In this document: positions 1-64,000 of the stretch, one piece after another | Position numbering within the stretch: position 1 is the stretch's first letter | Layout of the letters: the number at the start of each line of letters is the position of its first letter | DNA from: Lama glama | Lineage: Eukaryota | Direction: 5' to 3' | DNA: 64,000 nucleotides | NCBI GenBank assembly: GCA_028534125.1 | Contig: CM052830.1 | Span: forward strand, 20,770,001 to 20,834,000 | Position numbers and translations under genes: made by a program | The notes under the pieces: generated by a model | What the model was told of the DNA's origin: nothing | The model's database searches: none | Seen by the model: the letters and a program-made list of their open reading frames with translations, nothing else

Positions 1-1410
1 CCAGACAGGTGTGCTTCCAGGGCCTGTGCTCTAACCCTGCTGTTGGGTATGTGGGTTCTGGGGTCTGCTCTGAGTCGTCTGTTGGGGGATGACCCTGTGA
101 GAGGAAGAGTCCGTTTAGGGAACAGACACGTGTGAGTCAGTGCCAGAGCTCTGCAGTATCTGTGTGAATGGAAAAGTACTCATCATGTTTCCTTAAGATG
201 CAAATATGGTGGGGGAAATGAACGGCTTGGTTTATTTATATGTAGAGTACTTACCAAATTCCCCTAAATTTACTTGGAGGGTGGGGGTTTCCTCTCTGGC
301 TTGACAGCACCTGTCATCTTCCTCCCTTGGGAAACTAGTAAGTGACTGTCACTCCTCCACCTTTAAGCAGGGACCTAAGCTTCTTTTTTGCTGTTCATCT
401 CCCTATCTCTTCCTGCCCTGGGGGGCAGGCTGCGCTGCCTGTGAGTTGGGCACAGTTCTAGGGCGATTTTTCCGAACTTGCTTATTACTTGTGCCTTCTC
501 TGAGGCCAGAGGGGTCTCAGCTTTGGGAAGAAGCTGGAAGTGCCTTCGTCAAGAAGTGGGTGTCCATGGCAGCTACCAGCCTAGGAGGCCGGGAAGCCCT
601 GGCCTGCTGCATCCTCTGTGAGCAGCACTGTGACAATGCCAGCGTCGGCTGAGTACTCTTCCTGTGTGTCAGTTCCTGTTCTAGGTCCTTCACATCCGTT
701 AATCCACCCAGCATCTTGTGAAATAGGTACTGTTAGTATCTGCAACATTGTCCTTATTAGCTTACTGGCAGCTCAGTAAAGAGAACTTGGACTGGAAGCT
801 GATGGAGAATGATTTAGAACTGTCCTCTTTTGGTACTTGCTGTAAGCTTAGAAGTTGAGCCAGAGTAATCCTAGAAGAGGTGAGCCTGGAGCTGAATCTC
901 AAAGAAAAGGTAGGTCAGAGCTTCACAAGTGAAAGGCTCTCTGGGCAGGGGAAATCGCTTGAGCAGAAGCAAGAAAGAACCTTACAAGTGCAGGAGAGAA
1001 TGATGAGACTGGTCTTGCTCCAGTGGAGTAGGCATGTGAGGAAGAAGAGCAGAGAAGGCTGCCAAGGTGGAAAAGCCTCTTTGATAAGTAGAGTTTGGCC
1101 CTAATAGGTCTCACAGTGAGAACAGTTAAGTGTTCTTGGTCAGAAAGCAATGTTCTGGCAACAGTGTTATGTGGAACAAGATCTGGGCGAACTACTTAGT
1201 GAAAGGATCCAGCAGATGAAGTGACACTAGGGTGTGGGGCAATGGGAATGCCACCTGTAGACCTGGCCTGCAGTGGATTTTGTCCCCCTCTGGAACCTGG
1301 CACCATCAAGAACTCTGAGGGCAACAGGTGCCAAGAGGCACTTGTCTGGTAATGGCTCAGGGGTTTTGGCAAGCCTGCGTCTGATAATGCTTCTTTACCT
1401 TCTGTTCCAG

Positions 1411-1628
1411 GTTGAATCCCAAAAATGTTCACCAGAGGCCTACAGTGGCCCTGCTCTGTGGACCCCATGTGAAGGGGGCTCAGGGTATCAGCTGTGGAAG
1501 GCACCTAGCCAACCATGATGTCCAGGTCATCCTCTTCCTGCCCAACTTTGTGAAGATGCTGGAATCCATCACCAACGAGCTCTCTCTCTTCAGCAAGACC
1601 CAAGGGCAACAAGTGTCTAGCCTCAAAG
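1411..1628 (+). CDS. EDC3: EDC3 penultimate coding exon (YjeF_N domain)
   Basis: ttctgttccAG|GTTG acceptor and AAAG|GTGAG donor. Encodes (R)LNPKNVHQRPTVALLCGPHVKGAQGISCGRHLANHDVQVILFLPNFVKMLESITNELSLFSKTQGQQVSSLK, recognised as EDC3. Confidence 0.97.
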
Positions 1629-1839
1629 GTGAGCACTTTGCTTGCGCAGGGCAGGGCTGAGGCCTCCTCCCTCCTTGGTGGTTTCGTGGTCTGTCGGTGC
1701 CGCCCAGTGGTGATGGGTGGAAAAGCACCATGAGTGTAAAGAGTGAGGAGTTTAGTGTATAACGAAATCAACTCGCCTACTCCCTGTCCCTTCACAATCC
1801 TCCTCTCCTGCTACTCAGTTGGAGAGCTGGGGGCCCGTT

Positions 1840-3090
1840 TGTTCATTTCACAGATATTTACATAATAGGCACTGTTCCTGACACTGGTGATATGGAGATA
1901 GTTTTTTGGGTTTTTTTAAATCCATGCTTCTGTGGAACTGAACATTCTGGTTAGGACAAACAGCATGTCAGTAATAACATTTCTGGCAGGTCAGATAGTA
2001 GCACGTGTTACGGAGACGAGCAGGGAAGGGAGACAGAGAATGCTGGGGGGTGGGCAGGCGTAGCAGACTTAGACGTTGCAGGGTCTGGTCTTAAGGGGCC
2101 TGTGGATCACAGTAAAGGTTTGACCTTTTACTCTGGGTGAGGTGGAGAGTCACTGGAGGAATAAGTACAAGAAAGGTACAGTCCCACTCAGCTTCCAAAT
2201 GATCATTATGAGTCTGGTTTGAGAGTAGACTGTAGGTTTACTAAGGAGAGGTATTAAGAGGCTACTGTGGGGGAGGGTATAGCTCAGTGGTAGAGTGCGT
2301 GCTTGGCATGCATGAGGCCCTGGGTTCAGTCCCCAGTACCTTCATTTAAATAAATAAATAACCAATACCCCTCCCCCAACCAAAGAGGCTGTCGTGATAA
2401 ATTGGAGAGAAATGGTGGCTACGATAGCATGGTAATGGTAGAAATGGTAAAAGGTGATTAGTCTCTGAATCAGTTTTGAAGATAAGAGTCTACAGATTGG
2501 CTGTAGAGGATGAGAGAAAGAGGATGATTAAGAATAACTCCAAGGTGTTTGGCCTGAGTAACTGGAAGGATGAAGGACGGTATCATCACTGAGATGGGAA
2601 GAGTTGTGGGGGAGGTTTTGGGGAAAAGAACAGAAGCTTAGAGATGCCTGTTGGATATACAGGTGGAAATGTTGATATAGATGAATCTGGAGTTAAGTGA
2701 AGAGATCCAGTCTGGAGTTACAAGTATGTGGGTGGTATTTAAAACCATAATGAGCCTGGACAAGTTACCTCCTAGGAAGAGGGAGTAGATAGAGATGTTG
2801 TTAGACTGAGTTCTTAGTACAGAAGTCAGGAACTTGAGAGACCAGCTAAGGAGACAGGGAAAGAGTGGTCAGTGAAAGAGAAGAAAAACCAGGGTCTGGT
2901 ACCTGAAAGGCAAGTAAAGAGAGGAAGGTGTGATCAGCTGTATCAGCAAGCCATTCTAGGTTAAGTTCAAATGCAGACTGAGACTTGACTAGTGGATTTA
3001 GCAGTGTGGAAGCCCCTCATGATCCTGACAGTTTCAAGTGGAGTGGTGGGGCAGAGTTTGATTAGAGTGGGATTAAGTGAGAACAGTGGA
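1840..3090 (-). mobile_element. Old LINE-2 fragment (interrupted by a SINE)
   Basis: L2-like phrases in reverse orientation (ttcatttcacagatattta...ggcactgttc; aactccaaggtgtttggcctgagtaactggaagg; gagatgcctgttggatatacaggtggaaatgttg). Boundaries approximate. Confidence 0.7.
2270..2382 (+). mobile_element. tRNA-Ala-derived SINE, vic-1-like (camelid)
   Basis: Head GGGGAGGGTATAGCTCAGTGGTAGAGTGCGTGCTTGGCATGCATGAGGCCCTGGGTTCAGTCCCCAGTACC with A and B boxes, then (TAAA)n. Degenerate target-site duplication aagaggctactgtg (2256-2269) / aagaggctgtcgtg (2383-2396). Confidence 0.85.
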
Positions 3091-4179
3091 GTTAGAAGTG
3101 GAGAGAGCCAATATGGCCCAAAGAAAGGGCCTTGCCAGGGATCACATGGCAAATTGGGGCCAGACCTGGGCCAGAACCTCAGTCTCCTACCTGCAGACTC
3201 CTGTGGGCATGCAGAAGATAAGATGCCACTCCCACTCTTGAGATCCTCAGGGCCCACAGGGACACCACCCTCCTGCCCATAGGGGCCCCTTCTGAGTAAG
3301 GAAACCATGAGTCTCTAATTGAGAAATAGTGTTACTTTAGACTGGTACCTGGGAAGGTGTTCTGGTATGTGGGCTCCCTCTCTTGAGATGTAAAACATGA
3401 TGCCCTTTTCCAGGCAGTTCTTCGTCTGGCTGCCCAAAAGCCTTCCCATCCCAACTGCTCCAGGAGGCAGGTCTGAGGATACTACTCTTGAGTTTGGTCT
3501 GATTTCTGCTGTTCTGAGTTTAACTTCTCAGGCTGGTCAAGACATACATACTTTTTGAGATGTCTGTTCTTATACTGTCTCAGAGGCCTGGTTAGAGCAG
3601 AGAAGCCTTTATAAAGACCTGGGAGAAGTAGTCAGTTCCTTCCCCATTCTTAAGGTTTGTCTGAAGAAGGACCCATTTCCGTGAGATAGTGAAAGGGGCC
3701 AACAAGGCCAGCCTGGGGTAGAGTGAGTGAGCATGCTCTTGCCCATCAGCAAATGGCATCAGCCCATTTCTCCTGGGTCCTGGGCACAGCCTCCCCGTGA
3801 GGGCTGACTTGGCAATAGAGCCCACCTTCCCAAAGCTCATAATTTACCAGGGAGTTAGTCAGATGTGCAGCCGAGTCAATGGCCTTGAATGTCCCAAGAA
3901 ACTCTGCACACCCAGCAGGATAGTGCTTGGAGCCTAGGAGCTCCATGAAGACAGTGGTCCATTGAGCTGACCAACGCCCTTGGTCTTGGAACTCAGCTCA
4001 GCCAGGCCTTGGAAATTCCCAGGCCTGAGTCCCAGCCCCGCTTTGAGAAGGCTGCCCTCTGGAGGGGCACTGGAGTGGTGTCTGAACAAGATGTACTTGG
4101 AGCCACCGAGATTCTAGTCCCAGCCTGGGCTGCTCTCTACTTTATAGGGGTTTTCAGATGACACTCTTTCCACCTGCAG

Positions 4180-4514
4180 ATCTGCCCACTAGCCCCGTGG
4201 ACCTGGTGATCAACTGCCTGGATTGCCCTGAGAACGCCTTCCTGCGAGATCAGCCCTGGTACAAGGCAGCTGTGGCATGGGCCAACCAGAACCGGGCACC
4301 AGTACTCAGCATAGACCCTCCTGTGCATGAAGTAGAACAGGGCATCGATGCCAAGTGGTCACTGGCTCTGGGCCTGCCTCTGCCTCTGGGGGAGCACGCG
4401 GGCCGTGTCTACTTGTGCGACATCGGCATTCCTCAGCAGGTATTCCAGGAGGTGGGCATCAACTACCACTCACCCTTTGGGTGCAAGTTTGTCATCCCAC
4501 TGCACTCTGCCTAG
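4180..4514 (+). CDS. EDC3: EDC3 last coding exon
   Basis: ccacctgcAG|AT acceptor, in phase with the previous exon (G|AT = Asp). Encodes DLPTSPVDLVINCLDCPEN...GINYHSPFGCKFVIPLHSA then TAG, the EDC3 C-terminus. Confidence 0.97.
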
Positions 4515-6605
4515 AGGGGCTCTGGGCAGGCTGGACCCTGCAGTCCCCTGCTGCTCCTTACACTGAACTTGACAACGAACGCCTTAAGGATTTGAAGCTT
4601 CATGGACCTTGTTAAAATTTTTTCTTTTGGGTTTGTTTGTTCTATGAGAGAACAGATCATATTTAAAACTGACCTGTCACCTGCCCTTAGCCAGGGAAGG
4701 CTTTCCCACTGGGTGTGCAGGGCGGGTGGCAGGCTGAGTGTGCACCGTGGCTCCAGGCATCTCTACACCCTGCCCCCTGTGTGGCCAGGTGGGGCTTTGT
4801 TTACAGACTTAGGCAGCTCTGACTGTGTTTCAGGTTTACGGCCGCTGGGCCTGGGCGAGCACCTCAAGGGGTGGGGCAGTCCTGTTTGGAGGCCTGTGCT
4901 CGCTCTGTTCCAGAGCTTGTGGCTTTGCCTCCCCTGCTTCCCCGCAGCCAGGCAGCCCTTCCTCTGATCATGTAGAACTGGCTGCGCCGTGTTGTCCACT
5001 AGAGGGCAGACTTGCGCTCTCCATTCAATGTGAGGGCTTTGAGGCCTTCCCTGAGCCCCACCACAAGATCATTTGGGGGCTTTTGACCCTTTGTCCCGAG
5101 CTGATCCAGGTTTTATGCTGGGTTTTTTATTTTTTTTCCAAGAGTCCTTCCTCCTTTCCACTCCATTGCTCTGAGAGGCAGGGAAGGGGGTGGCATCAGA
5201 ATGGTTTTACTATATTGGGATTTTTTGTGGTTTTTTGGTTGTCTTCAGCACAGGTAGTGTAAGGTTATGTTACGGCAGAACCACAGTGCCCACCTTGCCA
5301 GCAGTGCCCCCCAACCCCATACTCTCTAGCTGGGGGCTGAGCCTTTGCCTAGACGGGCCAGACCCCTCAGGGTGCAGGTTTATTGTTCAGTACTGGGGAG
5401 GCCCCTGGGGGAGCCTGGTGCTGAGCCAGAAGAGGCTCCCTGGTGCTTCTGTCCTAGGCCAACACTCCCCCTCACCTCCTTGCCTACACACACATAGCCG
5501 CATTTTCTTCTGCCCTTCCCCTGAAATGGTCCTCTGCAGCTGTGATCCCAGAGTAGGGCTCCACCCTGGCTTTCACAGTACCTGGGCCTTGAACCCTTTA
5601 TGATTGTCCTCTCTAGATAAGTAGGCTCAGGGCCAGCACCCTGTCTCAAGGTTGCCAAAATGAGGCCAGTTCTGGATAAGCTAGCTGGTGGGGCTCAGCC
5701 TTAGGAACACTGCTGCTCGGATCCTAAGGCAGAGCCCCAGAACGCTTGCAGGCCTGGGCCCGGGAGGCTGGTAGCCGTGCCCTAGAGTTCCTGGGAGGGG
5801 CCCTTACAAAAGGCTTGTGCTTTAAAGCCTTTTTCAGGGCGCTAGGCTTCCTTCTGCTCTGTGCTCAATCTGTTAAGGGGGTGAATGGAAGGGCTTGCCA
5901 AGAATCACGGACACAGGGTAGGCCCTGATAACATGGGTTTCAGGCTACTTACCACTTTTCTTACAGGAGCATAGCCAGGAACAGATGAGGCAGGGCAGAG
6001 AGGGCTGGTCCCTCTCTTCCTCCCATCCTCCTTCCTTCAAATGTAAAATTGTTTCCAGCAGTGGAAGAAGGCCAGCAACTGTGAATCCTGCGCTGTGTAT
6101 CCTTCCTGAGCCTCTGCTCATTCTCAGGGCCAAGAAGCTCCAAAAATGGGGCCCTCTCTTTAGAGGCAGGGCCGTAATCTGAGGAGCAGTGCTGGATTAC
6201 AGACATTCTGGTAAGCAACCATTTAAACAGGTTCTGGCTGCCTGTTGATGCCGTTAGGCCCCCTGATTGGGTACAGTGAAAAATGATGTAGAAGACTGCC
6301 CGCTCCAGTAAGTCACAGTGGCCCTGGAGGTAACGGCCTTGTTGAGGGGCCACTGGGAGTTGATGCCCAAGCCTCTCCCTCTTCCCAGGTGGCACTGGAG
6401 CCTCTTCCTGCCCTCAGCCTGGGCCTTCCCCAGTGGTAGTAAAGATAAGCATGATTCCTCTATCTTCAGCTCCCCCTAGAGGCGTCCTGCCCACAGTGCC
6501 CAATCCCCAAGGGGCCCCAGTTAGGTGGCCAAGACTATCACTCATGCAGCTCTTGGGGAACCAAAAACCAGCACTAAAATAAAGCTGAATGACGGAGTCC
6601 TGTGC
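4515..6605 (+). other. EDC3: EDC3 3' UTR (end approximate)
   Basis: Runs from the stop codon to the first AATAAA I found (6578-6583), followed by GT-rich ctgtgctctgtggt. Confidence 0.75.
6578..6583 (+). terminator. EDC3: EDC3 polyadenylation signal AATAAA
   Basis: gcactaaAATAAAgctg with a downstream GU-rich tract. Confidence 0.75.
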
Positions 6606-7084
6606 TCTGTGGTAAATTGCTGTGTAGGCCGAGGAGAGGTGCTGCCTCGCCAGCCCTAGGAGCCTGCCTTGATTCTCTCACGCTCGACAGCCTTCAGTAA
6701 ACTAGAGCTATTGGGCACGTACAGCCCAACAGCAACCAGTCCCAGCGAGTGACAAGGCCGGAAAGATAGCAAGTGCTGCCTGGCTAACTGCAGCAGGCCA
6801 TTCCCCTTAGATTCCTTGGGGCTGAGAGGTGCAGGGGGCAGCAGAGGGGGAAGGGGCGGGGCAGGGCCTGGGTGCCTTTTAGGGCTACTCAGACCTGCCG
6901 CCTCGTGGGACACCCGAGCTGCTTGTCTTCATGGCTAGCCCTTCTGTGCCTGGCCCCGTCCACACTTAGCTCTCCACAAGCTGAACTGCTAAGAAAGACT
7001 TTATTAATAAGGTAGGGAAGGGAGAAGGCAAGGAGCCTGCAGACGGACACACTGGTACCAGGGATTACAAACAGTAAGAAACAC

Positions 7085-7090
7085 TTTATT
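7085..7090 (-). terminator. CLK3: CLK3 polyadenylation signal (a second AATAAA lies at 7000-7005)
   Basis: TTTATT on + is AATAAA on -, followed on the - strand by U/GU-rich gtgtttcttactgtttgt. Confidence 0.8.
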
Positions 7091-7287
7091 TTAACTTTAC
7101 AACATATAAATAGCTTGGGTCAAATCTGTGCTTTCTGACAGCTGGGCATCAAGTCTCCTCCCCTGCAGGTTCCTGCCTTCCTTCACATTGCACTGTTCAT
7201 TGGGTGGCTCTGGCCCTGGGGCCGGTGGTAGAGGTTGGAGAAAAGGGGCCTGGGCAGCCCAGTCCCACTCTCCGTCTCCTGGTGCGG

Positions 7288-7507
7288 NNNNNNNNNNNNN
7301 NNNNNNNNNNNNNNNNNNNNNNNNNNNNNNNNNNNNNNNNNNNNNNNNNNNNNNNNNNNNNNNNNNNNNNNNNNNNNNNNNNNNNNNNNNNNNNNNNNNN
7401 NNNNNNNNNNNNNNNNNNNNNNNNNNNNNNNNNNNNNNNNNNNNNNNNNNNNNNNNNNNNNNNNNNNNNNNNNNNNNNNNNNNNNNNNNNNNNNNNNNNN
7501 NNNNNNN
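7288..7507. other. Assembly gap expected to contain the last CLK3 coding exon
   Basis: 220 Ns between CLK3 3' UTR sequence and the last intron. The kinase C-terminus after ...NCKPLK is not found elsewhere in the window. Confidence 0.8.
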
Positions 7508-8121
7508 ATGGCAGGGTCATGGAAAGCCACAGCAGGTCCCCTTGTCCAGGAAGCCTTGCTGCACAGTTGAGGAGGCAATGATGCCTCCCTGGAGGACTAC
7601 TTCTGCTCTCCTGGATAATGAGAAGGTCTTGTCTTTTCATGCTTGGAATAATGTTTGCTCTCAGCTTATCAGGCTACTGAGTGTCTCACTGGCTTGGTGC
7701 CTCTGCCCCCACATATAAAGTCCTGACAGGTGGCTAGAAATCACCTCTGCAAAATTCACTTGTCCAAGCACCAAATGCAGCTGACAGAGGCTTCCTGGCC
7801 ATGCCTAGGTCTTCCCTCCCCCTCAATTCAGTCCTGCCTAGTTCTTCCTAAAGTTGAGAGGAGATGAGGCAGGAAGTGGCAGGGTCTCTGACAGCTCTGG
7901 CTCTTCTGGTGTCCCCAGTTACACTCACAGCCACCCCATGGGGGGTGGGAGGGCTAAGGGCCCCTCTGGGGCGGTCTGCAAGGAGCCCCACTGCCAGCAC
8001 CCAGCAGCCACGGCTGCAGCCTCCCACAGAGCCGGAGAGCTGCCTGGCCTGTCTCTCTGTGTGTCTGCCCAGTGTCTGGGGCCTCCTTGGCCTGAGCTGA
8101 GCTGAGGGGCCAGAAACTGAC

Positions 8122-8212
8122 CTTCAGAGGCTTGCAGTTCTCCTTCACATACCGGCCGTCAGAGCTGTTCTCATCCCAAACCAGGCCCCCTTTGTAGAAA
8201 TACTTCTGCTTC
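8122..8212 (-). CDS. CLK3: CLK3 exon 12
   Basis: ttttcAG|G acceptor, AAG|GTCAGT donor; [30 protein letters not shown]. Confidence 0.96.
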
Positions 8213-8468
8213 CTGAAAATGGAAGGATGGGAAGGGGTCAACTCTAGGTGAGAAAGATGGCAGCTGCTTGGGGAATGGCAGCAGAGCCAGACAGGGATTC
8301 TGGGCAACAGGCTGCCACATCACTTAGAGTGGGGCACAGGGAAGGCTGCTGTAAGCCTGGAGGAGCCATGGGCTATCCTGCAAAGGCGACCTAGTAGCTT
8401 GCTGACCCACAGCCAAGACAAGAAAGGCACCAAGGCCGGCCCTGAAGGGAGCTACCAGGGCTCCTTAC

Positions 8469-8548
8469 CTGGTGCGGTGGATCATGTGTGATGGGATGGG
8501 CCCTAGGATCTTCTCCATCATCACCAAATGCTCTCGGTTTTCATGGGT
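8469..8548 (-). CDS. CLK3: CLK3 exon 11 ([17 protein letters not shown] motif)
   Basis: ccacAG| acceptor, AG|GTAAGG donor; [27 protein letters not shown]. Confidence 0.97.
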
Positions 8549-9064
8549 CTGTGGAAGGTTAGGGATAGAGCAAGCAGAGGTCAGTGCTAGCCTCAGCCTC
8601 CTTGGAGAATAAGGGACAAAAAAGATGGGCAAGTGCCCTCCCTGCCCCAGGAGATGCAAATCCACCAATGGAACAGCAGTCCCAGCCTTTCTGACCTGGG
8701 GGCAGCCTGGGGCCAGGGGTGAGGCAGCCTGGTCTTAGGGTCAGGTGGACCCCATGACTGCACACCTCTTTTTGCTTACATTCCTCTCTCTATCCCCAGA
8801 AGATGCCCTGCCCCAGCCCATCTCCATGCTCTCACTCACACTGTGCCCCTTGCCTGGAAGGCTCACTCCTCCCACCCCAGCCTTCCATCCTTGATGGCTG
8901 ATGGCAAGAGTCCCTGACTATCCCAACAAGGCTGGTCTCTTGCTTCCCCTGAGCATCTACGACCCTCAGGAGTCAGTCTCACAACATGCGGACGTGTCAC
9001 AAAGCTGACTAGTGGGTGGTGGAAGGCATTCCAGGGCAGTGGGACGATGTGGGAGAGGCCTTAC

Positions 9065-9147
9065 CTGGAAGAGTGTGAAGCCCCGGTAGTACTCAAAGAG
9101 AATGCAGCCAATACTCCAGACATCACAGGGCTGTGCCCAGCCCAGCT
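9065..9147 (-). CDS. CLK3: CLK3 exon 10
   Basis: ttcAG| acceptor, CAG|GTAAGG donor; (E)[27 protein letters not shown] (kinase subdomain IX). Confidence 0.96.
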
Positions 9148-9400
9148 CTGAAAGTCAAGACAGGAGAGGCTATGAGATTCAGCACTGAGCTCCCAGCCTA
9201 GAGGTCACAGGGCAGCTACCACACTGGCTGGCAAGACTCTTGCCCAGAATCCAGTAGAGGCCCCTTTCTTGGAAAAGCCAAGTCAACAGCTACCATGACT
9301 CCTAACATTGGCCCCAGGTGGCAGACAGGCCCCTCACTCCCTCTGTTCGTACTCTCCCAACGACTGCCCGCTTTATCAGGGTTGGGAACTATACACTCAC

Positions 9401-9530
9401 CAAGAATCACCTCGGGTGGGCGATAGTGACGGGTGGCCACGATAGTCGTGTGATGCTCATGGTCAAAGGTAGCACTGCCAAAGTCAGCCACTCGGATGCT
9501 GGTGTTCTTCACCGACTTCTCCTCACAGCT
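9401..9530 (-). CDS. CLK3: CLK3 exon 9 (DFG and activation loop)
   Basis: ccttcAG| acceptor, TTG|GTGAGT donor; [43 protein letters not shown]. Confidence 0.97.
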
Positions 9531-9622
9531 CTGAAGGGCAAGGAGGGCGAGCCAGGTCAGGAGTCCGTCCTGGTGGGTAGCCCACTCCTGGAGCAGGGCC
9601 TCTCTCTTTCCCCCAACAATAC

Positions 9623-9717
9623 CTTGTGCTCATTGTAGAGGGTTTCAAACTCAGAATTCACGAACAGGATGTTCTCTGGCTTCAAGTCTGTGTGGGTCAG
9701 CTGGTTCTCGTGTAGAA
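9623..9717 (-). CDS. CLK3: CLK3 exon 8 (HTDLKPEN catalytic loop)
   Basis: ccAG| acceptor, AAG|GTATTG donor; (F)[31 protein letters not shown]. Confidence 0.97.
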
Positions 9718-10047
9718 CTGGCGAAGCAGGAGAGGAGGGAAGCAAACACTGAGCACTTGGGCTTCCTCTCTGGCCCGCTCGCCAGCGCTGGGCCAGACGC
9801 CTCCTCCAGAGCCAGCCTGCCCGAGCCCCTGAGCCCCCAGCCTCAGGAGCGGGCCAAGCGTACAGGTTGGACTGCCTCTGCGCTGGCTTCCCTCTCAGGA
9901 GTTTTCTGTGCCCAGGGCCTCGGAGGGTTCTGATACTTGAGAAGAAGGGCTGAGGGAGACTTCTTTCATTTAGAAAACCTCCCTCCACCTGTGTGCGGGG
10001 GACCAGACCTCCTCAGCCTGTCTCTCACCAAAGCTTCACCCTCTCCC

Positions 10048-10195
10048 CAGCACCAGCTACATAATTTGTGAGGCCCAGGGCAAAATGGAAATGTAGGTCC
10101 CCTTATTCAAGTTAGTACAACTCTCAAGATGGCAGCAGCAGAGCATTAAACCGAGCACAGGGCCACCTATGAAGCACAGCCATGAAGCCAGCCCC
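10048..10195 (-). mobile_element. MER91A-like hAT DNA transposon
   Basis: Reverse complement reads gggctggcttcatgg...ggtttaatgctctgctgctgccatcttg...ttttgccctgggcctcacaaattatgtagctggtgctg, matching the MER91A consensus as I recall it. Confidence 0.7.
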
Positions 10196-10944
10196 GCCTC
10201 TCCTCACCCCAGCCCTCAGCAGTGGTGGGAGGAGGAGTCTGGCTTTTTCTTCCAAGCTCTGTCCCACTCCCACTGAGGTGGTACCCTGCCACTTGTCACT
10301 TTTCCCATCTGGCACTCAAGACCCTCACAGTGGTGTGGCCCATCTCTCCTAACATAGGCCCTCTCTTGACCAGAGTGAGTTTCAGCACTTGCCAGGCTCT
10401 GGGCGTCACTGAGCAGCTCACCTTGCTTGGAATGCCCTCCCCTGTCCCGTCCATCTATGCAGACCCTGCAGTCTAGCTCTGAGTCTATTCGTCGCCTCTC
10501 CGAGGAGCCTTTCTGACCTGTTCCAACCACTGCAGACCACACACAGGCACCACCAGATAAGTTCTTAAAAGGCTGGCAGACAGATGGAAAGTGATGGTGA
10601 GACAGAGGGTGTCTGTGTGGACAGGACCTGTGGGTGGGGTCTACCAGGTCAGTCTTCAGCCTTGTCATCCTGTGCAGGGAGGGTAGCTGGCCTAACTCTA
10701 CAGCAGCTCTTCCCGCCCCCTACCGAGTGCCTGGGGCAGAGGCCAGCTCAGGAGGTCCCTGGAGAGGACTCTCCATCCTCACAGATTCCTACCTGAAGGC
10801 TTTTCAGCCAAAGGGGTCCTGGTGTCTCGGGCCCAGCAGAACAGTTAGCAATACGCTGGAGCGAATTGGGGAAAGCGAGACCACCAGGTGACTTTGCTGC
10901 AGATACATGGATGCCCCATGCTCCTTTTGAGGGCGGAAACTTAC

Positions 10945-11111
10945 ATCTAAGGGCGTGGCAGAGCTGGTAGGCCATGTGCCGGACATGTGGTAGGGGGTAA
11001 GGCTGGAAGTTATTCTCCTTCAGGAACTCAAAGGTATTCTTGCCCAGAAGCTCAAAGGCGATGCACATGTGACCGTGGAAGTTGAACCAGTCAGACATCA
11101 GGACGCACAGG
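10945..11111 (-). CDS. CLK3: CLK3 exon 7
   Basis: ccAG|C acceptor, GAT|GTAAGT donor; (F)[55 protein letters not shown]. Confidence 0.97.
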
Positions 11112-11759
11112 CTGGAGGTCAAGGACGGGGCGGGGCTCAGGCTCCATGCTGGGGGCTAGCTGCCCCAGCCCTCCCCCTCGAGTGAAGCCAGTCCCCATTC
11201 CCTCCCAGGCCACTGGGTCACACACCAGGAGACCAGTACACGTGAAGACAGAACTGTGGGCATAACCCCTGCATCTCAGAGAAAAAGATGGAGTAACTCC
11301 AATACACTCCACAGAACTAGTGTTGCTTCTTTCAGCTCCCAGCTGAGCTTCCTGAGTCTGCAGGGCTCGGCACAGTGCTTGCAGAAGAGGAAATGTTCAG
11401 CATCTGTGCCACAGGCAGTTCTCCTTTGGACAGCTCTGACTACACGAGAACCCCAAACAGCTTCAGGCTTGTATCTTGTCTAATGTCCACCACAGCCCAG
11501 TGAGGCTCCCAGTTCACAAATGCAGGGCTAGGAGGCCGCCCTCAGAACACAGTGCTGGTTGTGGTGGAGGCTGGACTGAAACCCAAAGGTTCCCTGAAGC
11601 AAGACTCATCGCCAAACTCCCTGGGCTCGGTGCAGGGAGAAGGCGGGGGTGCCAGCCAGGTCAAAGGGTACTGCTCAGCCCCAGGGGGTTAGGGCAGTGG
11701 GGGCTGGAGTGGACACTGTCCCCCTGGAAGCTTCCCTCCCATTCCACGCCAGCACTCAC

Positions 11760-11876
11760 AACTTGTTCTCTTTGTCCTTCTCCTTAATCTTTTTGAGCAC
11801 GTTGATCTCCAGCCGGGCGGCCTCCCGGTACTTGCCCACGTTGCGGATGATCTTCAGGGCAACCTGAGACTTCCCT
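11760..11876 (-). CDS. CLK3: CLK3 exon 6 (VALK catalytic lysine)
   Basis: cccAG|A acceptor, GTT|GTGAGT donor; [38 protein letters not shown]. Confidence 0.97.
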
Positions 11877-14176
11877 CTGGGACAGAGGCAGGAAGCAAAG
11901 TTCCCGTGAGAAGCTGCGAGGCCCTTCCCCCACCCTCCACCCCGGCCCCGCAGCCCCAGGCAGACACTGCTCAGGACTCCAGGAACAGGGCCTGCCCCGA
12001 AGAAAGCAGACACTTGATGCCCAGCCTGCCTCGTACAACACCAGACCTCTACTGTCCTGACAGCAAGCTGCTCTTGGCACCCGTGCCAACCTTAGGCTTT
12101 TTATGATCTCAGGTTGTCGACTCCCAGCAGGGAGTGGGCAGAGGAGTGGAGGCCTTGCGTGCGACAGCGCCAGGCCCAGAGCTCACTTGGTCCTGCCGCT
12201 GGCCAAGCCATCCCACCCAGAACCCTCCTGCAGCACCTCCTAACCTTCCTGAGCACACCTACAAGTCTGGGCAAACAGCTCCCCCTTGGGTGGGGCTTCC
12301 AGGATGGCGTGAAGCCTGGCAAGGGGTTGAGGGTGCCAGCAGTAGGTTCCTCTCACTGGGAGGCCCAGGGCTGCTCCCTTCACTACTCCTGACTCTCTGG
12401 CCCCACCTGCCTACCCACTAGCCACAGCATTTATCAGAGACCACTGAAATGCCAGGAAGCCTTGTTCAGTGTCCAGTGAGGATTTTAGTAATTCCTGCTG
12501 TCTACCTTCCGCCCTGATCCCCAGCCCCACCCCCGGGAGGCCACTTGCAGGATGCCGGCAGAGAAGGAAACCTGCTGAGGTTAGGCTGCCAGGTCCAATG
12601 CTGTCAGGAAGGGCCAGCCAGAGCACAGGTGCCCGGGGGAGAACTGGAGTGACAAGCCCTGGCCCACAAGGGTGTGGTCTTAAGGCCTCTGGGAAGCTGG
12701 CTTCGGTGCCTGTGGAGAGGTTCCCAGGCCCCACAGCAGAGGAATCTTCTAGCAAGTACCCTGTTTTTCTTTCCCTATTCCATTTCCCCAGATTTTCAGG
12801 GCAGGAAAGGACTTCGGAGGAAACGCCACTACAACCGCCTCCTAGAACAGGATCCCTCAGTGGCATTCCAACCCTTGACGCAGGGAAAGCACCGCTTCCA
12901 CACAGCCACTGCCGGGGCGGGATGGCCCTTTCTTCTGCTGAGCTGCATTCTGCCTCCTGACAACAAGCCCACCAGCCGACCCCCTCTGGAACCCCTAAGG
13001 GTCCCCTCAACCCTGTGTTTACCTATTAGTGACTTCAAAGGTTCACTTCCTGCCAAGCTACTCAAAGTGGCACAGCCCAGATAAGATAATCCCCAGCTCT
13101 CAGATCTGCCACATCTCTCTCTGGTCACAGTGTAATCTACATGTCCCATGGCCACTGGTCCCAGCCCTAACCTCAGGCCACACTGGATATGAAGCGTGTT
13201 TAAATGGGAACTGTGGGCCCAGGGAGACTTCCTCAGTAATAATCACTGCCTTAAATTGGGGCCACATGGCTAACTGGACTTCTGGGTCTCACTGTCCTTT
13301 CCAAGCAGCCCCTGAATGTGGGAGCACCAAGTAGGGTGGTACCTGGCTCTGCCATTCAACAGCTGGGGGATACAAACCCTGAGCAAGTTTCTTCATCTCT
13401 AGAATAACACGAGAGTCACATACAGGCAGCACGCGGCTCAAGTGAGACAGCGAGGACACAAGCACTTCACAGCCAAAGTACCCAACTAGCGAGAGGGCCG
13501 GGAAGGCAGGAAGGCGGTGCGCTCGCAGGAGCTGGCTTCCCAGCCTAAGGTAGAGGAGGCCAGGGTTCTGGTCTTGAGGAATGGCAAAGGGACAAAAAAG
13601 TATTTCACCATTCAGACTGGAAGGGAGCAAGGTACCCCCAGCAGCACCCCAGCACACACAGGTGTACCCCCCTGCTCTCCCTGAGCACACTCAAAGGGGC
13701 CCACCGCCTAGCCACACTGGAGAAGGCAGCAGCCTGCTTGCTGAGAAAGCCCTGGCTCTTGTTTCTTTCACCTGGGACAGCCCCCCAGGCAGACCTCCGG
13801 AGGGTGGGGGCTCATGCCTGGGACGGGCTCAGTACTACTCTCAACCCCCTGCCAGGCCCAGACCCTGAAAGAGATCACAGGACACAGATCCAGACCACGG
13901 GGGAGCCAGGGCCTTGCCCGGTTCTGATATTCACCACCACAGCCCTGAGGAAGTGGGGAAACTGGGGCAGCACCAGTCACTGACCACAGTTCTTGGGAAG
14001 GGATGGCACATGCCTCAGGAACCCCAGGAATTTCTCTCTATTTCAGGGGGTCAGCAAAATCCCAACATGCACAGGTTAGAACCCTGCTTCGGTGCTACCT
14101 TTCAAAAAGGAAAAGGTTAAGCTCTGCCATCACCTTCAAGAACCTCAGGCCATCTCTTCCCAGGAAGATGGCTCAC

Positions 14177-14243
14177 CTGGCATGGTCCAAGCACTCCACC
14201 ACCTTGCCAAAGGTGCCTTCACCCAGGTTCCCCACGATCTCAT
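14177..14243 (-). CDS. CLK3: CLK3 exon 5 (Gly-rich loop)
   Basis: ctcctAG| acceptor, CAG|GTGAGC donor; (Y)[22 protein letters not shown]. Confidence 0.97.
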
Positions 14244-14280
14244 CTAGGAGAGAAAAGAAACAGGGCATGAGGGTCTGGAG

Positions 14281-14896
14281 NNNNNNNNNNNNNNNNNNNN
14301 NNNNNNNNNNNNNNNNNNNNNNNNNNNNNNNNNNNNNNNNNNNNNNNNNNNNNNNNNNNNNNNNNNNNNNNNNNNNNNNNNNNNNNNNNNNNNNNNNNNN
14401 NNNNNNNNNNNNNNNNNNNNNNNNNCGCGCACTAGAGNNNNNNNNNNNNNNNNNNNNNNNNNNNNNNNNNNNNNNNNNNNNNNNNNNNNNNNNNNNNNNN
14501 NNNNNNNNNNNNNNNNNNNNNNNNNNNNNNNNNNNNNNNNNNNNNNNNNNNNNNNNNNNNNNNNNNNNNNNNNNNNNNNNNNNNNNNNNNNNNNNNNNNN
14601 NNNNNNNNNNNNNNNNNNNNNNNNNNNNNNNNNNNNNNNNNNNNNNNNNNNNNNNNNNNNNNNNNNNNNNNNNNNNNNNNNNNNNNNNNNNNNNNNNNNN
14701 NNNNNNNNNNNNNNNNNNNNNNNNNNNNNNNNNNNNNNNNNNNNNNNNNNNNNNNNNNNNNNNNNNNNNNNNNNNNNNNNNNNNNNNNNNNNNNNNNNNN
14801 NNNNNNNNNNNNNNNNNNNNNNNNNNNNNNNNNNNNNNNNNNNNNNNNNNNNNNNNNNNNNNNNNNNNNNNNNNNNNNNNNNNNNNNNNNNNNNNN
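14281..14896. other. Two assembly gaps with a 12-nt island (14426-14437), expected to contain CLK3 exon 4
   Basis: Exon 3 ends in phase 0 and exon 5 starts in phase 1, so an intervening exon of 3n+1 nt is needed. None is visible outside the gap. Confidence 0.8.
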
Positions 14897-16468
14897 CCGC
14901 AAACGCTCAGGAAGACGACCAGCCTCTGCCGCTGAGGGGCTGGGCCGTGTGGAGAGTCACAGCCCAGACTCCCTCCTCCGCCGAGTCTCCCCCTCCCCGG
15001 CCCCCCCGTGCTAGTGCGGCCAGGGTGAAGACGCGGAGAGAACGGCGCAAGAAGACGGCTGGCCCAGCCTGGGTCCGATCACCCAGAGTGGTCAGAGGCC
15101 ACTCTGGCTTCAGCTGCAGAACGCCCAGCCTGCCCTTGCCTGCCTCTGTTCGCCCACGCAGCCCTGCACAGGCCCAACAGCTGCCACCTGCCCCTAGACG
15201 GCACCTGCGGCCAGAATGAACATCACCACCAGAAACGGCCTTTCGTCAGCGGCCCTTGTGCCACCAGCCTCGAGCAGGGAGGGAGCCCCGGATCCTCTGT
15301 GCCAGTTGACCTCCAGGCCTACCACCACGATGGCCCGTGCAGGCCCCAAGCCAGCTCCTGCCCTGGCCTTGGCACCTACGCTACTCACAGGCCAGGCTCC
15401 TCCCGAGCCTCATGACAACAGAGGGCACCAAAGAGAGAGAAGCAGCAGAGCCACATACCTGCACCACCATCCTGTGGCAGCGTGCAGAGAGGCCACCAGG
15501 CCACGCCGGGCGCCCGCAGTCAACCCTCAACCCACGGCCACTCAAAGAAGTCACAGGAAAGCTGGGCAGAGAAGATGCCTGGCCCCCTCCACTACTCCTC
15601 AGGGGCCTCACGGCCGGGAGCAAGGGCGGGAGGGAAGCAGGTTGGGGAGAAGAGAAGACAGTATATACCCTCAGAGATACACAGCTGGCCTTTCTCCCCA
15701 GAGGCCTGAGCGCAGGTGGGCTCCGTCTCCGCAGAGAGCTATACGACCCTCCACGCTAAGAATGCTGCCAGGCCCTGCTCTGGGCATGTGGCCCGCAAGT
15801 GGGCAACGCCTGGAGCTGTGGGCCTTTCTGCCATTTCTTCACATGCCTCATCACACAGGCAGCTCGTCCCCTTCACCTTCACCGCCCCTCACATGAAGAG
15901 GCTAGGCTGAAGAGGGCCTGACTGGAGGTAAGAGGGAGCTCCCAGTCTGAGCTGAATGACAGCCGGCCCTCCCCAGCCCATGGGCGCTCCAGCCTCTGGG
16001 CCTTTGGGGAGGGGTGTGGAGGTGAGACTGCAGAGGTGGCTGCAGTCCACAGCAGTCAGAGTGCTCAGCTGTGTGTGGGGGCCGATCTCTGAGTGGGAAG
16101 GACCAGGCCATATGGCTCCAGACCACACACCAGCAACCTCATTAAAGATTCTGAAGAAGTGTCCCTGGCCACTTGCATCACGTGGCCTGTGCCTGAAGCA
16201 GTGTGGAGACAGACAGGCCGGGGGCCAGCCAGCGCCGGAACCAGAGCCCCTACAGCTGCCACTGCCCATGGGCCAGCAGATAAAGGAGCCAGGCCCCCTG
16301 CTCAGCCCTGCACCTGGACCAGACAACACAAACACACACACACATGCACGCACACCAAACTCGCGTGCGCAGAGCTGGCGGTACTCACCCAGACCAGCCA
16401 GCCTGAGAGAAGGCTAGAAAGAGATGAGGCCTTTAAGCCCCAGCCAGCACACTCTGGCTACCACTCAC

Positions 16469-16685
16469 CGAGGAGGCGCTGCTACAAGACCTGGTGCGGC
16501 GTTTGTGGCAGTGGTGGGCGTGCTTGCGGGTCCGGTACGGCTCCCTCTCCCGTGACCGCCGACGGTGATGGGAACGGGAGGATCCATAGCAGTCCTCTCC
16601 GAAGGACGGGCTCCGCTCTTCGTATCGGTACGCGTCGCTGTCCCGGGGCTCCCGGTATCTCCTCTGGTAGGGTAGGCGGTCATGG
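16469..16685 (-). CDS. CLK3: CLK3 exon 3 (RS-rich region)
   Basis: ttggcAG|C acceptor, TCG|GTGAGT donor; 217 nt encoding HDRLPYQRRYREPRDSDAYRYEERSPSFGEDCYGSSRSHHRRRSRERSRTGPASTP-type Arg/Ser-rich sequence ending ...SCSSASS. Confidence 0.93.
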
Positions 16686-17339
16686 CTGCCAAGACAGGGA
16701 CAGGGACACTGGGCAGTCAGGGCCGTTCCTCACACCAACCCGGTTCCTGCCACCAGGCAAGAGGCATGTGGTGGGGCCCCTGTAAAGGGCTCACAAGGGT
16801 AACCTGTTGGAGCAGAGGCACCCAGACTAGGGGCAGGGGGGTGGGTGGGAATGTGAAGTCCACCCTCCGGAAGCTCGGCCCCTTCAGTGCCACAGGAGGC
16901 AGAGCACTGGGGTGTGAGTGTGGTGGAGGGCCTGGAGGACCTACCACCCCAGGGCTCTCTGTGGCCTGCGGAGACTGTAATTTCAGGCTGGGGGCTGAGA
17001 AAAGACCAGGAACAAACCTCTGGAAAGGTCTGTGGTTATGTTCCTAATCCTCAATGAGAAAGGCTCTGAGGTTAGCAGGGGAGATGCCAGCCTAGAAAGC
17101 AGGGGAATGTGTCAGGAGAAGGAAGAGTCAAGGACAGAGAAAGAAGGGGCAGCAAGGTATCCAACCCTGAGGCCAGTGAATGCAGGGGAAGGGACGGGAG
17201 GAGCCTGGAGAGGACGAGGCAGCGAGTGGTCTAGGCACAGCTGGGCAGAGGGGCACCTGCAGGGGCCCAGGGCTGCCAGACTGTCTTCCTGGTCCAGACG
17301 TGGGAAGGCATCCTTTCTTCCCACCTAGTTCCCTCTCAC

Positions 17340-17491
17340 CTTCTGGACCGAGATCGCCGGGGTGGAGGCTCCCTTCGAGACGGGTATCGCAGTCTCCCTT
17401 CGTGCTCCCGACTGTAAGACCTCCTCCTCTTCCAGCGGTAGCTCAGGTATGGGTCTGGCTCAGGGGAGCGGTATCGCTTACAGTGATGCAT
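17340..17491 (-). CDS. CLK3: CLK3 exon 2 (start codon is the first base of the exon)
   Basis: ggcctAG|ATG CAT CAC TGT; MHHCKRYRSPEPDPYLSYRWKRRRSYSREHEGRLRYPSRREPPPRRSRSR; donor AAG|GTGAGA. Confidence 0.97.
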
Positions 17492-19169
17492 CTAGGCCAC
17501 AAGAAATAGAAAGCTCTGCTAAACACACGGCCAGTCACAGCTGGCAGCCTAAGTGCTCCTGAAGAGGCTCATTGTTCTGTTTGGGGGCAGCCCCTCCCAA
17601 GGGTTTATGAAGTGAAGAAGAACTCTGAGGTCACATTGGTCAAACAGCAGACAATGGGTAACACCCTTCTCCACCAGTGAACAAACAAACAGCTGCCTCC
17701 CCAGCACAGCATCGTTGGCCTGGTGGCCTGAGCACTCAGGGAACCAGGAGAGCCAGGACAGGTGCTGAGGCAGAATGCAGAGCAGGTGTGTGTGGGGGTA
17801 AGAACCATCACAGGAGACCAAGGCCAAGGAGAAGGGGAAGCCTCCTTTGCTTAATTCCTTCCTCCCTGTCTGTGGGGTCCTATGAAGGCCTGCTGTCAAG
17901 CCAGAGGCCAGAGTCAAAAGGCTGTTGGCAGGGAGCCAACCCACAAAAGCGGGGTGAAAGTCCTTGAGTTTGAGAGGCTAAGTTGCCTGATTGAGGCCCT
18001 GAACTGGACCCCACTCCAGGGAGCAAGGACCACAAGTCAGTGTGAGGAACCACAGGCAGAAACAAGAAGGCCAGCCCTTGGGGAAAGAGGTGCACAGGGT
18101 CCTACACACATTCCCTAGCCGACCCGAGGGTCTGGTCAGACACAGGGGTCTTTACAGCCTTGCTGGTCCATACGTTGTCTCAGTATCAGTGAAGATGTCA
18201 GGGTCCTCAGAGCATCCAAGTTTCCTGCCCAAGGCCTATTTAGCGCCCTCAGACGACCTGCCACCAGTGCCATGCTGGGCAGGGCCTCAGCTCTATCCAG
18301 CAGGACACTACTGTCTACTCTTCCAGACCCCCTGCTCCAGCACCTTCTCCTGTGCCCATCTCCGGAACAGCCAGAAGGCTGGCTGTCTGGCAGGCTGTGG
18401 CTTGGAGAGGCAGGCCTCACTATCCCTACTTCAGTGGGGACTTACATCCACCCCAGGAAATTGCCAAGTCGGATCAGTCACCAGACGAGAAAGACAGCTA
18501 AGTCAGGCCAGCTCCCTGTTCCCCTCCACACCCCAAACCCTGACACTGCCTCCATGGGATGGCTGGGCCAGAGACCATGACCAGACCAACCCTTCACTTG
18601 GCCATAGCCAACCTCCAATGGTGGTCAGTCCTGGGCGTGCCTGATCAAGCACATTTTGGACAAATCCACTGAGGCTGCTCCATCTCATGAGAAGGGTGTG
18701 TCTGGAGGAAAGCAGGATGGAATGGCTCTCCTTAGAGGAGTAGGGCAGCGAGGCATATTTGACAAAACCCCTGGGAGCTTCTCCATGATCCTGGTAAAGT
18801 CAATGTCCTCAATTTCCCCCCAGCAGATGTCCTCTGCTGTCTATCTGGAAGTTCAGGCCCCAGCAATCCTTGGCAATAAATACGTGTAACAGCTCCTCAA
18901 GAACTTAAGACTGCTGTTCTGTTTTGGTGGTCAGCTGAGTAATGTTTCACTGTCTCCCTGCAATTACGCTGGGTCAGGTGCCCGAGCTATGGAACGAAGA
19001 CAGTATCTCACATCTGACTAAGTGACACAGAAGATGCCCAGTAGCTGAGGCAAAGGCCCTGCCCACTCTCACTAGGCAAAGCACCAGAGCTGGAAGACAC
19101 AGTCTAGTCAGCACCAGGCCGAAGACTCCCTCCTGCAACCTGGAAGATTCTTATGTACACACATGCTAA

Positions 19170-19420
19170 TGTTAGTGAAAAGAGCACAGCGTCAGAGTCC
19201 GATGTCAATTTGAATCCTGGCACTGCCACTTCTAGCTGTGTGCCTTTAGGCCAGTTACTAAACAACTCTAATCTTCAGCTTCTTCTTGCACCAAGGGGAT
19301 AGTAATCTCTTACATGGTTCTGTAAGGGGGAAATTATTTCACTCCTTTAAGTAACATGCCTAGTACCTGCCTTGAGGTAAAATGCCTAGCACAGGTCTGG
19401 GCCCACAACAGGACTGAACA
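19170..19420. mobile_element. MIR SINE fragment (a second fragment at ~19540-19700)
   Basis: MIR core phrase tgaatcctggcactgccacttctagctgtgtgcctttaggccagttactaaac. Confidence 0.65.
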
Positions 19421-20649
19421 CAGCTTTTCATTAACAACATCAAAAATTAGGTTTCAGGTAACATCTCTGTGGGTATTAAATGCCTTAAGGGCATTATGGA
19501 TATTTTAGAAATCCCTTTCAAGGGACCAGAAGGGAGAGAGCTCTAGGTAGAAAACTGAACCAAATCCCACTGCTGCCACTTACTGACCTCGTGACCTTAT
19601 ACAAGTCACTCTAGACCTTGGTTACTATACCTGGAAAATGGAGATGACACCACCTCCCAGCCAACTTGGCAGAGAAGATGACAAGCATAAGAACTGTAAA
19701 ATATCACATACAAGGCAATCATAGAGATTATCTCTCCCTTAACACATTCTAGGCAGGTGGAATATTGGGAATACCAGATGCCCCTCGTTATCTTCCCAGT
19801 TAGGGCTCTAGGGCCCATTTCTCGTCAATTATCTCCGATTCTCTGAGACCCCTGCAAACGGGTTGTTAAAAGTTAAGGGCCACAATTGTGCTCTGCAAGG
19901 CTCTACTCTACACAATGAAGAAAAAGGTAATGTGAAGCAAACCAGGCTGAGGATGCCAGCTTTTCTCGGAGCACAGGCCTATCCGTCTTCTCATCCGCTG
20001 TTCCTGGCCAGAGAACCGGGTTGACAAGAAGAGCAGCCAGCCAGGTCAGCGGCTGTCCTCCGGAATCCCAGCCACCCCAGCGCTGCATGGTTATTTTTGG
20101 CTGACGCTGCCCCACCACTGCAACCTCAAACCTGCCACCTTGCAAGCCGCCACCACCAAGAGAAACGCTCCTCCTTTTCAAGGGCATGGAGGTGGGAAGC
20201 TGGAAGGCCGCCAACTCCGCCTCGACGGGGGCCTGGCTCAGGCGATTCCCATCCCAGCTCCACACCACGACACCCGCTCCCGGAACTAAAGCACAGAGAC
20301 TCCCGGACCGTGAAGCAGAATGTCAGCTTGGCCTAGCCCCTCCCCCGGGCTGGAGCGGCTCCACCATTACAACAAAATATGCGGGGGGCCTGCGGCCCTC
20401 GCTCACCCTTCCTTCCTGACGCCTCGGGTCCCAGAGATCTCAGAGCCCCGTCCCCCGTAACCGCCGCCAGTAGAAGCTAGGGAAGACCTTGGGGGAGGGA
20501 GGAGCAGGGGGAAGGCCAGCCGGAGCCGGAATCAAACTCCAAGACGCTCGGGGAGAAGTCGCCTGCGGACCAAGCCTCAAGCCAGGGGAAGGGGAGGGGG
20601 GTCTGAAAGCCCCTCCAGGCTATCCCAGGTAGGACCCCGACCCTATTCC

Positions 20650-22400
20650 GCGGGCAGGTGCAGGGCCTCAGAGGCCTCTTAGCCTCGGACTCCGACACGC
20701 AGGATCGAGAGGTCGGGGTCTGCGATGACCGCCCCCTTGGGGAGAAGCGGCGGGTCAGGGGTGAGAGGTTGGGGCCGCGGCCTGAGATGCGCCGAGAAGA
20801 AAACCAAAGGGAGTAGGCAGAGACCGAACCGGGAGCCCGGGGACCCACACCCAGAGCGCCTGCCCCGCCGACTCACCCCACCACCGCCACCGTCACCGAC
20901 GCGGGCCCGGGCCCCCCACTCACCGTCTCCCAGGCTCCGGCTGCGGCTAGGCCCCACTCCCCGCTCCGAAAGCCTCTTCCGCTTCCGGCTCCGGCCTCCG
21001 CCCGTGGCGGCCCCGCCCCTCGCGTGACGCAACCTTCGCCAGCCGGAGATCGACGCAGCTCCGCGGCTTGGCCGCTCTATCCCGCGACTCGAAGGTTCTG
21101 GAGGACCCGCCTTCTCAGCCGGGGTCAGAGTGGCAGCCGCGGCTCCCGGAGGGGCGAGGGCATGTCTCCGGCCGCGGCCCGCCCCACCGCCGTGTCGCGA
21201 CGCACGTAGGCCCCAAAGACGCGACGAAAGCTCAGTCCCCGGCTGACGGGCGCCGGGAGCCAAGAGGTGGAGCCTCGACCCCGCCCGTGCTCGCCCGTCC
21301 CTTCCTGCGCGCCGGGAGGAGGGCATTGTTTCGCAGTCGCCTTAGTGAAATCTGGGCAGACCCTGAGAACCCGCCCGGCCCCAGGGCCCCGGAGGGCGCT
21401 AAAAACCGCGGAGGTCTATGCGCCGAGGTTCGGAAGGCGGTCCCCACTCCCAGCTATGTGACAGAAGCAAATGAGACCTTCCTCTCTGTGTGTGTGGGGT
21501 CTTTAAAGCCATGGCGGCACGCTCCGGTGCACGTGCACAGCAGTCTGGGAAGACACCGGAGAGTCCTGTCGGCGGGCCCTCTGGAGGGACGGGGTCTAGG
21601 GGAAAGGGGAGGTCTCGTTTTCTTTCAGCAGCCGTGGAGCACGGCACTGAGCGGACCAGCATTGTTTCTTGGTTATAAACCCCCGCCACAGAGAAGCCCT
21701 GCGGCCCGCCGCAGACAGAAGCCGCTGCCATTTCTCCCCGGAGTCACTCGGCGACCCCTTTGCCCGGGCCCCAGCGTGGGCTCACCGAAGCCCCGTCCAC
21801 CTACTGTCCCGCGCTTGGTCAGGGCGGGATAACGAGGCTCTGTTTGCTAGATGAGGAAACCGAGGTCAGGTCCTTTGGGAGACCTCACGGCTTGTAAACT
21901 TGCACTCCCCGCCCCCGGGCTCTCGCTGGCGTCATTCAGCAACGCGAGCCGGAGCGACCTCTAATTGCCCCCACGCCACGCCAGGGCGGGAGCCGGAGGG
22001 AGCCAGCATCCCTCCAGACCCCGCCCCTCCTCCCGACCGCGCCGCCGGGGCGGCCAGGGTTTCCCCGGCCCCGCCCCGCCCCGCCCCAGCGAGGGCTGGG
22101 CACGCCCCCGGCGCGAGGCACCGCCTCCCGCCTCCCGCCCCCCAGGCGCGGTAGGAGTGGAGCCGCCCCCAGAGTGGCGGCGGTCTCTCCTGACTCTCAC
22201 TTAACCCAGGGTCTGACGGCGTGGCTGCAGCGGGTGCTTAGTGTCCCCCAAAATCTCCGTTAGTTCCGCCACCCTCACCGGAAGTACACAACCGAAGCAA
22301 AGTAAAAACAGGATGCTTGCTACACTATTGCAGCCTCAGGACCGGTCCCAGTCCCCTTCCAACCAATGCACTTGTCCCCCAATATAGAAATTCAGGAGCC
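20650..22400. promoter_or_regulatory. CLK3: CpG-island promoter of CLK3 (possibly bidirectional)
   Basis: Very CpG-dense. Tandem ETS cttccgcttccgg (20976-20988), GC box (~21011-21019), CRE-like gtgacgca (21024-21031), (gcccc)n GC-box run (~22068-22087), ETS ccggaagt (22278-22285), CCAAT (22363-22367). Confidence 0.85.
20924..21000 (-). other. CLK3: CLK3 proximal first exon (5' end approximate)
   Basis: Strong donor GAGACG|GTGAGT inside a CpG island. Preceding sequence reads ...SGEWGLAAAGAWET, as I recall for the human long-isoform junction. Confidence 0.8.
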
Positions 22401-25400
22401 GCTTCTAGTATACAGTTAGTGATCGAGAGCCCAGCTGTCCCCGGCCCTAGATCCCGCCCCTTTAGGATCCTGCCTCAAGGGTCGGAGATTCTGAGTTGCC
22501 ATTCCTGCCTGGGCTGCGGCCACATCAGCCAGGTTTCATCCAAGGGTTTCATCCAGTAAGACGAGGTGAGAGGACTCCGGTGTCTCCTCTTCCTCCTACC
22601 ACTTCGTGTTGCCCGCGGTTTCCATGGCTCCTGGAAGCCAGGATGGCTTGGGTAGCTGAAAGCAGAGGAGCTCAGAGGGGCTCCTGTCCCCAGCCCTGAC
22701 AAAGTGCTAAGTTCTGAGGAGGTAAGTCGGGCTTGTCTTCCCACCAGCCCTCCCACCACCGAGAACCCAGAAGTCCTTTCCTCCCAGTAAAGAGGCAGAG
22801 CACTCTTTTTCAGAAGTAGAACAGGAGCCATCTCCTGGCTCCCTCTCTAAAAACTGTAGTTCAGCAGCTATCCTGCCTGAAATTCTTCCATTAGAGCTTC
22901 ATTCTTTGTCTTTTTGTTCCTAAAAGAACTCACACCTAGAAGAGAGACAGAGTATGAGCCACTTGGAAACAGTGAAGTAATTCCCCCATCCCCAACTCAT
23001 CCCACCTCACCTCCCTCAGCCCTCCAGTGCTGGTTGGCTGAGACCTTGGCAACTGGTAGCTGGAGGGATCAGGGGCCAGGGCCACATTCAGAGGAGGTTT
23101 GCTCCACGCTCTCTGCCCATCAGGCCCAAGTTCTTTGTCCAGGCCTCAACCCATGTGCCTGCCAACTCTTTTCTGTGTGGGTTGAGGACAAGGAAATGTC
23201 CCTGCCCTGCACCTGCCACCAGCCACCTGAGCCCCACAGCAACTCTTGTTGCCTTTGATTTCCCTTTTGCCCCCCTGGGCTCCTGGCTCCGCTCACCTCC
23301 CCCTCTAGGTCCCAGCTTCTCTGATCCCCTCTTCGTCCTGCTGGCCTTGCTCTCTTCTGTCTCCCACATCTATCTTTGCCTTTTCCAGGGGCGGATAATT
23401 CACCTTCAGAACTTAGCCCCAGGGTCACCTCTCTGGAAAGGCTTCCTGGGACCCCCAAGTGATGATCAGGTTCCCTTCCTTGTGCTCCCATAGGACTCGG
23501 TGGCTGTGTTTTCCTCTGTGCTGGCTTCGAAAGCTCAACAGCCTGGCCTGTGCCACTCCCACTCCAGCAGACCATGAGCACCCAGCCCCAGCCAAGTCAG
23601 GAAAGCTCAGGTTCTCAGTAGGGGCTCGGGGCTGCCCGTAGAGAGCCCCTGCCTCTAAATGGGAAAGACAGAGCATCTAGGCAGAGTGCACCTGGGGGTG
23701 CCGTGCCAGGGCGTGGGAGGTGGGGGCCGGGCCCAGTCCTCGTGTTCCATTTTGGAGACGCCTTGTGTGGTGGTGAAATGCTGGGGAGACAGCTCAGCAG
23801 GGAGCTCAGGAACCTGAGCCTGGAGTCAGGGGAAAGGAGAGAGTCAAGGTGTGTGGAAGGTAGAGGGCCTGGTGGGTGGTGGTATAAACCTGAGCAGGGA
23901 ATTCGTCAGGGAATGCGAGGAGTGGGCAAGTCAGTTATGGCTCAGGGGCCCCATCTTACAGCTGAAGCTATGAAAGCCAGAGAGGTACTGGAACAGTGAC
24001 TTAACCTGAGGGCTTCTGACCCCCCACATACAGTAAAATACAGTGTCCCCCCCCAAATTTTCCCCTGACTTTTGCCGTTTCTAGACTCCCATACTGGGAA
24101 GGAGAGCAGCAGGGGTGGAGGAACATGGCCTGGTTCACAGTGGACTGACTACCTGCATGACCCAGGGCAACTGACTTCCCCTCCGAGCTTCAGGCCCCCA
24201 CCCCAAACCTGGGAGGATCAAATGAACCCGTTGGTCAGCAAGTGGCCGGGACAGAGTCAGTACCCACAGATCATGGAAACTGTTCGAACTGAGAATTGTT
24301 TAGTGAGGTTGGGGCTAGTGCTTATTTGAGATCTGAATCCCCAGGGAGAATCTTGTACCAAAGGTTGGAGTTAAAGGGTTTAAATGCACACTTGGCCCCA
24401 GGGCCTCGGTTTCTACATCTGAGGAGGGGCTGGTGCTCTGGGAGGGCAGGTGTGCCCCAACTCCAGGGTCTCCCCTCTGTCCTGCTCTCAGGACCCACTG
24501 AGGCAGAGCCCCATGGACCTGATGCCTGGCCCTGCCTGCTTTCCCCAGCATTCCTGTCACCTCTGGCCACTGGACTGTGTCTGCTCACTGAGGCCCACTG
24601 AAGGATGCAGATGGGTGTAGGGAAGATGGGCACAGCAGTCCCTGGGGCTCGGGCCAAAGCCTGGCTCCTTTTTCCCTGGCAGGTGCTCAGATAGGACCCC
24701 TGAGCGGGCCTGGAGGTGGTCAGAGAAAGACCAGTGGGTGTGGCTGGCAGAGAGCAGGTGGCAGTGGGCCAAGCTGGCTGGCCACCTCTGGGTGGCACTG
24801 GAGGCCCCATCCAAGCAAGCACAGGTGCTGCAGAAACGGGAGGGAACGCAAGCTGGGAATCGGCAGGGCCCGATGGGAGCCGCTGGCTCTGAAGCGGAAA
24901 GTCAGGCCCTGATCCTCTTCCCCAGTCTTCCTTGCTTGTTCACAGCCCCAGCGTGGTCCTCAGAGCTAGCAAGTTCCCCTTACTAGGCTGAAAACTCCAG
25001 AATGCTCAGGGCTGGTGCCCACGTCTGGTATCATGTTCTCAGGAAGAAGTCTTGTCGGGGTCTGGGGCATCCAAAGGAGACAGACGGGAATTGATTCCCC
25101 AACAGGGCTGCCATGTTCAAAGTGTCATCTCTGTGAATGGCACCTCTGGAGGTGTGTGGTGCATTACCTGGTGTGGCTGGGAACTGTCGACAGAAGCAAA
25201 GAAAGGGCCAGAGAACCTGTAGCCTCCCCACTCCCCTCAAGAGTCAGAGGGAAGGAGGTGGCTAGTTTTAACTCAGTGGATAGAAGAGTTTCCTTAGAAG
25301 CCCAGCCACCCCTGGTGAAGCTTCTATCCTCAGGGAGGAAGAGAGGGCTATGCAAACTGAGGCTCCTACGGGAGGTACCCAGCATCCCTGACCCAAGTGA

Positions 25401-27037
25401 GGATATGGACAGTACCACCCTATGATGGCCCAGATACCTCAGCCTTTAGTGACCTGGGGGTCTCAGTCCATAGCTGACCCTCCTAGAGCCATTATTCCCT
25501 ACCAGGCTGGGGACCCAGTTGACATGCCTGCCACTCTCTAGCATTCCACAGCAGCATCCCCTGTACTCTTGCTGGAGCACCAAAGCCATCAGGAGCTGGG
25601 CTGGAGAGGTGATGTGTCTCAGGTCCAGCTGGAGGTGAAGGGTTGTACATCTGGAACCTGTAGTGATAACAGCTGGGCAGCTTCCCAGAGCCTTGAGGCA
25701 CAGTCCCATGTGTACAAGTCAGGGCACAGGTCCATGCTGGGCCCCCAGCTGGGCTTATCACAGCTGGTGAAGCAGGCAGGACCTCGTGGAGTCAGCCTGC
25801 TTTATCAGGGGTTGCAGACACTGCCCTGCCCAGGGTGGGGGATCCATGTTTTGAGGCTGGTCCTGCCCTCTCCAGTGGCTCATGCTGCCTCTAGCCCTCC
25901 CCCAAGTAGGTGGATTGCTCCCTGGCCTGCCTGGAGCAGGAGAGGCACCAACTATGGGGATCCCAGGGACAGAAGGAGTGGAGGAGGCCAGACCAGGACA
26001 TGGAAGACAAGTGAGGGTGCCAGGAGTGGGGGAGGAGTGGGGTGGCAGAGGATGGGCAGACAGTCTCTTCTGCCTCCAGTACCCTGCTACTGCAGATAGA
26101 AGTGGAAAAGGCCCAGTGGTTTTTCGACAAGATGAGCCGACAGCCCCTTGACCTGGAGCCCAGCCTGAGGACCCCTGGAGTAGGGATGACCAGAGCCCTC
26201 CTCCAAGTGGGTGCATGGCAGGGCCCGTGTCCAGCCCTGCCCTGTACTTCATCCGGGTCATCAGTCTTGGAGCAGCAGCCAGGGAAGGAGGGCAGTGCAG
26301 GGGCTTCTGTTCAGCCCAGAGGGGATGCTTCTCTCCCTAACATTTGGAAAGAGCTTGTGATCACCCAACTGGCTCCTCTTCTGCTTCAGATGGGAAAACA
26401 GCCCAGAGGGTAGGGAAGAACTTGTTCAGGGTCATAACACTGTGGTTGGAAACTGGGAGGCGCCCCCTGGACTGAGCGTAGCTGCAGGAGATGCTGAGAA
26501 GCAGAGATGGGATGGCATCGGGACCCAGGCACTTCAGGGCTCAGAGAGAGTCTTGATGGGGGCAGCTGAGAACCCTGCATAGGCTCAGGATACAACCCAC
26601 CTGTGGGAGCGGCCGCTGATGCTCACCCAGGTGGGTCAAGACAGCTGGCAGGCTCAGCCCTGCAGGGAACACAGGGCATGAACTGAGCCAGGCTGTGCTT
26701 ATCTGTGCCAGGAGGGCAGAGCAGCAGGTGAGCCTGGGCCCTCGTCCTTGGAGGATTCTGAGGGACCACTGAAACAGCACCCTCTGCTGGTGGACACCCA
26801 GGTACTGTCCAGACTTAAATCATTTGGTCTGGAGTCGGGGGAGCCCCTGTGGGCTGGGTGGTCAGAGGCGTCCTGGAAGGGTTGAGTCTCAGAGGACGTG
26901 GAGGTCAGGAACGCTGGGAGGAGGGGGCTGCGTCAGTAAAGGCCTGTGGGCTAGCTTGAGCAGATAGATCTCAGTCAGGTGAGCCCCATGGCCCTGAGGC
27001 TAAGCCATGACTCTGGGTGGAATGAGGGTCTTCACAG

Positions 27038-27197
27038 GTGAACAAGAGACTCTTGGAAGAGCTGGGTCAGAGTGACCAGTGGCTTGGGGCCTGCCTGGAG
27101 CAGCTGCAGCAGTTACAAGGAGAGAAGCTGGAGTTGGAGCGCTGTGCACAGGCCCTGGAGGCAGAGTGTTCGGTTGCTTGGGGAGAAGTCGGTGCAG
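27038..27197 (+). pseudogene. Coiled-coil exon remnant
   Basis: tcttcacAG|GTG acceptor, CAG|GTAGCA donor; VNKRLLEELGQSDQWLGACLEQLQQLQGEKLELERCAQALEAE, then a probable frameshift into VRLLGEKSVQ. Confidence 0.65.
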
Positions 27198-28955
27198 GTA
27201 GCAGTGCTGGGGGCGGCCCTGGGCCAGGAGGCCTGGCAAGTGGCTGCTGGGGCCCACCTCTCAGTGTCCAGGCCCGGTTGGAGTGGGGGTCCTGTTCTCA
27301 CACTGGGTGAGATGGCCTGTGGGCAGGAGGTGGGCCAGCCTCTGTCACAGATATTGAGGGGAAAGGCCCAGAGCCCCAAACCCTAAGTCACATGGCCAAA
27401 GGCAGACTCTCTTCCCCAGGAATCAACACTCCTGGCTGTTACAATGGCTCCCATATGGGAGCATGTGGGAAATCTGTCCGCTTCAGCAAGTCCTGTCTCC
27501 CCTACACATGGCTGAGCCCCTCCTGCTGGCCCAGGGCCAGGCTGGGGAGGTGAGATAACCTTAGCTGCTGGGCTCACTGGGATGCTTGGGAGAGGAACTG
27601 CTCAGGACAGAGGGTTGTGTGTGTGCAGGGAACCATGAAGGAGGCATCTCTGTCCCAGTCTCCAGCCCAGCTATCAGATTGTGGTGAGGACATCCATGCA
27701 ACTTGGACAGGAATCATTGAAAATGGGTGAAAACAAGGTGTGGGTGATCTGAGGTCCATGCTGTGCCTAGACCACCTCATTTCTACTAGCACACTTCAGC
27801 TCCAGGAGGTACAGTGCCCCACTGGAAAGAGCCTGGAGGAGGAGGAATCACATCCCAGGCTTCATGAGAAGGCGTCCAAGTACAGGTGGCAGCTGCCCTG
27901 AAATTTAAAGAGGAAGAACTGCAGGGACTCCAGAGGCCGAATGCAGCCTGGCCTCCCCAGGCGCCTACACTCTGTCCACCCCTTTCCCTCCCCACCCACA
28001 GCTTCCTCCTCCCCATTCTCTTCCCTACCGCCCAGTCTTTCCTGCTACCTGCCAGTGAGTCTCTTCCGACTTCTTAGGATCCGCCCTGACTTTATCTTAC
28101 ACTTCCTTCCCTTCTGCCTTTTCCTCCTTGAGCTCCATCAGTCTCCACTCATTCATTAGCATTTACTAAGCAGCTACTACAGGTCTGGCCCTCTTCCATA
28201 CACAGGAGAACCAGAGTCCAAGCAGATCACTCCCTGGCCCTGAAAGTTTCTGGTTTGGGGGCACATAATCATCAAGCATGATTTATGAGTTAATGTGCCT
28301 GAAGAGGGGAAGGGCATTATGGAAGCTGAGGAGGGCTCACTGGGGTGGGGTGAGGTGGGGACCACCTGGGGTCAGATGACCCTAAAGTCTTCCCCCAGCC
28401 TGGTACCAGGGACCTAGTACAAAAAAGCAGGTGGTCCAGGCTCTGCCAGAGTCACCCGCCCCTTCCTCTCATGGGGTCTCAGCTTCCCAGTCTGTATGAT
28501 GGGTAAACTCCCTGCCCTGGTCCCTGTATCACCTGGGGGCTCAGGGCCAGGGTATGGGGCCTTCTGGACTCAGGAAGCCCATCTGCCCATAAATGGACAG
28601 TGCAGGGAGACAGGGGAGGATCTGGAGACAGAGGGGGCTTAGGAGATGTGAACCTGCCCTCAGGAGGCTCTCGGACTGGATGGTATTAGTCATACAAGGA
28701 ACACTGAGGGAGGGTCACCCACCAATATTTTTGGATTTAGGGAAAATTTTTAGTCACCTGTCAGTTTTGCAGGGAAGAAAGAGGCCATCTTGCTCCTCCC
28801 CCTCAGTGCTGTTCCATCAGCCTCTCCCAGCACCTGACAGCCATCTGTCCCTTCTTTGGGTCAAGGTGTATTCCCAGGCAGGCCCCTGTGAGAATGGAAC
28901 CAGACCAAGATAGGAGCCAACAACCCCCCACCCCCATTCCCAGACTTCCCTGCAG

Positions 28956-29072
28956 GTGGGCTCCGAGCTAACCCAGATGCGGGCTAAGTGTGAGAAAGTC
29001 TGGGACGTGCTGAAAGCTCGGGACTCAGAGCTGGACGCTCAGCAGCTGGCCCTAGAAGGCGCCCGGAACCAG
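28956..29072 (+). pseudogene. Intact 117-nt coiled-coil exon of the same remnant gene
   Basis: cttccctgcAG|GTG acceptor, CAG|GTGCTC donor, phase 0-0; VGSELTQMRAKCEKVWDVLKARDSELDAQQLALEGARNQ. Confidence 0.65.
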
Positions 29073-29569
29073 GTGCTCACCACTGCCCCCACCACTGGCC
29101 TCTGCCAGGCCCATGTGCCGAGGGAAGGACCCAGTCTCCCCTGCCCAATCCCTGATCACAGCATGGCCACTGGCTTTCCCTCCCCAGAGTCAAGTCCCTT
29201 TCGGGCTCTCACCACCACTACCCCACTTTCCTTTGCTTCAGCCCCAGGGTACCTGGGTGTGAAGGGCTGTTAGAGAGAAACGTCTTCCCTCACAGAGATG
29301 CTCACCAGGCCCCACAGCTCCTCCTCTTCCCCTGAGGATCGGGGGCAGGTGGCACGGGGCATTTGGGGACATGCTGCCAAGAGAGGCCTCTCATTCCCTG
29401 GGGTGACATTGCTGGGCCAGGGGCCTGATGTGTCTCTCCATCTGCCTTCTCTCTGAAGAGGGAAATCCAGGGGAAGAAGCAGGAGGGGTGTGGCTAGGTG
29501 GGCTCTGGGGGCACGGGGAGTCGGGACGTCTGGGTTCCTGGGCCTGGGCTCACAGATTGAAGGAGAGTG

Positions 29570-29750
29570 GCCTTCAGAGCCTAGAAGTCCTGGGCTCAGG
29601 TCAGCTCTACCACCAACCAACTCACTGAGCAATAGCAAGTCTGACTTCTCTAAGCGTCAGTTTCCTTATCTGCAAAATGGGGATACTGACACTACCTAGC
29701 TCAAAGGACGAAGGGAGGATTACACAGGACAGTGCATGCTGCATGGTGCC
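29570..29750. mobile_element. MIR SINE fragment
   Basis: gcaagtctgacttctctaagcgtcagtttccttatctgcaaaatggggatactgacactacctagctcaaagg. Confidence 0.65.
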
Positions 29751-32399
29751 TGTTTCCAGTCCCCCTGAGCTTCCTGACCCCTGGGGTCCAATTTGGGTGT
29801 CAGTATCAAAGCCATAAAACCAAAGGGGTGTGCCCAAGGCCAACTACTTGTGGCGCTTTAGTCACAAAGTCTATTTATCCAAATGTTCCACAAACAAGGA
29901 ATTGTTTTCACTTCTTATTAAGTTCAGGAAACAGTTTGAGATAAAGTGCCACCATCAGTGATACACAGTGTAGCACATTCCAGGGCCTGGAGCCTGAATA
30001 CTGTCTATGCTCGGATACTGTTTCACTCTGACCAACAGCCTCTTCTTTATGACCCTGCATGGAGGAACTTGATGGGGTGGGGGCTCCCGTCCTTTGCCTC
30101 AGCTGCTCTCTGGGAACCCCAAGGGAAGGGGTCAGATCCGTCAGTGCACCCTCAGGCTGAAACTGTCCTCAGGGAACAGAAACTGATGCAGCTGTGAGCA
30201 TCAAGGATTCCAGCACTGGGAAGACAGGAACGGCCAGCCACCTCTCAACCCCTGAAGGTTGGGGATCCTCTAGAGGGGCAGTGGGAGTGACCCCTGCCCT
30301 GTGAGAGCCAAACCCAGCTTCTCTCTCTGCCTTTGTCTCCCCATCTACAAGTTGGAGGGGAAACAGGATCAAAGGGCCTTTCCAGCATGGGTCTTTGCTG
30401 GTTCTGGATTCCTCAGCTGGTTTCCCCCTTCCCTGCCCAGAGCTGGAGCCACCCCATACCTGGCCCCTGCCCTGCCTCTGTGCCACTTCTCCTCCATCTG
30501 CTCCCAGATCTTAGCCACAGCCCTGGAACCACAGAAGAGAGGAGCATCTGAGAAAAACTGGCAGTCAGGGGCAGTGCTCAGGCTGGGGAACAAAGGCGGT
30601 GTGGAGATTGAGGTCCCGAGCCACCAGGGAACAGCTTCATAGTCTCACTCTGCAGCACAAGAGAATAAGGTCAGCCTCAGTCCATCCCTGGACTGACAGG
30701 CCTCAGAGAACCAAGGACTTCTGAGGAGAGGGGAGGCCCCTGTGGCTATGCCTTTAGCCCCCAAGGCCAAGATGTTCTTAGGGCCTGAGGCCTATTATAG
30801 GTAGCTGCAGTCAGAGGCTGTCCTTGTCCCCACCTGCCAGGAGGCCTAAACTGCTCATGTTGGCAAAAGGTTTCTGACTCTCAGTAGATGAGGCCATCTG
30901 GTCCTTTCCCAGGGAGGACCCTGTGGCTAGGAGTAGAGCTGGGCAGATAGTGGCCAGTGGGGATGCTGGCATCCTTGCGGGGCTTCGTTGGCTCACTGAC
31001 TGCCCCAGTGCCAGCAGGGTGATGACTAGGGACCCTGTGTCTTACTGGTGAAGGCCTTGGGCACTGGACATTAGACTTCTCAAAGTGAGTTCTCATCTAC
31101 TTGTGCTTCATGTCACTCTACAGTCTCCATTTCACAGACAAGAAACTGCCCAGAGAAGGTCAGTAATTTGCCATAGGTTACACAGCAAAACAGCAGCTAA
31201 ACGCCCTGTTTCCCTAACCTGTCGCAGAAAGGTGGTTTCTCATTTCACACTGCCTTTTCTGAGCTTGACAGCATGACCACCTTCAATGGCCATAGGCCAG
31301 GCCAGCTTAGGGTTGACATCCTCCTTGAGGTCCTCTGGCCAGTTTTCTTTTTCTGAACTTCCCTCCCTATCCTGCTGTGTGGTTCCCTCCCCTACAGAGC
31401 TCTGTGAGCTGGGCCACATGCCCCGAGAGTCAACGGTGTCACTGAACATTCCCTCTATCTACTGCCTTGAGTGAAGCCAGGTTTTGGAGACGGGGGCTCT
31501 TGTGGCAGGGTGAAGGGCTGTTTCCCCAGCATCGTCCTTTGCAGAATATACTCTGTCCCACTGCCATCCACATGGCTGCTGTGGGGGCTGCCAAGTTCTC
31601 AACTGATTGATTCAGCACTGGATACTGAACCCTACTGAACCAATGGGCCCCTTCCTGGGATCACCGGACTTGAGACAAGAGTAATCTTTCCAGAGCTGAA
31701 GACTGGGCACATAAAATGGGGGAGCTGTCAACTGCCTTATTTTTTTCTGTGGAAAAAGCTGGATTTCAGTGACAGCCAACAATTCCCAGAAAGTGGAATT
31801 GGGATGGAGAGGTTTTGGTTCAGTCCAGGGCATCTCTTGCATGGAGAAGATACAAACTTGACCTTTGGGATGGTCATCTCACCTTGCTCTGTGGCTCAGG
31901 AAAAGAGAAATACCTTCCACGGGCAGTGCTTCTGGGTTCCAGACCTTCCTGAGGCCGGCTCCAGGCCCTGCTGCCCTCGGGCTCCTCCACACACCCAGGG
32001 GTCGGAGAGTAAGTGTCCTTTCTTTCTGCTCACGTGAGCCTGAGTAGTTGGGGTCCCTCGCCAGGGAAACACCCCCACCCCTGATTTGGGGGTGTTAGAA
32101 GGCGGCCCTCCTGCCCTGAACGAAGGCCCTCCCTGGAAGCCAGGCATCACCTCTCCACCGGCTTACTCTCAGTTTGTATCCCTAGCAGAGGGCCACTCCC
32201 CCGCCCCGTGGCCTCCTTGTGTGTCCCTGTCTCCCAGCTGCTGCCGGGGCGGGTACCTCACTCTCTTCAAGCGCAGCGGGACCCCGCACTCTTCCCAGTC
32301 CTGCTTCTTTGGTGGTTTCCTCCTCCACTTCGTTCCGGGGGTGATTACAAACCTTCTCTTTCAAAAGGCTCAAGCCACCAACTCCCTCTTTCTTCCGGG

Positions 32400-32720
32400 C
32401 AGTGACCTGCACTCCGCTTCACAGGGACGCAGGCGGTGGCGCGCTCTGCGCGGGGGCTTCCCTCCCGGCGCCGTGCGGTCCCAGGTCCGCCCCAGTCGCT
32501 CCGCCCCCTCGCCCCATTGGCTGCGCGGAGGGCACGTGCCCCACCCTGGCCAATGAGGTGGGGGAGGCCGCGGCGCGTAGCCAGGAACGCAGCTCCCGCT
32601 GGGGCGTCAGGTGAAGTCGCGAAGCAGAGCCGAGACGTGGGATAACCAGACACCCACACCATCCTCCCTCTAGTCACTGCTCTGGGTCCCCGCTGCCCTC
32701 ACTGAAAGTAGGCACACGCG
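32400..32720. promoter_or_regulatory. Second CpG-island promoter (candidate distal CLK3 promoter)
   Basis: GC boxes (~32487-32508), ATTGG (32516-32520), E-box CACGTG (32533-32538), CCAAT (32550-32554), dense CpG. Confidence 0.65.
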
Positions 32721-32749
32721 GGAGAGGTAAGGGCAGCTGCGTTAGAGTA

Positions 32750-33100
32750 CATCCCCAGTCCTGCCATTCACCAGATATGCGCATTTCTGCTCGTTTCTTC
32801 ATCTGTAAAATGAATAAGGTCACTGCCTCACAGGTCTGTGGCTGGACTGTTAAACGAGATACTGTGTGCTCAGCGCTCGGGTTAGGGTACAGACTCTAGA
32901 CTTTGTAGCCACTGACTTAGAACCCTGTGCCCTTCTCACAGATCTTGGACCTCACGTTGGTTACTCGACCCCTCTGTGCCTGTTTCCTCATTTGTTAAAT
33001 GTGGATAATAGTTCCACCTTATAAATGTGTAGAGGATCAAATGAGTTAATTCACGCAAAGAACTTAAACAGCACCTGGCACACACCAGTGTTCAGTCATT
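32750..33100. mobile_element. Two MIR fragments
   Basis: tttcttcatctgtaaaatga...; ctctgtgcctgtttcctcatttgttaaatgtggataata...aggatcaaatgagttaattcacgcaaagaacttaaacagcacctggcacac. Confidence 0.7.
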
Positions 33101-34113
33101 GGTAGTTTCACAGCCACTTATTACCGCCAGCGCCGTCATGTGTCCTGCGCACATGTGGAGAGTTCCTATGGGGTGCAAATCTGGGAGCAGAACTGTTGGA
33201 CCCCAGGGCATGTGCATGTCACTAGGTAAAGCCAAAGTGTTTTCCAGAGTTAGACTAATTTCGACTTTATCCAAGCAACCTGTGAGTTCCCATTGCTACC
33301 CATCCTCCCCAAGACCTGGTATTTAAGACTAAAGTTTGTGCCATGTCTGCTAGCTCCAGATCACCCTTCTAGAAAAGCCTCTTTCTAAGCCTATGTCCTC
33401 CTTAAAACATGCCAGCAATGCCCTGATGCTCAGAGGATGGTGCCCAAATCCCTTAGCCTGGGATCCATCCCGGCCCCAGCCACACTTTTTTCCGATCACC
33501 TCCTCCACCGCTAGGCACTACCCACAGTCCCCCAGTGCCAGGTCCTTTGATACCACCAAGTTTCCATACCTATCAGTTCCTCTGCTGGAATGCTCCTCCT
33601 CACATGTCCAGTTGGCAATCTCATTCTTCTAGCTGAAATGTCACAGCCTCTGGGAAGCCTTCCAGAGATTCCTTAGTGAGCTGCTCCAGCATTTATCTGC
33701 CCACTAGTCCCAGTCATTCTGTATTCTACAGACTCAGTTTTTGTCTAGGTAATTGTGTGAGCCTCCCAGACGGGAGTGTGAGACTTCAGTAGGAGCGCAA
33801 AGAGGGCTTGCTAATGGAGTGAACCTCTGGCCTTGTGCCTGCCAGGACCCTGGCGTAACACCTGGGGAGCCAGTTTTGGTGATCAGGCAATATTAAAGGT
33901 GCCCAGCTAATACAGAAGACAGGATGAGAGTTAAGTGCTTTGGGGAAAGGATGGATGAGCAGTGGAGAGAAAGTTCAGGAAAAATCAGGAGATCAGAGGA
34001 GCAATTTAACTCATCCCCTTTTTCTCTGAAGGCCTTCACCTCTTCCCTACTACAGTCCAATGAAACAGTCATTGCAAGTGCCCGCAAGACCCACTTGTGT
34101 GAAGAGGTAGAGG

Positions 34114-34119
34114 TTTATT
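34114..34119 (-). terminator. ARID3B: ARID3B polyadenylation signal AATAAA
   Basis: TTTATT on +, about 2.36 kb downstream of the ARID3B stop codon on the - strand. Confidence 0.75.
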
Positions 34120-34749
34120 GAAATATAAACATTCGAGAACATGTAAGATAGAAAATAACCACAACATATACAGACACTTGCTGCAAGAGGACGTCTGAGG
34201 TATTTATCCACTGCCTAGGCTACCCATGTGCTATCACATTTTTCCTGGTTAGAATACAAGTAAGATGGGGAGAGGGAGGGGACAGAGCAGCCCTGGCCAA
34301 CAGCTGCCATGTGGCCTCAGGGCTGCACCATCAGGGAAAGCTTCTCTTGGCCCAGGGCCCCATTCTGGGGGCGCCTGCAGGCGCTCCCACCCTTGGGCTT
34401 TCAGGCTGAGACCCTGCTGTTGGCCCTGAAGGCTCTGAGGGCTCCCTGGGAGGGTAAAGCTGGGCTATCTGCTTGGGGAAAGGAAGAGGACCCAATGACC
34501 AGGAAGAAACAGTGCGCCGTCCTTGCGTCCTCTGGGTGGTTAAAGTCCATCCTTCATGACCAAACCCCTGAGAAAGACACACTGGTCAAATGTCTGCGAT
34601 GCCTTCAGGTGGGCCCAGTGCCAGCCGACTGGGCTCCTCCCTGGCACAGACCCCAGACACCCTTCTCTGCCCAAGCCCTGCACTGGCCTGGTGGGTAAGG
34701 TGGGAAGGCTTCCGAGGCCAGGAGAGGGGCAGCCCCCACTGGATGGGGC

Positions 34750-34783
34750 TGTGTGTGTGTGTGCGCGCGCGTGTGCGCATGTG
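34750..34783. repeat. (TG)n(CG)n alternating purine-pyrimidine microsatellite
   Basis: tgtgtgtgtgtgtgcgcgcgcgtgtgcgcatgtg. Confidence 0.9.
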
Positions 34784-36474
34784 GGGTGTGGGGGAGGGGA
34801 GAGAGAAGATGCAGTCCAGCAAAGCTGCAGTTCACTGGGCTGAGGTAACTGTTTTGTGCTCAATCTTTTGATTTCCCTTTCCTTTCCTTTCCTAGACAGG
34901 GATGAATGTCAGCCACAAGTGGGCTTGTGCCACTGTGGGCTGCCACCGCCGCAGCCCACCAGCCTCACGGTGGGTGCGGGGTTCTGAGCACTGCAGGGCT
35001 GCCTTGACTGAGAGGCGAGCCCTGTGTGAGAACCCCTCTTCTTCACAACACAGGGGCAGCCTGCTCCACCCCAGGGTCCAAGATGAGAAACACAGCTCTC
35101 TCAGCATCTCCTCACCTTCTGGGGCAGCTCGAGCTCTGACGAGCCCGCACCTGTCCTGAGGAGGGAATGCTGAGTGAGAGGGAGATGCCCTGGCCCCACT
35201 CTGCTGAGCTGGGCGTAGGGATGTGGGACTGCCCCACTTCTGGCCAGAAATGGGTCAAGGGCCATCTTGAGAACCAGTGTGGTTTCAGGACCCAGCCTGT
35301 GCGAGAGCCAGCCTCTCCGTTCCACCTCATCCTGCCACTGCAATCCCTGAGTCATCTCTCCTGCGGCCTCCCCCGCCTCCTCGCTGGGGTCATAGGGAAG
35401 GGCCGGAGGGGCTGGGGTACCAAATCATTTGCTCGGCTTTGGGGGTGATCGGCTTTCGTTTCTTTGGTGCTACAATAACAACAATAAAAATTTTAAAGTA
35501 AAAAAAAACAAAAGTCAGAAAACACATATAAAAAAGATTTCAGAGATGCAAATACTTCCTGAAGAATCAAACATCAACAATTACAAATCTGAGGTATTTC
35601 AATGAACCTGACATTGGCAGGTTTGGGGATGTTGGGGCTGAGATGGCCCCATGAGAAGGGGGGCCCAAGGGACAAGTGGGCTGTTCCTGGGAGAGCTGGC
35701 AAACCCGGCTGAGTGGGGCTTGAGGTCTGGGAGGGTCAGAAAAGGGTCAGTGAAGAGGGTGCCAGGGCCTGACCGGGCAGCCCCTGCAGCTCTGCCTCTC
35801 CCTTGGCAATGTCCAGCAGGCCCTGGGTCCTGAGGACTGCCCTCACGAGCCCTTTCCTGGGACCATTAAAAGGGGGATATGAGGCCCTGAGGACTGCTCC
35901 AAGACGAATCAGAGGGACTTACACCCCAGGAACCACTCATGGTAGGCAAAGTGGGCTGGGAGTGGGAGGACCCCATCCCATGCTCAGCAGATTAGAACCA
36001 GGAAGGCATGCTCTTGGCTCCTAGCAGCCCCACATGGGAGTTAAAGACTGGGGGACTGAGCAGGGGAAGAGACCAGTGACCCTGAGGTCATGGCCAAAGG
36101 CAGGGGAAGGAAAATAAATTAAAGGGGAAAGGATGTGGAGGGCCTCCAGCCCTGTGTCAGCTTACAGATTGTCGATACACTGTGCCCGGGATGGGAGGTG
36201 GCCTGGGAGCCCTAGAGGAAGCTGGATGCCCACAGACCCCGCCCAGTTCTCCAGGACAATCCCTGATTGAACAACGCTGCCCTGTTCAGGCCCCTCCAGC
36301 CTCCCCCTGTCCCTAGAGTACAGCAGGACCTGAATGCAGCCTGGACAGACGGACACGTCCAAACTCTCAACATCTGGCCAAATGGGGTTTGACGTGGTCT
36401 CCGTGAGATGAGGTAAATGCTGTGCATCCCATCTCTCGGTGGGAGAGTGGGGAGTGAGAAGCTGGGTCCTGCCC

Positions 36475-36638
36475 TCAGAGGGACCAGCTGGTGGAGGGCT
36501 CTGCACTGGGGGTGCCCCGGGATGAGGTAGGACTTGGCGAGCAGTGAGAACTGCCGCTGCTGCTGGTGCTGCTGCTGATGCTCTGGGGAGCAGATGCTGT
36601 GATGAGGTGGACCACAGGCTTCTGGGCAAACAGCACAC
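36475..36638 (-). CDS. ARID3B: ARID3B last coding exon (exon 9)
   Basis: ccccAG|GT acceptor; GVLFAQKPVVHLITASAPQSISSSTSSSGSSHCSPSPTSSRGTPSAEPSTSWSL then TGA. Confidence 0.96.
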
Positions 36639-38668
36639 CTGGGGGCGGAGGAGGGGAGAAGCCAGTGTGAGCAGATGGGGAGAGAAGGGGTGGGCTCAGC
36701 TCACTGCACTGTATTTACCGCTGCCTAACTCTGTGCAAGGCTCCATGCTGGACGCCGCCCTGCCTGACAGGCTGGTGTGGGGGACAGAGTTATTTTGCTG
36801 AAATGTCACAAAGGCTCTAAGTGGAGTGTACCCAGGCAGTTGTGGGAACAAAAAGGTTTTAGAGGGCAGGGAAAGTGGGTCGGGAAAGGCTCCAGGGGGA
36901 GCATGCCCAGACTTCTACAAAAAGTGGCCAAATTTAGAGGAGGAGGTGGTACGGCAGGCAGAGGGAACCTGAGGGACCACAGACAGAGCAGAGAGAGGTG
37001 GCAGGCATGCTGGAGCCTGACGCAGAGTGACCTACTGATGCTGGAGGCCAGGTCTGCGGCCCGTGAGGCCGAAGAGCTTGAGGGTGAGGTGACCGAGGCC
37101 AGCATGCCTCTAGGCAGCTGAGGTCTTACCCTGTAGGGATCATAAAGCCCCTGAAAGTTTTAAGAAGGGGAGGACCACCCTGCAACATGTGAACACTCTC
37201 TGTGGGGCTGGAAGGAGAGAGGCTGAATCGGGGCCGCGGCGGGGGTGCAGGGGAGGAGACAGTGGCGCAGGGGCATCTGCTCAGCTCTTGGGGGCGACAG
37301 GCCTGGGGGGCTGGCTCTCAGGAACGACTTCCAGGGCCCTGGCCTGGTGACCACACAGCTGCTGAGAAAGGGCACTGGTGGGACAGGACGGAGGCAGGTG
37401 AGGTGGGGGGAGCCTGCACTCTTCAGACTGCTCCCCATGCCGAGGGAGAAGGGCGAGAGGAGATGGAGATCCAGGCACTGATCACCCCCTTCTCTGCTTT
37501 CCCCACAGACCCACTCCCAGCCCCCACATCTCCAAGACCACCAGGGCACCACCAGAAGGCAAAGGACACCTGGGCCGTACCCACTGGCTCGCCCTGTCTC
37601 TGCCAGGGTCCGTGTTAGGCAGAGACCACTGAATGTGGCCTCGGAAGCACCAACTCTGTTGTGACTGGCAGGCACCTGGGCATCCCTGCTTCTCTGCGGG
37701 GTGCTTCCAGGAACTCGGTCCCTTCCCTAGCCCCAACCCTGATGGCCCCTGCAGGTGGCCTGGAGATCCAGAGCACGAGGGCAGCAAGGTGGTGTCACCA
37801 GGACACCGGCCCCCAGAATAGGAGCGCCGGGAGAGAAAACGCATGCCCCATGGAAATGCCCCTGTTGTTGATGGAAGGTGCAGCTCTAAGCCCTCCCCAC
37901 TGGGCACCTCCCCATCCCCTCTGTAGGACAGGTGGCCGGTGCCAGGCTCTGTGGCCCCCACTTATCAAGCTGCACTGAACATGAGTCAGCTGGGTTCCTA
38001 AACTCACCCCTAAGCCAACAGAATGGGAGTGGGAAAAGGATTGCTGTTTCTATGAAAACTAAGGTGAACACCTTGGAGAGACTTGGTGGAGGTGCTAAAC
38101 GAACCAACGAACCAACTAACAAGCAGCTGTTTTTTAGATCAGATTTAGGGAAAGATAACTGTAAAAGCCTGGGGGGAAAAGTCATAAAAACACAGGCTGC
38201 TTCTGCTGCACTCAGACTCCTTTGCCTGTGTCTCCGTCCTTGGTTCATGACAGACAAGGTGTAGGAAGAGAAGAGCTGAACCCTAGTCAAAGAAAGGAGA
38301 CTCGTGGATTAGAAATTAGCGGTGCTGACTTCATGTGTGATACCATGTGAAGGCATGGATAAAGCTGATGGTGATTCTTCACATTAAACGACTTTTTCAA
38401 TTAATGATCCAACTGATGGTTAAAAGGATTAGACGAAGGGTCTGTATCAATCACTCTGACAAAGGTGGAGGGGGATCTGTCACCCTGTTAGCAATCTTCA
38501 GCCTCTCCTCGTTCAGAGGAACTGCTTTAGAACCTTGAGACTACATACAAAGGAAGTCGTGCCTGGGAAGGTGTTCAGATGGGGGGGGTGGACAAGGGGG
38601 CCCTGCGAGGTGCTGCACTGAGGCTGGCTGCCATGGTGCCACCTCCCTCAGCACATTGAGAGCCTCAC

Positions 38669-38770
38669 CTGCATAGGTGGTGCCGTCGATGTCCACAGAC
38701 ATGTTGATGCTCCCGATGCTGCCTGTGGTCAGGTTCAGTGCTGCGGCCGAGGCCTCTGCTCTGTCTTCTG
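38669..38770 (-). CDS. ARID3B: ARID3B exon 8 (REKLES-beta; NAGNAG acceptor, alternative start 38767)
   Basis: ttgtcccCAG CAG acceptor, CAG|GTGAGG donor; (A)EDRAEASAAALNLTTGSIGSINMSVDIDGTTYA. Confidence 0.96.
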
Positions 38771-40165
38771 CTGGGGACAAGGGAGACAGCAGGCCCCGTC
38801 AAGCCTTCCAGGACTTCTGCTGTCCTCTCTGAGGCTCTCCCACCCTCCTGGCCTGGCCACAGCAGACTGAGGCCTCCCAGCATTAGAAGGTATCTGTATA
38901 ACCTTCTCTTGAGTTAAGTCTTGAAGGAGAACCAGGCCAGCCAACGTCCTACTGCTTGCTTTCTCCACTGAACGACTTCACTTTGCCAACTCCCTCTACT
39001 CTTGGAGAAAAGGGATCACACAGGCAAGGAGGCTGACCTCGGCTGCTGGCTGTGCACGGATGCTTTCAACACGATTCAGCAAACCCTGCGCACCCACTAT
39101 CCATCAGACTGGTGGTGGTGGATGAGAGGGGGACTGGAGATCAGTAAGACCCAGTCCCTGACTCTGAGGACTCACCTTGCCTCCTCTTCCCCTTAACTGG
39201 GCTGGGAGGTCCTCAAGGAGAAGGGCACTCCATCACAACCGGAGCACCTGGGATTCACAGAAGGCTGCAGGCGCTGGCTCACAGGGCCTCTGCCTGGCTC
39301 ACCCTAGACCTTTTAATTATCCTTTCTCACACTGAGAGCCAAGAATTCTTCCAGATTGGCTGCCTCATCTATTAGCCTCTGGCTTGTGCAGGACCAGGGG
39401 CACCTGGCCTGAATGGGTGACAGGGCAGAGCCCTACTGTCCAGGCCGTTACCTCTGGCTCCCTTCGGCTCCTCGCCCAGGGGAACAGGGAACAGGGAGGA
39501 GCTGCCTGGGAGTACACACGGCTCCTTTCACACCTGATTCTTCCCAACACGGCCTGCTCATGTTTGTTCTCAGGCAGAGTCAAGGGCGAGAATGGCAAAG
39601 AAAATGTGTGTGAGGGGGAAAGGGGAGAAAGGGGAACAAGGGACCCAGAGTGTGTGGTTTAGGGGCCAAGAAGGTGGGGCACCTGAAAAATGAGGAGGGG
39701 AAAGGAAAGATGTCAGTTATGCTGCCAAACTTGTATTTCCTCCTTCTCGCTCTTCTGAGGGTCAATGGTAGCCCGGCCCGAGGCGGCTCTGGCCCCTCAT
39801 TGAGCCTCGAGAAAGGAGGCGATGCCTTCCTCCCAGATGGTGAGCTCCTGGGTTGAAGGGCGACCCCTTTAATTGAGACGGATCAAAAGGCGGGAGGGAC
39901 AGGGAAGACACAGCAGCTGTCCCTGGAGGTCCCTGGCTCCTCCTCCTTGAACAACTGCCTTTCCTTTCTGCTAGAGAACAGGGCACCACCTGAGGCCATC
40001 TCTGGTCCCCTGGAAAATGGCCCTGGCTTGGTGAACTGAGATCTCTGTGGTTACTGAAGCCCCAGGTGGCTCTCTGACCTCTACACCCTTCTAGGGACCT
40101 GGATGCCCCCGGGATGTGAACAGGCCCTCGAACAGAGCTGGGGGCCGCACGGGGCTGGCGCTCAC

Positions 40166-40420
40166 CCCTGCCGTTGATCCTGATCTTCATGGGCAGCTGG
40201 CGCGCCATGCTGAGGAGGTTGCGCTGGAAGGCCTGCTGCACCAGGCGCTGCTCCTCCTCCGACAGCCTGGACGCCTTCTTCTCAGGGGGCTCCCCTGACT
40301 CCAGCCGCTCCCGCAGATGCTCCAGTGTGGCCGTCCGGGTACCGGCCTGCTGGCCAGCCAAGGTAACGGGCACAGCCAGGCGATTTGGCACGGGCACGGT
40401 TGTCACTGGGACTCCATCAC
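40166..40420 (-). CDS. ARID3B: ARID3B exon 7 (REKLES-alpha, here RERLES)
   Basis: ttgtcAG|GT acceptor, AGGG|GTGAGC donor; DGVPVTTVPVPNRLAVP...LEHLRERLESGEPPEKKASRLSEEEQRLVQQAFQRNLLSMARQLPMKIRINGR. Confidence 0.96.
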
Positions 40421-40537
40421 CTGACAAAGGCACCAGGGCTGGACCCAACCATAATCCATCCTCCCACTTGTGTCTTCGACCCGGGGAACTTGGCGCCCTT
40501 CCTCCCTGCCCTCCCTCCTCCCAAGGGCCCTGCAGAC

Positions 40538-40815
40538 CTTTCCTGAGAGTGGCTGCTGGGGATATCCGAGGGCCACTGGCATTGGTGCCACTGCCGGAGC
40601 CCAGCCCGAGGATGGGGAAGCGGATCTTGGGTGGAGAGAGGAGAGCAGGGGCCCCGGCAGCAGCAGAGGTAGCCGCGGGCGAGTAGCCAAAGAGGGAGGA
40701 GCTGTAGCTGGGCCGCCGGCCCTCCCTCCGGTTGCCGTCGATGGCTGCCTGGAGCTCAGCCGGGGAGCTCAAGGCCTTCTTCTCGCACTCGTAGGCATAG
40801 AGATACTTCATGTAC
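40538..40815 (-). CDS. ARID3B: ARID3B exon 6 (end of extended ARID domain)
   Basis: ttcAG|G acceptor, AAAG|GTCTGC donor; YMKYLYAYECEKKALSSPAELQAAIDGNRREGRRPSY...ISPAATLRK. Confidence 0.96.
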
Positions 40816-41669
40816 CTGAAGGGAAGGGAGGAAGGAGCTAAGGAGAGCCATCTAAATCACGGCACCAGGACGGCCCAGCTTAAGTCAGCAGGTCTCTGGA
40901 GGCGGCCTGTGCGGGGCAGGCTCTGTCCCGGCGGATCACAGCCTGGTGCACTTGGCCAGAGAGGGAACTCTGCGTGGCTGGACACCTCGCCAGGCCCTCT
41001 GACCGTGGCCCAGTTCTAAACACGGCTCAGACTGGAGGCATCGTTCATGAAGAGAAATAAACACCTTCGCTAATGTTTCATGTTTGCACGGCGCTTCCAG
41101 GGCCCTGCGAGAAAGGAGGCCCGTTTTGCAGTGTCTTTCTGGCTCCTCGATCTCCCAATGGTTCTGAGTCAGGCTGTCTCACAGGAGCACTTCTCCCCAC
41201 TCTGTGCACTTCGGAGAGCTGGTCCTCTTTGTGTCAGATGCCCCACGAAGCAATTCTCGACCCAAGAACCTTGGGAGAAGAACTATTATGCTGGCTGTCC
41301 CTCTGTCTCCAGTTTCTGCTCCAACAGATAAAACCCTCTACTTTTCAACAAGCCTGAACCTGCCACCTAACCCACAGGGAGCTGCTCCTGCCACACTCTT
41401 CACAGAGTGATGCCCAGAGTTCCGAAAGAACATCTTCCCCTCTGTCTTCATCCTCCAATGTCACTCTTGCTCTCACTGCTTCTCTCACCCTGGTAATTAA
41501 CTCAAATGGTTACAAGAATAGGTTACCAGTCCCAGAGGGGCCTGACTGCCTGCCTTCCTCCGGGTCCATGGTTGCTGGGCAAGCTGAGTGGTGGGTGGGA
41601 AGGGCCAGGCTTAGGGTGGGGGTACTGTGTGGGAGACGATGTCCTGGAAAGAGAGTGGATTTCAGAGAC

Positions 41670-41850
41670 AGAAGCCCAAGTGTGGATCTCGGCTCGACCA
41701 CTTACTAGTTGGCATGGCTTTGACCAGACGATTTAACGTCTGAGACTTCGTTTTTGTTATCTGAAAAGCAAGGATAACACCTACTTTATGGAGTTGATGG
41801 TGAGGTTTGAATGAAACAGGATGTGAAGCAGCAGCACATAGGAGATGCTC
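41670..41850. mobile_element. MIR SINE fragment
   Basis: ggctcgaccacttactagttggcatggctttgaccagacgatttaacgtctgagacttcgtttttgttatctgaaaagcaaggataacacctac. Confidence 0.6.
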
Positions 41851-42038
41851 AGGAAAGGGCAGCTCTCAGGATTATTTAGGTCCAGTGAGGGATTCGTCTG
41901 AGAAAGCTCCTGGCTCTTTCGGGAATTCCGCCCATCTTGCTCACTGTACAGTGGAATTTCCTTCCTTCCTCTCCTCTAGGTTAAAACATCCCCTTTCTCC
42001 AGCCTCGGCTTCCTTTCCCCAGGGCCCTAGCCACTCAC

Positions 42039-42222
42039 TGGGTCCTCAGGGTGAAGGCGGCGCTGGTGATGGACGTGGGCAGGTTCAGGCCTTTGGTGAT
42101 CTCCCTCCATATCTTTTTGTTGATGATCTCTACGAGGCCCCCCTTCTCTGTCACCAACTTATACAGCATATACAGGTCCAGAATCTGCTTGGCCATGATG
42201 GGGATTCGGTTGATGGGGGTCC
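42039..42222 (-). CDS. ARID3B: ARID3B exon 5 (ARID core)
   Basis: tcacAG|GG acceptor, CCA|GTGAGT donor; GTPINRIPIMAKQILDLYMLYKLVTEKGGLVEIINKKIWREITKGLNLPTSITSAAFTLRTQ. Confidence 0.98.
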
Positions 42223-45200
42223 CTGTGATTGTGAAGAGAGAGAAACAGAGGGTTGTGTCATCATCAAGCAGAGAAAAAAAGACATCTGTGGATGCCCACC
42301 TTTGCTGAGCGCGAAATATGTTCATATATCTGCTTAGCAGTATAATTTGACTCGAAATCCCAAAGCCTGGGACCTATCAGACTACTTGCCAGTTTTCTTT
42401 GGGATGAACAGAAAAGACAGGTCCAATCACAGGCTGTGTGGCCTTGGGTAAAACATATAGCCTCTCTGGGTCTTTTTCCCATCTGTAAATAAGAGGGCCA
42501 GACTAGATTACTTTAGAGATTATGATTATTACAATTGTTTTGCTGGCAGTACGATTCCAGATTCTTTCCTAATGATCTGGTGGCTGGCAGTCCACTGGAG
42601 CCTTTAGAAGCTATTCAGCTGCCTCCTCAGGGAAGTCCTTCCCTGACTCCCTAGACAAGGGAGGTCCTGCCCCATCATCCACCTGGATAGAACTCTGGGC
42701 TACTCTTTTGCAGCTCTCAGTGCAGTTTGTAACTGTCTTTTTATTTGCATACTGTCTGCTTTCTCCTTGTCTCTTCTCCTGCTGCAGGATGGAGAAATGG
42801 TTTTTTCTCTGCTGTGTCCCCGCTGTGTCAAAGGATCTGCTGGATACACAGGTCTCCCGGGGGATGAAAAGCCACTCAACAATTCTCTCCCCACTAATCA
42901 CTCCACCCCCTCCCTGGCCTCTGAAAGAGGGAGGGTCAGAGCCGCTTCCGCTCACTGGCCCCGAAGGGAAGTGAGAGGAGCCAGGGGCTTGATTAGGAAA
43001 CCTGGCACCGAGCAGGAAGGCCCACTAATGAGCACCAGGGGACGGCAGAGAGGGCGGGGCTGGGCTCCTTTCACAGGCGGCCGAGATGCTCGTCAGGAGG
43101 CGTGATGGATGACTGTCATTTGGCAGCCTCGGGATTAATGATCTGGAGGTCAGAGGGGAGAATTCCAGCGGGAAGGGTCACCGTCCGGGGCAGGGTATGA
43201 GACTTGTTGCCTTTTGATGGCAAGTCCTTTTACTGTACACAGGCTGCTCCTCCTCTGCCTTGCCCCCTGCCCCTGTCCCCTGCCCCAATCTCACTGAGGT
43301 CTCGCTGACTGCCTGGTGGACGCCGGGCCAGCTTGATTAGAGAACGGCTGTTTGTTTCAGGTCCTCCTGCTTCTTTCCCGTCAAGGAATGGCATTTTCTT
43401 CTCAGCCCTGGAATGCTGGCCACACCAACTCTTTTAGAGGATAATTCAAGCCAGAGTGCAGTGAAGGGTCCCCGTTTATGAGCCCTGAACACATGGCACT
43501 GCTGTGGTGGGGCCTCTTTTCTAAGCGTGGAGGGAGCGAGAGGTCTTGAAGACCTTTGTCTTAACTGGTTGGTCTTTGGAGGGTCAAGGATAGAGGGGCC
43601 GTAGAGTTAGACCGAAAGACTCATAGGCAAAATATCAGAGGACTTCTGGCGTGCTCCCAGACACAGAGCCTGCGTGCCGATTGATTTTCTCCCGGTGCGG
43701 TTCTGGACGGCAGACTACTCCTGTCAGAGATGAGTCTCATGGGGCAGAACTGGTCTCCTAGCTAAGGGCCACCTCCTTCTGGAGGCCTGTCCGCCCGAGC
43801 ACACTCATGGCCTTGGCGAGGTCACACCCTCATGGCATCACCTGGAGAGTCTGGGAGGACCACTCCCAAGGTCCCCTCACACAGGACCCTGAAGCTCTCA
43901 TTTCCTGAAGCTTCCAGGAGATCTTTGCACAGGTGACCTGTTCCCTCCCAGGTGAGATGTAGACACGAGCTCACCTCATGCCTTAGGCGAGCTCCCTCAT
44001 TCTATCACTTCCTCTTCTTCCCCCAACACCATCATTCTCTGAGGTCAGTACTGGCTCCTCCTCTCTCCTCTCTCCTCTACCTTTAGGCTGTCAGGAGGCT
44101 CACAGATTCCTCCTCTGAGGACTCTCAAAGCTATCCTTCTCTCCGGCCCGCAGCCACCACCCCGGGCCAGGCTCTCGCTGGCTTCCCGATCGATGCCTGC
44201 AGCAGCGTCACATCCATGCGCTCAACCCTCACGCCGCTGCCAGATAACCTGATGAAAACACTACTTCACCACATTACTCGCTTCCTTGTTTAAAGACCTG
44301 CAAAGGCTCAGCACTGGCCCATCCTACCGGGCACATTCAATCCCATGACTCGGGTTCCAGAACACTCCCTAGAAGGGCACGTGACGTGCTTCAAGCATGT
44401 GCCAAAAGCTCACCCTCACTCCAGTGAGCTGGGTCTTCCCACCCTCACCCCAACCAAGCTCCTTTCTCCACTTTCTGCTTCGTGCTCAAATCCTCTCTAC
44501 ACTGGCCTTCAATGGTCACTCCCTCATGGAGGATTTCCCAAGTACCTCAGTTCATGTGGATTCTTCTCTCTCAGAATTCCTACTATAACCCCACAAGTCC
44601 GGCAAATAATTACAACCTACTTGCTTCACGTGTGTTCACCTGGGATCCCGGGGAGACTGGAAGCGCCATGAAGGCAGGGACTGTTTTTCCTTCACCATGT
44701 CTTGAATATTGCAGTGTTTAATGAATTAAATTACCAAGCAGACTTTAAAAAACCCTGCTTCTCAGAGTTGCTTCAAAGCAACCAGCTCTGTGGTAACCCA
44801 ACTGGGAATATTAGACGCACTTTCCTCAGGCCTGCGGTGCGCCTACCGGGTCCACCGCTAGCTCTACGTGTCTAACGCTGACAGCCCCGAACTGAAGTCA
44901 CCCTCTTCTCTCAGGCCCTGGCAGGCTCATTAGGGTCACAGCCTTTGTTAAACAGACTGGGAGCTGAGGCCCAACATGGTCAAGCCCTTTGGGTCTGAGT
45001 GCTGTAAGTCCAACAAGAGGGCCAGCAGCACAAGAACGGATGGAGAGCTGGGGGTTTTGAGCAGGTAAAGAAGCCATGACTTCATTCAGTGTGGCCAAAG
45101 AGAAGGGGGAACAGGTGTCAGAGAGGGGAAGGTGGCTGAGCGTGTGACGTGCGCAGAGCAGGCCGGCTAAGTGACCACAAAGCAGGGCTGGCCCGGCTGA

Positions 45201-47829
45201 GGCAGTGCTGTTCCTCAGAACAGTCACCTCAGAGAGCAGCTGCCACACGGTTTTAAGCCTCCGTTTGTGAACAGCCTTCAGAGTTTGCCCTGTTTTCATC
45301 TGAATCTCTCCAAGGGTCGTAAATCTTCAAATGTAAAGGGTGCATTTACTTTTAGAAATGGTCACTGATGGAGGCAAGCCAGGAGAACAGGATGAAGTGA
45401 CCCGGCTGTTCACACTGACTCTGTGTGAAGATGAGGCGTGGCCATAAACCATGACAGATTCTCTAGTGTGGCTCAAACTGCCCCAGAGAGGAATTACAGA
45501 TGCACTCTGGGTAGTCACTGGACTAAAGGTCTGGTCATTTGAGACGGCTTATTTGAAAGACTACAATATCAGAGGTAGAAATTTCATCAAAAATTCGCCT
45601 TTTTACAGTCACACAGAGTGACTGTTATGCTGAGAACTGCTCAGGGCAGAAGGAAACAGGTAGACGGAGGACCTGAGAAGACAAGGAAGGAGCAAAGCAG
45701 CATTTCAAGTCCCAAAAGTGACCTCTTCCCAGCACCTCTGGAGAGAAACCTCAGGCCAGGGATGCACTGGAACTCCAGTGATGGCCCCCGTGGTCCTGCT
45801 CTGTGGCCCAGCCCCACTCTGGGCACGTGGGGGTCATGCTTCCCTTCACCCGGGCCCCTGGGGCGTGGTCCCGGGGGTCAGTGGGTTAGGGGAACGAGGC
45901 TGGCCCTCTATGAAACTGCTAAAAGAAGCCCCCTCAGTACCAACAGAAACAAAGCCCAGGCCACTCTGTGAGCCAGTTCTAGATGGCTTTCACACGGTAT
46001 CCAGACAATCTAGATGTAAAACCTGCCCTGGCTTTGTATTCTTTCAACAACTGAGAGAGAGGCAGGGTGCTCAGGCTGGTCTGTCTCTGCAGTCCGCTCT
46101 GCGCTTAGTGGCCTGGTGGCCAGCTCCCTCGTCCCAAGGAGACTCAACTACGAAGAGAAGAGGAGAAGGCCTTTTCACTGAGTCTCCTTGCCTGAACAAG
46201 TAAGAGAACCAGCACATTATACTGGGGGGTGGGGAACGACATACTCAGGCCCCAGTTTTCCTGTCTGTCTGAAATGAGGAATTTGGACTCGATGACTTCC
46301 AGTTCTAAAGCCCTACGAATCTATGAATAAAAACTTAAAAGTTGATAGTCATGATTATTACCAAAGGGAGGCGACCTGGTTATAGGAGCTTGCTTGAATT
46401 ACAGAATAAAGGTGCTAAGTGACCCTGAGATGGATGGCTTGGGATCTGCTATGAAGGACCCGTGTGTGGCTTAAATTCAAGTCCATAAGCAACTGTGGGA
46501 AAGGGGGGAGACTCTGACCTGCTCTCTGGGCTGGATTACATCTCCTCTAAAAAGGTTCTTCACCTGAGAGGGGACAGACCTCTGCCCACAATAACGGCAA
46601 AAGCAACCTGCAGAGAACCAGGAAGGAGGCCAGCAACCACTGCAGGGAGCTCTTTGTGGGTCACCAGTGCTGGCCCTGCAGGAGGCCGAATCTCTGCCTC
46701 CATCGAGCCTCCCAGAGGGGACGGGGCACCTGAAGGGGAAGCCTGTGGACTGTCAGTCACTGCTATCAAAGCAGGAGCTGGGATTGAGAGTAATTCATCA
46801 TGCTCCCTCTGACAGGAATCCAGGGCCTTATCTGTACCCCAAGAAATGCCGCTGGTCTCCAGTTCCCTCCTCAATAAAGGAGACTGACAGTTCCAACAAA
46901 GAGGCCCCTTATCAGATTTCAGCCAGGGAGCCTGAGGCAGCCCAAGGGACGATGCAGAAAAGGCTTTTACGAGGGCCCTGGACTCAGTGAAGCTGCGAGG
47001 GCTCCTGGGGTTTTAACCCTTGGTGGTGGGGCTGCCACTGCACACCGGCACTAGCAGGCCAAGCTGTGAGCAGGAGCTGGCAGTGCAGATGGAGCCAAAC
47101 AAAAACTGCTCCCCAGCACCTGGCTCTCCTGAGACTGCGGAGACAGGGCAGAGTTGGGGGGAAGGCAGAGTGAGGAGTCTCCTCCGGCACTAGAGACAAA
47201 GATGGGAGATGGCAGGAGTGCTGGGGGCAGGGCCATTTCCTTCCCACCACACAGAACGGGCACATTCCAGTGAAGACCAGAAGCAATCAGGGGGCAGGGA
47301 CCCCAGACAGAGTCGCATGGCTGCCTTCCTGCCTACTGGTCAGGAGTGGGGACCCAGGACCCAGGGTGTGGCCCTGCCAGGGACCCTCACTGCTTTTTCC
47401 TGGCTTTGAAAAGATCATTAATCATTTCCATAGCCTGTCAAGAGAGCTGGGCGGCCGACCAGGACGCCGAGGAGAGTGAAGATCCATGCTAAGTGCAAGC
47501 AGACAGGCAGGGAGGACTCCTGCTCACTCCTCTGCACATTAATGCTTGTCCTGCTCTAGTCCTGCTCCCCAGCAACAAGCAGAGAAACGACTCATGATTC
47601 CCACCCCCCACCCCTGACTTGTTCACGGAGAAAACGCCTCCCACCGGGAAACTGAACAGCAGGGTCTGGCGGCGCGCCGTGCAGTGCGCGGTCAACTGCT
47701 CCCCAAGACAGGGCAGAGGCAAGGACGCACAAACCCCCTAGCACTGCGCTGCCACATATCCGCCAGCCCTCTGCCCCATTTCCCACTGAGGGGTCCAAGT
47801 GATGTGGAGTCTAGCGCACTCATCTTAAA

Positions 47830-48430
47830 TATACAGCCCGCCAGAGCTTTACTTCTTTATACTCGCGTGTAACTATTCCTCAGATCAAAACACAGAACAT
47901 CTCCAGCACCCCAAAGAACCCTCCTGTGCCTCTTCCCCATCAGTATCCATCCTCTATCCCTCCCCTCCCAGGAGGTACACATTCTTTTGACACGTACCAC
48001 CAAGGTGACTTTCTTGAACCTGACATCCGTGGAAGCACATAGTATATATTCTTCTGTTTCTGGTTTCTTTTGTTCGACATTAGGTCTGGGAGAGTCACCC
48101 CAGCTGCGTCCAGCAGGAACTCAGCTCTGCCGCTGCTGGGTGGTATCCAGTGCAGGACTACGCCACCACTGGGCTATCCATTCTAGAGCTGATGGGCATG
48201 GGAGTTCGTTCCAGCTTTTGGCTATAATGAACGGCGCTGCTGTAACTGTTCTCACTTGTGCCCCTCAGGAAACATAAGCTCTCATTTCTGTGGGGGCTCC
48301 ACCAGCAGTGGAACTGCTGGGTAATGGGCTTGGCCTATGTTTAGCTTGCGTAAACACTGCCAAACAGATTCCCAGTGGTTATGCCCATTTATATTCCCCC
48401 CAGCAATGCGTGCAAGCTCTGTAGGCACCA
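47830..48430 (-). mobile_element. Old L1M-type LINE-1 3' fragment
   Basis: Antisense L1 phrases: cagaacatctccagcaccccaaagaaccctcctgtgcc; ttccagcttttggctataatgaac...gctgctgt; gtggaactgctgggtaatggg; actgccaaacag. Confidence 0.7.
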
Positions 48431-51400
48431 CAGCCGGAGAGGCTGATCTTAAACCCATTCTCCCCTTCTTGACACTCTAGCTCAGATGAATTGCTTTAGG
48501 TGAAGTTCAACAGTACGTGCAGTGCTGTATTTTCCTGTGGCCAACAATAAAATTATGGTTATAGCTGTGCTATCTCCTTCCATAAAAACTGTATTCAGAG
48601 AAGCTGGCCAAAGAGTTAGGAGGTGGGTTGTCAGGTCTTCTCTGCTTCGCCTGCTGCTGATCAACACACCTGTCTGGTGTCTCCAGGAATGGGGGTGGAA
48701 GGCTGGCTGGGGAGAGATGCAACAACTCAAGGGCCTTCAGGCCTGGGCACTGCACACCTGTCTGAGCTTCCACTGCCGATCCATGTCCCTAGCCTCTCCA
48801 GACCCAACAGATATCCACACAGGATAAGTGGGTCAAACTCTCCCTTCCAACTTTTCCTACAGCAAGCCTTGGCCGATTTACTGAATACTGGCTCACTTTA
48901 GAACAAAGGAGGCAAAACTATCAAACCAATTTTACCAAGTGCTGGAAGTACCAATAAAGGATTTTGAAGAGGAAGAGGCTGAATTTAAAGACAAAAGTGA
49001 GCTATTCAAATTAATCATGCCTTTCAAAAACCAGGATCCCTTTCCATTATCATGGATAAATGGGTAGTTACAGAGTATTTAAATGACTATTAAAAGTTGG
49101 GGGGAAAACCCCCCAGTATTTGAACAGTGGTTAGATCACCTGGGGAGAAAAAAAGATCTAGCCAAAAACAAAGGGATAATCCCAAGACAAAGATTTGCAT
49201 TTTGGACTTTCATTTGGGGATAAAGTTAGAAAATGAAACCCCAAAGCCTATTTTATCTGACAAACATATTTCAGTTTATCAGGAAGAGTGTCCAAGGTAC
49301 AGATACAAATAATATACAAGAAACACCCTCCACCAAAAGGCAAAGCAATATATGTCAGGAACATTTCCTTGCCTGAGATGGACAGATAAGCACACAACAG
49401 AAGGAAAAACACTCAAACTGCACTTTGAGGCAGACCAAGCCTTTTTCCCACAGTAAATTCTTTGTATATACACATCAAAAACAGATCCAACAATCCATTT
49501 GGGAAAACCAAGGTCAGTTCTCAGCCTTGAACAGAACCAGTGGGGGAGGGAGGGGAGTTCTCCAGCAAGGTCTTGACAAACTTGTCTTCAAGGCACCAAG
49601 CAGGTCCTTAGCCTAGTGTGCAGAGCTGGGGCAGGGGCTGGAGGGGACAGCCTTGCTCGTGGGCGCTCTGGGTGCGCGCTACTAAGATGCTGCTGTGAGG
49701 GCTTCTGTCTCCTGTGTCCCCACTCCCACCCCATCTTGCCTCGACAGATGGCAGCCTCTGTGAACTGTCCCATCTGCCGTTCCCTGAGACGAAGACTTCC
49801 TGCATGAAGAGTTCTACCCCATGTTACTCAGCTAGAGCTGTCAAGACCCTACAGGACACTGGCCTGTGGAGGTGGGCCACACACGCCGTGGGACTCAAGA
49901 AGGCTGGAGGAGAGACGAGGCTTGTCCGCTCCCCGACGGGAAGCGATGCAGCCAAGCCTCTCAAGGGCAGCCAGTGCAGGGGAGGGAAAGAGCCCTGGCC
50001 CGGGGCTTAGGAGACCAAGTGCTAAATCAGCTCTGCCAGAGGCCTCCGGTGAGCCACTCAACCTGGAGGCAGATTCTTCCCCGCTAACGTGATAACCTTT
50101 GCCCTCTCTACCCCACAGTGCTGGAGCCTTGGGGAGCAGCAGATCAGATAATGGGCTGAAAGGTTCTATAAAGTACACAGGATAATAATAATAAAATTAA
50201 CAGCAAAATCATCTTCCTTCTCTTTGATGAAACCACACTTCTGTTTCACCGCCTGGGGAACAAGAGAACAAGCTCTCTTCCTCCCTGATGAAGGAAGAAT
50301 GGAATGGTTTATAAGCCTTCCCTTAGGAGATTTCCCCACCCCAACCTCTCCCCCTGGAAAATCTACCAGAGAAAGATACCTCAGAAACCACTCACAGTGA
50401 GTTAAATTAGCCAGAGAATTTTATTTACAACTGTTTGGATTTATTTTTGGAAATAAATGTGTGTGTTATATACACACCCACACACATGAGTGCACGTGGC
50501 AAAAAGTGAGCAGAAAGGGTCTCACAGCCCTGAAATCTAACCCATCTTTCCTAGAGAAACATTTGGGGAGAAAGCACATCAAAGGCAACTTGTTTAATTC
50601 AATTTGGCTTCAGCCAGCAAAAGAGGAACTACATCAAGGAAAGGAGAGAAGCATTTGGTTTTGGGGGGTCCTTGGTGTAGTTTTTATACAACTATTTTGA
50701 TAGAAAATTGCTCAAGGGCCTTTCCTTCTATATTTGGTCAAGGGAGGCTCATTATCTGTCAGTAGCTCAACAGACACAATGGTGGACACGTAATACAGAA
50801 CAGAGAACTTGGAAGAACCTTCCAGATTGACTCTAACCTAACTGAACCCTCTCATTTTACAGATAAGGAAACTGCAGTCCCCAGAAGAGGAAGGATTTGC
50901 TCAGGATTGTGGAGAAGGGGGAGATGTTAGCCCTGGCTTCACCTTCCTCCGTCCAGAGCTCTTTCCCCCTCTGCATGCCTCCTGACAGGCTGCAGTGGCC
51001 ATTTCCAAGGCAGGCAGGACACGGGTAGCCAGACAGGGCACTGCCTGGCCTCTGCTCAGGCGCCTTCTGGGGGGCGTTGCTCTGCTGGTGGGGGAGGGGT
51101 CACGAAGGTGCAAGTCACCCGGTCTGGCCTAGAAATCAAGGTGCCGGAGCTGAAAGGCCCATCTGCTGCAGTCAATTCACCTAAACATGTTAACAGCCAG
51201 AGAGACCCAGCACAAAGCAGTTAGGCCTGGCCCCTCTCCCACCGGACAGCCGTTTTATCACCTGCAGCTGCGGTCACTCGGGGCCGCCTGCTGCGCGCTG
51301 CCTCCCCTGGAGCCTGGCCCACTTCCTCTGCGCTGCGGCCTGCTGTGTCAGAGCTGCCTGACCACTCACGGTCCAGGTGGGCGTCACCGGGCCTTTCAGA

Positions 51401-52016
51401 CTCAGGCCACTTTCAGTGGCTCCTTTGAAATCTACTGCTTATCCTTCATAATAGCTCTGGAAGATGAGTCGCTGACGTGCCGCTGGGGTACATGAGGCAT
51501 CTGCTTGGACCCAGCTAGCTAACAGGATCGGGCTCCTCAGTGCCCCAGACACTTCAATTTGGGAGTGACAAAAAAGCCTGGCTCTGATGACACTCCTATG
51601 TGTTAGCTTCAACAACCTGGCTATGTCATAGACTGGAGTGCTAATGCTTGGCCAAGTACCACTCTTCACAGTCTGGTGCCAGCTGATTCATCCGAGCCAC
51701 AGACAAGGGTTCTTCTAGCCGTGCCTGGGCCACGCACATCACGCAGGCCACCGCATTTCCAACCCAACTCCCATCACCTCCACTGTGCTCGGCTGTGTGT
51801 ACGGCTCCTCTGAGGCCTTCCCTGCACTCTGGCCCATGGTGGGGCCCCAGCACCCACTCCTTTGGCACTCAGCCACAGACGGGGCACTCACCCTATTATC
51901 TGACACAGGCCCTGCTGCCCTCAGGCACTGCTACCTGAGTGGAGGTAAGATGATTTTCCTGAAGAGTTTCTCCGCAGAGGAAGGTTTTGATTTTCATCTT
52001 TCCCATCCTTCTGTGG

Positions 52017-52167
52017 CAGTGGTTCTCAATGGGGGGCAATTTTGTCCCCCAGGAAACATTCATAATATCTGAAGACATTTTTGGTTGTTAAGACAGGGGG
52101 GCGCACCCCCACTCCAACAAAGGACTATCCAGTCCCAAAAGTCAATATGCTGAGGCTGAGAAGCCTG
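52017..52167 (+). mobile_element. MER20 (hAT-Charlie) DNA transposon, internally deleted
   Basis: cagtggttctcaatggggggcaattttgtcccccagg...gacatttttggttgt at the 5' end and caaaggactatccagtcccaaaagtcaatatgctgaggctgagaagcctg at the 3' end match the MER20 termini as I recall them. Confidence 0.8.
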
Positions 52168-54131
52168 TTAGAGCAATTAGCAAGGAGCAAAACTGACTTG
52201 ACTGTTGCCCTTCTGTTTGGCGATGCCAGCAAATAGTGAAATACCTAACATAAGTGCTGGAGGCAGAAAAAAGATGGATCCAAGGCCTGAATAATCATAA
52301 ACTGACATGATCAAAGAGAGTCACTTACTCCTGCTCTGGGTTCACCCCGGAACAGACTGGATGGCAGCCTGGCGGGCCCCAGTGCTGCAGAGCAGCAAGA
52401 CACTTAGCACACAACACTCCCCACTGCTGACCTCCAGTTCCAGGGCAGCTCGCCTCTCCGTGTCAGGCAGCTGAGGCAGGAAAACCAACAGGACTGCTCA
52501 TTCGGCAAACGCGTCCTGAGCCCCTCCCTGCCTGGCCCCGTGTTAGTACTGGGGACATGGAGAAATGACAAAGTGGCTGTCCTCAAGGAGCTCCTAGTCT
52601 AGTGGGGACATACAGTAGTAAATAAACAATTACTGACCTTCACTCTTGGATAGGCGGATATAACTCCTATTTTCCTTTAAAAATCCTTCTGGGAAAGGAG
52701 AAAAGCAATAAAGCAGAAAGGAAGCAGCAGAGCCACACCTCGGATTACAATCCGCATTGCTAGGGCAGGCCCTCTGAGACGAGATCGGCTCCTGGGCTGC
52801 GCCAGCTGGGCTTGCGGAGCTTGTAAATAATTAAAAGGTAATTGGAAGGGGAGACCGAAGCATTAAGTGGATTTCTCTCTCTCAGGGTAACCAGGGAGTT
52901 TCGTTGCTGCCAGTCACATTATCTTTCAGGATTATATTCTTGTTTTGTACTGACGCATGCAGCTCCAGATAACAGTTGGAGGAGTAAACTAATTAGAGCT
53001 GCTCAGACTGCTTTGATAGGCTTGGAGATGGGGGAAATTGAGACTCAAAACTTTCGACTGCCTTTGTAAGCAAACCAGCAGTAACAAGCATGCTACTAAG
53101 AAGGCAATATGGCTCTGGCAGGTAAAGGAAGGGGAAGGAGGGGGATGGAGGGATGGATCAGACCGGTGTGGGGAGCGGAGGGGAGGGAGAGGAGTTAACT
53201 CAATATTTAGTTGTTGGGGGCTGTCATTATAGCTCAGACTAGGAAAAAAGGGAGGATTTCATTCCCAGGTCTCAAATAAAGGAGCTAACACAAAATCTAA
53301 GGGATGCATGATCAGGCAGGGTCCCAGGGAGGCTGCTGGTCCTGAGGGTGATGGAGGAGGAGCTACACAGGTTGCTGAGGATCATCTCCTAGAGAGGCTG
53401 GGGTTCTGGCTGTGCTTTCTGAGGGCTGACCTGGTTGGTGAACCCACTGCTATGACAGGACATAGAGTCAGAAAGTTGAGTCACTGGGCTCAAGACACTC
53501 CATGGTCCAAAGTGGAGATGGTTGGGGGTGGGTGGAGTGGGGAGTAAGAAGGAGAGAGGGACAGAGAAGTGAGAAAGTGCATTGTAAAGCAGGAGTCCGT
53601 GTACCCTACATTTACACTGCAGAGCACCCCAACCAAGCCAGCAAATGCCAAAATCAAAGAGCCAATGGATAAGAAAAAGAGAGTTAGCCTTTCCTTTCCA
53701 TGGATCGTTTCAGACCCTCCCAACAAATCCTGAGGTCTTCTATTCTTTCATTCTAAGCCTTTATAAGGCTGGGTGCACCAACAGGAAGCCCCACATACTA
53801 GTTTAGGTGATGTCCAGGGCTGCTATAAGGCTAAGAAAAAAGTAGATTTGAATTTGAAATGACTCCAGAGAGCAATTAATCAGAAGAAGAGTGACAAAAA
53901 TAAAGCAGGACCAAATCTGGATGATCACTCCATTCATTTTCTACCCAGGCCCTCTCCGCCCTCTTCAATCTGGTTGTCAGTTACTTGGCTAAGTCCCGGA
54001 CCAGGAGGCTCTTGTCCTCCTGGGATAAGATGCTGGTACTCTGCAGGGAAGATGGCTAACAGTGGTCGGCACACAGTAGGCACTCAATAAACATTCACTG
54101 AATTGAAATGATGACTAGACTGCACACTCAC

Positions 54132-54204
54132 CCCTCTTCTGCATAAAGACGAAGAGGTCGTCCAGGAACTCTTTCCTTTCCGGATCACCGTCCAGTTCAT
54201 ATAG
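54132..54204 (-). CDS. ARID3B: ARID3B exon 4 (start of ARID domain)
   Basis: ttgcAG|CTA acceptor, AGGG|GTGAGT donor; LYELDGDPERKEFLDDLFVFMQKR. Too short for the ORF track. Confidence 0.96.
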
Positions 54205-54411
54205 CTGCAATCCCGATCCCCCCAGGGGAAAAAAAAAAGCACAGTGAAAAATTCCGTCTTATGCAGGAAGTCTTATACCAGAGATACACAGCCATTGGAG
54301 TGACTACAAATGAGTCTCATAGGCCACTCCTCTCCTTATTCCTTGGGGATCAGATACAACAACCCACTGCAGAACTGCCCCTTTCATTATCACAAAGGGA
54401 ACATTACAGAC

Positions 54412-54483
54412 CTTGGCAAAATCTCGAGAGATCTCTCTTCCCCGGCCTCCATCCGCATCATCACTCCAGGCCAAACCACCATT
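54412..54483 (-). CDS. ARID3B: ARID3B exon 3
   Basis: cctttAG|AAT acceptor, AAG|GTCTGT donor; NGGLAWSDDADGGRGREISRDFAK, phase 0-0. Confidence 0.93.
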
Positions 54484-57400
54484 CTAAAGGGGAACAAAGC
54501 ACAGAGTTCAGAAGAGAGTAGGACCAGAGTGAAAGCAGGCAAGGCAGTCATTCAGGGTGCAGATGAAGATCCTTAGCAACCATGCTCTCCTGGCTCCCTC
54601 TGCCACATCTTGCTTTTATGCTTTCAATTATGGTTCCAGAACCAGAGCGAGTCAGGTGGAAGAATCATCTCTGTCTGCTGGAGGTGGGTGGGTGGTACTT
54701 ATACCTGATCCTGGAGGAGGAGGAGGACACAAAGGCCCAGTTTTCTGAGAACTGCTCATCCCTAGCTGATCTTCTGGAAGCCATCACTCTGAGATGTACC
54801 ATCTTTCTTCAGATTCTGTATGGCATATGTTCGTATGTTTTATGGTGTGTTTGTTGTATATTATACAGTATGTTGTGAAGATACCTCGCCTGGCTTCCCA
54901 CACGGCATTCTAAGTGGAAGATAGAGGGAGCAGGAAAAACACCTCAAAGATCTTGTGCTGTCCCAGCCAAGCCTCACCACTAGAAGCTCCACCTCTAGTG
55001 ATCAGAACTCCCTAGTGATACAAGGGCCCCAGGGCCTGAGATTATTCCCAAGGTACAGAGACTCTGCCACTAGGGTGGAGTTCCTTTTCATTAGAGAAAT
55101 AATAAAAATCTAATTTAATTGATTAGGTTAAACTAACACCATTTAGCTGAACTGGAGGAAGTGCAAATATGCTTCTGTTTTATGTTCTTGAAATCTACTT
55201 CCGACCTTCATTCAGTCGGGTAACTCTTACTCCTCACATCAGGCACCATCTTCTGCGGGAAGCCTTCCCTTCACACCTGGCTGCATAAGTACTCTGGAAG
55301 CACTCTCCGTACATTTCAAGCTTAGAATCTCATAGAATTATCTGTCATCCCCATGTACTGTAAGCCCCTCGAGAGCCAAGTGTATCATTCATCTCTGTAC
55401 CTCCAGTGCAAGCACACTGCCTGATACTTACCAGGCCCCAGTGAATGCTTGATGAACTATAATCATTGTGAAAAGGCATGAACTGGTTATGTGAACCAGT
55501 GAAGCACCTCTTCCAAAAACATACAGATACATGTGTCATACAGGACAGCCCACAAGGCCCTCTGCTAGTGGGGAGGATGACATGCCAGAGCAGACGTCAC
55601 CCGTTCACCCTGCCCCACCGGTCAGGGGAGGACCCAGTGGATGGACTGGACACACTGAGCTGATCACTCTCTCATTTCTCCCCCAGGACCACAGGCGCAC
55701 CCACATGCACGAGCACATGCATGTGCCTCCCAGCTGGCTGGGGAGGAACATCTGGGGTTAGGGAGCAGAGGTTTCTCGGGAGGACATTCTTTGGACTGCA
55801 CAGGGATCTCATAAAACTGTGTCAATAAAATGAAAGCCTGGACTAATTCCATTCTCTCCCACTGCCCCTTTTAGTAAAGATTGCCTGAAAGCAGGAGGTA
55901 TTATTCAGTTATATTTTGGGACCACACGTTGCTTCCCCCACACAAAGCTGGCTCTGAGATATAGACCCACTTTCTGAGAGCAGCGATTTAGCACACACGG
56001 AAGTATAACCAAGAAGTGGCACCCTGTCAGTTGACATGAAACAGGCTACATCAAGTTGTTTCCCTGCTTATCTAGTAAGAGACTTGTGTAAGGAAGTGCT
56101 CAGGAAATGCTATCTGACTGTGTGCTCATCGTCTCCCCAGGCAGATGCTGCAGAAATCTTCCCACAGCACCTTCAGCTCAGGGAGGCCAACAGCCAAGCA
56201 GGAGGAACACTATCTTAAAAAAAAAAAAAAAAAGCTAAAACCCATCCCCATGTTGTAATTACAGTCAACAGAAATCTGGTGTCATCTGGTGGCAACTAGC
56301 ACAATGAATAATCAAGATGAATTATGCCTGTCAGGTCAGCAAAACCAGACAGAGTTACAGTCCCCTTTCAAAGGCTGTAGCAGGTCACCCTAATGCCCAG
56401 TGATTTCATTTGAGCCAGTAATTCCTGCTGGAAAGTCAATTACCCAGGAGCCCCTATTGGCTGAAAGACATTTAATGGGGGATCATTGCTGCTTCTGTTA
56501 TGTCAGCTGTTTACTGAGGCAGCTCAGTTCCCAACTCGATTTTTTTCTCTATTGGTCACCAAGAGAGATGAAAACACAGAGTTTTACAAATCACGGTAAC
56601 ATCCAGGCACTCTGAATGCTCACTCAGAAACTATTTAACACTCAGTTGGGTGGGGAGGACAGAATCCACAACCTAGAATCTCAGACAGGGCTTTCCACAG
56701 CAGGAGAGAAGTGTAAAAACAAGCAGGCCAGTGCCACCAGGGTGTGACTACGTGTGAAAATAAACACCCGGGTGCGAGGGCTCAGCTCCGGGAACAGAGG
56801 AGAATGCCTCGTAGGATGGGGGTGGGGGCTGTCGTGACCCCTTTGCTCTCACCAGCTACAAACTACAGCACAGGGGCAGTGGTCAGATAGTGCACTCGCC
56901 ACAGCCCACTAAGTTTGAAACACTCAGATTAAAAATCTGCTTAAAGATGGGATTCTAGCCTGGAATGGCCCTAGCGCAGTGACCACACAAGACAGGACAC
57001 TTGTCAGAACAGGATGCAAATAAGACACTACAGTTTTTCAGCAATCCCACTGTTGGACCCATTCCACAGATAAGAATGTCAGTTATGACTTAAAGAAAAC
57101 ACAGGAAAAGAGTTGTCCATGAATGAAGGTGTTTTCTTCTGTTCAAGGCAAGACTGGGTCATTACTTAGTTTAAAACATTCACTGGGGCTGATGGGGAAA
57201 TGTCCACTCTCTTTGCATTACTTTGTCTTGGGGCAGTTAAACTTGGACACGGCTTCACAGGATTTTCTGGCTCAGGTGAGAGTAATTCCGGAGCCCTGCC
57301 CGCCCTGAACCACAGTCCAGCTGGAATGCCATTTCCTCCAGGAAGCCTCCTGCCTATGCCCACCAGCGTCTTTCTCCTCTGGGCTGTGTCACCTTGTGTT

Positions 57401-60400
57401 CTGTCTCTGTCCCCAGTCTGTAAGCATCATGTCAGGGTATCCCCAGCCCCCAGCACATAAAAAGCACTGACATGTCTGCTGAAAGACAGGGATGGGCTTC
57501 CCCATGGGACCCCCAGCCCCATGACGCCTCTGTTCTCCCCTCCTCTTTTCACTGGGATGATTATAGGCTTCAGCAATTATTCTCTTGGTTCTTAACTCTA
57601 ATCAACTGCTGTAAAACTACAGCTCACTTACGCACTTCAAGTTTCTGTGCAGGAAGTTTCTTGGCCTATCAACAGGGTGTGGGCATGACTGCTGGAAAGT
57701 TACCAGCCCAGAAATGATTTTTTTCTTGAATGTTGAGTGTGGCTGACCGAGACTGTAGTGATGGAGAAAAGTAGGGAGCAGCAGCGGCAGGTATGCGGCA
57801 CCCCAAAAGAGCCAACTCAACAGTTCAGGGGTCAAGAGGGGTCCCTGAGAAAAGCCTTTCAGTTGAAGGGTTGCCACATACAAGTCTACTGGCTTTGTTC
57901 CCTGCGGGCAGCAGGCAGCAGTGCTCAACAGCCCAGAAATGTGCACGACAGACAGTAGGCAGAGCAGCCACTAACTGCCATTTACAACCTTCTCAGCCTC
58001 TCCTACTTGAGAAGTCCCTTTAACCACTTTGATCTCACCAGGAGCTCACAGGAAACTGACAGTTTGCTCCCAAATACCCACCCAAGATTAGCTTTGGCTA
58101 CTATATCCACAGTCAGCTCATTCTCCCCAAGGGGGCCACAGAGTATTTTGCCTTTAAATCTCTCAAAATTGGTAGTGAAAGAAGGTCAGGGGAAGGAGAA
58201 AGGGGCGCAGGAAGCTAGTGTTTATGCATCTGCGTAGCAAGGACCGGGCTGGAGCTCACCACGCATTTCTCACTTAATTGTACAATGTCGAGGTGGTTAT
58301 TTGGAGACGGGAAAACAATGGCTCAAAGAGCAAGTTACTTACCTGCCCATGGTCTCAGAGCTTCTAAGTGGCAGCACCAGTGCTGAAACCTGGGCCTGCC
58401 TGGCTCTGTCACACCACGCTGCCTCGTGGATTGAAAGAACAGTAGAAAGTGGTCTGGGTGGGGGCATCAGGAAGGGGGAGAGGGAAGGAAAGCAGAAGAA
58501 AGCCCTGTGTGCACAGAGTGCCTACAAGGCCATGTCTTGGCCTCAGGAGGCGCCTGTGAATGGGAGCTTCTCCTCCTCCCTGGTTCTTCTCATTGGCTTC
58601 GACTCATCCGGGAGGTGCAGGCAAAGAGAAAACCAGCCCTCACACAGCGCCTGTCCAGGAGACTTATCTGGGGCCTCTGAAGTAAGAATTGCTAACCTTT
58701 TCCACTACCTCCAAAACAGAGCACCTTGGGTAAGAGGAGCCCCTGCCTTCCTCTCAGTAGAGAAAGACACAGGTGGGTTATGTCTCTGAGGGGACCAGAA
58801 GAATACGGCCCTAGCACCCGGACATGCACATAAAAGGCCTTCAAAAAATAACCAAAGTCTAATCTGACTGTTACTCAAAGTGTAAGTAGTGCTTCCTCAA
58901 CACCTCAACCCTGGAAGATCGAAAAGGGGAAATGGATTCATTATCCTTGAAAATCTACAAGGCTGCCTTGCGGAAGAGGAAGCAGGGCTGTCTTTTTATT
59001 TCCTCTCCTGTTTTTCTCTAAAGCCCCAGAAGACAGAAGTCTTCACTGGGCAGAAATCAGCAGGGGGATTTCAGGTCGATTAGAAGGACTTCCCTAACCA
59101 TCAGAACTGGCCAACAATGGAGTGGGTCTTCTCAGGAGGTGGGCATCTTCTTGCTCGTAGAAGACCATCTATCTGGGATGTCACAGTGTGGAATCCAACA
59201 TGACAGAGGCCCAGATGAGAGGGCCCCCGGAGGCCAATTCTGTCCTGAGAAGCAAAGAGCCTACGACAAATTCATCCAGCGCTGACTTCCTGAGAACCCA
59301 TCCCAGGCAGAGCACTAAGCAACTTGCTGAGAATGCTGAGAGCGACAAGAGACGTGGTGCCTACTACAACTCCGTGGTAGACACAAACTGCATTTAACAA
59401 GCAGAGCAAGCCAAAGTACCAAAACGCAAAGTGCCCAGGAGGTGGAAGAAAGGAGGCAGCTCACAGGTGGAGACGAAGGGGGCCTAGAAGAATGGGCTGA
59501 GAGATTTACAGTCTCAATGAGCATGAAGTGGGGGATAAACAAGGCATGTTTTGGCAGGGAGGATGCAAGTCTGAATAGTTAAGGTGGAAACAGGCTGCGA
59601 AATGCCTTGAATACCAGGAGGAAATTTAAACTCTGAACCATGAAGGGGGGAGGCAGTGGGTGTTCTGTGAACCAAAAAAAAGTGATTAAATCAGTATTTT
59701 GGATGATTTTAATGGCCCTTTTTTGTTGAAAAAATATAACATACACACACAAATGTATGTAGACACCTACCTAATCAGACTGGAATTACAGAGGATTTTA
59801 CTTTTCAATGTTTTAATTTTATTGATTCACATACAGGTATTTGATCACTAGGATATACCTGATACTGATACTGTGAAACGTTCCAAGGAAAAAAGAAGAG
59901 AGGTAAGAGCCTCTGACTTCCTGGAGGTTACAGTCTAACGGAGAGGGAGACAATCATAAAAAACTGTTTATTTTTTTCTAAATTAACATTTGAATCACTT
60001 GTCAAGATGGATCACTTGCTCTCCCCCCTCTCTCTCCATCAACAAAGAAAATTGAGATTGCACCGAAATTATAGAATAATTTAGTGAACTGACACTGTCA
60101 CAATATTTAGTCTTTCAAGTAAGAGAGCAGCATGACTATTCTAATAAAATACATTGTTCATGTTCCTCAGTAATGATTTACAATGTCAATATATTACTTC
60201 TGTAAACAGTAGTGAAGACTTGAGAGGGAAAGCCGGCACTGGGGCTGGCCAGCTATGCAGTAGCTCACACTGAGAATCTGGGTGGAGGCGGGGGTGCGGC
60301 GGGTGGGGGCGGGGGAACAGTAGAACCAGGGAGAAATGTCAGAGCTCCCAAGTCAGAGAATCAATTGGATCTGGATTGAGGGGATGAAAGAGAAAGGATG

Positions 60401-63119
60401 AATCTGAATCTTATTGTGAGAAAGGTAGGTTCTGATGGAAATGGAGAGACATTAGGTAGGGGATCAAGCAGGAAGCCTTTGAGCACTAATGAAGAGAGAT
60501 CACTGTCTCTGGGGTGCATGGGGGGTTGCCAAGACCAATCCCACATCCCTGGAGGAAGCCAGGTATGGCAGCTGGCAGCAGCAGGAGCCACAGGCTCATC
60601 GCCAAACTTGCAGTGAGGAGAAAGGGAGACATCTAACCAGCGTCTCTTGACCCAGGAAAGCTACCTTGGGCCTCTCTTTTTACTGGGATTTGGGGGAAAA
60701 AAAAAAGGCCAAGCCAGACCACGCCTCTAAGATCTTAGGAGCCAGCACTGCATTCCTTAGAGCTCTACCNNNNNNNNNNNNNNNNNNNNNNNNNNNNNNN
60801 NNNNNNNNNNNNNNNNNNNNNNNNNNNNNNNNNNNNNNNNNNNNNNNNNNNNNNNNNNNNNNNNNNNNNNNNNNNNNNNNNNNNNNNNNNNNNNNNNNNN
60901 NNNNNNNNNCCCCAAGGCAAGAGTTAACCCTTTCCTTCAGATTTAAAGCACAGAAGCTAAGCTACTCACTCTTCACTTGAGCTCCCCATATTCTGAAACC
61001 TCTAAGAAACTACCGTCCTTAGAACACCATCAGAGACGCTACAACTTTTATAGAGATTCTTGAGTATTCTCTGAAGACACAGAACAGTCATGTTTTCCTT
61101 CTGTCTATGCTCCATAACCTAATAGATTCTGAATTCCACCTAAGGCTCATATCTGGGCAAATTCCTAGGACCTGACCTCAAAAGTAGTCATTAGTTAAAT
61201 CACTAAACTTCAAAGGGCTGATCCCAAGCTCATGGATCCTAGTCAATAACTCTGAAATACAAAACGTAACAAAAGTCTTCAGGCTGAATCTTGCTGTTGT
61301 TAGTATTGTTACTACTTTTTAAATAAGCTGTAAACTATCTTTTCTTGAGTCAGCCCTGTGGCTCCGTAGGTGCTACCTATGCCACGCTTGTGACTACTAC
61401 TGGACAGGCTGATGATGCTGTGATGTTAAAAGTCCAATTCCCAGATCCTGGGAGGAAGAAAAGAAAAACATCTTTGCCTTCCCACCAGTTTTAACTGATC
61501 CCAGGAGGTAATGAGACATGCACAAGGGGGCAATGGGCAGGATTATAAGCAAATCCTAAGAGGAGAGAGGAGCCCCAGGAAGTAAAACAGATACTGTTAT
61601 AACCAACACTGTTGGACTACAAAACCCTCCTGATAAGATCAGGATTACTGCTCTTAGCTCAACCGCTCAGGCCTTGGAAGCACTAGAGTTATAATTATCA
61701 GATGTACACCTTCCGCTGTCAGGTAACTTTAGCAGGAACCCGAAAGCATCTCCCTACCTCTTACTAGCAACAAAGATCAATTCAAACTCGGTGGCTTGGA
61801 AAAAGAGCCAAGGGGCCCTTTTCTGATAAAGCAGTGGAAAGGAGAAAGGGTGGGGGTAGGGGTGGAGGAAGAGGTGGCAATCCTACTTTTCCATCTAGGC
61901 ACACAGTCACTTCCAAGAAATAATCAAGAAGACTGCCCAGAAATGGGGTGTTCCTACAAAAGGAGGAAGAAAAACTAAAATGCGCTGTTGGTAATGAGGA
62001 CACCTCTATGCCACAGAGTGAACTGGCCCGGCCAAGTCTAAGCCTGACCGCCACCGAGGAAAGGCCCAGCCCCCTGTCCCTCCGGAATTTGAGCTGATAG
62101 CACTGCGTATTCCGCCGTGAGCTACCTACCACCTGAACCTCCATAATGGCTGCTGACAGCCCTTCACAGCACAGAGCTCGGGGGGTCAGCGCTGGAGAGC
62201 CGAACGTGAGAAGCCCTCACCCGACCCTCTCTGACAGGCAGGGAGACCAAGACCCGAGGCTGGGAAGCCCGCCCAACGTCAGTGCTTCAGGAAAGTTTCA
62301 TAAAATTTCTTTTCTTCAAACTACATATTTTAAATGCATAGGAAGAACGCATTAAAAAAATGCCATGATGAATTATTTTATAAAGTGAAAAAGAAAAAAG
62401 TCAAGTTTGAGGTTCCACAGAGCAAGTCCCCTCAGGCAGAACACAGTTGCACTTCGTATTAAAAGCCAGCCCTGTTTACAGTTTTGAGAGCTTCTCTAGG
62501 CCTGCTTCCAACCCCACACCCCCAGCCTGGAGGTGGCACTATGCTGTACACGCTCCAACTCTGATGCCAGCTGCCCCGCCCTGTCCCCGTGCCCCAGGCT
62601 GAGTGTCTCGAATGCGGACAGCAACTTACTCCTCTGTGAGGCCTGTGTACCTGGCACAGGGCCTGGCAGATGGTAAGGACTCAAATGAATGTCAGCACCT
62701 GAAGAATAAGCCACAGGAACAAACTTCTGAGAGTCACTGCAGCCTAAGTGATGAATTTGGGAGGAAAATACATACTTAAAAGCAGGTGGGCTTTGAGTTC
62801 TAAAATACAACTCCATAAAAGGAAACTAGAAGGCAATAGAAGCCATTTTCTAAAGAAAGCAGTTTAATTTTAAGGTTCAAGAGGATAAAAGAGTGAGCAT
62901 CCTCCCACCCCCACCCCTCGATTCAGCAAAAAAGGAGCCTGTTATTCGTACCTAAACTTAGCAAAGCTTTAAAAAAATGATAATATTCAATGATAACAAG
63001 GGTTGGGGCAATGGGATCTCCTATATTCCCATAGCAAAATATAAAAATGGCATGACCTTTTCTGAAAGTCACCTGCCTTAAAATGTCCATTACAATAAAA
63101 ACAGCAGCAGCAGCAGTAA

Positions 63120-63340
63120 CATAATAATCAGGCATTTACTATGTGCCAGGCCCAGTTCCAGTGTTTTATTTGTATTAAACATTTAAACCTCAGCACAATG
63201 CTCTGAGGTGGGTACTATTGTTACCCTCATTTTTTCAGATGAGAGAAATCAAGGCATAAGGAAGTGACTTAAAGAAGCTGCAAAGTGACCCGAGTGGAGT
63301 TGACAATCAGATGCAGACAGTGCACCTTCAAGTCCCTGCT
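63120..63340. mobile_element. MIR SINE fragment
   Basis: gcatttactatgtgccaggc...aacctcagcacaatgctctgaggtgggtactattgttaccctcattttttcagatgagagaaatcaaggc. Confidence 0.7.
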
Positions 63341-63349
63341 TGTGACAGC

Positions 63350-64000
63350 CTTACTTTCTTAGTCTCCTTCTGATCTTGTAATTCTGTTCTATGAATCTAC
63401 CCTAAGGAATCAACTAGAAATACAGTACAATTTTATTTATAAAAGCAAAAAATTAGAAACAGCCTATATGTGTGACCATAAGGGAACAGGCAACATATGA
63501 ATGTGCCATCCATGTGACAGAACATCGTGTAGCCATTTAACACTGCTTTTTAAGAGTTTGATCCCTACTTCACATCCTTCCCATTAATTCTAGATGGAGT
63601 AAAGATCTACATATAAAAATACAACCATAAAATAATTATAACAATATACATTTTTTATAATCCTGCAGAGGGGATGGCCTTTATAAGTATGACTGAAACC
63701 ATAAAGGGAAAGATCGATAGATTTAGCTACATCAAAATTTTATACTGCCTGATGAAAGAGCTACAAATCAAGATGAAAGACCAACAACTTAAAAAATACT
63801 TGAAACATAAAGACAAAGGTCTATGCACAAGAGCTACTACAGATCAATAAGAAAGATAACAGCATAGAAACACAGGTAAAGGCAACAAAAACACAACACA
63901 CCAAAACCCATGGGATGCAGCAAAGGCAGTACCGGGAGAGAGGTTTATACTGGTAATAAACACATATACATTAAAAAAGAAAAAAGATGTCAAATAAACA
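63350..64000 (+). mobile_element. A-rich LINE-1 fragments
   Basis: aaaagcaaaaaattagaaacagcct...gaacatcgtgtagccatttaa; gatagatttagctacatcaaaattt; ccatgggatgcagcaaaggcagtacc...gagaggtttata (L1 ORF2-like). Confidence 0.65.

Follow-up and report, generated by a model that had tools for sequence, protein, structure and literature searches.

A probable unprocessed pseudogene between CLK3 and ARID3B in the llama genome, left by a coiled-coil gene that has no name

Introduction

Mammalian unitary pseudogenes keep their introns, carry disabling mutations and have intact counterparts in other lineages, and the gene copy described here resembles them in all three respects. Losses are common among fast-evolving coiled-coil genes, so such a case will be unsurprising to a specialist. 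CCDC102A and CROCC2/rootletin, whose names automatic annotation has given to two of the models below, resemble the predicted product of the gene considered here in size and in their long alpha-helical coiled coils. An earlier note on the window (i.e., the whole 64,000-nucleotide stretch of Lama glama DNA that was analyzed) had proposed an unprocessed pseudogene, or a barely surviving gene, for a long coiled-coil protein between CLK3 and ARID3B. Colinear ortholog matches, together with the lesions reported below, support that claim. We consider it highly probable that positions 24513-30642 of the + strand, within the CLK3-ARID3B interval, hold an unprocessed pseudogene whose parent is a placental-mammal gene without a name.

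Results

Orthologs and locus

When exon 6 of a close relative was used as the query, three Gnomon proteins, from elephant, sloth and armadillo, were recovered at 64-71% identity; all three are automatic predictions. A word search with the armadillo protein also returned a macaque protein and one of Asian elephant, the latter 53% identical across 85% of its length.

Armadillo (Dasypus novemcinctus): LOC101429923, XP_058150474.1, Gnomon model
Sloth (Choloepus didactylus): LOC119531774, XP_037689361.1, Gnomon model
African elephant (Loxodonta africana): LOC135227265, XP_064123345.1, Gnomon model
Asian elephant (Elephas maximus): automatic name 'ciliary rootlet coiled-coil protein 2 isoform X2'
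Tibetan macaque: LOC126959305, a chimeric model

We then compared the ortholog proteins by tblastn with a 14-kb piece of the window, in which ten colinear + strand blocks were found from 24513 to 30642, with E values from 1e-28 to 2e-9. Colinear matches to one protein had been set beforehand as the confirming test, and they were found here as ten intron-separated blocks on the + strand. In a frameshift-aware alignment of the window with the elephant protein, 266/429 residues were identical (about 62%). The blocks are set apart by 70-1100 nt, and AG acceptors and GT or GC donors lie at the breaks in the protein alignment; the exon order and the intron positions are thus kept, and the copy is not a retrocopy.

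The remnant lies on the + strand, while CLK3 and the ARID3-family gene both lie on the minus strand, which gives the head-to-head orientation with CLK3 that had been claimed. GC content on the CLK3 promoter side is 0.67 across 20001-22000.

10751-11155, minus strand: CLK3 kinase exon
20000-22200: CpG-rich CLK3 promoter region, from which the decayed + strand gene diverges

A corrected exon map

Mapping of the ortholog proteins gave the following exons, all on the + strand.

Exon 1, 24513-24610: start codon ATG common with armadillo P0006; ends in phase 2; donor context ATGCAG-atgggt
Exon 2, 24683-24900: helical block; 1-nt insertion at about 24843
Exon 3, 3' part, 25952-26010: donor gtgagg at 26011; exon start near 25906-25910
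Exon 4, 26080-26206: acceptor at 26079/26080, 16 nt upstream of the one proposed earlier
Exon 5, 26488-26630: frameshift in the first codons, at about 26491-26495; in-frame TAG at 26580-26582
Exon 6, 27038-27235: best conserved helical block; frameshift at about 27165; GC donor (gcaagt)
Exon 7, 27790-27960: about six codons missing; frameshift near 27881; TGA at 27899-27901 in the incoming frame
Exon 8, 28956-29072: C-terminal helical block, 117 nt, phase 0 to phase 0, intact
Exon 9, 30156-30257: in-frame TGA at 30195-30197, where elephant has Arg
Exon 10 (last), 30508-30642: terminal TAG at 30640-30642, which precedes the stop in elephant by six codons

Against elephant, 22/32 residues are identical in exon 1, 48/71 in exon 2 and 48/65 in exon 6, and exons 1 and 2 together gave the tblastn E value of 1e-28 with P0024. 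The continuation of exon 2 past the insertion (24844-24900) scored at z 4.4-9.8 against the orthologs, a score reached by 0-2 of 500 shuffles. Exon 3, which lies within the listed open reading frame 25910-26014, matched P0024, P0004 and P0006 from 25952 onward (tblastn E 1e-11), and its split codon joins exon 4 in phase; exon 4 carries the motif LLLQ.EVEKA common to elephant, armadillo, sloth and macaque. Exon 8 is free of lesions (tblastn E 2e-13; 26/39 residues identical to elephant and 29/39 to armadillo), exon 9 is the weakest match (13/34 identical), and exon 10 was matched at E 2e-9 with 26/45 residues identical.

All ten segments of the exon series proposed earlier translate as had been stated, and most have AG/GT borders. 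Seven of them coincide with mapped exons, but several borders were misplaced and two segments are unsupported. Two were right as they stood, namely 28956-29072, which is the intact exon 8, and 27790-27960, an exon with a frameshift. The other five hold exons with different limits: 24683-24842 runs on to 24900 past the 1-nt insertion, the acceptor of 26096-26206 moves to 26079/26080, 27038-27197 reaches 27235, where the donor is GC, and 30156-30197 continues through the TGA to 30257. For 26583-26727 only 26583-26630 is exonic, the exon starting at 26488 and an intron following 26630; the 'tag' read as an acceptor before 26583 is an in-frame TAG stop, where orthologs have Gln. The segment 30521-30670 overlaps the last exon, 30508-30642, but the peptide quoted for it is in a different frame. 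Mapping of the ortholog proteins gave no support to 22694-22721, which was rejected. As an exon, 25542-25634 scored at chance level (z -0.8 to 1.1) and was rejected too, the true counterpart of that part of the protein being 24844-24900. Two exons had been absent from the series, the start-codon exon 24513-24610 and the exon ending at 26010, and the statement that most exons are in phase 0 fails for the corrected model.

Disabling changes

At least seven changes that disable the gene were located in the window copy: an AT donor, four frameshifts (at about 24843, 26491-26495, 27165 and 27881) and two premature stops, TAG at 26580-26582 (Gln in orthologs) and TGA at 30195-30197 (Arg in elephant). 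Listed open reading frames end at the TAG of exon 5 (26582), at the TGA of exon 7 (27901) and in exon 9. These changes mark it as an unprocessed pseudogene. Exon 1 appears to have lost its donor, since the intron opens with 'at' and not 'gt'; the donor loss and the polarity of the indels were read from the protein comparison. In exon 2, several Trp or His residues stand at sites where all orthologs have Arg, and the central 150-180 residues of the ortholog protein have no detectable counterpart in the window. The Arg-to-Trp/His and Arg-to-TGA changes would be as expected of CpG decay without constraint, and the window copy would yield no full-length protein. The frameshift in exon 6 is absent from the near-identical relative P0001, so this lesion at least must have arisen very recently, be polymorphic or come from an error of assembly. 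Open reading frame fragments from other mammals also change frame inside exon 6, at different positions.

The predicted ancestral protein

The elephant and armadillo proteins have a predicted length of about 690 residues, and the frames of the ortholog models are open over 303-751 residues. An alignment of the proteins of elephant, armadillo and sloth is unbroken, and its helical blocks are well conserved. An AF2 model built on a five-sequence alignment placed helices at residues 97-171, 177-209, 259-331, 362-394 and 551-630, with pLDDT of 60-80 there and only 46 overall. On this modelling, the ancestral product is a coiled-coil-type protein with long helical blocks; the linkers between them are poorly conserved and probably disordered. 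When a crude heptad filter was run in six frames over the 64 kb, 3/7 matches fell inside the segments proposed earlier, and exons 6 and 8 were matched.

Pfam gave no significant family for single exons or for full orthologs, PDB returned nothing by sequence or by profile, and the Rootletin domain PF15035 had no Pfam match at E up to 1 in P0024, P0006, P0021, P0022, P0004 or P0003. Neighbors in the ESM Atlas were mixed generic coiled-coil families with low counts of shared features, and the protein was assigned to none of them. The CROCC2 name of the Asian elephant model is automatic and comes without Rootletin or other family-level similarity; the CCDC102A name of the armadillo model is likewise automatic and unsupported, and NCBI nr now calls the protein 'uncharacterized'. 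CCDC102A was absent among the results of the searches with exon 6 and the armadillo protein, whose length and word limits allow a distant relation. In the literature library searched, no paper turned up on a CLK3-ARID3B pseudogene or on the LOC models, and the gene-loss papers that did were unrelated.

Transcription

Of the words sampled from 24500-30400, 35-41% were present in RNA-seq runs labelled 'reproductive system', and the locus may be transcribed still. If it has kept any activity, this is probably transcription of a non-coding kind that diverges from the CpG island of CLK3. The macaque model P0025 points the same way, with + strand pieces at 20709-21210, an antisense start inside the CLK3 5' region, and a chimeric open reading frame that takes up three of the former exons (3, 4 and 7).

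Discussion

Could the gene be alive in this genome, with its lesions being assembly errors or bypassed by alternative splicing to give a shorter coiled-coil protein? Exon 8 is intact, exons 1, 3, 4 and 10 are without internal lesion, the exon 6 frameshift is missing in the close relative P0001, and RNA runs contain part of 24500-30400. We nevertheless regard survival as very unlikely: seven independent lesions of three kinds are spread across 6 kb, both stops fall at ortholog Gln or Arg positions, and exon 2 shows Arg-to-Trp decay at many sites. Compared with P0005, a fragment from another mammal, exon 6 is at about 67% and the intron at 55-60%, and the exon was judged no better conserved. The opposite proposal, that the locus was never a protein gene and is a conserved antisense or bidirectional lncRNA, with the elephant, armadillo and sloth proteins as spurious open reading frames, could draw on models that are all automatic and unnamed or inconsistently named, on the plainly chimeric macaque model and on the absent Pfam family match. 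It seems very unlikely to us, given that Xenarthra and Afrotheria, at 53-57% identity, both retain colinear and uninterrupted reading frames (688-751 and 691 residues in about ten exons), with conservation focused in the heptad-rich helical blocks; neutral sequence would not have stayed open over about 2 kb in the two lineages.

Both strands of this GC-rich DNA have many long stretches without a stop, and 25542-25634 and 22694-22721 of the earlier series did indeed count at chance level. Chance open reading frames or repeat-derived sequence as the source of the segments as a whole is, however, refuted by the colinear protein matches, with E down to 1e-28 against the 14-kb target, and we give that reading a negligible probability. 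Decay of a former coiled-coil gene is the preferred reading. Gene loss of this kind is ordinary; the parent gene is known from automatic models alone.

Broken copies occur in a camelid, in macaque and in several other mammals. A tentative wider reading, which we hold to be rather doubtful, is that an undescribed placental protein-coding gene survives only in Atlantogenata (elephants, armadillo and sloth) and decayed once or repeatedly across Boreoeutheria. If so, its lesion pattern would add a new marker of the rare-genomic-change type, and where the gene lives its protein would be a coiled-coil scaffold, as yet uncharacterised, that may belong to reproductive tissue. In any event, a reading of the sequence by itself located a real, unannotated gene remnant, whose exon borders have now been corrected and lesions listed, and the CCDC102A and CROCC2 labels are flagged as unsupported. 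A gene that is dead here, while its frame seems to be open in armadillo and the elephants, offers a concrete case for dating gene loss in placentals.

In comparison with known systems, the gene differs from CCDC102A and CROCC2/rootletin in that no family-level similarity was found, and from mammalian unitary pseudogenes in that its parent is without name, literature or known function. Macaque LOC126959305, of the antisense or bidirectional-promoter type, shares exons 3, 4 and 7 with the old gene but differs by its chimeric open reading frame. The closest counterparts are the elephant, armadillo and sloth models: they have the same exon order and the same conserved helical blocks, but their frames are open, whereas in the window copy a donor is lost, four frameshifts and two premature stops interrupt the frame, and the central region is not detectable.

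Genomic setting and relatives of the locus

The window is mammalian DNA, and three features locate the region of interest:

10751-11155, minus strand: CLK3 kinase exon (best PDB matches CLK3, E 6e-35, then CLK2, CLK4 and CLK1)
20-22 kb: CpG-rich block, GC 0.67
39765-40856, minus strand: end of a Dead-ringer/ARID3-type ARID domain

We take the ARID3-type gene to be ARID3B, on the strength of its known adjacency to CLK3. By the positions of these features, 22.7-30.7 kb has the CLK3 promoter on one side and the 3' side of ARID3B on the other and, since the CLK3 kinase exon and the ARID domain both lie on the minus strand, the + strand coiled-coil gene that the earlier note had proposed here from ten segments does stand head-to-head with CLK3. 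Stretches of N, from assembly gaps or masking, occur at 7288-7507, 14281-14425, 14438-14896 and 60770-60909, within CLK3 and on the far ARID3B side.

By word search, the stop-free sequence around the exon at 27038 matched a single Logan ORF: P0001, which belongs to a very close relative. An exhaustive protein search with P0001 as the query then gave matches at 64-71% identity, P0006 (688 aa), P0004 (330 aa) and P0003 (303 aa), which are NCBI Gnomon models from armadillo, sloth and African elephant:

LOC101429923 isoform X5, armadillo: formerly auto-named CCDC102A, now "uncharacterized"
LOC119531774, sloth: NCBI Gnomon model
LOC135227265, African elephant: NCBI Gnomon model

Searching by words with P0006 added more armadillo isoforms, an Asian elephant protein (P0024, 691 aa; 53% identity over 85% of the P0006 query; auto-named "ciliary rootlet coiled-coil protein 2 X2") and Tibetan macaque LOC126959305. 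A literature search on the locus and on the LOC identifiers found no paper.

Colinear exons in the window

When the ortholog proteins were compared by tblastn with the window pieces flanking 25908-25951, ten + strand blocks were recovered in the order of the protein, their E values running from 1e-28 to 2e-9. Colinear protein matches, which the earlier note had named as its own confirming test, were thus obtained. In a frameshift-aware alignment with elephant, 266/429 aligned residues were identical. The resulting exon model, all on the + strand, is as follows:

24513-24610: exon 1, with an ATG start common to armadillo
24683-24900: exon 2
about 25906-26010: exon 3, 5' end in or beside 25908-25951 and placed from the ORF alone
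26080-26206: exon 4
26488-26630: exon 5
27038-27235: exon 6, with a GC donor (gcaagt)
27790-27960: exon 7
28956-29072: exon 8
30156-30257: exon 9
30508-30642: exon 10

For the central 150-180 residues of the armadillo and elephant proteins, where conservation is poor even between these two, the window offers a single weak match (28511-28744, E 0.006).

The translations proposed for all ten original segments proved correct, AG/GT flanks are present at most of them, and seven are real exons once their borders are corrected. The segment at 22694-22721 is without any support, and 25542-25634 scored at chance level (z -0.8 to 1.1), the intended protein stretch being at 24844-24900 (z 4.4 to 9.8). 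The last segment overlaps exon 10, with its peptide read in the wrong frame. A crude heptad filter run over six frames of the 64 kb placed 3 of its 7 matches inside the segments, and single exons had no match in Pfam or PDB.

Lesions and comparison with other copies

Exon 8 is intact, and exons 1, 3, 4 and 10 are internally free of lesions. Intron 1 opens with "at"; since ortholog residues join exactly at 24610|24683, we infer that the ancestral donor stood at 24610 and was lost. Exon 2 carries a 1-nt insertion at about 24843 and has several Trp/His at sites with Arg in elephant, armadillo and sloth, a pattern that fits CpG decay. In exon 5, a frameshift within the first codons is accompanied by a TAG at 26580-82, which had been read as a "tag" acceptor, where all orthologs have Gln. 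Exon 6 is frameshifted at about 27165; exon 7 has lost about six codons and has a frameshift near 27881 that puts a TGA (27899-27901) in frame; and exon 9 has a TGA at 30195-97, versus Arg in elephant.

The exon 6 lesion can be compared with closer copies. P0001 stays in frame at this point and differs in exon 6 by two residues and an indel, while the read-through of the intron at 27236-27560 (62 residues) is identical in both, so P0001 belongs either to another individual or to a very close relative. On these comparisons, the frameshift is of very recent origin, a polymorphism or an error of the assembly. The ORF fragments P0005, P0007, P0008 and P0009, from other mammals, change frame inside exon 6 at positions other than that in the window, and another, P0019, is open through the whole exon with a stop right at the predicted donor. 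Identity between the window and P0005 is about 67% in exon 6 versus about 55-60% in the adjoining intron read-through, which argues that constraint there is weak or absent. A Logan ORF from a somewhat more distant relative, P0002, maps to 28680-29267, with an 8-residue insertion near 28895 and Gln in place of the window stop just upstream of exon 8. It differs from the window at 1/39 residues in exon 8 versus about 10/80 in the flanks, which hints at residual conservation of exon 8, in numbers too small to rely on.

The ancestral protein

An alignment of the elephant, armadillo and sloth proteins is unbroken, with conserved blocks in exons 2-7 and 8. Structure prediction (AF2) on the ortholog alignment gave long helices at 97-171, 177-209, 259-331, 362-394 and 551-630 with pLDDT 60-80, overall pLDDT being only 46. 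No Pfam family reached threshold for any full-length model, a PDB profile search was empty, and the Atlas neighbors, with low shared-feature counts, came from assorted coiled-coil families of centrosome and testis. The names CCDC102A and CROCC2 are therefore unsupported.

Macaque model and transcription

Macaque LOC126959305 (P0025) is a chimeric model. Its first pieces (16333-16629, 17329-17445 and 20709-21210) fall within the 5' region of CLK3 on the + strand, antisense to it, and are followed by exons 3, 4 and 7 of the decayed gene and then by 31591-31743, a piece beyond that gene's end, towards ARID3B. These four outer pieces show 51-79% identity to the window; the high identity at 16.3-16.6 kb probably reflects the opposite-strand CLK3 coding exon. 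The arrangement is suggestive of an antisense or bidirectional transcript reusing old exons and, in primates, of a long antisense transcript. RNA-seq runs labeled "reproductive system metagenome" (one study) contained 35-41% of sampled words of 24500-30400, and those of a second study up to 29%. These counts, silent on strand and splicing, are compatible with transcription of the interval.

Together, the colinear blocks and the lesions support the proposal of an unprocessed pseudogene, probably derived from an unnamed placental coiled-coil gene that is predicted to be intact in Atlantogenata.
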